From NCBI GenBank assembly GCA_964562405.1, contig CAZLTC010000009.1, positions 1 through 60,490 on the forward strand: a DNA stretch of 60,490 nucleotides, given 5' to 3'. The position numbers and the translations under genes were made by a program. Source of the stretch: an uncultured bacterium (GTDB taxonomy: Bacteria; Joyebacterota; Joyebacteria; Joyebacterales; Joyebacteraceae). Of this stretch, positions 1 through 60,490 are shown piece by piece. The notes under the pieces are model-generated. The model searched no databases, was not told the origin of the DNA, and worked only from the letters and a program-made list of their open reading frames with translations. Within the stretch, counting starts at the first letter, position 1, and each line of letters opens with the position of its first letter.

Positions 1-998
1 TATCTGCTCTCCTTGAGGTCGAACGAGACCATCGCCCTGCCGAACGTCATGTACTCGAGGACCTTGTTCATCGTCGAGACGTCGTTCAGCGGGTTGCGGG
101 GGTCGGGACACACGCAGAGATCGGCGGTGGACAGGTAGCGTCTGACGGTCTCGTCGGAGACCCGGCCCGTCATCTCAACGTAGTCGGTGAGCCCGAGGTC
201 GTCCCGCAGCCCCTCGATGGCGTTGAACGAGTCGCCGGCGCCGATCAGCACGAAGTGGACGTCTTTCCTCTTCACGACGTCAACCACGTGCCTGGTGGCG
301 CGAAGCAGGTAGTCGACCCCGTCCTGCGGTGCCATGACGCCCAGGTAGCAGACCAGATGGCTCTTCCCTCTCTTCAGGGACCCGTCGGGCTCCATCGGCG
401 TGAAGCTGTCAGCTCTTGGCCCGCTCCGCACGACGAACACGTCATCTCCCGAGAACCGCCCCACCTCCACCGCGTGTTCCTTGTACGACTCATTGGTCGA
501 TATGACCATGTTCGCGGTCCGGTAGGTCAACCACTCCAGCGTCCGGAGGAGCCCGAAGTTCATCGCTCGTCGCCCCCCGAAACGCGAGAGATAGAGCTCA
601 GGACACAGGTCGTGCTGGTCGTACACGAACTTCACGCCGCGCATGAGCTTGTGCGCAAGGCCGATCAGGAAGAACGTGTCAGGAGGGTTGCACGCGTGGA
701 TCGCGTCGAATCCCCTCTCGCGTTCGACCTTGTTCACGAGCTTCAGGGTCTTGTACCAGCAGTAGGGGAACTCCCATGCGTAGGAGAGCTTGGTGGTCGT
801 GGGTGGCGGGGGCGGATACCGGTAGATGTGGATCCCATCGATCTCCTCGTACGACTCCATGAGTCCCTTTCCCTGGGGACATATTACGCTGATGTCGTAC
901 CCCGCCCTCGCCAGTGTGGTCGACTCGAGCCAAACCCTCCTATCGAACGGAACAGGCAGGTTCTCGACGATGATCAGTATCCGTTTCTTGATGTCCAC
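1..998 (-). CDS. Glycosyltransferase family 4 (GT-B), C-terminus cut by the window edge
   Basis: Not in the supplied track because it runs off the left edge. My reverse-complement translation from GTG 998 reads VDIKKRILIIVENLPVPFDRRVWLESTTLARAGYDISVICPQGKG...SHLVCYLGVMAPQDGVDYLL...VHFVLIGAGDS...DLCVCPDP. This shows the N-terminal Rossmann strand and the ENLPxPxDRRVW pattern typical of EPS-cluster GT4 enzymes. A G-rich SD lies directly upstream. An alternative in-frame GTG is at 1016. Confidence 0.7.
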   Translation of the reverse strand, partial: MDIKKRILIIVENLPVPFDRRVWLESTTLARAGYDISVICPQGKGLMESYEEIDGIHIYRYPPPPPTTTKLSYAWEFPYCWYKTLKLVNKVERERGFDAIHACNPPDTFFLIGLAHKLMRGVKFVYDQHDLCPELYLSRFGGRRAMNFGLLRTLEWLTYRTANMVISTNESYKEHAVEVGRFSGDDVFVVRSGPRADSFTPMEPDGSLKRGKSHLVCYLGVMAPQDGVDYLLRATRHVVDVVKRKDVHFVLIGAGDSFNAIEGLRDDLGLTDYVEMTGRVSDETVRRYLSTADLCVCPDPRNPLNDVSTMNKVLEYMTFGRAMVSFDLKESR

Positions 999-1000
999 TG

Positions 1001-1009
1001 CCCCCCCCC
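1001..1009 (-). repeat. Homopolymeric tract: C9 on the + strand, G9 on the coding strand, 2 nt upstream of the GTG start of the GT4 gene
   Basis: Read directly: ...atgtccactg ccccccccc g... On the - strand this is GGGGGGGGG-CA-GTG. Confidence 0.9.
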
Positions 1010-1108
1010 GTTCCACGGATCGCGTGCCCGTCCGCAAGCCACCGATGACTGCTCACCCCATCCGGGTCCGGACGCAAGCCACGGTCTGGCTTCGGATCTC
1101 CGGCGCAT

Positions 1109-2434
1109 CTACCAGGATATGCCCACGTACTTCCCGCGGACTTCCGACGGATCGTCTACGATCCTCACCAGATCGACGATGACCTGATCCGCTCGCATGC
1201 GACGGCCAACGTCTCTGAATTCGTCGGCAGGATTCGCTACGACTATGACGTCCGACCGCGCGATCAGGTCGTCAACAGAATCCGCCTTGAGCTTCTCGGC
1301 GTAGGGCAGTTCGTGCTCCAGGAATCCGAGATTGGAGCCGAACAGCTGGGGCCAGGAGATGTTCCGGTCGTATATGCAGAGCTCATAGCCCTTGCCGATG
1401 AGCGTGCTGACCACATGGATGATGGGGCTCTCCCTGAGATCGTCCGTCTCTGCCTTGAAGCTCATGCCGAGCACCCCGACCTTCCGTTTCCCCGTGTCCC
1501 TGATGAGCTCCACGGCTCGCGCGATCTGGACGTTGTTCGAGGGTATCGCGGATGAGAGAAGCGGGCACTCCACGCCGGTCTCCCGGCTCATTCGGACTAT
1601 CGCTCGCAGGTCCTTGGGGAGGCACGATCCTCCGAATGCGAACCCCGGCTTGAGGTAGTAGGGTGACAGATTCAGCTGGGTATCGAGACAGAAGACCTCC
1701 ATGACCTTGTGGCTGTCGGGGACGCCGACGGCCTTGCACAGATTCCCCATCTCGTTCGCGAAACAGACCTTGATCGCGTGGAAGCAGTTATCCGCGTACT
1801 TGACCATCTCGGAAACACGGATGTCGACACGCGCCATGGGCGCCTCGATCGGGCCGTACAGCTCCGCGAGCACGTCTCCTGCACGGGTGCCGGCGCCGCG
1901 CTCCCCTATCACGATCTTCGGCGGGTGATAGAAGTCCTTGACCGCGGAGGCCTCTCTAAGAAACTCCGGATTGAAACACACGCCGAAGTCCTTGCCCTCT
2001 GTCTTCCCGGACTCCCTCTCGAGGATCGGGATCATCTCGTCTTCGACGGTGCCGGGCGGGATCGTGCTGCGAAACACCACGGTGTGGAAGGCTTCCTTCC
2101 GAGATAGGACGGCCGCGATCTGACTGCAGACGCGGCGTGTGTAGTCCAGATTCGGGCTCCCAGTCTCGGTCGACGGCGTCCCCACACAGACCAGCGAGAC
2201 ATCCGTGTTCATGACGGCCGCCTCGTAGTCGTTCGTCACGTGGAGGCGCTCTTCCTCCACTCCTCGCTTCACGAGCTCCGCGAGCCCCGGCTCGACGATC
2301 GGGCTCTTGCCCTCGCGGAGAGGCTTCAGCTTTCGCTCGTCCACATCCAGTCCGATGACAGTGTTTCCGAGTTCGGCCAGACATGCGGCTGAAACGCAGC
2401 CTACGTAGCCCAGACCCAGCACGCTGACTCTCAT
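1109..2434 (-). CDS. GDP-mannose 6-dehydrogenase-like nucleotide-sugar dehydrogenase (AlgD type)
   Basis: Track ORF 1109..2830 trimmed to ATG 2434, which has a GGGAGAG SD. The 132 upstream codons are Arg/Gly/Pro-rich shadow. Motifs: MRVSVLGLGYVGCVSAACLA (NAD Rossmann), GFAFGGSCLPKD (catalytic Cys motif), C-terminal ...GKYVGISW. The end-to-end pattern matches AlgD-type enzymes as I remember them. Confidence 0.8.
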   Translation of the reverse strand: MRVSVLGLGYVGCVSAACLAELGNTVIGLDVDERKLKPLREGKSPIVEPGLAELVKRGVEEERLHVTNDYEAAVMNTDVSLVCVGTPSTETGSPNLDYTRRVCSQIAAVLSRKEAFHTVVFRSTIPPGTVEDEMIPILERESGKTEGKDFGVCFNPEFLREASAVKDFYHPPKIVIGERGAGTRAGDVLAELYGPIEAPMARVDIRVSEMVKYADNCFHAIKVCFANEMGNLCKAVGVPDSHKVMEVFCLDTQLNLSPYYLKPGFAFGGSCLPKDLRAIVRMSRETGVECPLLSSAIPSNNVQIARAVELIRDTGKRKVGVLGMSFKAETDDLRESPIIHVVSTLIGKGYELCIYDRNISWPQLFGSNLGFLEHELPYAEKLKADSVDDLIARSDVIVVANPADEFRDVGRRMRADQVIVDLVRIVDDPSEVRGKYVGISW

Positions 2435-2469
2435 CTTCACCCGCTCTCCCTGTTTCGCTGCATAGACGT

Positions 2470-4794
2470 TCAAATGAGACTGCTGACGGAACGGCGCTCC
2501 ACTTCTCGCCCAGCCTGTGTCCAGCTTGCCACATCCATGCCAAGAACGCTGCGGTCTTCCCCTCGCGCAAGGACCGCTCCCAACCTCCCAAGGAAATGCT
2601 CCCCGCTTGAGGGCTCGCCCGCGCCGAAGAGCAGGCGATCCTCCCCGAGTTCGTGGCCCGCGGTCACCTCCACCAGCTCCCCCGAGTCCACGGCTCTGCA
2701 CCTCAGGTGGAATCCGCGATGTCGCGCCTCGGGCACTATGCCGAAGACCAGCACGGCCGGCAATCGGCAGCGGCCCTCGCAGAGAGCCGCCGGGGCTGGA
2801 GCGCGATGGCCGAAACCCCGCGAGATCCACCCCATCGGCGGAGACTCCTCACCCTGCGCCACTCTCCACGTCAGTCCCTCGGGAACCGAACTCCAGAGTG
2901 ACACCTCGGAGCGAGGCCCCCTTGCAACCAGCGGGACACCGCTCGCCACTTCGTGACCGTCGGCGAACTGAAACGTCGCCTGCAGGTCGTGCTCTCCTTC
3001 ACCCTCAAGGCGGTCCACGATGACCCAGTAGCCAGATTCGACGAAGACGACCGAACGCGTGTGAACCACGTTCGAAGTCCGCGCGTAGCCATCGTGTCTT
3101 CCCTCGAACATCTGGAGGCCGCCATCGACCGACCACCACGTGGGAAAGCCACGCGCCTTCCTGCCCCACATGAACGCGCCGAGCATGTCCGACTGGGCCG
3201 CGCCATCCACCGTCACAGTGTTGTGAGCAAGCGTGGTCCTGAAATGGTCTCGCCACTTCCGCTCGCGGTGGTAGCAGTAGGTCCCCGGATCGACAAGGAA
3301 CCAGTCGCCCTTGTACATGAGAGAGACGGAGAGGCAGTCGGCATGGCCGTGCGCCGCGATGCTCAGATATCCCAACGGACCGCAGTCCACGACGCCGTGG
3401 TGATCATCCCGCCCTGCCACGAAGTACCCGCCCGGAACGAATGCCCCGGCAGTGCCCTCAGCGGAGAGCCGACCGTCTCCGGTTCTGTCCGCCCGGTATC
3501 GCATCGAGCGGTCTCTCAGATACTGATCCACGACCTCGCCGCCGTAGAGCCAGGCCGCGGGAGCCAGGTCCGGCGGCGAGGCGCCGCGCGGCAGATCAGC
3601 TCGGCACAGGACCGAGGCACAGGCGGCCGCCCGGATGCACTGCCTCTCTCGCCCCGCGTCCGAGAGTTCCAAGGCACGTCCTCCGTCCTCGTCGCCCACG
3701 GATGGGGGGACACCGGAGGTTCCGCCCACCGCCCCGATGAACCCGCCCATGCTGGAGACCCTGTCCAGGAGCACGGCGTCGCTCTCCCGACCCAGGCACG
3801 CCAGCGTAAGCAGCGCAAACTCGAGCACGAACGCGCCGTAGTGGAATGTCTGCTCGCGGCTGACGCCACGGGGTGTCACCTGCGCCGCGATCTCACGGCG
3901 TGCCACGGCGGAGCCCCTCGCGACCCACGCCTCGGCACACCTCAGGAACGGGAACTTCGTGCCCGCCACCAGCAGCCCCACCGCTTCTCCGATGAGGTGA
4001 TTGTTCCTTGAAGATGCGTAAACGGACAGGTTATCAGACAGGTGCCCGGCCTGCAACGCCACGCTCGTCGCCACGGCGGACACGTCGCCCGCGGAAGCGC
4101 CGGCCGACCCCAGGAGGTCGACCACCGTAGCCCAGGAGATGAGTCGTATCGCGATCTCGAGAGGGCTCGACCAGTTGATTCCGAAGTAAGGCGGATTCCC
4201 GTCTATCCAAGACCGCATCCCCCGCCAAGCTTGCTCGGAGAAACGGTCGCCGCCACCGAGCACGCTCGCGCGCGCCAGCGTCACCAGATGATGGTGCCGG
4301 TTGACTTCCCAGACGTAGCGCGGATCACCGAGTCCGGTCGAACCCCGGAAATCGACGTCCGGCCAGTAGGCAGGCGGCCACCTCTTGCCGGAAACCGGGT
4401 CCCGGTTCCAGTCGGTCTCCGTTCCGACGTCGATGACCGTCCAACCGAAGGCCGGCAGCCTGCCGTCCAGGACGCTCTCGGCCGCGGCCAGGGTGCCGTC
4501 CGGCGGGCTGCCCGCCAGCGCCAGGTCAGAGGCCAGCTGAAGGCGGTCCCTGGCGCCCGCGAAGACGCGGAATCGCGTCGCATCGAGCTCGGCCTTGAGG
4601 CGCTCCTCATCGGACAGGTCGCGACTGCCCGATGACAGGACGTCACCCAGTACAGCCAGCTCGTCCTGGGGCACCGCCGCGCGGGGACGTCGCACAGCGT
4701 CGCGTGACGCCCTGGCGGCACGCACGGCGACCTCGTGAGGCGTCATGGCCAGCAATCTTCTGAGACGCCACGCCGCGGAGCCCGTCACGCTCAT
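2470..4794 (-). CDS. Heparinase II/III-like (alginate-lyase-fold) protein, no signal peptide
   Basis: 774 aa. Motifs: WEVNRHHH and NNHLIGEAVGL in the N-terminal helical part; HGHADCLSVSLMYKGDWFLVDPGTYCYH...LAHNTVTVDG in the C-terminal heparinase II/III domain. ATGA overlap with the upstream GT4 stop (4791-4794). The N-terminus MSVTGSAAWRLRRLLAMTPHEV has no hydrophobic signal. Confidence 0.8.
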   Translation of the reverse strand: MSVTGSAAWRLRRLLAMTPHEVAVRAARASRDAVRRPRAAVPQDELAVLGDVLSSGSRDLSDEERLKAELDATRFRVFAGARDRLQLASDLALAGSPPDGTLAAAESVLDGRLPAFGWTVIDVGTETDWNRDPVSGKRWPPAYWPDVDFRGSTGLGDPRYVWEVNRHHHLVTLARASVLGGGDRFSEQAWRGMRSWIDGNPPYFGINWSSPLEIAIRLISWATVVDLLGSAGASAGDVSAVATSVALQAGHLSDNLSVYASSRNNHLIGEAVGLLVAGTKFPFLRCAEAWVARGSAVARREIAAQVTPRGVSREQTFHYGAFVLEFALLTLACLGRESDAVLLDRVSSMGGFIGAVGGTSGVPPSVGDEDGGRALELSDAGRERQCIRAAACASVLCRADLPRGASPPDLAPAAWLYGGEVVDQYLRDRSMRYRADRTGDGRLSAEGTAGAFVPGGYFVAGRDDHHGVVDCGPLGYLSIAAHGHADCLSVSLMYKGDWFLVDPGTYCYHRERKWRDHFRTTLAHNTVTVDGAAQSDMLGAFMWGRKARGFPTWWSVDGGLQMFEGRHDGYARTSNVVHTRSVVFVESGYWVIVDRLEGEGEHDLQATFQFADGHEVASGVPLVARGPRSEVSLWSSVPEGLTWRVAQGEESPPMGWISRGFGHRAPAPAALCEGRCRLPAVLVFGIVPEARHRGFHLRCRAVDSGELVEVTAGHELGEDRLLFGAGEPSSGEHFLGRLGAVLARGEDRSVLGMDVASWTQAGREVERRSVSSLI

Positions 4795-6026
4795 CGCGCC
4801 CTCCCCCCGACCAGGTCGCGCATCACCTCCTCCAGCCTGTCGACGCTGCGTTCCCAGTCGAAGCCCTCCACCACGTACCGACGGCAGCGGGACCTCAGAG
4901 CGGACGCCTCATTCACATCCGAGAGCCACTCCAACATCATCCGGAGGCCGGACGCTATCGCACGCGGCTCGACCCCGTCCAGGACGAGCTGCGGGGCCAG
5001 CGGCCTCAGTATCTCGGGTGTCGCCCCCACAGGCGTCCCGATGGCTGGAGTACCGCAGGCCAGCGCCTCCAGCGTCACCATCCCGAACCCCTCGAACGCG
5101 ATCGTCGGCAGAACGAAGACGTCGGCCGCCTGGTAGTACCTCACGAGGTCATCGTCGGGCACGACTCCCGCGAAGCGTACGCTGTCCGATACGCCGAGTT
5201 CGTCCGCCTGCCTGCGCAGCTCTCCCTCGAGTCGCCCCCTGCCCGCGATGACCAGACAGGCCGACGGGTCAGACGCCGCGACTTGCGCGAAGGCCTCCAT
5301 CAGATTGGAGAGACCCATGCGCGGTACCAGCCGCCGGGCGGTGAAGAGAACCCGTCTGTCCATCGGCAGTCCGAGCGATTCACGCAGCGCGCGCCTGTCT
5401 TTCGCGGGTTGGAACCTGTCAAGGTCGACTCCCCCGGGGATCTTCACTATCTTCTCAAGAGCAAACGGGTAGTAGCTGCCAAGCTGGTCCCGGGAGAACT
5501 CGGACAGGACAACGACGCGATGAGCACGCCTGAGGCAGGCGGTCTCGGTCCTGCGGGCCAGGCCGCCGAAGATCAACGATTCGAGCGGCTTGACCACGAG
5601 TCTTTCGGCGCCCTCGAGCCTGAGTTCCTGCCAGAAGGACGCGTGGAACGTCAGGATCTCGGGAACGGACCGGTCCGCGATCCCCAGGTACGCGTAGTAC
5701 GGAAAGAAGTGATGCGGAAGCACGACGTCGTATTCGTTGTGCGCCAGAAGTCGGCGGAGGACGGGGCGCGACGAGCGCAGCGCCGACAGCGTGCGCCCTC
5801 CGAAACGTCCAGAGTCGCCTGCCGAGCCGTACCTGTGGAGCGTCAGCCGCCCGCCCAGGTTCTCGACCTCGGGGGCGCTCTCGTCCGCCCTCTGCCCTGC
5901 CAGATCGACTGAATGCCCACGTGCGGCCAGCCTGGTCATGATCTCGTTGGCTACACGCTCGACACCGCCGCGGCTGTCGGGCCACAGGTTCTGTGTGATA
6001 CAGAGGATGCGCAGGCTCTTCTTCAC
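4791..6026 (-). CDS. Glycosyltransferase family 4
   Basis: Trimmed to GTG 6026, which forms a GTGA overlap with the upstream stop at 6023-6025. N-terminus VKKSLRILCITQNLWPDSRGGVERV. C-terminal EGFGMVTLEALACGTPAIGT (GT4 E-x7-E region). Confidence 0.85.
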   Translation of the reverse strand: MKKSLRILCITQNLWPDSRGGVERVANEIMTRLAARGHSVDLAGQRADESAPEVENLGGRLTLHRYGSAGDSGRFGGRTLSALRSSRPVLRRLLAHNEYDVVLPHHFFPYYAYLGIADRSVPEILTFHASFWQELRLEGAERLVVKPLESLIFGGLARRTETACLRRAHRVVVLSEFSRDQLGSYYPFALEKIVKIPGGVDLDRFQPAKDRRALRESLGLPMDRRVLFTARRLVPRMGLSNLMEAFAQVAASDPSACLVIAGRGRLEGELRRQADELGVSDSVRFAGVVPDDDLVRYYQAADVFVLPTIAFEGFGMVTLEALACGTPAIGTPVGATPEILRPLAPQLVLDGVEPRAIASGLRMMLEWLSDVNEASALRSRCRRYVVEGFDWERSVDRLEEVMRDLVGGRAR

Positions 6027-7189
6027 CGTCCCTCGCCTCCACCACCAAGGAGCCGGAGGTAGATTCCGGTCATCGTGTCCACCAGACATCCTGCGCCGAA
6101 TTCGCGCTCCGCGCGCGAGCGTCCGGCAACGGCCATTCGCGAAGTCAGATCGCCGTCACTCAGCAGGGAGATCACGGCCTCGGCCATCGCCGACTCGTCT
6201 CCGGGCGGCACGAGCAGTCCCGTCACGCCGTCGTCAACCGTCTCGGGCAGTCCGCCCACGCGGGTGGCGACCACGGGCGTCCCAGCCGCGGCGGCCTCCA
6301 TCGCCACGAGCCCGGAAGTCTCGGACTCCGACGCGACCGCCAGCAGATCGACGGCCCTCAGAATGTCCGGAACGTCGTCCCTCGATCCGACCATCACGAC
6401 CGCGTCATCGATCCCCATATCCGCGGCCAGCGCGCTCAGCCGGGGCCTCAGATCGCCGTCACCCACGATCACGAGCCTGAACGCGTCCACGCGGTCGACG
6501 ACGAGTCGCGCGGCTCGAAGGGCGGTCTCCAACCCCTTGCCCGCGCACAGCCGACCGACGACCGCGACCACCCTTTCGTCGGGAGACACGCCGATGGATC
6601 GTCGAACGGCGGCTCTATCGAAGGGACCGTCGAACATCGACAGATCGACCGCGCCTCTCACCGTCACGACCTTCGACGGACCGGCACGATACGCTTCTAC
6701 GTACTCCTCTCTGCTCGCATCGGACGGGACCGTGATCGTGTCGCAGAGATCGTTCGCCCGGACGACCAGATGCTTCACGGCCGCCGCACCGAACGGGTAC
6801 CGCGACCGCGGAGGGACGACGACGTGCTCGCTTGCCACTACCGCGCGAGCACCGGCGCGGCGCGCTGCCTCGATCGCCGGCAGGCACGCTCTCGGGTGAG
6901 CCTTGTTGACGTGAACGAGAGGGAATCCGCTGAGAAAGCGTTCCGCCTCGCGAACCCCTTCCCTGTCGACCTCGCGCGTCGGGCGGACTCTCTCGACGGC
7001 GATGCCGCGCTCCGCGAGCAGCGAGGCCCAGCCGTCGGTCGCCCTCTTGTCGGTCAGGAACAGCGATACGCTCCAGCCGGCCCTCTCGAGGCCGCACATC
7101 AGGAGCGTCAGCCAGCGCTCGGCGCCGCCCGGCCACGCGTCCGCATCCATATAGAAGGCCACTTTGCGGGGCTCCGCGAAACCAGTCAT
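6023..7189 (-). CDS. Glycosyltransferase family 4
   Basis: Start set at ATG 7189, which forms an ATGA overlap with the stop of the Wzy-like gene at 7186. The alternative is ATG 7201. Motifs: KVAFYMDADAWPGGAERWL...; SESETSGLVAMEAAAAGTPVVATRVGGLPE. Confidence 0.85.
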   Translation of the reverse strand: MTGFAEPRKVAFYMDADAWPGGAERWLTLLMCGLERAGWSVSLFLTDKRATDGWASLLAERGIAVERVRPTREVDREGVREAERFLSGFPLVHVNKAHPRACLPAIEAARRAGARAVVASEHVVVPPRSRYPFGAAAVKHLVVRANDLCDTITVPSDASREEYVEAYRAGPSKVVTVRGAVDLSMFDGPFDRAAVRRSIGVSPDERVVAVVGRLCAGKGLETALRAARLVVDRVDAFRLVIVGDGDLRPRLSALAADMGIDDAVVMVGSRDDVPDILRAVDLLAVASESETSGLVAMEAAAAGTPVVATRVGGLPETVDDGVTGLLVPPGDESAMAEAVISLLSDGDLTSRMAVAGRSRAEREFGAGCLVDTMTGIYLRLLGGGGEGR

Positions 7190-8736
7190 GAATCGATCCA
7201 CACCTTGCTCGGAGGCTCCTCAACGGCCTCTTCCATTCCGGGGAACATCTTCTCGTCTATCATCCTGCGCTGCGAGACGATGATCGCGAGCAACGTGTAG
7301 AAGGCGTGCCCCACGTTCCTGTCGGCGAAGAGATGGTCGAACATCATGAGAGTGAGCACGGCGAAAAGGCCCACGAAGCTTGCCTGCGATATGAAGCCAT
7401 ACCCCGGCATCGAGGCGATGCGAAGATTGCGCACAGCCATGACGAAGATCCACCCAATGAAGATGACGTAGACCAAAGCGGCTGGGATACCTAGTTCGGA
7501 AGCATAGGTCAGGAAGACATTGTGCGCGTGGTGGATTCGGGTAGTGAACGTGACGCTCGCATGCCACATGAACGTGCCCATCCCGATGCCAACGAACGGT
7601 CGTTCCTTGATGAGGACCAGAGCCGCGGCGAAGATCTCCGGACGCGCGGAGAGCTGGCTTCGCGACAGCTCTTCGAAGCGCATCTCAATGACCTGGGCGA
7701 CTCCCATGCCGACCAGCGAGACGGTCATCACCTGGGCCACGACTGCGAACAGGACGAGGAAGATGGCGGTCCTCCGGAGCGCCCGGAAGTCCCTGAGACT
7801 CAGAGAAAGGATGGCGGCCATGATGCCGCCCCAGGCGGCGCGGGAGTACGTGTAGAGCAGAGCGACGAAGCCGAACACGATCGCGATGTTGCCGAGCAGC
7901 CTGTGTGTGAACCTCTTGAGATGGTCGGTCGCGTAGAACCAGAACGGCATGACCATGATGAGGAACGCCGCGAAGAGGTTCGGATGCCCGAGACCGAACC
8001 AGCCCCCCTCTCCCACTCCGCCCGTTCGTCCGCCGGCGACTCCGCTCTGCACCTCGGCGTCCGTTATCGCTCCCGCGGTCTCGATAGCACCGCTGATACG
8101 CGCCGTGAGACCGACGATAGCGACGAGCACGCCCGACAACGCGAAGAAGATCGCGAACCTTCGCAGGTCACCCGGTTTTCTCAGCAGGGTCATCACCAGA
8201 TAGAACCAGGCGGCGTAGAAGATCTGCTCCTTCATGTACGTCAGGATGATGGCGCGCGCCTGCCCGTCGACGTTGTAGTTCAGGTTGGCGAATGACGTCA
8301 CCGTGACGAGCAGCAGGAAGATCACAATGACCGTGTCGAGTGGCGTCCTGCGGAACAACGGGCCCTTGGCCGCGAGTTCCCTGTCCACGAAGTACCGCAC
8401 GATGTACACAAGCCACACGCCGGCGACGGCCACGTTGAAGGCGCTTATGTGGAACATCTTGAGCTCGCCTATCGTGAAGCCGGGGCGGGCGAACGGGATC
8501 ATGAGGACGAGTCCGAGCAGTGCCCACTCGACCTTCATGAGAGTGATGATAATGATGGCCAGCGCCATCGAGTAGACGATGAGGTGCGCCGGAGACGGCA
8601 GGCTTATCTTGAAGAGGAGTACGTACGCGGTCGCGGTATAGAAGAGCAGAACCAAGACCCACACGGGCCACGATCTTCCAAGGATACCCTCGCTCTTCTC
8701 GTAGGCGCGCTGTGCGGCTCGAGTGATCTCGCCCAT
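7186..8736 (-). CDS. O-antigen polymerase/ligase family membrane protein (Wzy-like EPS polymerase)
   Basis: 516 aa with roughly 10-12 hydrophobic helices. LLYTYSRAAWGGIMAAILSL matches the Wzy_C/O-antigen-ligase signature. GGGGAG SD upstream of ATG 8736. Confidence 0.75.
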   Translation of the reverse strand: MGEITRAAQRAYEKSEGILGRSWPVWVLVLLFYTATAYVLLFKISLPSPAHLIVYSMALAIIIITLMKVEWALLGLVLMIPFARPGFTIGELKMFHISAFNVAVAGVWLVYIVRYFVDRELAAKGPLFRRTPLDTVIVIFLLLVTVTSFANLNYNVDGQARAIILTYMKEQIFYAAWFYLVMTLLRKPGDLRRFAIFFALSGVLVAIVGLTARISGAIETAGAITDAEVQSGVAGGRTGGVGEGGWFGLGHPNLFAAFLIMVMPFWFYATDHLKRFTHRLLGNIAIVFGFVALLYTYSRAAWGGIMAAILSLSLRDFRALRRTAIFLVLFAVVAQVMTVSLVGMGVAQVIEMRFEELSRSQLSARPEIFAAALVLIKERPFVGIGMGTFMWHASVTFTTRIHHAHNVFLTYASELGIPAALVYVIFIGWIFVMAVRNLRIASMPGYGFISQASFVGLFAVLTLMMFDHLFADRNVGHAFYTLLAIIVSQRRMIDEKMFPGMEEAVEEPPSKVWIDS

Positions 8737-8842
8737 TCGGGTGCTCCCCAGCCGGGCCCCGGTGTGCGTCCGCCCGACGGGACTCGATCTGCCTGGGCCA
8801 TGCGCACGCCCTTACCGCGCCAGCTCATCGACGCCGGCGCAC

Positions 8843-9586
8843 CTAGATGCGGTCATACACGAACTTGGGTATGTAGAAACGTCGCCGGTTCAGAACGGTG
8901 CCGAGCGCCGTCGCACCCGCCTCTTCAAGAAGGTCGAGAGCCCGCACGTGAAGCTGCCTGCGCGTGTGTCCGGCCCTGACGACCAGCACCACACCGTCGC
9001 ACTCCGTCGACATCTGCACTCCGTCGGAGTACGACAGAAGCGGCGGGGAGTCGATCACAACGAAGCCGAACCTACCCTCAACGGAGGTGAAGAGCTCCGC
9101 CATCTTCGGATCCCCGACCACACGCGGGGGTGCGATGACCGGTCGTCCCGACGTCAAGACGGTAAGGTGCGGTATTTGTGTCTTGACCAGACAGTCCTCG
9201 AGCGCCGCGCCTCCCACGATGTGATCGGTGAGCCCCGGGTCACGCCGCACACGGAAGAAGTCGTGCACGGTCGGATGCCTGAGATTCGCGTCCACCAGGA
9301 GCGTCGGAGACTCGCCGCGCTCCGCAACGGTCGAGGCGAACTCACGTGCTATCGTGCTCGTTCCCTCCTCCGGGATGGCGCTCGCGAACAGCACGACGCG
9401 CGACTTCACGTCGGGAAGAGCCTGCCCTATCTCCGAGGCAAGGGAGAGGTACTGCTCGGCCTCGGAGTGCGTGATCCTGCCCGGCCGCGCGGGCGAGACG
9501 ACGCCGCCCGCGTCCGATAGCAGGCCGCCGTCCTCGCCGCCCTTCTCGCGGCGCGCTCTTTCCATCGCTCTGGAGATCTCGCTCAT
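8843..9586 (-). CDS. BY-kinase-like (CpsD/CapB/EpsG-type) P-loop protein with degenerate Walker A and A' motifs
   Basis: VVLFASAIPEEGTSTIAREFA aligns to the BY-kinase Walker A (..GEGKST..) but has Thr in place of Lys. LLVDANLRHP aligns to Walker A' (DxDxR) with Asn in place of the second Asp. Walker B FVVIDSPP is intact. The C-terminus is RRRFYIPKFVYDRI (two Tyr). GGAGAG SD. Confidence 0.75.
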   Translation of the reverse strand: MSEISRAMERARREKGGEDGGLLSDAGGVVSPARPGRITHSEAEQYLSLASEIGQALPDVKSRVVLFASAIPEEGTSTIAREFASTVAERGESPTLLVDANLRHPTVHDFFRVRRDPGLTDHIVGGAALEDCLVKTQIPHLTVLTSGRPVIAPPRVVGDPKMAELFTSVEGRFGFVVIDSPPLLSYSDGVQMSTECDGVVLVVRAGHTRRQLHVRALDLLEEAGATALGTVLNRRRFYIPKFVYDRI

Positions 9587-9624
9587 CTAGACTCTCCGAC
9601 CCGCTGCCCAAGGGACAGCGAACC

Positions 9625-11082
9625 TCATCTTCTGGCCACCCACGCGTCCGGCAGGCCGCTTCTCTGGAGCACCTCAACGGCTCGTCTGGCCGAGGCAAGC
9701 GAGTCGAAGCCGGCATCCAGCACCACACGGTGCCACGTGCCGCGCTCGCCAAGATCGACCGTCCAGACCGAGGCGTTCATCCCGTCGCCGCGGAGTTCCT
9801 CCGCATGCCTGCGCGCGGCCGCCAGATTCCTGCTCGACGATGCCACGATCACGTAGGGTCCGGTCGGTGCCGCGTCGATCCGCGTCTCGCCGACGGGCGT
9901 GTCGGTCACCAGGACGGGCGCCACCTCATCTTCCGCGGTGGTCCCGACGACGTCCGTCGTGCGCTCGGCGTCGACATCCACTGCTTCCGGACCGCGGACG
10001 GTCTCGTTAGGGGTTGGCTCGCCTTCGGAAACACCCATCATCGTCTCAAGGGTGTCGGTCTCCGCACCGGTGGCGGCCACCGCCAGTTCGCCCGAGGAGA
10101 GATCCGCACCCTCTCTTCCCTCGAAGTAGAAGACGGCCCCCACGACGATCGCGACCACGGCAATGGAGGCCGCGACGGCGGGAGCCCACGGCATTCTCCG
10201 CGAGGCGGGACGGCGCACCTTGGGCATAACGGTGGCTTCGACCTCGGGCTCCCACGCAACGGGACCGCTCGCATCCTCGCCGCCACCCTCCAGCCCATCG
10301 ATGGCCTCGTAGACGATGTCGGCCGTGACGCGTGCGGAGTTGCGCGCGTAGCCGGCCAACAGTGCCCGGTCACAGACCATGTTTATGACCCTGGGGACGC
10401 CCTTCGAGTACTCGTACACCACGTCAACGGCATCGGGCTGGAAGACTCGCTGCGTCGCTCCCGCGACCGCCATGCGATGCGCGATGTACTCAGCGGTCTC
10501 CTCACTCGATAGCGGCGTCAGATGGTACCGGATGCCGATCCGCTGACGCAGCTGCCGCAACTCCTTCATCTCGAGCTTGTCCCGAAGCTCCGGCTGCCCC
10601 GCCAGCACGATCTGCAGACTCAGCATCCCGTTCGCTCTCAGGTTCGAAAGCAGACGAATCTCCTCCAACACCGGCAGGCTGAGGTTCTGTGCCTCGTCCA
10701 CGATGAAGATGGCGTTCTTGCTGTCGTCCGACCACGCCGAGAGACGTTCCTGCAGCAGCTCGAGTATGGACGCCTTCGAGCACGCCGTCGTGTCGATCCC
10801 GAATCCGCCCGCGAGGACCCTGAGAAGATCGAGCTCGTCGATCGTCGTGTACGACAACTTGGCAACGGCCGTGGACGCATCCAGCTCGTGGGCGAGGACG
10901 TCCAGCATGGTCGTCTTCCCCGTGCCGACCTCACCGGTGAGCTGTATGAAACCCTTGCGATCCTCGACGCCGTACTTGAGGTGGGCGAGCGCTTCCCTGT
11001 GGTGCGCGCTCAAGTAGACATAGCGAGCGTCCGGTGTCATCTCGAACGGTCTTTCGACCAACCCGTAGAACTCCGTATACAA
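9625..11082 (-). CDS. ExeA/GspA-like AAA ATPase - TM - SPOR domain protein
   Basis: TTG 11082 is preceded by a GGAGGA SD. N-terminus YTEFYGLVERPFEMTPD. Walker A GEVGTGKTT; Walker B IFIVDEAQ. One TM segment (MPWAPAVAASIAVVAIVVGAVFYF). The C-terminus is SPOR-like: GPYVIVASSSRNLAAARRHAEELR...WHRVVLDAGFDSLASARRAVEVL. Confidence 0.75.
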   Translation of the reverse strand: MYTEFYGLVERPFEMTPDARYVYLSAHHREALAHLKYGVEDRKGFIQLTGEVGTGKTTMLDVLAHELDASTAVAKLSYTTIDELDLLRVLAGGFGIDTTACSKASILELLQERLSAWSDDSKNAIFIVDEAQNLSLPVLEEIRLLSNLRANGMLSLQIVLAGQPELRDKLEMKELRQLRQRIGIRYHLTPLSSEETAEYIAHRMAVAGATQRVFQPDAVDVVYEYSKGVPRVINMVCDRALLAGYARNSARVTADIVYEAIDGLEGGGEDASGPVAWEPEVEATVMPKVRRPASRRMPWAPAVAASIAVVAIVVGAVFYFEGREGADLSSGELAVAATGAETDTLETMMGVSEGEPTPNETVRGPEAVDVDAERTTDVVGTTAEDEVAPVLVTDTPVGETRIDAAPTGPYVIVASSSRNLAAARRHAEELRGDGMNASVWTVDLGERGTWHRVVLDAGFDSLASARRAVEVLQRSGLPDAWVARR

Positions 11083-11097
11083 CGCTGTTCCTCCGTT

Positions 11098-12465
11098 CTA
11101 CGACCTACGTTCCGGAATCGACGCCAGCACCTTGACGCCAAGGAACCTCTGAACGTCTTCCCTGCGGTCGAGCGAGTGGTCGGCCTTCTCCAACCCGTAG
11201 ACCATGAGGATACCGAAGATGGCCGTGAACACACCGACCACGACCTTCATGTTGACCGGCCGGGGTGTCGGACTCGATGGAACCTCCGCGCGGGATATGA
11301 CAGCCACGTTCTGGATGTTCGGATCGACGGCCGCCGTGACCCTGTACTCCTCCGAGCGGTCCAAGATGATCGTGTAGACGTCGTTCCTCGCGTCGAGGTC
11401 CGCCTCGAGTATCCTGCGCTGCACGGTGACGTTGGCGATCTCGGCGTCCTGCCCGTTCAGCTCCAACAGAAGGTCGTCGACCGCCTGCCTCTGCGCCTTC
11501 CACTCGAAAAGCCTCATTTCCTGCCGCTTGAGAGCGCGCTCCACCTCCTGCCGGAGCAGCACCTCCAGTGACGAGATCTGGCGTTCGAGCCTCTTGACCT
11601 CGGGGTGATCCGGGGTGTAGCGGGCGCTCGCACTGGCAAGGTCGGCGTCGGCGTGGATGAGCGTCGTGTAAGTGGTCGACACGGTCCCCATTTCGTAGAT
11701 GTCACCGCTCGGCACGTGCGAGTAGTCGGTGTCCTCGTCCAACCATCTCCGCACCTCAGCCAGCTCCACCTCGCGGGAATTGATCCTCGCGGCCAGGTCC
11801 AGCCGCTGGTTCCAGAGCTTGTTCTTGAGCCCCATGGTCATCTCGCCACGGAGACCCCGGATGAGATCTCCCTTCTCGGCGCCGAGCTTGGCGATCTCTG
11901 CGGCGACCGAGTCCCTGGCGGCCTTCGCCCGCCGTGCCTGGTTGCCCAGGTACTCCACGGCCTCGTAGTTCAGCGCGACCCTTGCGCGTGTCTCCAGGTA
12001 GGACTCGAGTGCGGTGTTCACCACCAGCGCCGCCCACTCCGGATCGGTGTCGCGGAACTGTATGTCGATGATGTCGGCCTCGGGAAGCGAGTTCGCCTTG
12101 ATCCTTCTCTGGTATTCCTCGATCGCGAGACCGCGCTCCTTCTTCTCGGCGATGCCGAGTCTGTCGACCACGTCCGCCGCGACGGCCGTGCTCATGATGA
12201 TCTGAAGCTCGGAGTTGATCGCCTCACCACGCCGCAGGACGGCGCTGGTCACGGCGGGCATCGCGTATGCCGCCTTGAGCCTCTGCACCATCACTCTGGC
12301 CGTGGCCTGGTACTCCGGCTTCTGCCCAACGGACCCGTATGCGATGATGAGAACGCCCAGCACCAGAAGACCCACGAGCGGGTATTTCCTCTTGAACGCG
12401 ACGTAGACGACGTCGCGCAGGAGGGTCGGCTCGGTCTCGCGCATTGGTCTCTTGGTCTCAGCCAC
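11098..12465 (-). CDS. Polysaccharide co-polymerase / chain-length determinant (Wzz/GumC family, no kinase domain)
   Basis: GTG 12465 with SD-like GGAGGA/CGGAG upstream; alternative ATG 12444. N-terminal TM (YPLVGLLVLGVLIIAYG), a long helical periplasmic region, and a C-terminal TM (VVVGVFTAIFGILMVYGL). Confidence 0.8.
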   Translation of the reverse strand: MAETKRPMRETEPTLLRDVVYVAFKRKYPLVGLLVLGVLIIAYGSVGQKPEYQATARVMVQRLKAAYAMPAVTSAVLRRGEAINSELQIIMSTAVAADVVDRLGIAEKKERGLAIEEYQRRIKANSLPEADIIDIQFRDTDPEWAALVVNTALESYLETRARVALNYEAVEYLGNQARRAKAARDSVAAEIAKLGAEKGDLIRGLRGEMTMGLKNKLWNQRLDLAARINSREVELAEVRRWLDEDTDYSHVPSGDIYEMGTVSTTYTTLIHADADLASASARYTPDHPEVKRLERQISSLEVLLRQEVERALKRQEMRLFEWKAQRQAVDDLLLELNGQDAEIANVTVQRRILEADLDARNDVYTIILDRSEEYRVTAAVDPNIQNVAVISRAEVPSSPTPRPVNMKVVVGVFTAIFGILMVYGLEKADHSLDRREDVQRFLGVKVLASIPERRS

Positions 12466-12486
12466 GTGACTCCGGTCCTCCGTCCG

Positions 12487-13230
12487 CTAGAAGCGCCACT
12501 CGGCGCCCTGCAGGTGTGCCATGTCGTAGCCGCGCAGGTAGAAGAGCTGCGTGGGGGCAATGTTATTGAAGAAGAGCTCTACAAACTCATCTATCTTGCC
12601 GATGACGGACTTGGGAACGTAGACGACGTCGTTCGGTCTGAGCCGCATGTCCTCCGAGAGATCACGCCCCGACAGGACCTTGGTCACATCCACCTTGAAG
12701 GCCTCGGCCCGGTCGACGCCGTACGTACGCACCACGACGACGCTCGACGGCCGTCCCGTCGACTTGACCCCGCCGGCCTCGGCGAGCGCCATGGAGACCG
12801 TGAGAACCTCCGCCGCGGTCACCCTGCCCGGCTTGCCCACTTCGCCGATAACGAACACGGGCTGAAGGGCGATCTCCTTCAGCATCACGGACACCGAGGG
12901 GTCTATCAGGTATGGAGACATCTGCTCTGAGATCACACCGGCGAGTTCTGTGGCCGTACTGCCTGCAGCAACCACCTCGCCCACCATCGGGAGCGTCACC
13001 GTCCCGCTGGGCGTGATCGGTGTGGTGTACGAGGCTCCGGGATCGGCCGGGAAGCTGACCTCGATGAGGTCCCCGGGCCTCAACCGGTAGTCCGGTTGCC
13101 TCGGCCCCTCGAAGACGACGTCGCTCACCGGCTCCGCATCATCACGCTGCGGACCCGACGCGCACCCCGCCAATAGAGCGACAGAGCCCAGCCCCAGCAC
13201 CAAGAGCCAGTGAATCCATCGTTCGTACAT
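12487..13230 (-). CDS. Short outer-membrane polysaccharide export (OPX, Wza-like) lipoprotein
   Basis: Track ORF trimmed to ATG 13230 (GGGGGA SD). MYERWIHWLLVLGLGSVALLAGC is a lipoprotein signal. YRLRPGDLIEVSF is a Poly_export motif, and the segment around LRPNDVVYVP is SLBB-like. Only 247 aa, ending ...HLQGAEWRF. Confidence 0.8.
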   Translation of the reverse strand: MYERWIHWLLVLGLGSVALLAGCASGPQRDDAEPVSDVVFEGPRQPDYRLRPGDLIEVSFPADPGASYTTPITPSGTVTLPMVGEVVAAGSTATELAGVISEQMSPYLIDPSVSVMLKEIALQPVFVIGEVGKPGRVTAAEVLTVSMALAEAGGVKSTGRPSSVVVVRTYGVDRAEAFKVDVTKVLSGRDLSEDMRLRPNDVVYVPKSVIGKIDEFVELFFNNIAPTQLFYLRGYDMAHLQGAEWRF

Positions 13231-13348
13231 CTGATTTCCCCCTACTACACGGCCCTCGTCCTCACCACTGAGGGCGAGACAAGGCTCAGCAAAGCATAAC
13301 CTGTGCCACGGCGCCCCCATTCCGGGCGCACTTCCGCACATCCGCCGC

Positions 13349-15034
13349 TCAAGAACCGCCCGTTCGGCCGCCATCGGGCCGCGCCGCGCCGTCAGCTCCA
13401 ACGGTATCCCTTACAGCGTCCGCAACTCCGTCTCGCGGAACGCCCTCTCCTCGCATCCGGAAGAGCGTGACCGACACGCCTGTGAAGTCCTGCGCATCAA
13501 TCTCTGGATGGTCGGCCCGGAGCACCGACGGTATTCTGCCGTCCGGATCCACCTCCCACTCACGGGCCTCCACGTACCACAGCCTCGCCGCGCCGCCCGC
13601 CTCTCGCTCGAGCCTCTCGCGAACAGCCGCGTCACTCCCGGCCTGGCCGCGGTAGAACACGAAACGTTCGGCGGCGCCGTCGTAGTAGTGGTTGAACACG
13701 TCGCGCACAACGGGAACCAGGACGATGTCCCCCGGCTCCTCGTTGAGCTGGACGTAGTACGCCGCCGACCTCACGTCCGCCTTCCAGTACCGCGGGTTCA
13801 GGTAGTATCCGGACAGCGACAGACAACAGAATACGACAATCGCGGCACAAAGCAAGCCCGCCGCGACGCGTGGAAGCGAGACGATACCTGCCGCCAGCGT
13901 CACTATCAGGATAGGAAAGGCCACGGCCAGGTATCGCGGGTTCATCGGCTTAATGTTGAGAATGGCCAGCGCCGCGGATGCAGCAAGAACGACGAGCATC
14001 ACGAGCAGCACGAACGACAGCCTTCTCCTCCGGCGCGCCAGCGACCACAACCCCAGGAGCAAACCGACCGCGAGGAGGGCGCCGGCCGGCGCCACCAGCG
14101 CGAGGTTCTCACGCACCGCCGCGGACGGGTCCGGGGAGTGCAGCTCCCGCAACCCGGGCCCCAGGGAGAAGCCGTAGCCCATCGCGAAGACCGAGTACGG
14201 GATCGCCTCCACCGTGAAAGTGGTGTCACCTCGTCGGAGTTCAGTCTCCTCGGCGGACGGTGCGAAGGTCATCTGCTCGGTCACGTCCTCCTTCTCCGCC
14301 CACCCCGTGAGCCCCCACACCATCGGAGCGCACAGCGCGGCCGCAACCGCGAACGCGAGCACCGCCCCTCTTGCGAAGGCGCGGTCGCGCGCTGCTCTGG
14401 GGACCGCGAAGAGGGCGTGTGCGAGCGCCAGGAACACCGCCGAGAGGTTGCAGTAGACCGCCAGCGCCACCGCAAGCACGTAGGGCCACCACGAGCGTCG
14501 CCTCTCGGTAACGAGCCTCCAGATGAGAAGCGATGCCACGGCCGTCAGGAACATCAGGAGCGAGTAGTTGCGGATTTCCTGCGAGTACCAGATCGCGAAG
14601 GGAGACACCGCGACCAGCAGCGCCGAGACCACCCCGGCGGCTCTGTTGACGATCGACTTCCCCAGGAGATACGTGACCGGAATGAGGGCCGTTCCGGCGA
14701 CCGCGGAAATGCTCCTCAGCGCGAATGTCGAGTCGGAGAAGCGAGCCACCAGGTGAACGAGCAGGGCGTGCAGAGGCCCCTGCACGTTGCCGAAGAACTG
14801 CGCTGCGCCGAGCCGGCCCCCGACCTCGGCCGCGCCCAGCGTGAGAACTTCGTCGACCCAGAGGCTCTGAACATCCAGCCGGTAGAAGCGCAGCAGGGCG
14901 CCGAGCGCGACCAGCACGAGCACGAGCCAGCGGATTCCCTCCGCACTCCACTGGAGTCCGCGCCGAGGGCCGCCGCGACGTCGACCGATGATGTTGCTGC
15001 CGCTCACCATTTGGTATCGCACCCGCCTCTTCAA
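13349..15034 (-). CDS. GT-C fold membrane glycosyltransferase (ArnT/PMT, GT39/GT83-like)
   Basis: 561 aa with about 11 TM helices. The first loop, SLWVDEVLTLG, carries the GT-C acidic motif. The C-terminal ~110 aa are soluble. The start is uncertain: TTG 15034 or ATG 15010. Confidence 0.7.
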   Translation of the reverse strand: MKRRVRYQMVSGSNIIGRRRGGPRRGLQWSAEGIRWLVLVLVALGALLRFYRLDVQSLWVDEVLTLGAAEVGGRLGAAQFFGNVQGPLHALLVHLVARFSDSTFALRSISAVAGTALIPVTYLLGKSIVNRAAGVVSALLVAVSPFAIWYSQEIRNYSLLMFLTAVASLLIWRLVTERRRSWWPYVLAVALAVYCNLSAVFLALAHALFAVPRAARDRAFARGAVLAFAVAAALCAPMVWGLTGWAEKEDVTEQMTFAPSAEETELRRGDTTFTVEAIPYSVFAMGYGFSLGPGLRELHSPDPSAAVRENLALVAPAGALLAVGLLLGLWSLARRRRRLSFVLLVMLVVLAASAALAILNIKPMNPRYLAVAFPILIVTLAAGIVSLPRVAAGLLCAAIVVFCCLSLSGYYLNPRYWKADVRSAAYYVQLNEEPGDIVLVPVVRDVFNHYYDGAAERFVFYRGQAGSDAAVRERLEREAGGAARLWYVEAREWEVDPDGRIPSVLRADHPEIDAQDFTGVSVTLFRMRGEGVPRDGVADAVRDTVGADGAARPDGGRTGGS

Positions 15035-15068
15035 CGAGTCGAGTCATCGGAGCCAAGCACGGTACCAT

Positions 15069-15097
15069 AGGGTATGGGAGACCCGACCGAGTGTCAA
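15069..15097 (-). promoter_or_regulatory. Possible internal sigma70-type promoter (TTGACA-N17-TACCCT) ahead of the GT-C gene
   Basis: The - strand reads TTGACA (15097->15092), then 17 nt, then TACCCT (15074->15069), inside the 206-nt gap between the priming transferase and the GT-C gene. The -10 is weak. Confidence 0.3.
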
Positions 15098-15125
15098 TCC
15101 AATGCTCGCTTCGCGCAGACATGGT

Positions 15126-15184
15126 AATCCGGCAGCGTCGCGGTGTGAGTGAGGAGCTTCTGGTTTCGCTGACGCTACCGGATT
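15126..15184. repeat. 14-bp inverted repeat separated by 31 nt (AATCCGGCAGCGTC ... GACGCTACCGGATT)
   Basis: Arms at 15126-15139 and 15171-15184. There is one non-Watson-Crick position, which is G-U compatible on the - strand RNA. On the + strand the repeat is followed by GCTTTTGCTG. Confidence 0.6.
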
Positions 15185-15240
15185 GCTTTTGCTGTCCGCG
15201 CGATGGCACCGCGGCGCAAGAGCGCCTGAGCAGTCGGTCT

Positions 15241-15933
15241 CTAGTAGGCTCCCTTTCGTGAGAGAACCGCGGGGAGTGTCCTGATAAGGATCTTGAAGTC
15301 CAATCCGAACGATTGACGCCGGATGTACTCTATGTCAAGTCTCATCCACTCTGTGAATCCTATGTGATTTCTTCCGCTGATCTGCCACAGGCACGTGATG
15401 CCGGGAACCACCGAGAGCTTCTCTCTTTGCCACCCCTCGAAGTTCTCCACCTCACACGGAAGCGGCGGCCTTGGTCCGACCAGGCTCATCTCGCCGCGCA
15501 GCACGTTGATCAGCTGAGGCAGCTCATCCAGGCTCGTGCGCCTCAGGAATCGACCGATGCCGGTGACTCGAGGATCGTCGCTGATCTTGAACACGGGCCC
15601 CTCTAGCTCGTTCAGGTGCATGAGGCTCTGCTTCATCGCCTCCGCGTCCTCCACCATCGACCTGAACTTGTAGAAGAGGAACTCGCTACCGTCCTTGCCG
15701 ACGCGCTTCTGCCGGAAGAAGATGGGTCCCCTCGAGTCGAGTTTGATGACGATCGCCAGGACAAGAAAGAACGGTGAGAGGATTGCCAGGCCGACTAGAG
15801 CCGCGGCCACGTCGCATGCCCGCTTCACATACGACCTGTAGAACTGCCCACGCAGCACGCCGAGACGCTCGCGGTCGCGCCGCGTGTACTCCTCGATCGT
15901 TCCGTATCCGAATCTCTCGTCAACGAAGTACAC
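15241..15933 (-). CDS. Small monotopic phosphoglycosyl transferase (bacterial sugar transferase family; priming enzyme)
   Basis: GTG 15933 with an AGGAG SD 9 nt upstream. Re-entrant helix ALVGLAILSPFFLVLAIVIKLDSRGPIFFRQKRVG. Catalytic region SLDELPQLINVLRGEMSLVGPRP. Confidence 0.85.
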   Translation of the reverse strand: MYFVDERFGYGTIEEYTRRDRERLGVLRGQFYRSYVKRACDVAAALVGLAILSPFFLVLAIVIKLDSRGPIFFRQKRVGKDGSEFLFYKFRSMVEDAEAMKQSLMHLNELEGPVFKISDDPRVTGIGRFLRRTSLDELPQLINVLRGEMSLVGPRPPLPCEVENFEGWQREKLSVVPGITCLWQISGRNHIGFTEWMRLDIEYIRRQSFGLDFKILIRTLPAVLSRKGAY

Positions 15934-16193
15934 GGTCTCTGGCTCCTGAGGCTGTGGCCCCCAACTAAGAAGCCGAGCGTCGGCTCAATGTCCGCGCCCG
16001 GCCTGGGGTAGTCGATGGGCTGTCTGCCAAGGGCGCGTCCGGGTCCGACACGTGCGCGGCTTGCAGACGTGGTCCGTCGCTAAGCCGCTCACACCACTCG
16101 TGCTGTCAGTTCCCAGAAGAAACCCTTAACAGTGGAGCTATGCGAGTCCTTTCGCTGATGTTTGAACCCTTGGTCGCTCTCGCATCTAATGAT

Positions 16194-16222
16194 AGTGTAT
16201 CACAAGCTTTGTGCAGTGTCAA
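16194..16222 (-). promoter_or_regulatory. Sigma70-type promoter of the EPS operon: TTGACA-N14-TGa-TACACT
   Basis: - strand: TTGACA (16222->16217), a 17-nt spacer ending in TGA (extended -10), then TACACT (16199->16194). It lies in the most AT-rich part of a 454-nt intergenic gap, about 255 nt upstream of the first EPS gene. Confidence 0.55.
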
Positions 16223-16387
16223 CCACTAATCCCCGGTCCGGCCCGGGTGGCTCCCTCGAACTGGCCCACCCGCGGGCCCGGGTCCTCCCACCGTAGCGGC
16301 GGCATTTCGCCACTGGGAAGCCACGGGCAGTGCCCCTCCGGCCGCCGGCAGCCACTCCGCGGCTGCCGAGTCAGACGGCTCCGGGAA

Positions 16388-17344
16388 CTAGCCGGCCCGC
16401 CCGCGCTCTCGCCTCAGCGCGGCCCAGAAGAGCGGGAACAGGAGTTCGTGCCGGCCCCTGAGTGCAACCCCCATGCCTGACGTCGCCGTGGGGCGCCTGA
16501 CCACGTTCACCATCGCCCGGTACGGCTCGTTCATGTCCATTGAAAGCGTCGTGAACCCACCTCTCGCGTGTCCGAGGTTCCTTGCAACGGAGAGCGCCTT
16601 CAAGAAGACCTCCGGAAGCAGCACCGCCGATCCGACGTTGATCACCGCGCCCCCGTCAAGACCGGAGGCCACCGCAGCGAGCGTTCGGAAGTCGCGGAGG
16701 CTCGTCGCTCCGATCGCGGCGCCGTCGGCCGACGCGTGCTGGTGTATGATGTCCGTCCCCACACCTACGTGCACGGTCACCGGAACGTTCAGAGCGTAGG
16801 CGCGCGCCAGTATGCTGGATGCGGCGTTCGGGCAATCACCCTCGACCAGGCGCCTGCCGAGTGCCTCCCCCAGACCCTCACCTCGCTGCGCCCCTTCGAC
16901 CGTCGCAGCGTTCATCGCGTCGGCCGTGTCGGCACACATGCCGAACGAACCGTCCTCCAGCCCGCTCCCCACGTCCTCCGACGTCACGCCCCACTTCGCG
17001 ATCTCGAAGTCGTGTATCGCGCCCGCGCCGTTCGTGGCCACGGCCGTGACGATTCCCCGCTCCACGAGGTCTATCAGGAGTCGGGACAGCCCGCACTTGA
17101 TGAGGTGGGCGCCCAGCATGAGGATGACCGTCCTCCCCTCGGCAGACGACCTCGCAATTGCTTTGACCGCGGAGCGGAAGTCGGCGCCGGAGAAGAGGTC
17201 GGGAATCGTCTCGAGCAGCCGGTCCGTCTCATCGCCGGGATCGAACGGGTCGACGAAGCTCTCTACGCTTACGGTCCCGCCCCTCTCTCCTATGGAGACG
17301 CGCTTGAGTGATGACAGGTCGATCTCGTCGAACCGTGAAGCCAT
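16388..17344 (-). CDS. Deoxyhypusine-synthase-fold (DS family-like) protein of unknown function
   Basis: AGGAGG SD 4-5 nt before ATG 17344. TVILMLGAHLIKCGLSRLLIDLVERGIVTAVATNGAGAIHDFE aligns by eye to the DHS segment ..FLGYTSNLISSG....LV.....DVLVTTAGGVEED. NVPVTVHVGVGTDIIHQ aligns to HIPVFSPALTDGSLGD. I see no equivalent of the DHS catalytic ..WGK.. lysine motif. Confidence 0.5.
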   Translation of the reverse strand: MASRFDEIDLSSLKRVSIGERGGTVSVESFVDPFDPGDETDRLLETIPDLFSGADFRSAVKAIARSSAEGRTVILMLGAHLIKCGLSRLLIDLVERGIVTAVATNGAGAIHDFEIAKWGVTSEDVGSGLEDGSFGMCADTADAMNAATVEGAQRGEGLGEALGRRLVEGDCPNAASSILARAYALNVPVTVHVGVGTDIIHQHASADGAAIGATSLRDFRTLAAVASGLDGGAVINVGSAVLLPEVFLKALSVARNLGHARGGFTTLSMDMNEPYRAMVNVVRRPTATSGMGVALRGRHELLFPLFWAALRRERGRAG

Positions 17345-17370
17345 GGTGCCTCCTACCCGCTCTGGATCGG

Positions 17371-18165
17371 CTAGCCGTCCGACAGACGCAGTTCCGACAG
17401 GACGGCCGATATCGAACCTATGGCGACCTTGCTCCTCATCTGGACCGGCACGTGCAGTTCGTCGTCAGTGAGCCAGACCGTGAGGCTGCCGGTGTGACGG
17501 AAGAGGCCGGCGACCCTCATGACCGGCTCGACCACGAGGCAATCGAACCTGCCGGCCGGGACGTTGATGCGCTCTCTTCTCAGGACCTTGATCTCGAGAG
17601 GGTAATTCTTCTTGTCCGCGTGGTTCTCTATGTAGACCGACTCGCCGACGTGCAGCTCCATCATCCTCACATAGTAGAGAGAGGTCAGGATATCCTGTGC
17701 GTCCAGCGCGAGAGGCACGAGCCGGTCATCGCCGTCGGACGGGTATATGGCCACGTGCCTGTCCTGGTCGAACACGACCTCCTCGCTGGCGCGGTATCCT
17801 CCCTCACGGAGGTGCTTCTCGAACCTGCGTGAGACCAGTTCCCGCGCGTCGAGCCGCGACTCCACGACGTCGCGCACCGGGAAGAACGCCGATATGAACC
17901 CGTTCGACTCGGCTACCGATACGATGCGGTAGCAGTCGTAGCCCCTCTCCGAGACCAGCTCCGGGATGCCGAGCACGGCCGTCCCTGCGCTCACGAACCC
18001 GTACTTGATGTCGAACGTCAGCCTCTCGCCGACGCCGAACGGGGGAACCTCGACGTTGCCGCCCGGCCCGAGCGCGAGGATACCCGCCGCCGCAACGGCG
18101 ACGGCGGCCGTGAGGATCAGGACCGCAGCCACTGCAGGGACCGCCAGCGAGAACGAACGAGTCAC
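17371..18165 (-). CDS. DUF3108 domain protein with N-terminal signal anchor
   Basis: Trimmed to GTG 18165, which forms a GTGA overlap with the gmhB stop. VTRSFSLAVPAVAAVLILTAAVAVAAAG is the signal anchor. It is followed by ERLTFDIKYGFVSAGTAVLGI...DILTSLYYVRMM...GSLTVWLTDDELHVPVQM, a typical DUF3108 pattern. Confidence 0.7.
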   Translation of the reverse strand: MTRSFSLAVPAVAAVLILTAAVAVAAAGILALGPGGNVEVPPFGVGERLTFDIKYGFVSAGTAVLGIPELVSERGYDCYRIVSVAESNGFISAFFPVRDVVESRLDARELVSRRFEKHLREGGYRASEEVVFDQDRHVAIYPSDGDDRLVPLALDAQDILTSLYYVRMMELHVGESVYIENHADKKNYPLEIKVLRRERINVPAGRFDCLVVEPVMRVAGLFRHTGSLTVWLTDDELHVPVQMRSKVAIGSISAVLSELRLSDG

Positions 18166-18758
18166 GAGCGCCCCCTCCGTCCCTCGATCCACGACATCGC
18201 CCACGTCACGGCTCCCGCGAGGTCGGGAGCATCGTGAGCCACCGGCACGCCCTCGGACGCGGCCGCGCGCAGAGTCGTTTCGCCCTTTCCCGTGCGAACG
18301 ACGACTCCGGGGATGCCTACGCGGTGAGCCAGCTCCAGGTCGGTCAGCTGATCGCCGACCATCACGCTCACCGACAGATCGATCCCCAGGTCTCGACAGG
18401 CGCGGTCGATCATGCCTGGTTCCGGTTTCCTGCACGAGGTGTCGACCGTGTACCGCCGCACCGACCCCTCCGCGTAGTTCGGGCAGTAGTACGCGCCGTC
18501 CAACCGTGCTCCGCCGGCCGCCAGGAGACGAACGAGTTCGTCATGGACGAGAGCGAGCCCCTCCTCGGTCGTGAGACCGCGCGCCACGCCGGACTGGTTG
18601 CTTATGACCACGGCGAGCACCCCCGATTCGTTCAGCGCCCGGACGGCGGCCGCCGCACCCTCGATGAGTTCCAGGTCTTCGGGGCGTCCGATGTGCCCCA
18701 GTTCTCGCGTGATCGTGCCGTCGCGGTCCAGAAAGACCGCCGGACGTTCCCCGCTCAT
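18162..18758 (-). CDS. gmhB: D-glycero-D-manno-heptose 1,7-bisphosphate phosphatase (HAD-IIIA)
   Basis: Motifs: VFLDRDGTITRE (HAD motif I), VVISNQSGVARG, CRKPEPGMI, MVGDQLTDLE. ATGA overlap with the ligase stop (18755-18758). Confidence 0.8.
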   Translation of the reverse strand: MSGERPAVFLDRDGTITRELGHIGRPEDLELIEGAAAAVRALNESGVLAVVISNQSGVARGLTTEEGLALVHDELVRLLAAGGARLDGAYYCPNYAEGSVRRYTVDTSCRKPEPGMIDRACRDLGIDLSVSVMVGDQLTDLELAHRVGIPGVVVRTGKGETTLRAAASEGVPVAHDAPDLAGAVTWAMSWIEGRRGRS

Positions 18759-19999
18759 CGATCCTCACTCCCTCGACCGTCGGCCGGTGGCACCGCGGTC
18801 TCCTTCCGGACCAGCGAGCCGCTCGCCCCGATGGCGAGGAGCGAGAAGAACAGGATCCCGGGCTCCGCGTCGATGGACACGGAGAACGCTCCGCTGACCA
18901 GTATCGCGGCCGCACCGGCTATGGTTCCGGCGAAGACGGCCCTGTCCAGGCCCCACGTGGCCGACCTCAAAGAGCGGAACATGCCTCGGATAGTTAGTAC
19001 CAGAAACAGAATGAGCGTGCCACATCCAATGACGCCCAACTCGGCGCCGGTGTTCAGCAGGATGTTGTGAGCGTTCGGCTGGTGTTCGGGTCCTCGTACG
19101 CCGTCGTCGAAATAGACGTCCAGTAGGGCGTAGCTGCCCGGGCCGTGCCCGGTCAGAGGGCGCTCCGCCCACTCGTCGACCGCCTGGCGCCACGCCTCCA
19201 CGCGCGAGTGAGCCGTCCTCGTCGCCAGCGGAGCCTCCTTGACGATCCTGGCGCCCGGATTCGCGATCGAGAGCGCCCAGACTGAGACCGCCACCGCGGC
19301 CAGGAAGACCAGCGCGTGCCTCCTGCGAAGTGAGAGACCGACGGCCGCCGCGCCGCCGGCGGCCGCGCCGGCCAGCGGCCCCCTCGAAAGCGTCATCCCG
19401 AGCGCGATGGCCGCCGAGCCGACCGCGAACGCGAAGAGAGGACCGGTCACGGGACCGCGACGCTCGGCCAGCACGACGGGGATCCCGAACGCCACGGCGG
19501 CGGCCAGATACTCCCCGGCGGCCACGGCGTTCTCTATGGAGGGCAACGCCAGACGCTTGAAGGGACCGGCCATGTGGTCGGCGTATCCAACGAGAGCCGC
19601 GAGGCACGCTCCGGCGAGGATCGCATAGGCCAGCAGCACCCTGCGTGCCGGTCTCCGGCACGAATCGAGCACGAGCAGGAAGGGGACGATCGTGATCGCC
19701 AGCGTCAGGAGCTCCGGAGGCCGTCCGAAACCGGGGTCGGCGAGCGCCATCGACAGCACGGCCGACAGGTAGAACGCCGCCAGCGCCGCCAGCAGCGGCA
19801 ACGAGTTCCGGTCGGGGCGGTATCCGAAGACCAGCTTCCCCGCGAATCCGAGCACCGCCACGGCCGCGCCGATGCTCTTGGCGGCCTCGGACGTTCCGAG
19901 TCCGACGAGGAGGACGCACAGCCCGAAGGCCTGGAGACCGTCCAGCGCCTCCACGACTCTGTCACGCGTGAGCCGTCTGGAAGCCGGGAACCCGGTCAC
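18755..19999 (-). CDS. O-antigen ligase family membrane protein (WaaL-like)
   Basis: GTG 19999 forms a GTGA overlap with the upstream stop. Polytopic membrane protein. IALGMTLSRGPLAGAAAGG matches the Wzy_C signature. Large periplasmic loop ...HSRVEAWRQAVDEWAERPLTGHGPGSY. Confidence 0.75.
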   Translation of the reverse strand: MTGFPASRRLTRDRVVEALDGLQAFGLCVLLVGLGTSEAAKSIGAAVAVLGFAGKLVFGYRPDRNSLPLLAALAAFYLSAVLSMALADPGFGRPPELLTLAITIVPFLLVLDSCRRPARRVLLAYAILAGACLAALVGYADHMAGPFKRLALPSIENAVAAGEYLAAAVAFGIPVVLAERRGPVTGPLFAFAVGSAAIALGMTLSRGPLAGAAAGGAAAVGLSLRRRHALVFLAAVAVSVWALSIANPGARIVKEAPLATRTAHSRVEAWRQAVDEWAERPLTGHGPGSYALLDVYFDDGVRGPEHQPNAHNILLNTGAELGVIGCGTLILFLVLTIRGMFRSLRSATWGLDRAVFAGTIAGAAAILVSGAFSVSIDAEPGILFFSLLAIGASGSLVRKETAVPPADGRGSEDR

Positions 20000-21177
20000 G
20001 AGGCCTCCTCCAGCACTTCGAGTGCCAGCTCCACTCTGTTCTCCCAGGTATTGGCGAAGCCGAACTCCACACGCCTCCGCACCGACTCGTCGCTCGTGTC
20101 GTCGCGGAGCGCGGTCTCTATGGCGCCAGCGAAACTCTCGGGCGAGTCAGCCGTCCGCACGAAGTCGATTCGCTCCTTCGCAGCGGGGAAGAGCGTGGCC
20201 ACGACCGGCTTGCCGCAGAGCAGATACTCGTAAAGCACGATGGGATCTGCGTTCTCGGAGAACGCGCCTGCGCGCCACGGTATCACGGCGACGTCGCACG
20301 AGCCGACATAGAACGGGAACTCCCCGTAAGGCCTCCTCCCCACCTTCAGCACGTTGCGGGGAAGAGCGGCGCCCGCCAGAGCGCGTCCGACGGGGCCGAC
20401 GAGCGCGAACGTCCAGTCAGGACGCGTCCGGGCGAGACCGAGGAACAGCTCGTGGTCGAACCACCCGTAAGCGGCACCGCCGTACATCACGAGGGGCCGA
20501 GCGGCCGACGCGAGTGCCCCGGGCGCCCCTGAGCCTGAGCCCAGCGCGCGAATGAACTCCTCGATACCGGTGTCCTCGCGCCCGGTCAACACGCGGGAGT
20601 AGTGCCTCCGGTCGGCAGCGTTCGGAAGCCGGGCGACGGTGCCGCGGGCCGATGCCCTGGCCCTCACCAGGTTCTCCGAGACGGCGAACACGACGTCCGC
20701 GAGGAGGAGCATGTCGCGCTCGAGCCGCCTCACGCTGTCCGGACGGCCTCCGAAGGCCGCGGGATCGTCGGATGCCTGATAGACCAGTAGCGTTCTGTCG
20801 AGCCGCTCCGCGCACGCGGCGTGCTCCGGACCGAATGCCCAGACGATCGGGTCGGTCAATCCCAGCGAGCGTGCCGCGGCCTGAACGCGCGGCGCCAGCC
20901 TCTCGTAGTACGAGGAGCGCGCATCGGGATCGCCCGTGCCCGTCATCCTGACGGACGACATGACGTTGAGCCCGGGCACGGCCTCCCTGAGCGTGCGCAG
21001 CATCGGCCACCGCCGCCTCCGTCCGACGACCGAGAAGACGTCGAGAGGCGGGTCGACGTAGAGCACGCGGCGCGTCTCGGCCAGAACGGACATCAGATGC
21101 TGTTTGCTCGTCGGAAGCCCCGTCCATCGGTTCGTGGAGAGGCAGATCACGTCGCGCTCGCGCACCGGTCTCGTCAA
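19996..21177 (-). CDS. GT-B glycosyltransferase (TuaH-like GT1/GT4)
   Basis: Track ORF trimmed to TTG 21177 (TTGA overlap with the upstream stop) or GTG 21165. The N-terminus DVICLSTNRWTGLPTSKQHLMSVLAETRRVLYVDPP is typical of TuaH-like enzymes. Confidence 0.7.
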   Translation of the reverse strand: MTRPVRERDVICLSTNRWTGLPTSKQHLMSVLAETRRVLYVDPPLDVFSVVGRRRRWPMLRTLREAVPGLNVMSSVRMTGTGDPDARSSYYERLAPRVQAAARSLGLTDPIVWAFGPEHAACAERLDRTLLVYQASDDPAAFGGRPDSVRRLERDMLLLADVVFAVSENLVRARASARGTVARLPNAADRRHYSRVLTGREDTGIEEFIRALGSGSGAPGALASAARPLVMYGGAAYGWFDHELFLGLARTRPDWTFALVGPVGRALAGAALPRNVLKVGRRPYGEFPFYVGSCDVAVIPWRAGAFSENADPIVLYEYLLCGKPVVATLFPAAKERIDFVRTADSPESFAGAIETALRDDTSDESVRRRVEFGFANTWENRVELALEVLEEAS

Positions 21178-22259
21178 CGCGGAGCCTCCTCTCCCCTCGC
21201 GTCGGCGGACGCGGCCCCCTCCACCCCGGCCGCTCTTCCCGCCGTCTCGGTCAGAAGGGACGAGAGCGCCTCCTCCACCTCGCTCACCGTGATCTCCTCG
21301 ATGCAGGGACGGTCGGCGCGGGCGCAGCGCTTCTGGTCGCACGGACTGCACTCATACTCGTGCCATATCACGCGCGACGGCGAGCCGCGCGGCCCGAAGA
21401 GCACAGGCGTGTTCGGACCGAAGAGCGCGACGACGGGGCACCCCGCCGCTGCCGCCACGTGCATCGGACCGCTGTCGTTCCCGACGAACGCCCTGGCGTC
21501 CGAGGCCAGGACCGCCAGCTCACGTATGCCGGTGCGCCCGGCCACGTTGACCGCGGCGCCGCACGACGCCTCGACCACCTCCGCGGCGATCGGGGCGTCG
21601 TCCGACGAACCGATCACCAGGCTGCGCAGGCCGTGTGCGTCCGCCGCGAAGGCGGCGACCTCACCGAACCTCGCCGCCGGCCAGCGTCTGTGGCTCCAGT
21701 TCCCTCCTGGCGACATCACCACGTACGGCGCCTCCGCCAGTCCCGCGTCGGCCAGCAGCCCCGCAGCCGACGCCGCGTCCGCGTCGTCGGGGTAGATAGC
21801 CGGCGACGGCGCGTCCCCTGTCACGCCCAGAGGCGCCACGGCGCTCATTAGATGGTCGACCACGTGCCCCTCGGACCTGTATGCGATCCGCCTGTCGAGC
21901 AGGAACCCGAAGCCCGCGTGGTTGAACCCGACGCGGAAGCCCGGGTCGGAGGCGTAGAGGAGCCACGACGTCCTGAGGTCTCCCGTGAGATCTACCGCCA
22001 CATCGAACCTGCGCCTGCGCAGTTCCAGCCCAAGGCGGAAGCCTCCGCGCCCCTCCTCGTCGTGCAGCAGCACCTCATCGATCCACGGGTTGCCGCGCAG
22101 CACATCGAGGGCCCTGCGCTTGACCAGCGCGGTCACGCGCGCCTCCGGAAAGCGGCGTTTCAGCGACTCGAAGACGGGCGTTGAGAGCAGCACGTCCCCA
22201 ATGAAGTAGAGGCGCATGACCAGAATGCTGCTCACGGACTCGGGATGGAAGACCCTCAC
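21174..22259 (-). CDS. Glycosyltransferase family 9 (ADP-heptose:LPS heptosyltransferase type)
   Basis: Trimmed to GTG 22259 (GTGA overlap). Motifs: SSILVMRLYFIGDVLLSTPVFESLKRRFPEARV...; FVGNDSGPMHVAAAAGCPVVALFGP; CSPC...C tail. Confidence 0.8.
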   Translation of the reverse strand: MRVFHPESVSSILVMRLYFIGDVLLSTPVFESLKRRFPEARVTALVKRRALDVLRGNPWIDEVLLHDEEGRGGFRLGLELRRRRFDVAVDLTGDLRTSWLLYASDPGFRVGFNHAGFGFLLDRRIAYRSEGHVVDHLMSAVAPLGVTGDAPSPAIYPDDADAASAAGLLADAGLAEAPYVVMSPGGNWSHRRWPAARFGEVAAFAADAHGLRSLVIGSSDDAPIAAEVVEASCGAAVNVAGRTGIRELAVLASDARAFVGNDSGPMHVAAAAGCPVVALFGPNTPVLFGPRGSPSRVIWHEYECSPCDQKRCARADRPCIEEITVSEVEEALSSLLTETAGRAAGVEGAASADARGEEAPR

Positions 22260-23431
22260 GTCGGCTCCTCCCTCCCGCCGTCCGCCACGCCCTCGCCTCG
22301 CGCGGGCGGCTCGGCCCCGGAGGGCGTCGTGCCGGCGGAGCGCCGCTCGTGCGCGGTGATGAAGCAGCGCTCCGTGTCCTCTATCATGCGCGAGAGCCCG
22401 AACCGCTCCCGGACTCTCTTTCCGGCTGCGGTCGCGACCGACGCGGCCGTGACCGGATCGCTGAGAGCGCGAAGCAGCGCGGCGGCCGCCTCCCCCGGCT
22501 CCCCCGGAGCCACGAGCCACCCGCTACGACCGTCCTCGATCATATCAGGGATGCCGGCCACGGAGGTCGCCACGACGGGAGTCCCCGCCACCATGGCCTC
22601 GAGAACTGAATGGGGAGAGCCTTCCCGATAGCTGGCCACGAGCAGGACGTCCGCCGCGTCCAGCACCGCCGGCACGTCCCGTCGGAACCCGGTGAAGACC
22701 GCGCTCCCGGCGGGGAACCTCTCCGAGGCCATCTCCTCCAGCGTTCGTCGGAGCTTGCCCTCGCCCACGATGACGAGCCGCGCCGCGGGAATGCCGCGGA
22801 GGACCGACGCGAACGCCTCTATGGCATCGGCGTGCCCCTTATCCGGCACGAGCCTCGCCACGATGGCGATGAGCGGCGCGTCGGGACCGATGCCGAGTTC
22901 GCTCCTCACCGCCTCGCCGCCGCCGGGCGGAACGCGTGTGGGATCGATGCCGTTCGGCACCACCGCGATGCGATCACGGGAGACCAGACCGGACGCGGTC
23001 ATCTCGTCAGCTATCTCACGGCAGTTGGCGATGAGCATCGAGACGCGCCGACCGTAGATCCACCTGTTGAGCGAGGTCGGCCGTACCGCGAAGTTGAGGC
23101 CTCTCCTCTCCACGACGGCCGTCCCTCCTGCCAGGAGCGTCGCCGCGCAGCCTATGCGGACGGCCCTCTGGATGTTGACGCAGAGCACGTGCGGACGCGT
23201 CGTCCTGACGAGCCCCGCGAGCCTGAGAACCGACTCGGGATCGAAGTCGCTCCGCATGGGAAGGGTGGTGACCGCGTGCCCCTCCGCGGCGGCCCGAGCG
23301 GACAGCGCGCTTCCCGCCCGGGTCACCACCGCGATGTCGTGACCGCGGTCGCGCATGCCCGCGGCTGTCTCGAGCAGCCAGGTCTCTCCGCCACCCATCG
23401 CGCGCATCGAGTTTGCGAAGACGATCCTCAC
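22256..23431 (-). CDS. Glycosyltransferase family 4
   Basis: Trimmed to GTG 23431 (GTGA overlap). Motifs: VRIVFANSMRAMGGGETWLLETAAG...; SYREGSPHSVLEAMVAGTPVVATSVAGIPD. Confidence 0.85.
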   Translation of the reverse strand: MRIVFANSMRAMGGGETWLLETAAGMRDRGHDIAVVTRAGSALSARAAAEGHAVTTLPMRSDFDPESVLRLAGLVRTTRPHVLCVNIQRAVRIGCAATLLAGGTAVVERRGLNFAVRPTSLNRWIYGRRVSMLIANCREIADEMTASGLVSRDRIAVVPNGIDPTRVPPGGGEAVRSELGIGPDAPLIAIVARLVPDKGHADAIEAFASVLRGIPAARLVIVGEGKLRRTLEEMASERFPAGSAVFTGFRRDVPAVLDAADVLLVASYREGSPHSVLEAMVAGTPVVATSVAGIPDMIEDGRSGWLVAPGEPGEAAAALLRALSDPVTAASVATAAGKRVRERFGLSRMIEDTERCFITAHERRSAGTTPSGAEPPARGEGVADGGREEPT

Positions 23432-24543
23432 CGCTCCCCCCTGCCGGAGGCTACCGCAACCGCTATCCCCGCGGCGAACGCCTTCATCGACAGCTCGTCC
23501 TCCGCGAACGCGCGGGCACGCGCGCCGGCCGCGGCGGCGAAGTCGGGCTCCTCGAGCATTCTCACGATCCCCGCGGCAAGGCCCGGAGCGTCGCCCGGCT
23601 CCACGAGCAGTCCCGAGCGCCCGTCCTCGACCAGCTCCGGTATGACGCCGACCCTCGTTGCTACGATCGGCCGTCCGGCGGCCATGTACTCGCTCACGGC
23701 GCGCGAGTTCTCCTCGCTGCCCACGGAGGAGCATACGCAGACCGAGGCCTCCGCCAGAAGGGCCGGGACGTCGTCGCGCCTGCCGGCCACGACGACCGCC
23801 CTCCGAACGCCGAGGTCCAGAGCGCGGCGAATGAGTCCCTCGGGCTCGCCCGACCACGCCTCGCCCACCAACACCAGGACGACGTCCGGCCTTCGCCGCA
23901 GGACGTCCGGCATCGCGTCGACGAGCGTGTGCTGCCCCTTGACCGGAGCCAGTCTGGCGACGTTCACGATGAGCGGCGCGCTTTCAGGAACACCGAGTTC
24001 CCCGCGCAGCCCCGTGGCGCGGGCTCCCCTCCCGAACCTGGTCAGGTCGACCGGTGCCAGTATCCTGTGGACCCGCCGGCGAGGCACCCCGAGCCCGTCG
24101 GCGACCCACCGCAGGACCCGGTCCGACGATACCACCACCGACGAGGTCATCCTGTTATAGAGGAACCGGTTCAAGGCCGTCCGCTTCGGCGGCCGCGCAC
24201 CTCCGCGGAGATGCACGAGCGGTGCGCGTCTCCCCGTGGCGAGCGCCGAGAGCAGGTGCGCCACTGAACCCGACGAGTGGACGACATCGAATCGCCGCTC
24301 GGAGATCAACTCCGCCAGGAACCGCGCGTCGGCGAGGAAGTCGGCCGGCGAGCGGCCCGGCCAGGCGCCCGGCAGTCCCTCGAACACCACGCCCCGGTCT
24401 AGGCGTGACGAGGCCGCACTGCCCGCGGGTGCGGCGAGCGTCACGTCCCAGTCCATGACGGACTCGGCCGCGGCGACGGAGACGGCGTATTCCGTCTCGG
24501 CCGTCCAGATGCTCGAGTCCGTCACGACGAGCGACTTCGTCAC
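23428..24543 (-). CDS. Glycosyltransferase family 4
   Basis: Trimmed to GTG 24543 (GTGA overlap). Motifs: VTKSLVVTDSSIW...; SVGSEENSRAVSEYMAAGRPIVATRVGVIPE. Confidence 0.8.
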   Translation of the reverse strand: MTKSLVVTDSSIWTAETEYAVSVAAAESVMDWDVTLAAPAGSAASSRLDRGVVFEGLPGAWPGRSPADFLADARFLAELISERRFDVVHSSGSVAHLLSALATGRRAPLVHLRGGARPPKRTALNRFLYNRMTSSVVVSSDRVLRWVADGLGVPRRRVHRILAPVDLTRFGRGARATGLRGELGVPESAPLIVNVARLAPVKGQHTLVDAMPDVLRRRPDVVLVLVGEAWSGEPEGLIRRALDLGVRRAVVVAGRRDDVPALLAEASVCVCSSVGSEENSRAVSEYMAAGRPIVATRVGVIPELVEDGRSGLLVEPGDAPGLAAGIVRMLEEPDFAAAAGARARAFAEDELSMKAFAAGIAVAVASGRGER

Positions 24544-25574
24544 ACGTCCCCCTCTCCCGACACCTCGCGCGCGGCCGCTACGACATCCTCCACGCGAACG
24601 CGCCCCATGCACTCGTTGGTCCCGAACCGGCACCTCTCCGAGCCGTGCCGGCCGCAGGGCCTGCAGTCGAGCGGGACCTGGACGACACGGGCGCGGACCG
24701 CGTAGGGCGCGAAGCCCAGCGCGGGAACCGTGGGGCCGAAGACAGCGACGACGGGCGTGCCGGTACCTGCCGCCACGTGCGCCGCCGCGGAGTCGTTGGA
24801 CAGCACGAGCGCGGCCCGACCGAGGAGTGCTATCCACCCGGCCATCGACAGCTCGCCGGTGAGGTCCAGCGCGCCCGCTCCAGCCGCCGACGTGGTCGCC
24901 GCCCCCGTCTCACGCTCTGTCAGCGTGCCCGCCACCACCGGCCTCATGCCCAGTTCGACGCCGAGTTCAGCCAGCGCGGCTCCGAAACGCTCCGCAGGCC
25001 ACCTCTTTGTCGGCCACCTGCTTCCGGGTGAGGCGACGACGAGACGCTCATCATCACCGACCCCGTCGCCTCGGAGCCGGTCCGACAGTTCGGCGATCCC
25101 CGACGCGGGGACGTCCACGTGAAACTCCGGACCGCCCTCGGGCACGGACGCCCCGCAAGCGGCCGCCAGCCCGGCGAGCCTCTCGACCTCGTGGCCGCGC
25201 GAGCGGTACGCTACGCGCTCCGTCAGGAACGCGCGCCCTCCGCTTTCGTCAAAACCGACCCTGTCCGGAATGAGGGCGAGGAGCGGCATCAGCGCGCTCC
25301 TGAACGATCTGTGCGGAATGACGGCCAGAGCGAACCCGCATCTCCGAAGGTCACCGACCGTTCGCATGAACCCGCGCAAGCCCGCGTCGATGCCTCTCTT
25401 GTCGTAGACGATGATCCGGTCGACCGCATCCTGGGTGCGGACGAACTCGGCTCCGATCGGGGTCGTGAGCAGAGCGAGGCTGCGAACGTCGGGCAGGGCG
25501 CGGAGTGCGCGCAGAAGGGGCAGCGTCAGCACGACATCACCGAGGTATGCGGTCTGTATGACGAGGCACTTCAC
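24540..25574 (-). CDS. Glycosyltransferase family 9 (heptosyltransferase type)
   Basis: Trimmed to GTG 25574 (GTGA overlap). Motifs: VKCLVIQTAYLGDVVLTLPLLRALR...; VLSNDSAAAHVAAGTGTPVVAVFGPT; CRPCGRHG..C. Confidence 0.8.
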   Translation of the reverse strand: MKCLVIQTAYLGDVVLTLPLLRALRALPDVRSLALLTTPIGAEFVRTQDAVDRIIVYDKRGIDAGLRGFMRTVGDLRRCGFALAVIPHRSFRSALMPLLALIPDRVGFDESGGRAFLTERVAYRSRGHEVERLAGLAAACGASVPEGGPEFHVDVPASGIAELSDRLRGDGVGDDERLVVASPGSRWPTKRWPAERFGAALAELGVELGMRPVVAGTLTERETGAATTSAAGAGALDLTGELSMAGWIALLGRAALVLSNDSAAAHVAAGTGTPVVAVFGPTVPALGFAPYAVRARVVQVPLDCRPCGRHGSERCRFGTNECMGRVRVEDVVAAAREVSGEGDV

Positions 25575-26572
25575 TCGCGTGCCCTCCGCTCGAGCAGCTC
25601 GACGGCCGCGGCCAGGACCTCGTCGACGCCGACCTTCAGCATGCAGTCCCAGTGGCCGGACCGGCAGCGCCGCCCGCCGAAGAACGAGCATGCGCTGCAC
25701 TGAAGGCCCGCGTAGATGAGGGCGTGCCTCTCGAAATCGAACTGGGATGGATCGGTCGGGCCGAACACGGCGACCGTGGGAACGTCGAGCGCCATCGAGA
25801 TGTGAGTCAGGCCGCTGTCGTTTCCGACGAAGAGCGCAGCCCTGCTCACGAGGGCCGCCGCCGCTCCGAGGCTCAGGAGCCCCGCGGCGCTCCGGGCGCC
25901 CGACGCGTCGGCCACGCGCGAGCAGAGGTCTCTCTCGGCCGGCCCTCCGAGCGCGACGACGGGCAGGTCGAGATCACCGGTTAGCCGAGTGGACAGTGAC
26001 GCGAAGCGCTCCTCGGGCCACATCTTCGTGGCCCAGACGGAACCCGGCACGACGACCGCGAAGCCCCGCTCCGGAAGCCCGAGTTCGCCGATCACGGACG
26101 CGGCCGCGGCGGCCGCCCCGGACGGGAGGTGAAAGCGCGGGCGCGCGTACGGATGGGGAATACCGAGGGGCTCGAGGGCGTCCAGGTAGCGTTCCACCGT
26201 GCGCTTGCTCGCGCGGTACGGTCGCCGTAGCACTCTCACCAGCGCGCCGTCGAACCTGTCGCGCTTTGCGTAGCGAGAGACCACGGACGCTCCGGAGCGA
26301 CGCGACAGGTAGCGGCTCCGTGCGTTCGAGTGCAGATCGATGACGTGAGTGTATCCGGCCTCGCGTATCTCGAGTGCGAGACGGTTCAGACTCTTGAACG
26401 AGTCGTCGGGAAGCGTGTGCACGCGATCGAGGGCGGGGTTCCCCCCGACGAGTTCGCGGAAGCGCTCCTTGAGTGCGAAGCCGATCCCCGCATCGGGGTG
26501 GGCCGCCCTGACGGCGGCCACGACGGGCTCGGTAAGCACAACGTCGCCGATCGAGCTCATGCGGATGATCAG
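25571..26572 (-). CDS. Glycosyltransferase family 9 (heptosyltransferase type); start codon unresolved
   Basis: Motifs: NYLIIRMSSIGDVVLTEPVVAAVRAAHP...; FVGNDSGLTHISMALDVPTVAVFGPT; CSACSFFGGRRC. There is no ATG/GTG/TTG between the msbA stop (26604) and the conserved first strand. The 5' end is set provisionally at CTG 26572, which has GGAG 7 nt upstream. The first ATG is 26560. Confidence 0.7.
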   Translation of the reverse strand: MIIRMSSIGDVVLTEPVVAAVRAAHPDAGIGFALKERFRELVGGNPALDRVHTLPDDSFKSLNRLALEIREAGYTHVIDLHSNARSRYLSRRSGASVVSRYAKRDRFDGALVRVLRRPYRASKRTVERYLDALEPLGIPHPYARPRFHLPSGAAAAAASVIGELGLPERGFAVVVPGSVWATKMWPEERFASLSTRLTGDLDLPVVALGGPAERDLCSRVADASGARSAAGLLSLGAAAALVSRAALFVGNDSGLTHISMALDVPTVAVFGPTDPSQFDFERHALIYAGLQCSACSFFGGRRCRSGHWDCMLKVGVDEVLAAAVELLERRARE

Positions 26573-26603
26573 GTAGTTGCTCCGGGAGCGGGTCGCCCCG
26601 GCG

Positions 26604-28628
26604 TCAGCCGCGTTGCTCGCGCGGCGGCTCGTCCCTGAACTGCATGTCGTAGAGGTGCCGATAGAGCCCTCCCCGGTCGAGCAGCGCCTGATGGGAGCCG
26701 GTCTCCACGATCCTGCCGCGGTCGAGCACGATGATCCGGTCGGCATTGCTGACAGTGGACAGGCGGTGCGCGATGACGAGCACGGTTCGCCCCTCGAGCA
26801 GGTGCTCGATGGCGTGCTGCACGAGTCTCTCGGATTCGGTGTCGAGGGACGATGTCGCCTCGTCGAAGACCAGTATCGGTGGGTTCTTCAGTATGGCGCG
26901 CGCGATGGCGATCCTCTGACGCTGGCCGCCGGACAGCTTGACGCCGCGTTCGCCGACGATCGTGTCGTAGCCATGGGGCATCGCTTGTATGAACTCGTGA
27001 GCGCTGGCGGCGCGGGCCGCCTCCTCCACGCTCTCACTTCCGGCGCCGTCCAGCCCATATGCTATGTTGTTACGCACGGTATCGTTGAACAGGATCGTCT
27101 CCTGTGTCACGATGCCGAGGAGGCCCCGCAGTGAGGCCACGTCGACGTCGCGCAGGTCGAGACCATCCAGCGTTATGCGCCCGCCGATCGGGTCGTAGAA
27201 CCTGGGAAGGAGATCGAGCAACGTCGACTTCCCCGCGCCCGAGGGCCCCACGACGGCGATGACCTCTCCCTTTCGGACCTCCAGGTCGATCTCGTGCAGG
27301 ACCTCGTCGCCCGAATCGTACCGGAACGACACGTCCTCGTAGCGGATCCGGTCGCCAAAGCCGTCCACCGCGACCGCCCCCGGCTTGTTGGCGACCGCCG
27401 GCCGCTCGTCCAGGATCCGGAAGATCCTGCCGGCGGCCGCCATGCCCACCTGTATCTCGTTGTAGGCCTTCGAGAGAGTGCGGAGCGGCTGGAGCGTCGA
27501 GAGAGTGGCCGCCAGGAAGATGATGAACCAGTCCGGGGAGACCGTTCCCGTCACCAGGACCTGTCGCCCGCCGTACCACAGTATGATCACGACGCCGATG
27601 ACACCCAGGTACTCGATCAACGGCCCCGCCATCGCACCCAGAACTTCCATCCGCACGTACGTCCTGAAGTACTCCCGCGTGTGCGCGAAGAAGCGCCGGC
27701 GTTCATAGTCCTCCATCCCGAAGGCCTTGACGACACGCACTCCGGCTATCGTCTCTTCGAGCGTAGACGTTATGTCGGCCATCTTCTCCTGGATGCGGCG
27801 GCTCCTCTTTCTCAGCCTCTGGCCTATCCTCGCCATCACCACGATGATCGGCGGAAGCACCGCGAAGGTGATCACGGCCATCTTCCAGCTGATCCAGATC
27901 GCGACGCCGAGATACAGGCACGTGAGCAGCGAATCCCTGAAGAGGTTCGCGAGGCTGGCGACCAGCGCCCGGCGGACCAGCGTGACGTCGTTCGTTATCC
28001 TCGAAATGAGCTGCCCGGTCTTCTCCGTGTGAAAGAACGAGAGCGATAGCTCCGAGACCCGCGTGAACAGCTTGTTCCTGAGGTCACGTATGACGCTCTG
28101 CTCCACGGTAATCATAAGCAGAGACTGGAGATAGCCGAATACGCCCTTCACGAAGAAGACGATCATGAGCGCCAGGCATATCTTCCGGAGCGCCCCGGCG
28201 GCGGAATCGCTGGCGAAGAGCCCGAGCATGCGCGCCTTCAACTGCTCCTTGAGGCTCTGCATCGAATCGACCACCGAGCCCGGCTGGAGCGGAGTCGCTT
28301 CCGCCGGCGTCGAGGAGACGCCGCTCACGGCGCCGCCCGGCTTCCCGGCGGTCGTCTCGGCGGACGGGCCACCGGAGGTCCCCTCCGGCGCGCCCACCGT
28401 CGTCTCCGTATCGGCCCCGGGGGCTCCACCGACATCGAACAGCTGCGATGCAGTCGTCGTGTCGCTCCCGACGAGCGCGCGCTCACGGAAGAGCACGTTG
28501 ACGAAAGGAAGTATCATGCCGAGCGAAACGCCGGACAGGATCGCGAACACGGCCATGCACATGAACGCCGCCAGAAGGCGGCGCCAGTAGGGTCTTACGT
28601 AGCTAAGGAGCCTCAGGTAGTTCCGCAT
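26604..28628 (-). CDS. msbA: MsbA-like ABC exporter (fused TMD-NBD), probable lipid A-core flippase, with an extended first external loop
   Basis: 674 aa. Motifs: FFHTEKTGQLISRITNDV (TMD), Walker A GPSGAGKST, signature LSGGQRQR, Walker B ILVFDEATSSLD, H-loop IAHRL. It is embedded in the LPS glycosyltransferase operon. Confidence 0.8.
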   Translation of the reverse strand: MRNYLRLLSYVRPYWRRLLAAFMCMAVFAILSGVSLGMILPFVNVLFRERALVGSDTTTASQLFDVGGAPGADTETTVGAPEGTSGGPSAETTAGKPGGAVSGVSSTPAEATPLQPGSVVDSMQSLKEQLKARMLGLFASDSAAGALRKICLALMIVFFVKGVFGYLQSLLMITVEQSVIRDLRNKLFTRVSELSLSFFHTEKTGQLISRITNDVTLVRRALVASLANLFRDSLLTCLYLGVAIWISWKMAVITFAVLPPIIVVMARIGQRLRKRSRRIQEKMADITSTLEETIAGVRVVKAFGMEDYERRRFFAHTREYFRTYVRMEVLGAMAGPLIEYLGVIGVVIILWYGGRQVLVTGTVSPDWFIIFLAATLSTLQPLRTLSKAYNEIQVGMAAAGRIFRILDERPAVANKPGAVAVDGFGDRIRYEDVSFRYDSGDEVLHEIDLEVRKGEVIAVVGPSGAGKSTLLDLLPRFYDPIGGRITLDGLDLRDVDVASLRGLLGIVTQETILFNDTVRNNIAYGLDGAGSESVEEAARAASAHEFIQAMPHGYDTIVGERGVKLSGGQRQRIAIARAILKNPPILVFDEATSSLDTESERLVQHAIEHLLEGRTVLVIAHRLSTVSNADRIIVLDRGRIVETGSHQALLDRGGLYRHLYDMQFRDEPPREQRG

Positions 28629-28637
28629 CTCACCTCA

Positions 28638-29771
28638 TCACCCTGCACCCGCGCCCGCAAGAAGCACCGACTGCGTGCGCTCTATGAACTCCTCGATCGG
28701 AAAGCGCTCCCCTGGGACGAGGTTGATGACCTCCAGGCAGCTGGACTCCGGGAACGCCGACTCGTCGCTCTCGCGGGGCGGCATCAGCGCTACCGTCGGG
28801 ATTCCCATGGCGACGGCGAAGTAGACGAGATCCGTGTTGCCCGCCACGAACAGGTCGCACTCACCCAGCAGGCTGACAACGTCGCGCATCTTGCGCTGCT
28901 GCACGATGATCGGGTCGCGCGACAGCATCCCCTCGAGCCGCTTCGCGGTCTCGTGATGCTCCGGGGCGGTAAGGAGTATGGCCCTGGCCTTGTAGTCGGA
29001 GCAGAGCCGGTCAAGCAGGCGCGCCTGCTGCGAGAGCGATATGGAGCTGCCTCCGCGGCCGGGCGCAGGGTCGAAACCCACGAGGAGTTCGTCCTCCCTG
29101 GGCTTGCGAAAGTGGACCAGCTGCTCGGCCAGACGCTTCTCGCGGTCGGGCACCTGCCAGCTCAGGCCGAGCGAGCGAGTGTCGGCGCCCATGACTCGCG
29201 CTATCTCCAGGCCGAGCTGCGCGCGCGTCCTCCCGGAGACATTGCGGCTGACCTCCAGGTTGAGGAACGGGTGGCTCTCGTCGCTCTGTAGACCGGCCCT
29301 TATGAGCGCCCCTGTCGCGTAGCAGATGAACGCGCGCTCGAGGTTGAACTCGCGGTCGAGCAGGATCACGATGTCGAACCTGTACGACTTCATCCTTCGG
29401 GCCAGGGACGACAGCGAGGAGAGCCTCTTGATCCCGCCGGGCAAGGTATACCCTACGACCCTGTCGACCTCCGGCAGCCCGTCCAGAAGATCGCGGTCCT
29501 CCTCTTCGACGAGGACCGCGATCTTGCCCTCCGGGAATCCTCTTCTCATGGCGCGGATCGTCGGCATCGCGAAGAGCGCGCCGATCACGCCGCGCTCGGG
29601 CACGACGAGCATCCGCTGCACGTTCACGAACGCCTCGGCGAACGACACGAGTTCCGGATTCTTGAATCGAAGGAGGTACCAGTTGATGAGGCGGGCGAGA
29701 GATGGCGAACCTTCGCCCCGGGACCGGTTGGGCCCGCTGCGCCCTGCCCCCCTGCCTGTCTGGCTGGTCAT
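28638..29771 (-). CDS. Divergent GT9-fold protein lacking the canonical heptosyltransferase motifs
   Basis: Trimmed to ATG 29771. RMLVVPERGVIGALFAMPTIRAMRRGFPEGKI aligns to the GT9 N-terminal ..iGDvvlttP.. segment without the GD. DLFVAGNTDLVYFAVAMGIPTVALM aligns to ..GNDSGpmHlAaA.g.P.vaLfG without DSG..H. Confidence 0.6.
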   Translation of the reverse strand: MTSQTGRGAGRSGPNRSRGEGSPSLARLINWYLLRFKNPELVSFAEAFVNVQRMLVVPERGVIGALFAMPTIRAMRRGFPEGKIAVLVEEEDRDLLDGLPEVDRVVGYTLPGGIKRLSSLSSLARRMKSYRFDIVILLDREFNLERAFICYATGALIRAGLQSDESHPFLNLEVSRNVSGRTRAQLGLEIARVMGADTRSLGLSWQVPDREKRLAEQLVHFRKPREDELLVGFDPAPGRGGSSISLSQQARLLDRLCSDYKARAILLTAPEHHETAKRLEGMLSRDPIIVQQRKMRDVVSLLGECDLFVAGNTDLVYFAVAMGIPTVALMPPRESDESAFPESSCLEVINLVPGERFPIEEFIERTQSVLLAGAGAG

Positions 29772-29882
29772 TGGCTCATCCCGGAGTGACCGACTGGAGC
29801 GCGGTCCTGTGAAGCACGCGGGCGCGGGCGCCGCTCCTACACACACGTTGACGCCTCGGCCCGCAGCAGCCCGATGGCACGT

Positions 29883-29912
29883 AGGCTAGCAGAGGTCTCT
29901 TCGAAGTGTCAA
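29883..29912 (-). promoter_or_regulatory. Sigma70-type promoter of the LPS-core operon: TTGACA-N15-TGc-TAGCCT
   Basis: - strand: TTGACA (29912->29907), an 18-nt spacer ending in TGC (extended -10), then TAGCCT (29888->29883). It lies about 110 nt upstream of ATG 29771. Confidence 0.5.
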
Positions 29913-29987
29913 CCGTTTTCTGTCGGCCTAACCGACCGCGCCATCGTCAATTGCCGCCATCGAGGTCTACTCCCCCGCAGGCCGGTC

Positions 29988-29996
29988 TGGTAGACT
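29988..29996 (+). promoter_or_regulatory. Extended -10 element TGgTAGACT, placed to give a leaderless transcript starting at ATG 30003
   Basis: TGG at 29988-29990 and TAGACT at 29991-29996. Only 6 nt (tctgcc) separate the -10 from the A of ATG 30003. There is no SD-like purine run in the 25 nt upstream, and no good -35. Confidence 0.4.
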
Positions 29997-30002
29997 TCTG
30001 CC

Positions 30003-32309
30003 ATGTCGAACTCACGACGTGCGCCGACATCTCCCACGCGAGGGGCCACGGCCTTCGCGGTCGCGGTGGCCGGATACGCGGCTCTCTCCGCCCAGACGCT
30101 CCTTCTCCGGGAGCTGATGGTCGCCTGGCGGGGCAACGAGATGTCGTTCGGTCTCACGCTGGCCGTCTGGCTGCTGTCCACCGGCGCCGGGGGCGCGGCA
30201 TACGGGCTCGTCTCACGGCGCTTCCGGCCCGGTGCCCGGGAGCTTGCTCTTTGGCTGACCGCTCTCGGGCTTCTGGTCCCAGCCTCGCTGATGGCGGCCA
30301 GATTCGCCAGGCTGGCGCTCGGCGCTCCGGCCGGCGAGCTGGCGGGCGTGACCCGGCTGCTGTCGGCCGCCGCGATCTCGGTGATCCCGTTCGCTCTGGC
30401 GGGCGGATTCGTCTTCTCATGCTCCATCTTCGTGATGTCGGCCCGGGAGACAAGCGGCCCATCGGCCGTGGGGCGCGCATACGTGCTCGAGGCCCTGGGG
30501 GCGGTGGCCGCGGGAGTTCTCATGAGCTTCCTGCTGTTGCCGCGCATGAGCCCGACGGGCACCGCCTTCATCGCCACCGCCGCCTGCACGGGAGCCGCCG
30601 CTCTCCTGGCGGCGGGCGTCCGGGCGCGCGGCAGAGCGGTGGCGCTTCCCGTGGCCCTGAGTGTCGTTACGGCGCTCTTCGCTGCCGGAGCCGGGACCGC
30701 CGCGGGCCGACTCGACGACGTCACCGTCGCCGCGCAGTGGAAGACGCTCGGGTTCCGCTCGCAGGTGAACTCGGTGTACGGGCGCGTCGTCACGACCGAG
30801 GTCGGAACCCAGAAGAGCGTCTACGAGTCCGGAGTGCTCACGGCCTCTGCGCCGGACCGCATGGCGGCCGAGGAGGCAGTGCACGTCACCATGCTTCAGC
30901 ACCCCGCTCCCAAGCGGGTCCTCATGCTTGGCGGGTGCCTCGGGGGCGCCGTCGCGGAGGTCCTCAAGCACCCGAGCGTTGCGAGCGTCGACTGCGTGGA
31001 GTTGGACGCCGCCGCCGTGGCCGAGGCGCGCGCCCGCTTCGGAGGCGCCATGACCGCGGGGCTTGAGGACCCGCGCGTCACCCTTCACTACGGAGACCCA
31101 AGGTTCTTCGTCAAGAGATCCACGGATACGTACGATGTCGTCATCGTATCCGCTCCAGACCCGACCACAGCCAGGCTCAACAGGCTCTACACGCTGGAGT
31201 TCTTCGAGGAGCTCCATTCGGTCCTCGCGGGTGGAGGCGTGCTGGGACTCACGCTCTCTTCAGCGGACAACTACGTCAGCGAGGAACTCGCGGCGGTTCT
31301 CGCCTGCGAGAGGAATACCCTGTCGCGGGTGTTTGACAACGTGCTTCTGACGCCCGGCGACCCCTGTCACCTCCTCGCATCGCTGGCCGGGACTCCGCTT
31401 ACCAGGGACCCGGCAGAACTCGCAAGAAGAGTCTCGCTTCGCGGCCTCGACCTCGCCTACATTCGCGACTACTACATCGCCGACAGGTTCTCGCAGGAGC
31501 GGGCCGCCGAACTCGACGAGGCCCTGTCGCTGGCCACACCCGCGCTGAATACCGATCTCAGACCGAGCGGTTACTACCTGAGCCTCCTGGTCTGGGATCG
31601 CCAGCTCTCGGGCGAGCGTCGCGTCCTCGCGGGCGCCTCGCGGCACGTCACCCTGGGCAACGCCGCACTCGCCGCCATCGTCCTGGGGCTGGTCGGATTG
31701 CTCTCCCTCGCCCGCAGGGGATGCGACAGGCTGCGTGGTCCCGTCTTCCTGTCGGTTTTCGTGGTGGGACTCACCGAGATGAGCCTCGAGATCGCGTCGC
31801 TCATGACCTACCAGAGCCTCTACGGGTTCGTGTACGACCGCGTCGCGATGCTCGTGGCGGCCTTCATGGCGGGGCTGGCCGCCGGCGGCTGGCTGGGCAG
31901 AGGGGCGGTGCGGCGAGGAGCCGGGGTCCGCGCGTACGTTGGCGTGCAGGCGGCCATCATGTTGGTCCCGATCGGGCTCCTCAAGGCCGTGCAGCTGGTG
32001 TCGGCGCTCGGGACAGAGCGTCTCATGACCTGGTCGAACGCGTTCCCCGTGCTCGTCGTCGGAGCTGCGCTGCTGGCCGGAATCCAGTTCCCTCTCGCTG
32101 CCAGGCTCTGCATCGCGCCCGGGTCCGAGCCGGCCGCCACAGGCGGGCGGCTGTACGCGGCCGACCTCGCCGGCGCGGCGGTGGGCGCCCCGGCCGCGTC
32201 CATACTTCTCCTGCCGGTCCTGGGGCTGTCCGGGACCATGCTCGCACTCACCATCTTGAACGCGGGAGCGCTGGCGGCGCTCGCGATCCCGGCCTTCTTC
32301 GACCGCTGA
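30003..32309 (+). CDS. Polytopic membrane protein with a central spermidine-synthase-fold (SpeE-like) domain
   Basis: 768 aa. Multiple TM helices lie on both sides of a Rossmann methyltransferase-like core: VLMLGGCLGGAVAEVLKH, VDCVELDAAAV, DPRVTLHYGDPRFFV, YDVVIVSAPDPTTARLNRLYTLEFFEEL. These align motif by motif with SpeE. Confidence 0.8.
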   Translation: MSNSRRAPTSPTRGATAFAVAVAGYAALSAQTLLLRELMVAWRGNEMSFGLTLAVWLLSTGAGGAAYGLVSRRFRPGARELALWLTALGLLVPASLMAARFARLALGAPAGELAGVTRLLSAAAISVIPFALAGGFVFSCSIFVMSARETSGPSAVGRAYVLEALGAVAAGVLMSFLLLPRMSPTGTAFIATAACTGAAALLAAGVRARGRAVALPVALSVVTALFAAGAGTAAGRLDDVTVAAQWKTLGFRSQVNSVYGRVVTTEVGTQKSVYESGVLTASAPDRMAAEEAVHVTMLQHPAPKRVLMLGGCLGGAVAEVLKHPSVASVDCVELDAAAVAEARARFGGAMTAGLEDPRVTLHYGDPRFFVKRSTDTYDVVIVSAPDPTTARLNRLYTLEFFEELHSVLAGGGVLGLTLSSADNYVSEELAAVLACERNTLSRVFDNVLLTPGDPCHLLASLAGTPLTRDPAELARRVSLRGLDLAYIRDYYIADRFSQERAAELDEALSLATPALNTDLRPSGYYLSLLVWDRQLSGERRVLAGASRHVTLGNAALAAIVLGLVGLLSLARRGCDRLRGPVFLSVFVVGLTEMSLEIASLMTYQSLYGFVYDRVAMLVAAFMAGLAAGGWLGRGAVRRGAGVRAYVGVQAAIMLVPIGLLKAVQLVSALGTERLMTWSNAFPVLVVGAALLAGIQFPLAARLCIAPGSEPAATGGRLYAADLAGAAVGAPAASILLLPVLGLSGTMLALTILNAGALAALAIPAFFDR

Positions 32310-32310
32310 C

Positions 32311-32349
32311 GCGGAAAGCGAAACGGGGCCCCGATCGTGCGGGACCCCG
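32311..32349 (-). terminator. Intrinsic terminator of the beta-helix gene
   Basis: - strand RNA: CGGGGUCCC-GCACGAUC-GGGGCCCCG, a 9-bp stem with one G-U pair and an 8-nt loop, followed by UUUCGCUUUCC. On the + strand the same stem has a C-A mismatch and no U tract. Confidence 0.6.
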
Positions 32350-32379
32350 CTTCAAACGCTTCCATACCGCCGTCGCGAC

Positions 32380-33381
32380 CTAGCGGAAGAGAGCCTTGAT
32401 CGTTCCCCAGCTGGCCTGCTGGACCGGTGCGACGCAGCTAGTGCAACCTCCGCCGTAGGCCCCGATGGGCGTTCCGCCCTCGCCGAGCGTGACGAGGTCC
32501 GACGCGTAGCACACGTGGTAGTCGTAGCCCGCCTGCCCGGTGAAATCACAGTAATAGGGCTCGACCGAGACGTTGCCGTCGACGCCCGTCATGTCACTCA
32601 TGCCCGAGTAGTTCTCCGGTGGATCGCTCTCCGCGTCGTTCCAGTAGAGGTTGCAGTAGCTGATGAGCGGCGACGAGAGGTACGACTTGATGCCGTTCTT
32701 GCCGTTGTGGGTGATGTTCGAGCTGGTCACCTCGACGGCGCCGTCAAAGACGTACACGCCGTTGTCGAAGTTGCTGACGATCGTCGTGTGATCGATGACC
32801 GCAGGCGTCTCGCCGTTGCCGTACACATAGATGCCGTGGTGATCGCCTCTGGCAATGACGACATTGCGCACGGTCGGTGCGGACGGACTCGAATCGCTTC
32901 TCACGACGATGCCGGTCGACCCGTTGCTGATCGTCACCTGATCGATGATCGGGCTGGCACCGTCCACACAGCCGATGCCCGCGATGAGATTGCGGCCGTC
33001 GCCGTCCTCGAGCGGCGCACCACCTCGCGACAGTCCTCCCCGGATCGTGAGCTTGCTGATGACGGTCTCGGCGCCCACGTTCACGCAGAGGATACCGTAT
33101 TCCGCGTCGCCCTGGTCGATCTTGACGTCCTTCCTGTCCCGTCCCAGAAGAGTCACGCCGTTCTTCACGCTGACGACCGCCGTCCTGTTACCCAGCGGGG
33201 TCACGTAGAGTCGCACGCTGTCGTAGACCCCGGCGCTCACCAGCACCGTGTCCCCGGCCGACGCGTGGTCCATGGCCTGATTGATCTCGCGTATGTTGAG
33301 ATCGATATCGGGAACATTGAAGGTGGTGGCCCATGCCGTGGCCGCGAGGCACAAGAAGAGGGCCATCAGGAGTACACGCAT
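32380..33381 (-). CDS. Secreted right-handed parallel beta-helix repeat protein
   Basis: MRVLLMALFLCLAATAWA/TTF is a signal peptide. Repeated ~22-residue beta-helix turns follow (ISKLTIRGG.., VTISNGSTGIVV, VVIARGDHHGIYVYG, TTIVSNFDNGVYVF, SSNITHNGKNGIKS). The C-terminus is Cys-rich and ends GGGCTSCVAPVQQASWGTIKALFR. AGGAGG SD. Confidence 0.75.
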   Translation of the reverse strand: MRVLLMALFLCLAATAWATTFNVPDIDLNIREINQAMDHASAGDTVLVSAGVYDSVRLYVTPLGNRTAVVSVKNGVTLLGRDRKDVKIDQGDAEYGILCVNVGAETVISKLTIRGGLSRGGAPLEDGDGRNLIAGIGCVDGASPIIDQVTISNGSTGIVVRSDSSPSAPTVRNVVIARGDHHGIYVYGNGETPAVIDHTTIVSNFDNGVYVFDGAVEVTSSNITHNGKNGIKSYLSSPLISYCNLYWNDAESDPPENYSGMSDMTGVDGNVSVEPYYCDFTGQAGYDYHVCYASDLVTLGEGGTPIGAYGGGCTSCVAPVQQASWGTIKALFR

Positions 33382-33457
33382 CCGCTCCTCCTTCTTCGAT
33401 CCGTCTTTGATCGAATCGCCTCAGGGGGTCAAAATGGAATGTTCATGATCTTCTGTA

Positions 33458-33486
33458 ACTCTATGTCACGAGGTGCTCTCTGTCAA
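33458..33486 (-). promoter_or_regulatory. Sigma70-type promoter of the beta-helix gene: TTGACA-N17-TAGAGT
   Basis: - strand: TTGACA (33486->33481), 17-nt spacer, TAGAGT (33463->33458). It lies about 70 nt upstream of ATG 33381 in an AT-richer stretch. Confidence 0.55.
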
Positions 33487-33538
33487 CAACGGGTTCGCGC
33501 CCCGTGTGGCGTGCCGCCCGCCCCGCCACGACTGCCCC

Positions 33539-34696
33539 TCACTTCCAGACGCCGGATATCGGGGCCCCACACACCGCACACCGCCCGTCGGAGAGGCCCG
33601 TGATCTCTACCGAATAGCCGACTCTCTCTATGAGGGACGCACCGCACGACGGACAACGCGTGTCCGACGCGTCGTGCCCCGGCACGTTTCCGATATAGAC
33701 GTACCGCAGCCCGGCCGCATGAGCGATGTCCCTGGCGTGCTCCAGCGTCTCCACAGGCGTCGGCGGCAGGTCCGTGAGCTTGTACTGGGGGTGAAACCTC
33801 GAGAAGTGGAGCGGAACGTCGGGCCCCAGGTTCTCCACCATCCACTCGCACTGACGCCTGATCATCTCCGGGGAGTCGTTCCTTCCCGGGACTATGAGAG
33901 TAGTGACCTCCAGATGGACGCCCTCCTCGTGGAGTATGCGGAGGGAGCGCAGCACCGGTGCCAGCGACCCGCCCGACATGTCCCGGTAGTACTCCTCGCT
34001 CATGCCCTTGAGATCGAGATTGGCGGCGTCGAGGTACGGGCACAGCGCGCGGAGGGGCTTCTCGTTGATGAAGCCGTTCGAGTGGTAGACGTTCTTGAGA
34101 CCCTTCTCGTGCGCAAGCTTCGCGCAGTCGAGCATGTACTCATAGAAGATCGTCGGCTCCGAATACGTGTACGCGATGGACGGGGCCCCGCTCGCGAGCG
34201 CAGCGTCGACGAGTTCGGCAGGAGGCAGGTCGTAGTTGCGAAGTTCCTCGGGCCGAGCCTGCGAGATCTGCCAGTTCTGGCAGAACTTGCAATCGAGGTT
34301 GCAGCCCGCGGTCGCGATCGAGAACGCCGTGGTGCCCGGCATGAAGTGGTAGAACGGCTTCTTCTCTATGGGGTCGATGTGTATCGCGCATGGGTCGCCG
34401 TACGTGAGCGTGTAGTAGACGCCGTCCCTGTTCTCGCGCACGCCGCAGTGGCCGCGCTCACCGGGCGGCACGACGCACTCGCGAGGGCATAGGAGACAGC
34501 GCACCCAACCGTTGTCGAGCCGCTCCCAATAGCTTGCCTCCCGCGGTCTGACTCGGCCCACCTCCCCCGCTCCCGGTCCTCCGGACGCGATTCCGAGCGC
34601 GCCCAACATGGCGACCGCGGCCGCCGCGAGCACGAGCGTCGCGAGGACGGCGCGCCCGGCACGCGGGCCGCCGGCGCCTCTACTCTCCCTTCTCAC
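33539..34696 (-). CDS. AmmeMemoRadiSam system radical SAM enzyme with an N-terminal Arg-rich + hydrophobic signal/anchor segment
   Basis: Motifs: CNLDCKFCQNWQISQ (CX3CX2C), an upstream CLLCPRECVVPPGERGHCGV cluster, and a C-terminal CPSCG...CAVCG. Start set at GTG 34696, which has GGAGG 6 nt upstream. The alternative ATG 34735 (track) has only a weak SD. With either start the N-terminus is ..RRESRGAGGPRAGRAVLATLVLAAAAVAMLGALGIASG. Confidence 0.8.
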   Translation of the reverse strand: MRRESRGAGGPRAGRAVLATLVLAAAAVAMLGALGIASGGPGAGEVGRVRPREASYWERLDNGWVRCLLCPRECVVPPGERGHCGVRENRDGVYYTLTYGDPCAIHIDPIEKKPFYHFMPGTTAFSIATAGCNLDCKFCQNWQISQARPEELRNYDLPPAELVDAALASGAPSIAYTYSEPTIFYEYMLDCAKLAHEKGLKNVYHSNGFINEKPLRALCPYLDAANLDLKGMSEEYYRDMSGGSLAPVLRSLRILHEEGVHLEVTTLIVPGRNDSPEMIRRQCEWMVENLGPDVPLHFSRFHPQYKLTDLPPTPVETLEHARDIAHAAGLRYVYIGNVPGHDASDTRCPSCGASLIERVGYSVEITGLSDGRCAVCGAPISGVWK

Positions 34697-36272
34697 CGAA
34701 GACCTCCGCGCTGAATCTGAATATCGTGACGTCATCGCGCTTCCACGCGTCGGTCGGCAACCCCGCCTTCATGCAGGTGTGCTCGAGGAAGGTCTGCCGG
34801 TCCCATCCGTACTCCGTGGCCACCTGCGGAAGCAGCAACCCGCTGCGCGACCCGTCCTGCACGACAAGCCCGTCCCTTCCGACGACGATCTCGGAAACAT
34901 CATCGACTACCTTCAGTGGAGACATCACCGAGATCTCGATGTCGATGTCCGGGAGTTCCGATGCCTGCACGGGAGGGAACCGCGGATCGTGCTGCGACGC
35001 CTGGACGGCCATCTCTCGAACGGTGACGTAGAGCGGCTTGACCGCCACGACGTACCCGATGCACCCGCGCAGCCGCCCCCCCTCATGCAGCGTCACGAAC
35101 GCCCCGCACTTCTCCTCGAGCGCCGGCGTGCTGATGCCCACCTCCGGTGGTCGTTCGCCGGCCAGGTCCGCCTCTATCGCCCGGCGGGCGAGCACGAGCA
35201 GCGCCCGCTTCTCCTCTCCCGTGAGCCCGGCGTACGGCCGCACCTCCCCCGTGGCGCCGCCCGGCCTGCCGCTCCCCGCGGCCGGCGGGTCGTCCGCTTC
35301 TTTGTCCGATCCGCTCGCTCCACTCGACCGGCCTGACCCGGGCCGTGTCAGGACCGCCGACATGTAGCCGACGACGCCCGAACGGTCGCCCGTGACGTCG
35401 CCTGAGTTGGCATACTTGAGCACCTTCGCGTGCGATGCCCCCAACGAGCGCGCCGCCATCATCACCGTTGCCATGGGCCCTCCGCCGCACGCCTCGCACT
35501 CCCCTCCGGCCAGCGCGCGAAGCAGCCCCTCGGGGTCGAACGCCTCGACGTGTTCGAGGACGACCGAATCCAGCCCGACCGCCTCGTCGTAGCCGTGGAA
35601 GTGCGAGAGGTCCGAGCTTGCCACCAGCAGCACGCGGTCCGGATCGTTGGTGGCGCGCACGGCCGAAGCGATCGCCGACGCCAGCGTCCTCACCGTACCT
35701 TCGTCCTGCGAGCCCATGATTATGGGGACTATCCTGAACCGCCCGAGCGCTCGCTGGAGGAAGGGGACCTGTACCTCTAGCGAGTGTTCCGCGACGTGAG
35801 CGCGAGGTTCATAGACGAACGAACCCGACGCATCGCGAATCGCCGACGCGAGCGGCTCATCGACGTCGACCACACCCAGCGGCGTCTCGTACCCGTCCCC
35901 GCCGTAAACCGACGCCCCGCGGAAGCCGAACCTGTGCGACGGCGCCACGATGATGACCGTCTCGAAGTCCGCGCCGCGCAGCAGGGCGTATCCGTTGGCC
36001 GCGACCGCCCCCGAGTAGACGTATCCGGCGTGTGGCGAGATCAGCGCCACGATCCTGCCGTCGAGCTTGGCGACCGGGGCGGCGTCCAGGTAGCCGTCTA
36101 TGTCCGACGCGAGCGTAGCCGGGTCGCCCGGATAGAAGCTCCCGGCCACGGCCGGAGGTCTGATGTCGCGTCGCCCGTCTTCGTCCGTCGATCTCACGTT
36201 TTCGTCTCCTCCCTCGGAGGCGCAGCCCGGTGCGCCAAACACAAGTACCAGCATGACGAGCAGGAGTCGCAT
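34680..36272 (-). CDS. Fusion of AmmeMemoRadiSam protein B (Memo-like) and protein A (AMMECR1 domain) with a lipoprotein-type signal
   Basis: Trimmed to ATG 36272, which lies 11 nt after the nadB stop and has a GAGG SD. MRLLLVMLVLVFGAPGCASEG is the signal. Memo part: PPAVAGSFYPGDP, ISPHAGYVYSG, SSDLSHFH. A Gly/Ser/Pro linker follows. AMMECR1 part: CGAFVTLHEGGRLRGCIGY, HDPRFPPV, SGLLLPQVATEYGW. Confidence 0.8.
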   Translation of the reverse strand: MRLLLVMLVLVFGAPGCASEGGDENVRSTDEDGRRDIRPPAVAGSFYPGDPATLASDIDGYLDAAPVAKLDGRIVALISPHAGYVYSGAVAANGYALLRGADFETVIIVAPSHRFGFRGASVYGGDGYETPLGVVDVDEPLASAIRDASGSFVYEPRAHVAEHSLEVQVPFLQRALGRFRIVPIIMGSQDEGTVRTLASAIASAVRATNDPDRVLLVASSDLSHFHGYDEAVGLDSVVLEHVEAFDPEGLLRALAGGECEACGGGPMATVMMAARSLGASHAKVLKYANSGDVTGDRSGVVGYMSAVLTRPGSGRSSGASGSDKEADDPPAAGSGRPGGATGEVRPYAGLTGEEKRALLVLARRAIEADLAGERPPEVGISTPALEEKCGAFVTLHEGGRLRGCIGYVVAVKPLYVTVREMAVQASQHDPRFPPVQASELPDIDIEISVMSPLKVVDDVSEIVVGRDGLVVQDGSRSGLLLPQVATEYGWDRQTFLEHTCMKAGLPTDAWKRDDVTIFRFSAEVFGEKGE

Positions 36273-36283
36273 GGCCGCGCGCC

Positions 36284-37921
36284 TCACGTCGAGTGACCTC
36301 CCCGGGACGCGGCGGCCGTCCTGTTGCACGTATCGCTCCCCTGGATCACGGTGTCCTGCCCGAAGTTTATGTCGTCCCTCTCGGGGTAGTCTTCCACGAA
36401 GTGAAGGCCACGCGACTCCTTCCGCCTCATCGCGCTCCTGATGATCAACTCCCCCACCGTCGCGATGTTGCGGAGCTCAAGCTGGTCGCGGTTGAGCGGC
36501 TGTGTGCGGAAGTACTCGCAAACCTCCGCAAGAATAGGCCTGATGGTCTGAAGCGCTCGCTCGAGACGTTGCGAAGTACGGACGATGCCGACGTAGTCCC
36601 ACATCAACCTTCTAACTATGTCCCAGTTGTAGTCGATGAGGACACCCTCCGCGGGTTCCCCCGGCGCGTTGCCCGACCACTCAAGGGAGCCGCGGACGCG
36701 TGGCCGGGACGGCGAATCGGCCAGCTCCGCCACGGCGGACCTGGCGGCGCGCTGGCTGAAGACGACGGCCTCGAGAAGCGAGTTCGATGCCAGACGGTTC
36801 GCCCCATGCATTCCCGTATGTGCGACCTCTCCAACGGCATAGAGACCCGACACCTCCGTCCGGCAGTCGAGATCGACGGCGACCCCTCCGCAGAGGTAGT
36901 GCGCGGCCGGAACTACCGGTATGGGTTCGGTCGTCATGTCGATGCCGAGTTCCATCAGGCGGCCGTATATGTTCGGGAAGCGCCCTCGCACGCGGTCCGC
37001 CCCGACCGCCGTTACGTCGAGAACGACGTGCTTGTCACCCGACATCTTCATGCTCTTGTCGATCGCACGTGCGACGATGTCCCGGGGAGCCAGGTCTTCG
37101 AGAGGATGCACGCCCTTCATGATGCTCCGGCCGGATAGTTCGCGGAGAACGCCGCCTTCTCCCCTGACGGCCTCGGAGATCAGGAACGACTTGACCGCCG
37201 GATGATAGAGGCACGTGGGGTGAAACTGTATGAACTCCATGTTGCGAACCGAGGCACCCGATCGGTGCGCCATCGCAATGCCGTCTCCGCTTGCGATGTC
37301 CGGATTAGTCGTATAGAGATAGACCTTGCCGCATCCACCCGTCGCGAGGGCGGTGATCCTGGAGAGGATCGTCTCCACGCGGCCCAGGGTCGTGTCCAGC
37401 ACGTGGACGCCCACGCAGGTGGGGGCCCCGTCCGGCCCTTCGCTCACCACGAGGTCTATCGCGACGTGGTCCTCAAGCATCACGATGTTGGGGTTCGCGT
37501 CGACGGCCGAAAGCAGCGCGCGCTCTATCTCACGGCCGGTCATGTCAGACGCGTGGACGATGCGGCGCATGGAGTGGCCGCCCTCCCTCCCGAGCGCAAG
37601 GGCACCACCGTCCTCCGCGGTGGAGAACCTCGTGCCCCATTCCATCAGTCTCCTGATGGAATCGGGGCCGCTTCGAACCGCTAGCTCAACGGCCTCGCGT
37701 CTGCAGAGGCCGACTCCAGCCGTGAGAGTGTCCTCGATGTGACGCTCGAACGAGTCGGCCCCGGCGAGCACGGCCGCGATTCCGCCCTGCGCCATGTTCG
37801 TCGCGGACTCCACGTCCTCCTTCTTGGTGACCACGATGACCTTGCCGCTGTCCGCGGCCAGGAGAGCGAACGTCAGGCCCGCGATCCCGCTGCCGATTAC
37901 CGTGAATTCAGATGACTCCAT
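36284..37921 (-). CDS. nadB: L-aspartate oxidase
   Basis: Motifs: FTVIGSGIAGLTFAL (FAD GxGxxG), NMAQGGIAA, HPTCLY, FISEAVRGEGG, GGVAVD, LYAVGEVAHTGMHGANRLASNSLLE. Confidence 0.9.
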   Translation of the reverse strand: MESSEFTVIGSGIAGLTFALLAADSGKVIVVTKKEDVESATNMAQGGIAAVLAGADSFERHIEDTLTAGVGLCRREAVELAVRSGPDSIRRLMEWGTRFSTAEDGGALALGREGGHSMRRIVHASDMTGREIERALLSAVDANPNIVMLEDHVAIDLVVSEGPDGAPTCVGVHVLDTTLGRVETILSRITALATGGCGKVYLYTTNPDIASGDGIAMAHRSGASVRNMEFIQFHPTCLYHPAVKSFLISEAVRGEGGVLRELSGRSIMKGVHPLEDLAPRDIVARAIDKSMKMSGDKHVVLDVTAVGADRVRGRFPNIYGRLMELGIDMTTEPIPVVPAAHYLCGGVAVDLDCRTEVSGLYAVGEVAHTGMHGANRLASNSLLEAVVFSQRAARSAVAELADSPSRPRVRGSLEWSGNAPGEPAEGVLIDYNWDIVRRLMWDYVGIVRTSQRLERALQTIRPILAEVCEYFRTQPLNRDQLELRNIATVGELIIRSAMRRKESRGLHFVEDYPERDDINFGQDTVIQGSDTCNRTAAASRGGHST

Positions 37922-37933
37922 GGAGCGACCTTT

Positions 37934-38875
37934 CTACCGGGAAGATGTGGCCGAGAGTTCGAGCATGCGCTCGAGAGAGCGCGACGCGCCGGCAAGCGTC
38001 TCCTCGGGAACGTCCACGGTGAAGCGCTCGTGCTCCAGGGACCACGCCAGCCGAGGGAGATCGGTCATCTTCATGTTGCGGCAGACCGCGAACGCGGAGA
38101 GCGGGTAGTAGCGACCCTCCGGATGCTCTCGGTTCATCCTCTCCAGCAGCCCGATCTCCGTACCCACAATGAGCTCGTCGTGCTCGGCCGCGAGCTTCAT
38201 CATGCCGCCCGTGGAGGCGACGTGGTCCGCCATCGTAACGACGTCCGGGGGGCACTCAGGATGGACGACCACGGGGACGCCTGGATGCTCCGCTCTCGCG
38301 AGTTCGACATCCTCGGGCACGAACATGTTGTGGACGTAGCAGAAGCCGTCCCACGCGATGACCTCGGTGTCGACCTTCGTGGAGACGTACGCCGCGAGGT
38401 TGCGGTCCGGAACGAAGAGGACGCGGTCCGCACCCAGGGCCCTCACAATGTCGACCGCGTTCGAGGACGTGCAGCACACGTCGCTCCCCGCCTTGACCGC
38501 CGCCGTCGTGTTGACGTAGCAGACGACGGGAACTCCCGGATACCTTGCCTTGAACGACTCCAGCTCCGCCGCGTCGATCATGTCGGCCATCGGGCAGCCG
38601 GCCGACTCGGAAGGTATGATGACCTTCTTCCGAGGGTTCAGGATCTTCGCGCTCTCCGCCATGAAGCGGACGCCGCAGAGCACGATCAGAGAGGCGTCGG
38701 TCTCCGCGGCGAGCTGCGCGAGTCTCAGTGAGTCACCGAGGAAGTCCGAGACGCGCTGTACGGCATCGACCTGGTAGTTGTGACCGAGAATGACGGCGTC
38801 CTTCTCCCTCTTCAGCGCAACAATGCGCGCCGAGAGTTCGTCATCCGTCAGCCGGGCGTAGTCCTGAAGGTCCAT
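37934..38875 (-). CDS. nadA: Quinolinate synthase
   Basis: Motifs: DAVILGHNYQ, IVLCGVRFMAESAKIL, SESAGCPMAD, VVCYVNT, CCTSSNA, FCYVHN, VVVHPECP. A GGAGG SD 5 nt upstream lies inside the 3' end of lpxK (35-nt overlap). Confidence 0.9.
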   Translation of the reverse strand: MDLQDYARLTDDELSARIVALKREKDAVILGHNYQVDAVQRVSDFLGDSLRLAQLAAETDASLIVLCGVRFMAESAKILNPRKKVIIPSESAGCPMADMIDAAELESFKARYPGVPVVCYVNTTAAVKAGSDVCCTSSNAVDIVRALGADRVLFVPDRNLAAYVSTKVDTEVIAWDGFCYVHNMFVPEDVELARAEHPGVPVVVHPECPPDVVTMADHVASTGGMMKLAAEHDELIVGTEIGLLERMNREHPEGRYYPLSAFAVCRNMKMTDLPRLAWSLEHERFTVDVPEETLAGASRSLERMLELSATSSR

Positions 38876-40010
38876 TACTTCCTCCGCTGTACACCGCCGT
38901 CCGGAGCGCGCGCTCCAGAGACTCCTCTCCCTCCAGTACCTCGATCTCTATCCCGAGCGCCACCAGCGGCACCGTCGGCCGCCAGGCGGCAAGGCGGACC
39001 GCGTCCTTCTCGGTCGTCAGTATCAGCTCGGCGTTCGACTCACGGACCAGTTCGAGAATGTGAGCGTGATCGCGCTCCGTGAAGCGGTGATGGTCAGGGA
39101 ACGAGAGCGCGGCAACCACCTCCATTCCCAGCGCGTCCAGCGTCGACTCGAACTCCGACGGAGAGGCAATGCTCGAGAGAGCGAGACAGCGCCTTCCGCG
39201 GACCCGTGCCAGCTCGACCGTATCGCCGGCTCCCACGTCCCACAGCTCGGCCGGCCTCATTCGCGTGGCGACCAGCGCGGCACGCGGCGCAAGCGGTCCG
39301 AGCGTGGCTTCCACGCGTTCGGTGCCCGATCGGCCACACCTCGTCACCACGATCAGGTCCGCCCTGCCCACGCCCGTGGGGTTCTCCCTGAGGGTTCCGG
39401 CGGGCATGAGAAGACCGCTGCCCACGGGGCGCCTCGCGTCGACCGCCACAACGTCCAGGTCCCTCGCGAGACGAACGTGCTGAAACCCGTCGTCAACCAA
39501 TATAACACCGGCCCCGAGCTTGTCCACGGCGTACCTCGCGGCCCTGACCCGGTCGGCGCCCACGACGACGCTGACGCCTCTCGTAACCATCGCCGCGAGC
39601 ACTGGCTCGTCGCCCGCCTCCTCCCAACCCACAAGCGGGCGCTGCCCCTCGCTCACGACAACGACGCCGCGGGATAGGCGTCCGTATCCCCGGCTGACGA
39701 TCGCCACGGAAAGTCCGGACGACGAGAGCCGGCGCGCGAGGAAGATCGTGAGAGGTGTCTTGCCCGTCCCGCCGACGACCAGATTGCCGACGGATATCAC
39801 GGGGACGCCGAGTCTGACGGGCCGCCAAGCCCTGCACCACTGGACGAGCGCGCTCACGATGCCGTAGGGCACGGACAGCATCACAAGCAGCCCAAACACG
39901 GCGGTCGAGAGCGCTCCCGCGGGGCGACGACCGCCGGCGATGTCGCTCCACCAGCGGACGGCGCCGGGCGTCGTGCTGATCCTCGACCGTCCCCGCTCTC
40001 CTGCCATCAC
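38841..40010 (-). CDS. lpxK: Tetraacyldisaccharide 4'-kinase
   Basis: Motifs: VPVISVGNLVVGGTGKTPL (P-loop), VAIVSRGYG, GDEPVLAA, ILVDDGFQH. The start is GTG 40010 or ATG 40007, within GTGATG overlapping the waaA stop. Confidence 0.9.
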   Translation of the reverse strand: MMAGERGRSRISTTPGAVRWWSDIAGGRRPAGALSTAVFGLLVMLSVPYGIVSALVQWCRAWRPVRLGVPVISVGNLVVGGTGKTPLTIFLARRLSSSGLSVAIVSRGYGRLSRGVVVVSEGQRPLVGWEEAGDEPVLAAMVTRGVSVVVGADRVRAARYAVDKLGAGVILVDDGFQHVRLARDLDVVAVDARRPVGSGLLMPAGTLRENPTGVGRADLIVVTRCGRSGTERVEATLGPLAPRAALVATRMRPAELWDVGAGDTVELARVRGRRCLALSSIASPSEFESTLDALGMEVVAALSFPDHHRFTERDHAHILELVRESNAELILTTEKDAVRLAAWRPTVPLVALGIEIEVLEGEESLERALRTAVYSGGSNGPSGLRPADG

Positions 40011-41278
40011 GCCTCCGGGCGTCTTTCGCCGATGATCCCCGCCGACCGCATCAGCTCGACGATGCGCTCCGTCGCGCCCCGCCCGGACGACACCGCCAGA
40101 AGAGCCCGCCGGCTCATCGAAACACGGAGCGCCGGGTCATCGAGGATGCCGGACAGCGCATCGAGGAGCCCGGCACCGTCCGCCACCCTCACGGCGGCCC
40201 CACGCTCGAGCAGGAGCCGAGCGTCCTCTTCACAACTCGACGTGTGTGGACCGAGGACGACCGGAACGCCCACCGCCGCCGGCTCGAGCGGATTGTGACC
40301 TCCGTACGGGGCCAGCGTGCCTCCCACGAATGCGGCGTCCGCAGCGGCGTAGACACGGCCCAGCTCGCCGGTCGTGTCCAGCAGCGTCACGCGTGACTTC
40401 GGGCCTCCGACCGCGCCCTCGGAGCGTCTCGAGTAGGCGAGCCCGAGGGCGGACAGCCTGGCTGCGAGTGCGGGAGCGCGCCCAAGGTGTCTGGGGGCGA
40501 TCACCACGTGGCAGCCACGACCGAGCACGAGGTGTCGCGCCGCCAGTACGACCACCTCTTCCTCGGCAGGCCTCACGCTGCCGAAGACGACGACCGGCGT
40601 TCCCGCGCCTGCGCCGAGTTCCATCCTTACGGATGCTCTCTCGGAATCACCTGGGGCTTCCGAGAGGGTGTCGTACTTGAGGCTCCCCGCCACTGACAGC
40701 CGCTCCGATTCGAAGCCCAGCTCGAGGTACCGACGTACGTCCTCGTCCGAGCGGCAGGCGACGAATTCGACCGAATCAACCACCGCCCGAGTCGGGAATG
40801 CCACCGAGCGGTACCTCCTCACGCTCGATGCGGAGAGCCGCCCGTTCACGATGGCCACTCGCACGCCGCGCGCGGCCCCACGCACGATGAGGCTGGGCCA
40901 CAGCTCCGTCTCGACGATGAGAAGAGCCCGCGGTCTCACCGCGTCGAGCGCCCTATCCACGCATGAGGGAAGATCGAGCGGCGGGAATGCGACCGCTACC
41001 GCTTCCCCTTCGAGCCGCGCCGCGGCGGCCCGGCCCGTCGGCGTCATGACGGAGAGGAGGACACGTTCTCCCCGGTCGCGCAAAGCCGTGACGAGCGGAG
41101 CGGCCGCAGCCACCTCGCCCACCGAGGCAGCGTGCACCCAGATGCCGCCTGGACAGGCCGGCAGCTCTCCGGTCCTCTCCAGCCACTCGCGCCCGCCCGT
41201 ACGCCGTTTGAAGGCCAGCCACGGCCACGCCGCAGCCCAGGCGAACCTGGTGAGCCCTGTGTAGAGAGCGTAGGTCAA
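40007..41278 (-). CDS. waaA: 3-deoxy-D-manno-octulosonic acid (Kdo) transferase
   Basis: Motifs: IWVHAASVGEVAAAAPLV, IVETELWPSLI, VNGRLS, FVGGTLAPYGGHNPLEPA. TTG 41278 is the track start. Confidence 0.85.
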   Translation of the reverse strand: MTYALYTGLTRFAWAAAWPWLAFKRRTGGREWLERTGELPACPGGIWVHAASVGEVAAAAPLVTALRDRGERVLLSVMTPTGRAAAARLEGEAVAVAFPPLDLPSCVDRALDAVRPRALLIVETELWPSLIVRGAARGVRVAIVNGRLSASSVRRYRSVAFPTRAVVDSVEFVACRSDEDVRRYLELGFESERLSVAGSLKYDTLSEAPGDSERASVRMELGAGAGTPVVVFGSVRPAEEEVVVLAARHLVLGRGCHVVIAPRHLGRAPALAARLSALGLAYSRRSEGAVGGPKSRVTLLDTTGELGRVYAAADAAFVGGTLAPYGGHNPLEPAAVGVPVVLGPHTSSCEEDARLLLERGAAVRVADGAGLLDALSGILDDPALRVSMSRRALLAVSSGRGATERIVELMRSAGIIGERRPEA

Positions 41279-41284
41279 ACCGCA

Positions 41285-41980
41285 TCACTCCGTGTGCAAC
41301 GAGTCCTCGCGCTGGATCCCGGCCGACTCACCCAGCTCTCGAGCGCGCTCGCCGAGCGCCTCGAGGACCTCCGCCAGAGCGCCGGCCCTCTGCTCGACGG
41401 GAGCGCCGTCACCGGGCTCGATCGGGTCGCCGTGCGCCACCACGACCCTCGCGAACGGCAGCGGCACCGCGAACCCGTCCCAGCTGGACAGCCGCTTCGA
41501 GCGATCCGACCAGACTGCGACCGGCACTATGGGAGCGCCCGATCTGTCAGACAGGTAGAATATCCCCGGCTTCACGACTTGGGCCGGCCCTCTCGGACCA
41601 TCCGGCGTCACGGCCAGGTCATGCCCTTCCTTCACCTTCGAGAGCATGCCGACAAGACCTCGCGCGGAACCCCTGGTCGTCGACCCGCGCACGACCTCGT
41701 ACCCGAGGGCCGACATGACGCGCGCGCTGATCTCGCCGTCCCTGTGCCACGAGGAGAGAACGCAGATCCCGCTCCCTCTGTACGCGTACTCGAGACCAAG
41801 GAGCTGGCCGTGCCAGAAGGCGTGTATCACGCGCCTTCCGGCCGTGTGAAAGGCCTCTATCGCCGGGTAGCCATCGATGCGAAGCCGCCAGGTCGCCCCG
41901 AGGCCGCGCACGATGAGAGGACCGAGCGCGCCGGCCGCCGCCACCAGCGCGCGCTCTCTGGCGTCGAGCTTCGATCTCAC
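41285..41980 (-). CDS. DUF374 / LpxJ-type lysophospholipid-acyltransferase-like protein (candidate lipid A late acyltransferase)
   Basis: Trimmed to GTG 41980 (GTGA overlap with the lpxB stop). Motifs: VIHAFWHGQLLGLEYAY, LSSWHRDGEISARVMSALGYEVVRGSTTRGSARGL, LAVTPDGPRGP. These match the DUF374 pattern as I recall it. It sits between lpxB and waaA. Confidence 0.65.
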   Translation of the reverse strand: MRSKLDARERALVAAAGALGPLIVRGLGATWRLRIDGYPAIEAFHTAGRRVIHAFWHGQLLGLEYAYRGSGICVLSSWHRDGEISARVMSALGYEVVRGSTTRGSARGLVGMLSKVKEGHDLAVTPDGPRGPAQVVKPGIFYLSDRSGAPIVPVAVWSDRSKRLSSWDGFAVPLPFARVVVAHGDPIEPGDGAPVEQRAGALAEVLEALGERARELGESAGIQREDSLHTE

Positions 41981-43119
41981 CGCCCCTCCTCCGCCATCGA
42001 GAGCGCCATGCGTGCCACCCGCTCGCTCGCGCCCGGTTCTCCCAACGCGTTTCTCACGTCGATGAGTCTGCGAGAGGTTCGCGCCACGAGTTCGCCGTCC
42101 ACGAGGAACGGCCTGACGCGTGCCGCCAGAACCTGCGGGCGCGCGTCGCCCTGGATGACCTCGGGCACCACCTCCTCGCCCGCGATCACATTGACGAGGC
42201 CGATGTGCGGGATGCGGACCATGGACCTCGCGAGAGCGTACGACAGCGCCGAGGTGCGATACATTATCACCATCGGCGTTCCAGCACACGCCGCCTCGAG
42301 GGTCGCCGTGCCCGAGGCGACTATGAGCGCGGTAGCTCTCGACATCAGGCCGTGGACTCCGTCCGGCGGCACCAGGGTCACACCATCCATGTCGGCTCTT
42401 CCGATCGACGAGACCCACGCCGCGTCGACGCCGCGCGCCAAACCCACGCTCACGTGAAGTCCCGGGACGTCCCTGCGGAGCGATCGCGCCGCGCGAAGCA
42501 TGACGCTCAGGTGCCTCAGTATCTCCTGACGCCTGCTGCCCGGAAGGAGACCCAGCACCAAAGGGTCGCCCAGGCCGGTCCTGGGCCCCTCTATCCCCGC
42601 GACCCACGGCTCCTCCAGCAGCGGGTGCCCGACGAACTCGACGTCGACGCCGCGCCGCGCGTAGAAGTCCGCCTCGAAGGGGAGTATGACGGCCATACGG
42701 TCCACGCGTTCCGCGATCTTCCGAACGCGACCCTCCCCCCAGGCCCAGACCTGCGGGCTGATGTAGTAGAGCACGCGAATGCCCGCCGCACGCAGCCGAC
42801 GGGCAAGTATGAGATTGAAGCCGGGATAGTCTATGAGGACGGCGACGCGTGTCCCGCGCCGCGCGGCCTGGCGGACCAGCTCATCCATCGCACGCCTGAG
42901 CCTCGGCACGTGGCGGACGATCTCGACGAACCCGACCATCGAGAAGTCGTCCGACCTGAAGACCGGTTCGGCCCCGGCCGCGACCATGCGTTCGCCGGCC
43001 ACGCCGTAAACGCGCAGCTCGGGCGCGAGCTCCTGAAGGTGGCTCACCACCTTCGCTCCGTGAAGGTCTCCGGAGGTCTCCCCGGCGACCATCAGGATGC
43101 TCCCGTGCTCTGTGGCCAT
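41977..43119 (-). CDS. lpxB: Lipid-A-disaccharide synthase
   Basis: Motifs: ILMVAGETSGDLHGAKVV, VLIDYPGFNLILARRL, VLYYISPQVWAWGEGR, LLPGSRRQEI, ASGTATLEAACAGTPMVIMYR. GGGAGG SD. Confidence 0.9.
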   Translation of the reverse strand: MATEHGSILMVAGETSGDLHGAKVVSHLQELAPELRVYGVAGERMVAAGAEPVFRSDDFSMVGFVEIVRHVPRLRRAMDELVRQAARRGTRVAVLIDYPGFNLILARRLRAAGIRVLYYISPQVWAWGEGRVRKIAERVDRMAVILPFEADFYARRGVDVEFVGHPLLEEPWVAGIEGPRTGLGDPLVLGLLPGSRRQEILRHLSVMLRAARSLRRDVPGLHVSVGLARGVDAAWVSSIGRADMDGVTLVPPDGVHGLMSRATALIVASGTATLEAACAGTPMVIMYRTSALSYALARSMVRIPHIGLVNVIAGEEVVPEVIQGDARPQVLAARVRPFLVDGELVARTSRRLIDVRNALGEPGASERVARMALSMAEEGR

Positions 43120-43164
43120 GTCCCGCCTCCCGAAAGACGCGAGACGATCAGACGGGCCGGCGCA

Positions 43165-44148
43165 CTAGGCAGCGCGCCTCTGCTGCGCCGCGATCTGACC
43201 GAGGATCTCGAGAACGACCCTGAGAGCCTTGAGGCCGTCCTCACCCGAGACCACGGGTCTGGTCCCGCCGGTCACGGCCTCCACGAACGAAGCCAGCTCC
43301 AGCTTCAGCGGCTCCGTCGTATCCAGAGCCAGGTCCTCGTAGTCGACGACGTCAGACAACCCCCCCGGCATCTCGCCGGACGCCAGTCGGACGAGGAGCT
43401 CGGGCGACAGGTCCTTCTTCCTGAAGACCTGGGCCCTGGGGGCCATGCAATCGACGGTGATGTAGGCGTCCGGCTGGAAGAACCGAATCTTCCGAACCTT
43501 CTCCCGCGAGGCTCTGCTGGCAGTCACGTTGGCAATGCATCCGCTCTCGAAACCGATCCGCGCGTTCGCGATGTCGACCGACGGGGACAGTACGGGCACC
43601 CCCACGGCGCTGATGTTCGAGACTTCCGAATCGACGGTCGCCAGGATGAGATCTATGTCATGTATCATCAAGTCGAGCACGACCGCAACGTCGGTCCCGC
43701 GCGGCACGAACGTGGCCAGCCGGTGCGCCTCGATGAATCTCGGACCGGAGAGCACCTGAAGCGCCGCACGTATGGCGGGGTTGAACCTCTCGATGTGCCC
43801 CACCTGAACGACCAGTCCTCGGGCGCCAGCCGCTTCGACTATGTCGGTCGCCTCCTCCACCGTCGTGGCGATGGGCTTCTCTATCAGCACGTGCACACCC
43901 GCGTCGATGCACTCGCGCGCCACCGAGTGGTGGTCCGTGGTCGGCACGGCGACGCTCACGGCATCGACGGCCGCGAGAAGCGACCCGATGTCCGCGTACG
44001 CGGTACCCCCGTGCTCGGCCGCGGCCTTCTCCGCTCGCGCCGCGTCCGTGTCGAACACGCCGACGAGCCTGCAGTCCGGAAGCTCGGAGTAGACCCTCGC
44101 GTGGTGCTGACCGAGATGCCCGACGCCGACGACTCCCACCTTCAGCAA
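43165..44148 (-). CDS. Gfo/Idh/MocA family NAD(P)-dependent oxidoreductase
   Basis: Track ORF trimmed to TTG 44148, which has GGAGG 5 nt upstream. LKVGVVGVGHLGQHHARVY is the Rossmann motif. EKPIATTVEEA is the family EKP motif. It sits between lpxA and lpxB. Confidence 0.75.
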   Translation of the reverse strand: MLKVGVVGVGHLGQHHARVYSELPDCRLVGVFDTDAARAEKAAAEHGGTAYADIGSLLAAVDAVSVAVPTTDHHSVARECIDAGVHVLIEKPIATTVEEATDIVEAAGARGLVVQVGHIERFNPAIRAALQVLSGPRFIEAHRLATFVPRGTDVAVVLDLMIHDIDLILATVDSEVSNISAVGVPVLSPSVDIANARIGFESGCIANVTASRASREKVRKIRFFQPDAYITVDCMAPRAQVFRKKDLSPELLVRLASGEMPGGLSDVVDYEDLALDTTEPLKLELASFVEAVTGGTRPVVSGEDGLKALRVVLEILGQIAAQQRRAA

Positions 44149-44237
44149 ACCGACCTCCAGGTATGAGGATGCGGGGCCATGGAACGCGTTTCCGCGCTGG
44201 GAACCGCGTTCCACGTCCGAGAGGAGCGCCACTGCGA

Positions 44238-45011
44238 CTACTTGATGATCCCTCTCTGCGAGTCTTCGATGAACTTGATCAGGCCCTCCACCTCCGAGCA
44301 AGTGGTCACCTCGTCGCGTATGCGGCGGAGCGCCTGTGTGGTATTCAGGTCAGAGAGATAGAGCAGGCGATAGCACTGGCGGAGCTTGTTCAGCGTGTCC
44401 TCGGCAAACCCCCGCCTCAGGAGCCCGACCGTGTTGACCTCGATAGGACGCGTTGGAACGCCACCGATCTTGAAGTAGGGCGGCACGTCCTTCGACACGC
44501 GGCACGCCCCCCCCACGTAGCTGTGGATGCCTATGCGAACGAACTGCTGCACGGCTGTCATGCCGCCTATGATCGCGTAGCTGTCCACCGAGACGTGACC
44601 CGCCAGGTTCACCGCGTTCACGATGACGACGTGGTCGCCGATGATGCAGTTGTGGGCTATGTGGGCGTAGGCCATGACGAGGCAGTCGCTGCCGACCACG
44701 GTGCTCTCGCCCGGGTCCGTGGCGCGGTTGATCGTTGAGAACTCGCGGATCGTCGTGCGGTCGCCGATCGTCAGGTGAGTCTCTTCGCCCCCGTACTTGA
44801 GATCCTGCGGATCTGTGCCGACCACGGCGCCGTGGCAGATCGTGCAGTCCTCGCCTATCGTGGTGTTGCGCTCGACGAGCGCCATCGAGCCGATCGTCGA
44901 CCCTCGCCCGACGGTGACGTTGGGACCGACGATCGCGAACGGTTCGATCACCGCGTCCGGGGCCAGCACGGCGCTCTCGTGGACAACTGCTCTAGCATCG
45001 ACACGTGTCAT
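44238..45011 (-). CDS. lpxA: Acyl-ACP:UDP-N-acetylglucosamine O-acyltransferase
   Basis: 257 aa with left-handed beta-helix hexapeptide repeats (IEPFAIVGPNVTVGRGSTIGS...). C-terminal helical domain: PTRPIEVNTVGLLRRGF, ALRRIRDEV. Confidence 0.9.
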   Translation of the reverse strand: MTRVDARAVVHESAVLAPDAVIEPFAIVGPNVTVGRGSTIGSMALVERNTTIGEDCTICHGAVVGTDPQDLKYGGEETHLTIGDRTTIREFSTINRATDPGESTVVGSDCLVMAYAHIAHNCIIGDHVVIVNAVNLAGHVSVDSYAIIGGMTAVQQFVRIGIHSYVGGACRVSKDVPPYFKIGGVPTRPIEVNTVGLLRRGFAEDTLNKLRQCYRLLYLSDLNTTQALRRIRDEVTTCSEVEGLIKFIEDSQRGIIK

Positions 45012-45023
45012 CGGGTTCTCCGC

Positions 45024-46331
45024 CTATCTGTCGACGACCTGAGACCAGAGTTCTCCGTCGGCGACAAGTTCTCCCCTGACGTAGGCGGACGCGTGCATAC
45101 GGCAGGTGCCTCGACGCAGGTTCAGAAGCTCCAGCTCGAACCGGACGGTGTCGCCCGGCCTGACAGGCCTCCGGAACCTCGCATTGTCGATCCTCATGAA
45201 GTAGACGAGCTTAGACTCCCTGTCATCGACCCTCGACAGGAGAAGGAACCCTCCCACCTGAGCCATCGCCTCCACGAGCAGGACCGCGGGCACGATCGGA
45301 TGCCCGGGGAAGTGCCCGGCGAAGAACCACTCGTTCATCGTGAAGTTCTTCTCGCCCACCACCCGCTTGTCATCCAGTTCCAGGATCCTGTCGACGAAGA
45401 GGAACGGATAGCGGTGCGGCATGATCTGTTCGATCGCGCCGATGTCCCAGCTGGTCGTGTCGCCGTGCTTGATCTTCCCGCGCTTGATCGACCGGCGCAG
45501 CAACTCGACGAAACGCACGTTAGTGGCGTGACCTGACTTCGACGCGTAAACGTGTCCCTTGATCGGCTTGCCGAGCAGCGCCAGGTCACCCAGCAGGTCG
45601 AGGATCTTGTGCCTCACGAACTCGTCCGGGAAACGCAGATCGCTCTTGTTGACGATCCCATCATCGCCGACGACGATGGCGTTATCGAGGCTCCCGCCCT
45701 TTATGAGCCCCCGCTTCTGCAGGTCCTCCACGTCTCGCGCCAGCGCGAACGTGCGCGCCGGAGCTATCTCGTTGAGGAAGGTGTCCTCGGTGATCTCGAA
45801 GCTCGCGAACTGCGTTCCTATTGTCGGGTTGGAGTAGTCGATCGTGAACGACAGGCGGAATCCGTCGTGCGGCGAGGCCACGATGTGCACGTCACCCTCG
45901 TCGTAAGCGACCGGCTCCACGATCTCCAGGTACTGGAGCGCCGCGTCCTGCTGCTTGAGCCCCACTTCACGGAGAATGTCCACGAACGGCTTGCAGCTTC
46001 CGTCGGTCGGCTCGGCCGGCTCGTCCGAGTCGAGCTCGACGACGGCGTTGTCGACGCCTAGCCCGACGAGAGCCGCCAGCACGTGCTCCACGGTGTACAG
46101 ACGCACTGGGCCCTGCGCCAGGGTCGTCCTTCGCGGGTAGTCGGCGCTCTGTACGACGCAACCGATGGAGGCCGGTATCATCGGAGCGCCCGGCAGGTCG
46201 ATGCGCGCGAACACGATGCCTGAGTCCGGCGGCGCCGGCTTGAACGTGACCGTCGACCCCATCCCCGTGTGGATCCCGACGCCCGTGTACGAGCACTCGC
46301 CCTTGAGCGTCTGCTGGCGCTCTCTGGCCAT
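45024..46331 (-). CDS. lpxC: Bifunctional UDP-3-O-acyl-GlcNAc deacetylase / 3-hydroxyacyl-ACP dehydratase
   Basis: Trimmed to ATG 46331 (TGATG junction with the lpxD stop). LpxC part: RQQTLKGECSYTGVGIHTG, YTVEHVLAAL, DEFVRHKILDLLGDLALLG, SGHATN. FabZ part: IMPHRYPFLFVDRI, FFAGHFPGHPIVPAVLLVEAMAQVGG. Confidence 0.9.
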   Translation of the reverse strand: MARERQQTLKGECSYTGVGIHTGMGSTVTFKPAPPDSGIVFARIDLPGAPMIPASIGCVVQSADYPRRTTLAQGPVRLYTVEHVLAALVGLGVDNAVVELDSDEPAEPTDGSCKPFVDILREVGLKQQDAALQYLEIVEPVAYDEGDVHIVASPHDGFRLSFTIDYSNPTIGTQFASFEITEDTFLNEIAPARTFALARDVEDLQKRGLIKGGSLDNAIVVGDDGIVNKSDLRFPDEFVRHKILDLLGDLALLGKPIKGHVYASKSGHATNVRFVELLRRSIKRGKIKHGDTTSWDIGAIEQIMPHRYPFLFVDRILELDDKRVVGEKNFTMNEWFFAGHFPGHPIVPAVLLVEAMAQVGGFLLLSRVDDRESKLVYFMRIDNARFRRPVRPGDTVRFELELLNLRRGTCRMHASAYVRGELVADGELWSQVVDR

Positions 46332-47368
46332 CACTCCTCCTCGAGGTCTCTCATTCTTCTCTCGAGCTCGCGCACCCTCCGAAAGAGCGTGGGCAGCCCC
46401 TGGACGCACGCGATGAGTCTCTTCGTCACTCTGTGGCCGCGGGCGGGGTATCCAGACACGACCGCGCCCGCGGGGATGGATCCCGTGACGCCGGACTGGG
46501 CGCCCACGACGGCCCCATCACCTATCGCCAGATGTCCCGCCACGCCTGCCTGCCCCGCCAGAACGACGTTGCTCCCGATCTCAGTGCTGCCGGAGATCCC
46601 GACCTGAGCCACTATGATAGACCCCTCGCCCACCACGACGTTGTGGCCTATCTGAACGAGGTTGTCTATCTTCGTGCCCCGGCCGATCCTCGTCTCGCCG
46701 ATCGTCGCCCTGTCGATGCAAACGTTCGAGCCTACCTCGACGTCGTCCTCGATCACCACGGTTCCCAGCTGCGGCACTTTCCTGTGGTCGCAGCCCGTGC
46801 CGCCGAGTGCGAACCCGAAACCGTCGGTGCCCACCACCGTGCCGGAGTGGATGATCACCCGATCGCCCAGCCAGCAGCCCGCCTTGAGCGTCACGTTGGA
46901 ATGGACTACGCAATCGCGCCCGATGCTGACGCCCTGCCCCAGGTAGACCCCGGGATGCAGCACGGACCCATGCCCGACGCGGACGTTCATCATCACGACG
47001 ACGTTCGGTCCGATGGAGACGCGTTCACCCAGCGTCGCCGAAGGATCGACGACCGCCCTGTCATCCACGCCCTCGAAACTCTCCTCCCGGCACGGGACGA
47101 GGATCTCCATGGCCCGCGCGAACGCGGCGTAGGCATCATCGACGACCAGGAGCGGCATGGAGACGCCCGAGGCGCTGTGCGCCCTGCCCACGACGACGGC
47201 CGACGCCTTCGTCGATGCCATGTACTGCTCGTACTTCGGATTGGACAGGAAGGTAAGCTCGCCGCGCGAGGCTTCCCTTATCCCGGCGACACCGGTGAGA
47301 ATGACCGTGCCGTCACCCACGACCTCGCCGCCGACGAGCGCGGAAAGTTCACTCAGGGTCATGCTCAT
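46331..47368 (-). CDS. lpxD: UDP-3-O-acylglucosamine N-acyltransferase
   Basis: MSMTLSELSALVGGEVVGDG...LTFLSNPKYEQY, followed by long hexapeptide-repeat (LbH) arrays and a C-terminal helix. Confidence 0.9.
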   Translation of the reverse strand: MSMTLSELSALVGGEVVGDGTVILTGVAGIREASRGELTFLSNPKYEQYMASTKASAVVVGRAHSASGVSMPLLVVDDAYAAFARAMEILVPCREESFEGVDDRAVVDPSATLGERVSIGPNVVVMMNVRVGHGSVLHPGVYLGQGVSIGRDCVVHSNVTLKAGCWLGDRVIIHSGTVVGTDGFGFALGGTGCDHRKVPQLGTVVIEDDVEVGSNVCIDRATIGETRIGRGTKIDNLVQIGHNVVVGEGSIIVAQVGISGSTEIGSNVVLAGQAGVAGHLAIGDGAVVGAQSGVTGSIPAGAVVSGYPARGHRVTKRLIACVQGLPTLFRRVRELERRMRDLEEE

Positions 47369-47406
47369 TCGCCGGCTCCCCGGCCGTCCCGACGAGCTCG
47401 GATCGG

Positions 47407-47946
47407 CTACTCGGTACCGCGGTTCAGCTTGTCTATGACTACCTGAGTGAGATCGGCCGCCGGATCGCCGTAGACGATCACGGCGCCCGGAGCCGCACCT
47501 GCGGCATCCAGTATCATCAGGTACTCATCCTCGGTCCCGATACCCTCCAGGATCGTGTTGATCCTGTCTATGACCGGCTGCCAGAGCTCCGCTTCGCGGC
47601 GGACGGCAAGCCCGCCGGAACCCCACACATCGTTAACGAAGCTCTCATACTCGGCGCGCTTCTGTTGGATGGAGTCCTGCTTCTGGCGAACCGCCTCGTC
47701 CGACAGCATGAGCTCCTGGCTCTTGAGCTCGTTCATGAGGCCGTCGATCTCGGACTCCATTGCGCGTGCCTGCTCTCTCCAGTCGGCCACCGAGGCGTTG
47801 ACCTGACTCTCAATGTCCTTGGCGCCTTCGTATTCGTTCAGGATGCGCTCCGAATTGATGTACCCGATCTTCTCGGCCGCCGACGCGGGCGTCGCGACCA
47901 GGAGCGCAACGGCTGCTGCTGAAACAAGGACCCCTGTGTATCTCAA
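47407..47946 (-). CDS. skp: Periplasmic chaperone Skp/OmpH
   Basis: TTG 47946 with GGAGG 6 nt upstream. Signal peptide ...ATPASA/AEK. KIGYINSERIL, then a coiled-coil-rich 179-aa protein. It sits between bamA and lpxD. Confidence 0.8.
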   Translation of the reverse strand: MRYTGVLVSAAAVALLVATPASAAEKIGYINSERILNEYEGAKDIESQVNASVADWREQARAMESEIDGLMNELKSQELMLSDEAVRQKQDSIQQKRAEYESFVNDVWGSGGLAVRREAELWQPVIDRINTILEGIGTEDEYLMILDAAGAAPGAVIVYGDPAADLTQVVIDKLNRGTE

Positions 47947-47978
47947 TGGAACCTCCGTTCATGGAGCAGAGGGCGAAA

Positions 47979-50387
47979 CTAGTAGTCGAGTCCGAACTGG
48001 TAATGCACCACCCAGTCGCCGCCCTTCTCGTCATCAAAGCCGTAGCCCATATCCACGCCCACGTTGCCCAGTATCGGGATCTCGACACGGACGCCGAAAC
48101 CGGCACCGACGTAGAGCTTGGTGATGTCGGTGTCTGCCTTCGATTGCCACGTGTTGCCCGCATCGACGAAGACGAGTGCGTAGATCGGAAGCTGGTCGCT
48201 CTCGTTCGTTATCGGCAGCTTGAGCTCGGCCGAGCCCAACAGCATGGTCCTTCCGCCGTACAGGTCCGAGCCCTCGGGCAGGATCGAGCGATTATCGTAT
48301 CCTCGAATGCCGTTCACCCCGACTCCGCCCAGTTCGAACCTCGTGTCGTCCGGAACCGTCGTGGGGTCACCGTAGCCCGTCACGATACCGGTGCGCCCCC
48401 TCAGCATGAGCGTCGTTCCCCAGAGCGACGGGATGAACTTCCGCGTGTCGATCACGTAGCGTTGGTACTCGACATCCCCGCCGAACACGCCACCGAAGAG
48501 GTCGGCCGTGAACCTCGTGTAGCTTCCCAGCCTCGGATGGAAACGGCGATCGGTCGTCCTGCGCGCCAACGTCGTGGTCAGACCGCTCCTCCACTCCCAA
48601 CCGTTGTTCACGGCGATGTAGTCGTTGGTCTCGGTGTCGACGACGATCTCGTTGGTATCGGTCACTGCGGACTCGATCCTCGCGTACTCCCTGAGCTTGT
48701 ACTGCTCCAGCGTGTACTTCGCGTACATCTGCGTGTAACGAGAGCCGAAGAACGGCCAGCCGACACGCAGGTCGCCGCCGCGACGTTCGCGCTCGACAAC
48801 GTAATACCTGTCGCAGTTCTCGCAGTTGACCACGTCATCGTACGAGCTGTTGTCCTCGAAGGCGTTGTCGTAGAACTCGACCGGGAGCGATGAATACGAG
48901 CGTTTGTCGTCGGTGTCGTAGACGTCGAATCCGACGGACAGCTGCCGGTTCAGGAACCAGGGCTCGGTGAACCCGAGCACGACCTCGGAGCTCTTCTTGC
49001 CGAACTCCCATTTGAGGTCCAGGTACTGCCCGTTCCCGAACAGGTTGCCCTCCGAAAGCTCCAGGAAGCCCGTTATGCCCTTCTCGCTCGTGTGTGAGAT
49101 ACCGACGCCCGCCTTGCCCGTCTGGCGCTCCTCGACCGTGAAGATGAGGTCGACGTCGTTCGGGTTCCGGCTCTCGGCGAACTCCACACCCGGGCCGTTG
49201 AAGAATCCCAGGTTGCCGATCCGCCTCTGGCTCGCGATGATCTCGCTGGTGCGGTAGAGATCGCCGGGTTTGACGCTCAACTCGCGCCTGATGACTCGTT
49301 CCTTGGTTCGCTCGTTGCCCGCGATGCGGATCTCGCCGATCCTGGCGGGGTCGGACTCGTCGACATGGAACGTGATCCTGACCTGGTCGCCGTCCTCCAC
49401 GTCCTCCACCTTGACGATCCGCGCGTGGATGTACCCGCGCTCGCCGTACCAGCTGTAGGCGTCCAGGATCGTCTCGTCGGCGAGCGGAGGCTTGTACGTG
49501 TCGCCGGCCTCGAGCTTCGTCAGATCGTGGAGGGCGTCCGCGGCGAAGTCCGAAGCACCCACCCACTCGACACCCGAGACCTCGTACAGCGAGCCCTCCT
49601 TGATGTTGATCGTCACGTCGACCTGCTCGCCGGACTCGTCGTACCGGGTCTCATAGCCCGTGGCCTTGGCGTCGATGTAGCCTTCCTGGCGGTAGCGGTC
49701 GGTGATCAGCTTGAGATCACCCTCAAGGACGTCCTTGTCCAGAAAGGCATTGGTCCGCCACCACCTGTCCTCCTTGGTCTTCATCGCCTTCTTGAGGTCG
49801 ACGCCCTCTATGACGCTGTTTCCCTTGAAGGATATGTGCTTCACCGTCACGCGCGTGTTCTCGGCTATGTCGAGCACGATGCGCACGGCGTTGCCGGGGG
49901 CGTCCTCGACCGTGGCGTCGACGGTCGCATAGGGATACCCCTTTGTCTCGTATATCTTGAGCATTGCGACCCGCGTGTCCTCGAGCGCGCTCGAGTCGTA
50001 GGGTGCGCCGCGCTTCACCTTGATGGCCGGCTCGAGGTCAGACTCGTCGACGCGATCGTTCCCTCTGAGCTCGACCGCAGCTATCCTCGGCCTCTCCTGG
50101 ACGGAGACGACGAGACTGAGGCCGCCCTCATCGCTCGCATCAGAGAGCACCTGAACGTCCGAGAAGTCACCCAGGGCGTAGAGCCTCCTGATGCCATCCC
50201 TCACCGTCTCGATCGACAGCTCCTCGCCGATCCGCACTCCCAGAGTCAGGAGGATGCGGTCGGAGGAGACGGTATCGTTTCCCTCAACGCGTATCGAATC
50301 GACCATTTGAGCGGCCGCTCCCGATGCCATGACCAGAACGACCAGCGCGGCCAGGGCCAAGGGCAGACGACCCTTGCAGTGCAGCAT
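47979..50387 (-). CDS. bamA: Outer membrane protein assembly factor BamA
   Basis: Trimmed to ATG 50387 (GGAGG 6 nt upstream). Signal peptide MLHCKGRLPLALAALVVLVMASGAAAQ. POTRA repeats follow (IRVEGNDTVS.., VELRGNDRVDE.., ISFKGNSVIE.., IRIAGNERTKE..). The C-terminal 16-strand barrel ends ..HYQFGLDY. Confidence 0.9.
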   Translation of the reverse strand: MLHCKGRLPLALAALVVLVMASGAAAQMVDSIRVEGNDTVSSDRILLTLGVRIGEELSIETVRDGIRRLYALGDFSDVQVLSDASDEGGLSLVVSVQERPRIAAVELRGNDRVDESDLEPAIKVKRGAPYDSSALEDTRVAMLKIYETKGYPYATVDATVEDAPGNAVRIVLDIAENTRVTVKHISFKGNSVIEGVDLKKAMKTKEDRWWRTNAFLDKDVLEGDLKLITDRYRQEGYIDAKATGYETRYDESGEQVDVTINIKEGSLYEVSGVEWVGASDFAADALHDLTKLEAGDTYKPPLADETILDAYSWYGERGYIHARIVKVEDVEDGDQVRITFHVDESDPARIGEIRIAGNERTKERVIRRELSVKPGDLYRTSEIIASQRRIGNLGFFNGPGVEFAESRNPNDVDLIFTVEERQTGKAGVGISHTSEKGITGFLELSEGNLFGNGQYLDLKWEFGKKSSEVVLGFTEPWFLNRQLSVGFDVYDTDDKRSYSSLPVEFYDNAFEDNSSYDDVVNCENCDRYYVVERERRGGDLRVGWPFFGSRYTQMYAKYTLEQYKLREYARIESAVTDTNEIVVDTETNDYIAVNNGWEWRSGLTTTLARRTTDRRFHPRLGSYTRFTADLFGGVFGGDVEYQRYVIDTRKFIPSLWGTTLMLRGRTGIVTGYGDPTTVPDDTRFELGGVGVNGIRGYDNRSILPEGSDLYGGRTMLLGSAELKLPITNESDQLPIYALVFVDAGNTWQSKADTDITKLYVGAGFGVRVEIPILGNVGVDMGYGFDDEKGGDWVVHYQFGLDY

Positions 50388-50419
50388 CACATACCTCCAC
50401 GAAGGGGGGTCGAACCGGC

Positions 50420-50449
50420 ATGGTAGCATGCGGCCCACGACATTGTAAA
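50420..50449 (-). promoter_or_regulatory. Sigma70-type promoter ahead of bamA: TTTACA-N15-TGc-TACCAT
   Basis: - strand: TTTACA (50449->50444), an 18-nt spacer ending in TGC, then TACCAT (50425->50420). It lies about 30 nt upstream of the bamA ATG and SD. Confidence 0.45.
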
Positions 50450-50506
50450 CGGAAAGTTAGGTGGCGGAACTTGTCTCCAGTGAAGCTGTTACGCAGAGCA
50501 GGCGCA

Positions 50507-53500
50507 TCAGAACCTGAAGCGGTTCTCAATTGAGATCCGCCGGTCCCATCCCGCCAGGGCTGGGTCATAGACCACGCGCATGGATAGAGACGTATTGCGG
50601 GACACCTCGTATTCAATCCCGAGTTCCTGGCGGAGCCCGAGCCTGCTGTAGCCGATGTCCTCCTCGTAGGACTCGGCCCGCCCCACATAGGAGAGCAGCC
50701 AGTTCCTCGAGATGTACTTGCCGAGCGTTATGCGTGTGTCGGTGAGGAACGGCTGGTACCCGGAACTCGCCTCCTGCGCTTGCCAAAGGTCGAGTTGTGC
50801 GATGAAATGCTGCACGAAATCGATGTCAAAGCGCACCAGGTCAAGGTGGAGCGTCCTCTTGATCCTACCCTCAACCGGCGAGAGGAGCGGCCTGAACAGC
50901 TTCCCGGAAAGCTGCGAGCCCACCACCTCGAGGGCCCGCCTGCGTTCGAGCGACGCCTGTTCGCCCGTCTCCAGGAGTTCGTAGCTCACTCCGTACTGCA
51001 GCTTGGAGAGGATCTCCTCCCTGCTGTCGTCGTCCGGGGAGTCGGACGACAGGCGAAGCTCGCTTTCGTCGAACGTCGCGCCGGGGGTGGCCGATGCGAA
51101 GGCGCCCTCGTACGAATCCACGGTGAGCGTGATCGTCGTCCCGTCTTCGACCCTGGTCTCGGCCAGCACGTAGAACCTCGGCGGCTCGCAGAAGAGAGGG
51201 AAGTCGACGGATGCCTCACGCACGTCGAACTCGGTGTTGGCGTAGGTGACCGTGCCGCGCTTGGACTCCACGCGGCCGGAGACGCAGAGCGTCCCGTCGT
51301 CGGGGACGCCCCGGAAGTCCAGCGCCCCTCCCCTCACGATCTGCAGGTTCGCGTCGGGGCGCCAGTACCAGAGGTTGCGGCCCGCCACCATCCTGAGAGA
51401 CCAGTCGGCCCCAGAGAGAAAACCGCCATCGCCGCCGGAGTCGAGAAGCGGGTACGTGAACGACACGTCCGAGAACGTGATCTCGCCCCACAGACGAGGC
51501 CTGTCGGGTGGCCCCGCCACGAGCAGGTCGGGCGCCCCTTCCTTACCCCTGACCGTGACGCGGCCCCAGTCCTCCGGCAGCATCAGGCTGGGCACGTAGG
51601 TCCTGACGCCGTCATCATCCGTGGAGAGCGTGAGGACGCCCACGTCGACCCCGGCCACGGTCAGGGCCGGCAGTCCCTCGACCCCGACATCCTCCGGGCG
51701 CGCGCTCGCGAGCCGAATGCGCGCGCCGTCCACGGAGCCCTCGACAAAACCCTCGGTCACCAGTCCGTCCGCGATGGAGACGTTGACGCTCACGTTCTCG
51801 ATCTTATCGAAGAGACCGGTGGGCCGGATCGTGCCGTTCGAGGCGGTGAGTCGGGCGGACGCGATCGTGAGATCTCTCCTGCTCCCGGCGAGAAAAGCGT
51901 ACATGCTGCCCTCGCTGCTTGCCTCGCTGGCGAAGGGCACCAGGTCGGCGAGGAACGCGAGCGGGTCTCCGTCGACCTCCACCGTCATGTCTATCTCCTC
52001 GGAGCCCGGATCGTCGGAGAGCGCCTTCAGCGGCACCGAGCCCGAGGCCGTGGCTCTGTAAGCGCCGCGCTGCTCGAGCGAGAGCGGGTCCACGCGGACC
52101 ACGCCTTCGGCTCCGGTGATCCTGGCCAGGAACTCGTCGAAGGACACGCCCAGGAAGCTCCCGGACGATGCCTCCACCAGCCCGTCGAAGGTCGGTCTCG
52201 AGCGCGTGCCGCCGACACCGAGCCTCACGTCGAACCGAGTGTCGACCCCTCCTCCGAGAAGCGGGCCGGGCACACCGTCGCCCGTAATGGTCAGAGCGAG
52301 GTCACCGGTCAGGTCGACGTCGCCGTCCACCCGAACGACTTGCCGTCCCATCTCGCCGAGCGACATCTCGCCGATGTGGAGGACGTCGTCCTCCAGACGA
52401 GCGGCGAGGACCGCCGAGAGACCCTCCACTCCCAGGGCTCTACCGTTACCGACCTGTACCTGGCCGTCCAGAACCGGGGACGCGGCGCTGCCGCTGAGCG
52501 ACACGGAGGCGAACACGAGTCCCCCGACCGACTCGGGAAGATGACTGCCCAAGAGAACTGAGACGACGTCCCTGAGCTTCGCGCTCGAGACGACGACGCT
52601 GCCGGACAACGCTCCCGGATCGCCGGCCAGGATCTCCACCCTTCCCTCTCCGAGGCCCGCCACCTCGATCGGATCGAGCGAGACGCGCCGATCGTCCGCG
52701 CTGAGCCTCGCCGAGAATGGTACCTCGACGCCGCGCACGACGGCGTCGTGGGACCTGAGGTCGAGCGAGGCCGATGCACCTCCCTCGCCCAGTCCCACGA
52801 TGCCGTCCACGGAGAGTCCGGCTCTGCAGAAGTCGCACGACGCGATCATGGATCCGCCGACCGAGAAGCCTTCCAAAGGCCCGGTCGCTGAAAGCGTCCC
52901 GGACAACTTCAGATCGGGCAGCGGGGAGTCCCCCGACGCGCTGAGCGAATCAAGCCTGACGTCTCTGAGGGCGAGGCTGGCATCGACCGAAGGCTCTCCC
53001 GAAACGGACGACACCTGGCCGGACAGCGTCGCGCGCCCGCGCAAGTCGGAGAGCGTTCCCGTGAGCACATCGTCCTTCAGCATGAAGCCGCCGGCCCCGG
53101 ACCCGACCAACACGGGTCCGGCGGTGGCGTCGGACCACGAGAGGAGCGACTCGACCTCGAGGAGGCCCGGCCCCACCCTGGCCTCGAGCCCCGTCATGCT
53201 GAGGCCTCCGGCCCAGCCGGTGAGCCCGACCGCGTCCGCCGCGAGCGAGGCGTCGAGCCCTGTCGCATCCCCACTCCCGGCCAAGGTCCACTCGCCCGAG
53301 GCCTCGCCGCGCGACGCGTTCCCGGAGAATCGCGCGTTCCCACCGAAGACGCCAAAGGTCAGTGAGGCCACCTCCAGCCTCTCCTCCGAGTACGACGCTT
53401 CGACCGCGACGTCCTCGACAGCGACGTCTCCGAGCAAGGCGCTCCGCGCTGACACCGAGGCGTCCACTGCCGGAGAAGCCCACGGCCCGTGCAGGCTGCC

Positions 53501-54529
53501 CTCCACGGCGACAACCGCCGACACGGGCGACGAGATGCCTGCCAGCTCGACCGCCCGCACCGCCTCCAGGTCCCGGACGCTGAACGACACCGCGTCGAAC
53601 GACCGTCGCTCGAGGTCGATGTCCGCGCGCCCCGTCAGCGTGGCGCCGTCCCAGACGGCCCGCGCCAGCGTGAAGGAGAGCCCGGCCACGTCGTAGACGC
53701 CGCTCGCCGCGACGTCGACCGCGCTCCCCAGCTCGCCCGGCAGCACGATCTTGCCGTCGTCGAGCGCGAAGGTCACGCTCAGGGCCAGCGGCGCATCGGA
53801 TCTGAGAGTTGCCGCGAGCGTCGCGTCGACGACGCCCGCCGCCGGGGTCAACGGGATATCCTGCGGGAAGGGCACGTCTCCGGTGAGCCGCGCCCCGTGA
53901 AGCTCCGCGTCCACGGTCAGGACCTCGCCGGGTGTGTCCCAGTCCGTCTCCACGGAGAGGTTCGATCCGTCTCCCAGCAGCGTAGCGGTCGCGCTGCCTC
54001 GAACGTGCCTGCCCTCCGCCTCCCTCTCCATCAGGAGGTCGATCGACCCGACCGTGACGGCGCGTCCGGTTCGCTCGTCCTCGAGGACGAGCGTGGCGTC
54101 TGACACGCCGAGATAATCGGGAAGATACTGGCCCAGATCGAGGAGACTCGGCGCCGGTCTCTTCTCGCTCTCCTCGAGTCCGTAGCGCAACGTGACGACA
54201 GGCCCGCTCACGATCACAGTCGAGAGAGCGTGCCTTGCATCGAGTCCGTTCAAGAGGAGCTTGCGGTAGCTGAGTGCGATGGTGGCGGAGGGTATGCGGA
54301 CGGAGCCCCGGGATCCGAGATCGAGGTCGATGTCGCGCACGGCGATGGACGCCAGCCCGATCTCCAGCTCACCTATGGTGAGCTCAGCGTCGAGCTTCGG
54401 CAGGATCCTCGAGAGCACCGCTCGCCTGACGGCGGGTTGTCGCGAGCCAACCTTGAGCGCGACGAAGCTCGAGGATGTCACGACGATGATGAGGATGGCT
54501 ACGACGGCCACCCACCTTCGGCGTCGCAT
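50507..54529 (-). CDS. tamB: TamB-like translocation and assembly module protein (DUF490 family)
   Basis: 1340 aa. N-terminal signal anchor MRRRRWVAVVAILIIVVTSSSF. A long repetitive beta-rich body follows. The C-terminal DUF490-like region is ..ITLGKYISRNWLLSYVG...LGIEYEVSRNTSLSMRV. Confidence 0.8.
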   Translation of the reverse strand: MRRRRWVAVVAILIIVVTSSSFVALKVGSRQPAVRRAVLSRILPKLDAELTIGELEIGLASIAVRDIDLDLGSRGSVRIPSATIALSYRKLLLNGLDARHALSTVIVSGPVVTLRYGLEESEKRPAPSLLDLGQYLPDYLGVSDATLVLEDERTGRAVTVGSIDLLMEREAEGRHVRGSATATLLGDGSNLSVETDWDTPGEVLTVDAELHGARLTGDVPFPQDIPLTPAAGVVDATLAATLRSDAPLALSVTFALDDGKIVLPGELGSAVDVAASGVYDVAGLSFTLARAVWDGATLTGRADIDLERRSFDAVSFSVRDLEAVRAVELAGISSPVSAVVAVEGSLHGPWASPAVDASVSARSALLGDVAVEDVAVEASYSEERLEVASLTFGVFGGNARFSGNASRGEASGEWTLAGSGDATGLDASLAADAVGLTGWAGGLSMTGLEARVGPGLLEVESLLSWSDATAGPVLVGSGAGGFMLKDDVLTGTLSDLRGRATLSGQVSSVSGEPSVDASLALRDVRLDSLSASGDSPLPDLKLSGTLSATGPLEGFSVGGSMIASCDFCRAGLSVDGIVGLGEGGASASLDLRSHDAVVRGVEVPFSARLSADDRRVSLDPIEVAGLGEGRVEILAGDPGALSGSVVVSSAKLRDVVSVLLGSHLPESVGGLVFASVSLSGSAASPVLDGQVQVGNGRALGVEGLSAVLAARLEDDVLHIGEMSLGEMGRQVVRVDGDVDLTGDLALTITGDGVPGPLLGGGVDTRFDVRLGVGGTRSRPTFDGLVEASSGSFLGVSFDEFLARITGAEGVVRVDPLSLEQRGAYRATASGSVPLKALSDDPGSEEIDMTVEVDGDPLAFLADLVPFASEASSEGSMYAFLAGSRRDLTIASARLTASNGTIRPTGLFDKIENVSVNVSIADGLVTEGFVEGSVDGARIRLASARPEDVGVEGLPALTVAGVDVGVLTLSTDDDGVRTYVPSLMLPEDWGRVTVRGKEGAPDLLVAGPPDRPRLWGEITFSDVSFTYPLLDSGGDGGFLSGADWSLRMVAGRNLWYWRPDANLQIVRGGALDFRGVPDDGTLCVSGRVESKRGTVTYANTEFDVREASVDFPLFCEPPRFYVLAETRVEDGTTITLTVDSYEGAFASATPGATFDESELRLSSDSPDDDSREEILSKLQYGVSYELLETGEQASLERRRALEVVGSQLSGKLFRPLLSPVEGRIKRTLHLDLVRFDIDFVQHFIAQLDLWQAQEASSGYQPFLTDTRITLGKYISRNWLLSYVGRAESYEEDIGYSRLGLRQELGIEYEVSRNTSLSMRVVYDPALAGWDRRISIENRFRF

Positions 54530-54652
54530 TCGCTTGCGTCTTCCCGCTCGGAGCCGCCGCGCCCCCGCTGGACACCGCCTGCCGGCGGGCCGCCACGGGC
54601 GCCGCGCGGGCTGAAGGTCCGCCGCGCGTCGACGCGCTCTGCCGCCCTCGAG

Positions 54653-57112
54653 CTATCCGGCGGCCTCGACCTTCGCGCGAGAGGAGCGGAACGCGAGCTC
54701 ATCACCGTTCCGCTCGGCGATGATCTGGCCGCCGTCGCTGTAGTTGCCCTTGAGGATCTCCTCGGACAACGGGTCCTCGAGATACCTCTGAATGGCGCGC
54801 CGCAACGGACGCGCCCCGAAGGCCGGGTCGAACCCCTTCTCGATCAGCAGGTCCTTGGCCTCGTCGCTGACGCTGAGTGTGACTCCGGTGTCCTTGAGCC
54901 TGCCCTCGACCTCGCGCAGGAGTATGTCGATGATCTGACGCATCTCCTCCACACCGAGCGCGTGGAATACCACGGTCCCGTCCACTCTGTTCAGGAACTC
55001 GGGGTTGAAGGCGTGCTTCAGTTCCTCGGTCACTTTGCCCTTCATCTGCGAGTAGACGTCCTCGGTGGAGTCCTCGGACTGGAAGCCGATCCCCTGTCCC
55101 TTCGCGATGTCGCGGCCGCCGACGTTGGACGTCATGATGATGACTGTGTTCTTGAAGTTGACGATGCGGCCGAAGCTGTCGGTGAGCTGTCCGTCCTCCA
55201 GTACCTGGAGCAGGATGTTGAACACGTCGGGGTGCGCCTTCTCGATCTCATCGAACAGGACGACGCAGTACGGCCTCCTGCGTACCTTCTCGGTCAGCTG
55301 GCCGCCCTCCTCGTAGCCCACGTAGCCCGGAGGAGCCCCCACGAGCCTGGAGACGGCGAACCTCTCCATGTACTCGGACATGTCAAGACGCACGAGCGCG
55401 TTGTCGTCCTCGAAGAGGAAGGCCGCCAGGGCTCGTGCCAGCTCCGTCTTGCCGACGCCCGTCGGACCGAGGAATATGAACGAGCCTATTGGACGGCGCG
55501 GATCGCGCAGGCCTGCCCTGTTCCGGCGGACCGCCTTGGAAACCGTGATGAGGGCCTCCTCCTGGCCCACCACGCGCCTGCGCAGGCCGTCCTCCATGTG
55601 CAGGAGTTTCTCGGTCTCCTCCTGAGCGAGTTTCTTGACGGGGATGCCCGTCATGCTCGCAACGACCGCGGCCACGTCCTCTGGCCCAACGGTCGCCTTG
55701 CGCTCGTGCTTCGACTGCACGAGTTCCTTGCGGGCCGCCTCTAGCTTCGACCTGTACTCCCGTTCCTTGTCACGAAGCTCTGCGGCCTTCTCGAACTCCT
55801 GGTTCTCGCTCGCGGCGCGCTTCTCGCAGGAGACCTGCTCCAACTCCTTTTCGAGGTCCTTTACCTCCATCGGGATGGCGCTGATCTCGAGCCTCGCGCG
55901 GGCCCCCGCCTCGTCGATCACATCGATCGCCTTGTCGGGAAGGAACCTGTCCGAGATGTACCTGTCGGCCAGCTTCGCCGCCGCTACCAGCGCCTCGTCG
56001 GAGATCTCAGCCGAATGGTGTTCTTCGTACTTACACCTGAGTCCCTTGAGGATGCTGATCGTCTCCTCAACCGACGGGGGATCGACGATGATGGGCTGGA
56101 ACCTGCGCTCGAGGGCACCGTCCTTCTCTATGTGCTTGCGGTACTCGTCAAGCGTGGTCGCGCCTATGGCCTGAAGCTCCCCTCTTGCCAGCGCGGGCTT
56201 GAGCATGTTGGCGGCGTCGATCGCGCCCTCGGCTCCTCCCGCTCCGACGATAGTATGAAGCTCATCGATGAAGATGATCACGTTCTCGCTCTCACGAATC
56301 TCGGTCATGAGAGTCTTGAGACGCTCCTCGAACTGCCCGCGGTACTTCGTTCCCGCCACTGTGGATGACAGGTCCAGCATCACCAGACGCCGGTCCTTGA
56401 GCGTCACCGGAATCTCATTGGCGACGATCTTCTGAGCCAACCCCTCCACGATCGCGGTCTTGCCCACGCCGGGCTCGCCTATGAGCACCGGGTTGTTCTT
56501 CTTCCTTCTCGATAGGACCTGCAGCACGCGCTCGATCTCGCGCTGGCGTCCTATGACGGGGTCGAGCAATCCCTTGCGGGCCATCTCGGTCAGGTCGCGG
56601 CCGAACTGGTCGAGCGTGGGAGTTTCCGCGCCTCGCGCCGAGGGCTCGTCAGGAGTCTCCGCTCCCGGGCTTCCGCCAAGGACCTTCATCACCTGCTCGC
56701 GCGCCGAGCGGAGGTCCACGTCGAGGTCGCGCAGCACCTTCGCCGCCACTCCCTCCCCCTCCCGAATGAGCGCCAGAAGCAGGTGCTCCGTACCGATGTA
56801 CTGGTGGTGCAGGATCCGGGCTTCCTCTCTGGCGAGTTCCAGGACGGTCTTCGCCCGCGGAGTCCACTGCGTCTCTTTCATGGATGCGCCGTAGGTACCT
56901 CGCGCGACGTACGACTCGACCATCTCACGGACCGTGTCGAGGTCGACGGCAAGCTCGCGCAGGACCGTGGCCGCCACACCCTCTCCCTCTCTGACCACGC
57001 CGAGAAGCAGGTGCTCCGTGCCCAGGTAGTCGTGGTGGAGTCTCGCCGCCTCCTCCCGGGCGAAGTAGAGGACGCGCCTGACTCTCGGAGTGAAGTCCCT
57101 CTGTCTCTGCAT
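54653..57112 (-). CDS. clpC: ATP-dependent Clp protease ATP-binding subunit ClpC
   Basis: Trimmed to ATG 57112. Duplicated Clp_N repeats (..[20 protein letters not shown].. and ..[20 protein letters not shown]..). D1 Walker [13 protein letters not shown]-like insert [13 protein letters not shown]2 Walker [10 protein letters not shown]. Confidence 0.9.
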
Positions 57113-57143
57113 GCTGGTCCCCCCGTGCTTCACGGCTGGAACG

Positions 57144-58202
57144 TCATTGACAGCTCGCGAGCTCTCTTCTGACCAGATCCGCCCGAGCGCCGTCGAGTTC
57201 ACGAGAGGCCGCGTCGGCTCCGGCCGCGTACGCCAGATGACCTGGCTGCGCCACCACGAGAAGCCGGTTGACGGCCGCCATGCTCAAGCCCTCGAGCAAA
57301 CCGAGGGCGACCCCGAGTCGAAGCGACGAGCCGCGCTCCATTACCTCGTCGGCCGTGAGGAGCCGCGCGCTGCGGAGGACTCCGTGTGCGCGGTGAACCT
57401 CGTCCGCCAGCTCCAGTCGTCGCTCAGCCAGAAGCCGCTTCCTGGATGCGAGTTCGAGCTCGGCTATCTGCGCCCCGACACGTTCGACGGTGTAGGCGAT
57501 GTCGTCTTCTGACTGACCAAGCGTGGTCTGGTTCGAGATCTGGAAGAAGCCTCCGAAGGCCTCGCTGCCCTCGCCGTAGTAACCGCGAACCGACAGACCC
57601 AGCCTCGACACGCTTCCAAGGACCGACGCGATCTTCCCGTCACGAACCAGTCCGACCAGATGAGCCAGCACCGAAACACGCAGACCCGTCCCGACGTTCG
57701 TCGGGCACGCGGTCAGATACCCCCGGTCACCCGAGAATGCATAATGCAAATCCTGGGCCATTTCAGAATCGACCCTGTCTACGAGCATCCAGGCATCCAG
57801 CGGGGCCAGACCGGAGCGTATGCACGAGAGCCTGAGGTGGTCCTCCTCGTTGACCATCGCGCTCGCGACCTCGCGCTCTCCGACGATGGCGGCGCGACCG
57901 TCTGGTCTGCGTGCGAAGTCAGAGCTCACGATGTGGCGCTCCACGAGCACGTCGCGAACGACCGGAGGGGAATCCTCCATCCTGAACACCACGGCGTTCG
58001 TCAGGTAGTTGTTGCCGGACGCGGCCGACAGCAGCTCGTCGCGCACCTCGCGCAACTCGGCGTCCGCGGCGCGACCCGGGAACGCGCGCCCAAAGAGGTT
58101 GCGGGCAACTCGAACGCGAGTCGACAGGATGACGTCGGACCTCGGACCGGACACATCGAGCCATCCGGCGGGCGCGCTCATCATGGTCTCAAGCGTCCAC
58201 AT
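57144..58202 (-). CDS. mcsB: Protein arginine kinase McsB (ATP:guanido phosphotransferase)
   Basis: Trimmed to ATG 58202 (GGAGAAG SD; alternative ATG 58184). Motifs: ILSTRVRVARNL, NEEDHLRL, LTACPTNVGTGLRVSVLAHL (phosphagen-kinase signature). Confidence 0.85.
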   Translation of the reverse strand: MWTLETMMSAPAGWLDVSGPRSDVILSTRVRVARNLFGRAFPGRAADAELREVRDELLSAASGNNYLTNAVVFRMEDSPPVVRDVLVERHIVSSDFARRPDGRAAIVGEREVASAMVNEEDHLRLSCIRSGLAPLDAWMLVDRVDSEMAQDLHYAFSGDRGYLTACPTNVGTGLRVSVLAHLVGLVRDGKIASVLGSVSRLGLSVRGYYGEGSEAFGGFFQISNQTTLGQSEDDIAYTVERVGAQIAELELASRKRLLAERRLELADEVHRAHGVLRSARLLTADEVMERGSSLRLGVALGLLEGLSMAAVNRLLVVAQPGHLAYAAGADAASRELDGARADLVRRELASCQ

Positions 58203-58716
58203 CGCTCTTCTCCAGACGACAGTCCTCGAGCCCTCGTATCGCGTCCCGAAGTTCCGCCGCTCTCTCGTAGTCCTCGCGACGGACCGCCTGCGCGAGTTCC
58301 GTCCGTAGGCGTCTGAGCTCACGCCGCGACTCGATACGTTCTTCCTGCCCGGGCGGGAATCCACCCACGTGCTCCGTTCCACCGTGTATGCGACGCAGCA
58401 GCGGAAGGAGTTCCTCCTCGAATGCCCCGTAGCACTCCCCGCATCCCAGACGACCCGTTCGCCTGAACTCCGCGTATGAGAGGCCGCACTGCGGACAGAC
58501 GTCGGCGTCGTCACCGGGTCCGCCTCCGGCCGCCGCGGCGTCCTCGAGAAGCCCCATGAGTATGTTGACCAGCGGCCCCGCCAGCGACGAGAGCCCGGGG
58601 CCGACCCCCCTGGTCCGCGAGCACTCCTCGCAGAGGCCCCACGTCCGGAGCTGCCCGTCGACCATCTCGGTGTACCTTATCGAAGCGGGCCTACGCCCAC
58701 ACTCTTCGCATCTCAT
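58189..58716 (-). CDS. mcsA: McsA (UvrB/UvrC-motif, zinc-ribbon activator of McsB)
   Basis: Motifs: MRCEECGRRPASIRYTEMVDGQLRTWGLCEEC and CPQCGLSYAEFRRTGRLGCGECY (two Cys4 pairs); UVR-like EDYERAAELRDAIRGLE. ATGA overlap with the lolD stop. Confidence 0.8.
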   Translation of the reverse strand: MRCEECGRRPASIRYTEMVDGQLRTWGLCEECSRTRGVGPGLSSLAGPLVNILMGLLEDAAAAGGGPGDDADVCPQCGLSYAEFRRTGRLGCGECYGAFEEELLPLLRRIHGGTEHVGGFPPGQEERIESRRELRRLRTELAQAVRREDYERAAELRDAIRGLEDCRLEKSDVDA

Positions 58717-59399
58717 GCGGCCGCTCCGTCGCCATGCGTTGCCACTCGCCCGTCACTGAGTTCGATGACCCGGTCGGCTCTCTCCCACAGACCCTGGTTG
58801 TGGGTGACGATCACGAACGTCTGCCCCATGGAGTCTCGCAGTCCCCAGATGAGGTCGTGCAGCTCTTCGCTCGACGTCTGGTCGAGGTTCCCCGACGGCT
58901 CGTCCGCCAGGACGAGCAGTGGACCGGTCGCCAGGGCCCTCGCGACGGCACAACGCTGCTCCTCGCCACCCGACAGCTCGCCGGGCCTGTGATCGAGCCT
59001 GCCGTCGAGCCTGACGGCTGACAGGAGCGAAGAAGCTCTGGCGACCGCCTCGTCGCGCTGCGCGCCGGCTATGAGGAGCGGCATCATCACGTTCTCGAGA
59101 GCGGTCAGCTCGCGCATGAGGTGGTGGAACTGGAACACGAACCCGACCGTCCTGTTCCGGAACGAAGCCCGCTCGCGGTCGTTCAGGGCGAAGACGTCGG
59201 TCCCGTCGAGCCTCACGGTTCCCGATGTCGGCCTGTCGAGCGCGCCCATGATGTGGAGAAGCGTGCTCTTGCCGACGCCTGAGGGGCCGATGATCGCGAC
59301 GACCTCGCCCTTGCTGACAGTGAGGTCGACGCCCCGAAGGACGTCGAGCCGCTCCGGACCCGTCTGGAAGCTCTTGGTGACTCCGTCGAGCAGCAGCAT
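58713..59399 (-). CDS. lolD: Lipoprotein-releasing ABC transporter ATP-binding protein LolD
   Basis: Trimmed to ATG 59399; alternative TTG 59417 with a GGGAG SD. Motifs: Walker A GPSGVGKST, FVFQFHHLMRELTALENV, LSGGEEQR, Walker B LVLADEPSGNLD. Confidence 0.85.
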   Translation of the reverse strand: MLLLDGVTKSFQTGPERLDVLRGVDLTVSKGEVVAIIGPSGVGKSTLLHIMGALDRPTSGTVRLDGTDVFALNDRERASFRNRTVGFVFQFHHLMRELTALENVMMPLLIAGAQRDEAVARASSLLSAVRLDGRLDHRPGELSGGEEQRCAVARALATGPLLVLADEPSGNLDQTSSEELHDLIWGLRDSMGQTFVIVTHNQGLWERADRVIELSDGRVATHGDGAAA

Positions 59400-59422
59400 G
59401 GCAGCGTCTGGACTCAATCCGT

Positions 59423-60490
59423 TTACTCCCGCCTGATCGCCTCGACCGGCTCGAGCCTCGCGGCCTTCCACGATGGGTACATCGACGCGACGAAGCTTAT
59501 CGCCACCGCGGCCAGCGCAACGAGCAGGAAGTCAAGGCCGTGCATCTCGACCGGCAGCGTCTCAATGGGATAGACGTCGCCGGGCAGAGTCACGAACTGG
59601 TACCTGTCGAGGAGCGACGCGAGGATGTAACCCGCGACGCTGCCCACAATGGTGCCCGCGGCCCCGATCACCAGCCCCTCGAAGACGAAGATCCTCAGTA
59701 TCGACTTGGATGTGGCGCCCATCGACTTCATGATGCCTATGTCCTTGGTCTTCTCCATCACCACCATGATGAGCGTGCTCGCGATGTTGAATGCGGCCAC
59801 CAGTATGATGAGGGAGAGGATCCAGAACATGACCTTCTTCTCGGTCCTCATCCAGGTGAAGAGATTCCTGTTGAGCTCTATCCAGTTGTTGGCCCTGTAC
59901 GGGAAGCCCCCCACCCATTCCACTATGTCTGCCGCTACCGCAGGTGCGTTGTACGGGTCGTGTATCTTGACCGAGATCCCGATGACGCCGTCTCCCAGGG
60001 CGAAGAGCCGCTGCGCCTCCGGCAGGTCGATGTAGACGAGCGACTGGTCGTACTCGTACATGCCCGAGCTGAAGAGACTCCTGACCTCGAACCGGCCGAC
60101 CGTAGGCATGAGGCCCATCGGCGTCAGGACGTAGTCGAACGGCGACGTGACCGACACCGTGTCGCCGAGCGACATTCGAAGGCGCTTCGCCAGCTCGTCG
60201 CCGACGACGATGCCCGGCAGCTCACCGGGTCTCGTCGCGAGGTCGGTGATCGGCGGATCTATGTTCGTGAGGATGTCCGTGACATGCGACTCACGGGCGA
60301 GGTCGACTCCCCTGACCACGGCGCCGTCGGAACCGCCGTAGCCCTGGATGACCGCCTTGGTGTACGTGAACGGGGCCGCCGCAACAACCTCGTGGTACTC
60401 CTCCACGCGCTCGGTCAGAGCGTCGTAGTCGGTGATCGGCTCGTTCCCGTAGCGAAGCAGTATTATGTGCGCGTTGATCCCGATTATGCG
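59423..60490 (-). CDS. lolC: Lipoprotein-releasing system permease LolC/LolE (FtsX-like), N-terminus beyond the window
   Basis: The frame stays open upstream of the track start to the window edge: RIIGINAHIILLRYGNEPITDYDALTERVEEYHEVV... The periplasmic MacB-like domain is followed by the C-terminal FtsX TM bundle (..ILVAAFNIASTLIMVVMEKTKDIGIMKSMGA..). Confidence 0.85.
   Translation of the reverse strand, partial: RIIGINAHIILLRYGNEPITDYDALTERVEEYHEVVAAAPFTYTKAVIQGYGGSDGAVVRGVDLARESHVTDILTNIDPPITDLATRPGELPGIVVGDELAKRLRMSLGDTVSVTSPFDYVLTPMGLMPTVGRFEVRSLFSSGMYEYDQSLVYIDLPEAQRLFALGDGVIGISVKIHDPYNAPAVAADIVEWVGGFPYRANNWIELNRNLFTWMRTEKKVMFWILSLIILVAAFNIASTLIMVVMEKTKDIGIMKSMGATSKSILRIFVFEGLVIGAAGTIVGSVAGYILASLLDRYQFVTLPGDVYPIETLPVEMHGLDFLLVALAAVAISFVASMYPSWKAARLEPVEAIRRE

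Follow-up and report, generated by a model that had tools for sequence, protein, structure and literature searches.

An AmmeMemoRadiSam gene pair with predicted export signals beside lipid A and NAD genes of an uncultured bacterium

We analysed a stretch of 60,490 nucleotides of DNA (the window) from an uncultured bacterium. Two adjoining, overlapping minus-strand genes in this window encode all three AmmeMemoRadiSam families together: proteins B and A are fused into one polypeptide (B-A), and the next gene encodes the radical SAM enzyme (rSAM). The features of the locus are as follows.

34680 to 36272, minus strand: AmmeMemoRadiSam protein B-A fusion (Memo and AMMECR1), 530 aa from ATG
36222 to 36272, minus strand: B-A signal peptide MRLLLVMLVLVFGAPG, ending at Cys17, with a lipobox-like APGC, as read from the sequence
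35352 to 36161, minus strand: Memo (protein B) domain, residues 38-307 (TIGR04336, PF01875)
34698 to 35204, minus strand: AMMECR1 (protein A) domain, residues 357-525, with RGCIG and DPRF motifs (TIGR04335, PF01871)
33539 to 34696, minus strand: AmmeMemoRadiSam radical SAM enzyme, 385 aa from GTG 34696 (TIGR04337)
34535 to 34696, minus strand: N-terminal extension of the rSAM, residues 1-54, with an Arg-rich n-region, a hydrophobic helix and a conserved G-[IL]-A-S-G-G
34703 to 34707, minus strand: Shine-Dalgarno-like GGAGG within the end of the B-A gene, six nt ahead of GTG 34696
36284 to 47368, minus strand: co-directional upstream genes lpxD, lpxC-fabZ, lpxA, GFO, lpxB, DUF374, kdtA, lpxK, nadA and nadB, a lineage-specific synteny
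32380 to 33381, minus strand: right-handed beta-helix protein with a signal (PF13229), encoded by the next gene after the rSAM
30003 to 32309, plus strand: conserved partner protein of 768 aa, with 7 TM helices, an aminopropyltransferase-fold (SpeE-like) domain and about 7 further TM helices (PF01564)

The domain assignments of a preliminary description of this DNA agree with our HMM check. The Memo domain of the fusion matches TIGR04336 with 285.4 bits (cut-off 26) and PF01875 with 217.6 bits, and a Gly/Ser/Pro linker joins it to the AMMECR1 domain, which matches TIGR04335 with 189 bits (cut-off 99) and also PF01871. Relatives of the fusion in the PDB include PH0010 (1vaj, 2e-39) and MEMO1 (3bcz/7kq8, ∼3e-16). 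The protein A motifs RGChG and DxRa, as defined in PMC2034487, are present as LRGCIGY and HDPRFPP. The fusion itself is not new: it has been on record since a comparative genomics study of 2007 (PMC2034487), and the JGI annotation already uses its name. The N-terminus reads MRLLLVMLVLVFGAPGC followed by ASEGGDE; it is basic, then hydrophobic, then Cys-containing, and its description as lipoprotein-type holds as a statement about the sequence. Compared with the lipobox consensus [LVI][ASTVI][GAS]C, the segment MRLLLVMLVLVFGAPG-C has a fitting Gly at -1 and an atypical Pro at -2, and a signal peptidase I site (between GCA and S) is also possible. In most of the close B-A homologues (∼95 sequences possessing an N-terminal signal region were looked at) the hydrophobic region leads into a Cys, after which [AG][ASD]EGGD usually comes. 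The gene is predicted to encode an exported lipoprotein-type precursor, which would leave the cytoplasm by Sec and is probably lipid-anchored at Cys17.

The rSAM has two candidate starts, which account for the overlap of 17-56 nt reported previously: GTG 34696, used by the collection's own gene call, overlaps the B-A gene by 17 nt, and ATG 34735, giving a protein of 398 aa, by 56 nt. The position of the GGAGG element within the end of the B-A gene suggests putative translational coupling of the rSAM. Residues 68-397 of the 398-aa form match TIGR04337 with 392.1 bits (cut-off 220) and contain CNLDCKFCQNW, so the gene was rightly called the matching radical SAM enzyme. The Cys residues invariant among 54 homologues are C67/70/74/84, C132/136/139 and C348/351/373/376, the second set forming the CX3CX2C motif. 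The closest solved fold to the AF2 model (pLDDT 92.3) is that of PFL-AE (3cb8; Foldseek E 7e-13, TMt 0.80).

The N-terminal extension of the rSAM comprises 54-67 aa, depending on the start, and includes one hydrophobic helix (AF2 residues 13-37, nt 34586-34660; pLDDT ∼74-89 in this segment). The Arg-rich segment and the ∼22 Ala/Leu/Val residues after it, both pointed out before, are present; the positive charge sits N-terminal of the helix, and the hydrophobicity of the h-region is at the level of a Sec signal or TM anchor. There is no twin-arginine beside the helix in the window rSAM (GRAVLATL; ...PRAGRAVLATL), the only RR pair of its extension lying 11 residues upstream; the nearest relative (locus L001) has GRRAVLL in place of GRAVLATL. 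The strict twin-arginine pattern is likewise missing in 62 of the 76 closest rSAM homologues. At its gathering score the Pfam TAT_signal model PF10518 has no match in the window rSAM or in L001; in relatives with canonical motifs (L008, L037, L052) it aligns in the right place with 11-18 bits, below the cut-off of 22.7. Neither the missing twin-arginine motif nor the conserved SpeE-like partner figured in the preliminary description.

The hydrophobic N-termini recur in related genomes. Among 155 species-level loci, the rSAM carries an N-terminal extension in 130, which were called signal-bearing, the other 25 being signal-less, by our own hydropathy and regular-expression heuristics rather than by SignalP, TatP or DeepTMHMM. 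Of the 120 best rSAM homologues, 114 are full-length proteins, and every one of these has such an extension. RR-x-phi-phi occurs in the rSAM of 63 of the 155 loci and [RK]R-x-F-[LIVMF] in 57 (e.g. SRREFLK, SRRSFLK), and homologues of 50-60% identity have canonical Tat motifs in the corresponding place. By the same heuristics, signal peptides were found in 63 of 65 adjacent B-A fusions, with two not called either way. Both proteins of the window belong to a large clade that consistently carries export signals, and this makes the envelope- or periplasm-facing role proposed earlier the best reading.

Fusions of the rSAM, taken from 50%-identity cluster representatives, point the same way. In P0258 and P0259 a TM segment is followed by FMN_bind, with the DxVSGAT flavinylation motif, and by the rSAM, with no TM between them. 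A signal precedes CBM_11 and rSAM in P0266, a beta-propeller and rSAM in P0242, and Memo, AMMECR1 and rSAM in P0271, whereas DsbD_2 is joined to rSAM in P0243 and P0256, and DsbD_2, FMN_bind and Fer4_5 precede it in P0250. The FMN_bind domain of NapH-like proteins is extracytosolic (PMC8238504). So does the gene order of L159: ApbE, rSAM, B-A lipoprotein and a single protein combining SpeE-like, FMN_bind and Fer4_5 domains. Against this reading, the rSAM of L159 is without any N-terminal extension, although its B-A carries an export signal, and in L039 and L046 signal-less A and B genes lie beside a Tat-type rSAM.

The gene of the SpeE-like protein is convergent with the B-A/rSAM module in the window. 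Its homologues lie within 6 kb of the rSAM in 49 of 130 signal-bearing loci versus 1 of 25 signal-less ones (p=7e-4), and DsbD_2/CcdA-like neighbours in 47 of 130 versus none of 25 (p=7e-5), Fisher values that are optimistic because the loci are phylogenetically non-independent. Some SpeE-like homologues are encoded on the same strand as the rSAM, either overlapping it briefly or standing 1-7 nt apart from it. Tat-DUF362 neighbours (14/130 versus 0/25) and NapH-like proteins also recur beside exported systems. In the AF2 model of the window protein (pLDDT 93.4), 7 TM helices precede a soluble domain in which the SpeE fold is complete and which matches Thermus SpeE (1uir; TMt 0.75, 28% identity). 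The K/R count of successive loops alternates ∼10:1 with the soluble domain on the K/R-poor side, and this domain is predicted from the model to face the periplasm. The protein scores below every NCBIfam cut-off (NF002956 161/472, TIGR00417 91.5/249.55, NF037959 36.1/40). At the position of the GGGDG motif of SpeE, which we take to be dcSAM-selective, it reads LGGCLGG; the Asp is not conserved in the family, whose consensus is GGGxGG. Homologues are named in the sources as of the 'fused MFS/spermidine synthase' type. Annotated 'spermidine synthase', this convergent gene probably encodes a part of the module and not a polyamine enzyme.

Upstream of the pair, which closes it, Pfam confirms a minus-strand gene string: tamB and bamA, then lpxD to nadB in the order listed above, GFO being an oxidoreductase. 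An OmpH/Skp-like ORF at 47407-47946 was judged by eye. The nadB stop codon occupies 36284-36286 and the B-A ATG follows 11 nt later; no terminator-like site was found after nadB or after the B-A gene. On the other side, the beta-helix gene keeps its position downstream of the rSAM in L001-L003, L111 and L135 and appears to be a lineage-specific neighbour; a promoter-like site at 33486-33458 is possibly its own. LPS genes flank the module on both sides, with kdtA and lpxK upstream and GT9, msbA, more GT9 and Wzy_C downstream. The suggested linkage to lpx and nad genes stands for five Eisenbacteria-like species representatives among the 155 loci; elsewhere it is only partial, in the Omnitrophota locus L032 and in L011. 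The Omnitrophota case is an independent one, in which lpxA immediately precedes the rSAM. The lipid A/NAD linkage is a synteny seen in one Eisenbacteria-like lineage and paralleled in part by one Omnitrophota locus, and not a family trait.

We consider it probable that the pair represents the B-A and PFL-AE-like rSAM components of an exported AmmeMemoRadiSam subtype acting at the periplasmic face of the inner membrane; an extracytoplasmic module is the most likely arrangement. The catalytic domain of the rSAM would lie outside, with the N-terminal helix either cleaved off as a signal or kept as an anchor of N-in/C-out orientation. Tat would be the export route in most relatives, which fits, because the rSAM must fold around its Fe-S clusters before export; we know of no Fe-S protein that matures after Sec export. 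Outside, the pair may cooperate with the 14-TM protein, which would hold a SAM/dcSAM-type aminopropyltransferase-fold domain in the periplasm, where to our knowledge there is neither a SAM pool nor a SAM exporter. Other lineages may pass electrons across the membrane through fused or adjacent modules, either NapH-like Fer4_5/flavinylated FMN_bind or DsbD_2/CcdA-like. Against export weigh the missing twin-arginine and the Sec- or TM-like h-region of the window rSAM, the sub-threshold TAT_signal scores of its relatives, the atypical Pro of the lipobox and the lack of any known SAM pool or exporter in the periplasm. Since the module sits inside an LPS-biogenesis supercluster, we speculate that it may act here on a lipid of the envelope or on part of the LPS. 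Taken further, an entire AmmeMemoRadiSam branch could be an extracytoplasmic pathway with ancestral Tat export, reduction outside, 14-TM SAM/dcSAM coupling and a lipid A/LPS-related target in this lineage, a wider reading that we offer tentatively and think less probable than its failure. In it, flavinylated NapH-like or DsbD_2-type transmembrane electron conduits would reduce the exported rSAM, and a dedicated 14-TM protein with a periplasm-facing domain would supply SAM or dcSAM or couple its use. Searchable literature yielded no description of an exported AmmeMemoRadiSam subtype, as the preliminary description had supposed.

At not quite an even chance, the system is exported but its lipid A/NAD location is incidental, and its task is a general periplasmic maturation or redox step on a protein or cofactor, not on LPS. 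The narrow distribution of the lpx/nad linkage is consistent with this, as are the presence of nadA and nadB in the string, which shows that the cluster mixes unrelated functions, the fold shared with PFL-AE, an enzyme acting on protein, and the redox modules, rather than LPS genes, that adjoin the rSAM in other phyla. However, LPS genes on both flanks in the window lineage, the independent lpxA neighbour in Omnitrophota and a conserved polytopic membrane partner, which suits a lipid-linked substrate, argue for an envelope target.

The preliminary description took a membrane-tethered rSAM with a cytoplasmic catalytic domain as the conservative view, which would leave B-A, or only its product, on the opposite side. 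In its favour, SAM and low-potential reductants are cytoplasmic, RR is absent and the helix of 22-25 residues very hydrophobic both in the window rSAM and in the majority of its nearest homologues, and in L159 a signal-less rSAM adjoins an exported B-A. We nevertheless find it rather unlikely: the charges N-terminal of the helix predict an N-in/C-out orientation, homologues carry canonical Tat motifs at this very position, the rSAM domain follows extracytosolic FMN_bind, CBM and beta-propeller domains with no intervening TM, and the partner B-A retains its signal in the same genomes. Over-long ORF calls on ordinary cytoplasmic enzymes with internal starts (e.g. the GTG at V62 of the 398-aa form, preceded by a GGAGG-like element seen by eye just ahead of the conserved core) are highly improbable even in high-GC DNA, which gives long Ala/Leu/Val-rich open frames, because 130 of 155 loci carry such an extension, its n-region/h-region layout is kept across more than 10 phyla and in AT-rich and GC-rich genomes while the sequences differ, many copies have SRRxFLK, the segment is modelled as a helix, and cytosolic members have the core itself as their start (MKEAL...), no open frame preceding it.

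Radical SAM enzymes depend on SAM, on a low-potential reductant and on Fe-S clusters that are sensitive to oxygen, and for this reason they are regarded as confined to the cytoplasm. A clade of such size and phylogenetic breadth with Tat/Sec signals, periplasmic flavin fusions and transmembrane electron modules would overturn this assumption, and would imply a route to the periplasm for SAM or for the SAM-loaded enzyme. The wider reading given above, if true, would add the first case of radical SAM chemistry beyond the cytoplasm and a first concrete biochemical context for the Memo and AMMECR1 families. MEMO1 and AMMECR1 are conserved human disease-linked proteins without a settled biochemical function. 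The exported subtype supplies new specific partners for them (SpeE-like membrane protein, NapH-like/FMN_bind, DsbD_2, DUF362), and its confinement to one compartment would make the search for a substrate more tractable.

The window pair agrees with the AmmeMemoRadiSam system in that all three of its NCBIfam models score above cut-off, the genes adjoin and overlap, and the B-A fusion is a known one. In contrast, the best-studied members (archaeal PH0010, eukaryotic MEMO1 and AMMECR1) are signal-less, whereas here and across a large bacterial clade components bear predicted export signals, and the exported clade has partners of its own in the 14-TM SpeE-like, DsbD_2, NapH-like/FMN_bind and Tat-DUF362 proteins. 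The cytosolic type accounts for 88 of the 150 best cluster representatives. With PFL-AE (PDB 3cb8, 3c8f, 8fo0) the window rSAM shares the CX3CX2C partial TIM barrel (phmmer 7e-8), but it differs in a signal or anchor at the N-terminus and in two further invariant motifs of four Cys, an N-terminal and a C-terminal one. The glycyl-radical activase models stay below cut-off on the window rSAM (TIGR02493 48.8 versus 231.75, TIGR02494 48.2 versus 174.35) and no PFL-like or Gly_radical Pfam match occurs among the window ORFs scanned; the rSAM has no glycyl-radical enzyme gene as its neighbour, and its likeness to these activases is one of fold only.

Tat-exported Fe-S proteins include the small subunits of hydrogenases and Rieske proteins, which keep an uncleaved Tat signal as anchor; no radical SAM enzyme is known to us among Tat substrates. 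Relatives of the rSAM resemble them in pairing an S/T-R-R-x-F-L-K signal with a cofactor inserted before export, but the window rSAM has lost the RR pair. The likeness to ApbE-flavinylated NapH-like/DsbD-type electron-transfer systems (PMC8238504) lies in the fusions of rSAM and SpeE-like relatives to FMN_bind, Fer4_5 and DsbD_2 and in the ApbE gene adjoining the rSAM in L159, while none of their modules is present in the window. The main text of Meheust et al. 2021 (PMC8238504) mentions neither radical SAM, Memo and AMMECR1 nor spermidine synthase. Finally, the partner protein shares the full SpeE fold and the PF01564 match with SpeE (PDB 1uir, 3anx, 3o4f), but here a bundle of 7 TM helices stands on either side of the fold, for which a periplasmic orientation is predicted.

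The module consists of two overlapping minus-strand genes, a fusion of Memo (protein B) and AMMECR1 (protein A), termed B-A, and the AmmeMemoRadiSam radical SAM enzyme, termed rSAM. They are listed here with a further ORF of the window:

34680-36272, minus strand: B-A fusion, 530 aa from ATG, N-terminus MRLLLVMLVLVFGAPGC-ASEGGDE
33539-34735, minus strand: rSAM, matching TIGR04337 from residue 68 to the end (392 bits, cut-off 220), with CNLDCKFCQNW
47407-47946: Skp-like ORF, assigned by eye

Residues 38-307 of B-A match Memo/protein B (TIGR04336, 285 bits against a cut-off of 26; also PF01875), residues 357-525 match AMMECR1/protein A (TIGR04335, 189 bits against a cut-off of 99; also PF01871), and a Gly/Ser/Pro linker lies between the two domains. 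Between the nadB stop and the B-A ATG lie 11 nt. The collection's call for this gene, GTG 36329 (549 aa), was rejected: it would run 46 nt into nadB and prepend an Arg-rich leader that is not conserved, and homologues begin just before the h-region. For rSAM there are two candidate starts: ATG 34735, which overlaps the B-A gene by 56 nt, and GTG 34696, the public gene call, which overlaps it by 17 nt, has GGAGG six nt upstream and yields 385 aa. According to Pfam, the co-directional minus-strand string comprises tamB, bamA, lpxD, lpxC-fabZ, lpxA, GFO, lpxB, DUF374, kdtA, lpxK, nadA and nadB. The domain matches above cut-offs, the overlaps and the gene string bear out every detail of what the preliminary description had read from the sequence. 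As weak evidence on transcription, a terminator scan found none after the module, and a promoter scan placed a promoter-like site at 33486-33458, ahead of the following beta-helix gene. The longest DUF374 ORF (41285-42607, minus strand) overlaps lpxB (41977-43119, minus strand) by more than 600 nt, so the true DUF374 start must be internal (near 42130); the domain itself occupies only residues 275-342 of the long ORF.

In the 385-aa form the core of rSAM begins at residue 55, and the 54 residues ahead of it comprise an Arg-rich stretch and a hydrophobic segment, the latter forming a helix at residues 13-37 of the AlphaFold2 model. The preliminary description took this N-terminus for a signal or anchor, and its close homologues do not start downstream of it: of the 120 best (56-87% identity), 114 are full-length, and every one of these has an equivalent extension. 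We extended the comparison to 155 non-redundant loci from GTDB species representatives, mostly MAGs, taking the longest possible ORF in each. Judged, like all signals and topologies here, by our own hydropathy, charge and regex heuristics and no trained predictor, 130 of the 155 loci carry a signal-like rSAM extension, which contains RR-x-phi-phi in 63, KR/RK in 23 and nothing beyond a hydrophobic stretch in 44. The pattern [RK]R-x-F-[LIVMF] occurs in 57 loci, with many textbook Tat motifs (SRREFLK, SRRSFLK, TRRDFLK). The 25 loci without the extension belong nearly all to DPANN or Methanosarcinales archaea. Pfam TAT_signal, scanned on eight Tat-looking relatives, the window protein and its nearest relative L001, gave sub-threshold matches only and decides nothing. 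Over-long ORF calling is excluded as the source of the extensions, since they are found equally in AT-rich and GC-rich genomes and cytosolic TIGR04337 members begin right at the core (MKEAL...) with no upstream open frame.

A HMMER scan of 1.84 billion cluster representatives recovered 1861 proteins at E<=1e-30, of which the best 150 were classified.

N-terminal forms among the best 150 of 1861 proteins
No N-terminal extension (cytosolic type): 88
Tat-like: 26
Long N-terminal region, >110 aa: 13
Hydrophobic N-terminus without RR: 7
Domain N-terminal of rSAM: 2
Truncated or partial core: 6
Other: 8

A Pfam scan of ten long-N-terminal or hydrophobic forms revealed identifiable extra domains in eight.

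Domain layouts of rSAM fusions, derived from metagenomic gene calls (P-numbers are protein cluster representatives)
P0258, P0259: one N-terminal TM helix, FMN_bind (DxVSGAT flavinylation motif), rSAM; no TM between
P0248, P0254: FMN_bind, Fer4_5 (NapH/NosR-like), rSAM
P0250: DsbD_2, FMN_bind, Fer4_5, rSAM
P0243, P0256: DsbD_2, rSAM
P0266: signal, CBM_11, rSAM
P0242: signal, beta-propeller, rSAM
P0271: signal, Memo, AMMECR1, rSAM

In NapH-like proteins the FMN_bind domain is extracytosolic and flavinylated by ApbE (Meheust et al. 2021, PMC8238504). An rSAM fused to such a domain with no membrane passage in between has to be on that side too; as read from these domain layouts, the FMN_bind-rSAM fusion is the strongest single argument that the clade's catalytic domain works outside the cytoplasm. 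The cluster representatives also include signal-less triple fusions of rSAM, AMMECR1 and Memo (900-1150 aa; P0300, P0304, P0315, P0316, P0318, P0328, P0344, P0346, P0350, P0359, P0374), which may be eukaryotic and have the reverse domain order relative to the bacterial P0271.

In 65 of the 155 loci a B-A fusion is encoded no more than 6 kb from a signal-bearing rSAM, with a signal peptide in 63 of these 65; the other two could not be judged. Most close homologues of the window's B-A have a signal, and in most of the signal-bearing ones a Cys follows the hydrophobic region, usually continuing [AG][ASD]EGGD. Only some B-A fusions are lipoprotein-like, the rest resembling SPase I substrates. In the lipobox-like APGC of the window protein the Pro at -2 is unusual, which leaves lipidation likely, not certain. 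In two loci (L039, 162-755; L046, 7-1141) separate, signal-less A and B genes stand beside a Tat-signal rSAM, an arrangement in which co-export by Tat hitch-hiking is possible. One signal-less B-A fusion (P0199, locus L081) had no adjacent rSAM partner and is uninformative.

The most conserved neighbour of exported AmmeMemoRadiSam systems, and the commonest after B-A in unbiased clustering of neighbouring ORFs, is a membrane protein of 700-830 aa homologous to that encoded in the window at

30003-32309, plus strand: SpeE-like partner, a 14-TM protein with an aminopropyltransferase-fold domain

It occurs within 6 kb of rSAM in 49 of 130 signal-bearing loci versus 1 of 25 signal-less loci (Fisher p=7e-4), and a 222-aa DsbD_2/CcdA-like protein follows rSAM in 47 of 130 versus 0 of 25 (p=7e-5); both p-values ignore shared ancestry and are indicative only. 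In loci including L009, L043, L047, L050, L053, L076 and L077 the SpeE-like gene is on the strand of rSAM with a gap of 1-7 nt or a short overlap, and in P0324 rSAM is fused to it directly. The DsbD_2/CcdA-like neighbour goes mainly with non-RR signals (40/67, versus 7/63 with RR), whereas 14 loci, every one with an RR signal, have a Tat-signal DUF362 protein ahead of rSAM. Two further neighbours were observed. A second radical SAM protein of ~350 aa (CxLCPRxCGVNR), matching TIGR04337 only weakly, adjoins the Tat-signal rSAM in the Desulfobacterota and Spirochaete loci L015, L017 (6123-7175), L022, L034, L042 and L072. A signal-bearing right-handed beta-helix protein (window 32380-33381, minus strand; C-terminal tail ...SWGTIKALFR) directly follows rSAM in all Eisenbacteria-like loci (L001, L002, L003, L111, L135); the unrelated locus L159 also encodes a beta-helix protein immediately behind its module (9308-11221).

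Structure prediction for the SpeE-like partner (AlphaFold2, pLDDT 93.4, pTM 0.92) shows seven TM helices, a soluble domain from 251 to ~546 and six or seven further TM helices. The soluble domain adopts the complete fold of an aminopropyltransferase, matching Thermus SpeE (1uir, E 9e-14, TMt 0.75). With loop boundaries taken from the model helices, the K/R content of the short loops in 59 homologues alternates perfectly: 1.2, 1.7, 0.8, 1.6, 2.7, 1.2, 1.0 and 0.6 in predicted cytoplasmic loops versus 0.3, 0.1, 0.0, 0.4, 0.2 and 0.0 in predicted periplasmic ones. On the strength of this alternation the soluble domain is predicted to lie on the K/R-poor, periplasmic side. The fusion P0486 agrees with this placement, having eight TM segments between the SpeE-like domain and an extracytosolic FMN_bind, assuming that its last long helix is a hairpin. 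Although sources annotate 30003-32309 as 'spermidine synthase' or 'fused MFS/spermidine synthase', the protein falls below all cut-offs of the NCBIfam aminopropyltransferase models. The Asp of the SpeE motif GGGDG selects dcSAM over SAM. This Asp is absent from the partner-family consensus GGGxGG, and by this analogy the ligand may be SAM.

The rSAM model is likewise confident (pLDDT 92.3) and, among solved structures, comes closest to PFL-AE (3cb8, E 7e-13, TMt 0.80), yet rSAM scores far below the PFL-AE equivalog cut-offs. Three Cys groups are invariant across 54 homologues (C67/C70/C74/C84, the SAM cluster C132/C136/C139, and C348/C351/C373/C376), so that rSAM probably holds more than one metal cluster; three Fe-S clusters are predicted. 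Maturation of several clusters after export is hard to imagine, which would make Tat the expected route.

The window's own rSAM departs from the Tat pattern: it reads GRAVLATL where the nearest relative L001 has GRRAVLLATL, and an RR next to the helix is absent in 62 of the 76 closest homologues under a strict pattern that under-counts canonical motifs (e.g. RRSFLK) and was used for this close clade only. In hydrophobicity the helix equals a Sec signal or TM anchor. Export in this lineage could proceed by Tat with a degenerate motif, by an SRP/Sec signal anchor or by another route. Omnitrophota have likewise lost the RR; there the loss is accompanied by a DsbD_2 partner, which the window lacks. 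One locus does not fit a simple picture with all parts in the periplasm. In L159 the order is ApbE, rSAM, B-A lipoprotein and a SpeE-like protein fused to FMN_bind and Fer4_5, and although its B-A is exported, its rSAM (2049-3029) lacks any N-terminal extension, whichever start is chosen up to the longest open frame.

The preliminary description also tied the module to lipid A and NAD genes. Five species representatives that are related to one another (L001, L002, L003, L111, L135) share the order kdtA, lpxK, nadA, nadB, B-A, rSAM, beta-helix, SpeE-like (convergent), GT9, msbA. Beyond that lineage the linkage is found only partially, in two cases: bamA, lpxD, lpxC-fabZ and lpxA directly upstream of rSAM in L032 (Omnitrophota), and nadA nearby in L011. 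Lpx genes are missing from a further Eisenbacteria locus, L075, whose module is of the Tat/DUF362 form. The entire 60-kb window is an envelope/LPS supercluster with LolCDE-like genes, TamB, BamA, lipid A genes, five GT9, MsbA, two Wzy_C, GT4 and Wza-like genes, and it also holds nadAB and mcsB-clpC. A link of the module to LPS is suggestive, for the window lineage only.

The large LPS/polysaccharide block of the supercluster (1109-29846) contains the five heptosyltransferase-like GT9 genes, MsbA, the two Wzy_C/O-antigen-ligase-like and several GT4 genes, along with Bac_transf, a Wza-like exporter, PMT_2, UDP-glucose dehydrogenase and a heparinase II/III-like protein (2470-4794). G+C reaches 69-71% at 18001-26000 (Wzy_C, GT4 and GT9 genes) versus 61-67% in most of the window. 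Inside the cluster, a 318-aa ORF (16388-17344, minus strand) partially matches deoxyhypusine synthase (PF01916), a polyamine-related fold, and adjoins a DUF3108 protein (17371-18435). A ClpC-type AAA+ ATPase and an arginine-kinase-like McsB (ATP:guanido phosphotransferase) are encoded at 54653-58514 (minus strand), directly upstream of tamB-bamA, an unusual place for this protein-quality-control pair.

The analysis shows directly which families the proteins belong to, that their signals are conserved, that relatives are fused to extracytosolic domains, that specific genes recur as neighbours and which folds the proteins have. On the reading we favour, B-A would be exported by Sec and lipidated, the rSAM domain would face the periplasm, ancestrally via Tat, and the pair would cooperate with the 14-TM protein through the SpeE-like domain that the latter exposes to the periplasm; NapH-like/FMN_bind or DsbD_2 modules would bring in the electrons in other lineages. 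More speculatively, the 14-TM protein might supply or position SAM, and the substrate in this organism might be LPS or a lipid component. For the window we consider an extracytoplasmic module reasonably probable, and for the whole clade we hold this location with greater confidence.

The principal comparative study of the contexts of Memo, Burroughs et al. 2019 (JBC), reportedly deals with nucleotide-base and isoprenoid modification. In the searchable literature apart from that paper we found no exported AmmeMemoRadiSam subtype, no Tat-signal rSAM of this family and no link of AmmeMemoRadiSam to SpeE-like, NapH-like or DsbD_2 proteins; searches for radical SAM with a twin-arginine/Tat signal or for periplasmic radical SAM returned nothing relevant. 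The three-family AmmeMemoRadiSam system itself (NCBIfam) and the B-A fusion (PMC2034487) are already known.
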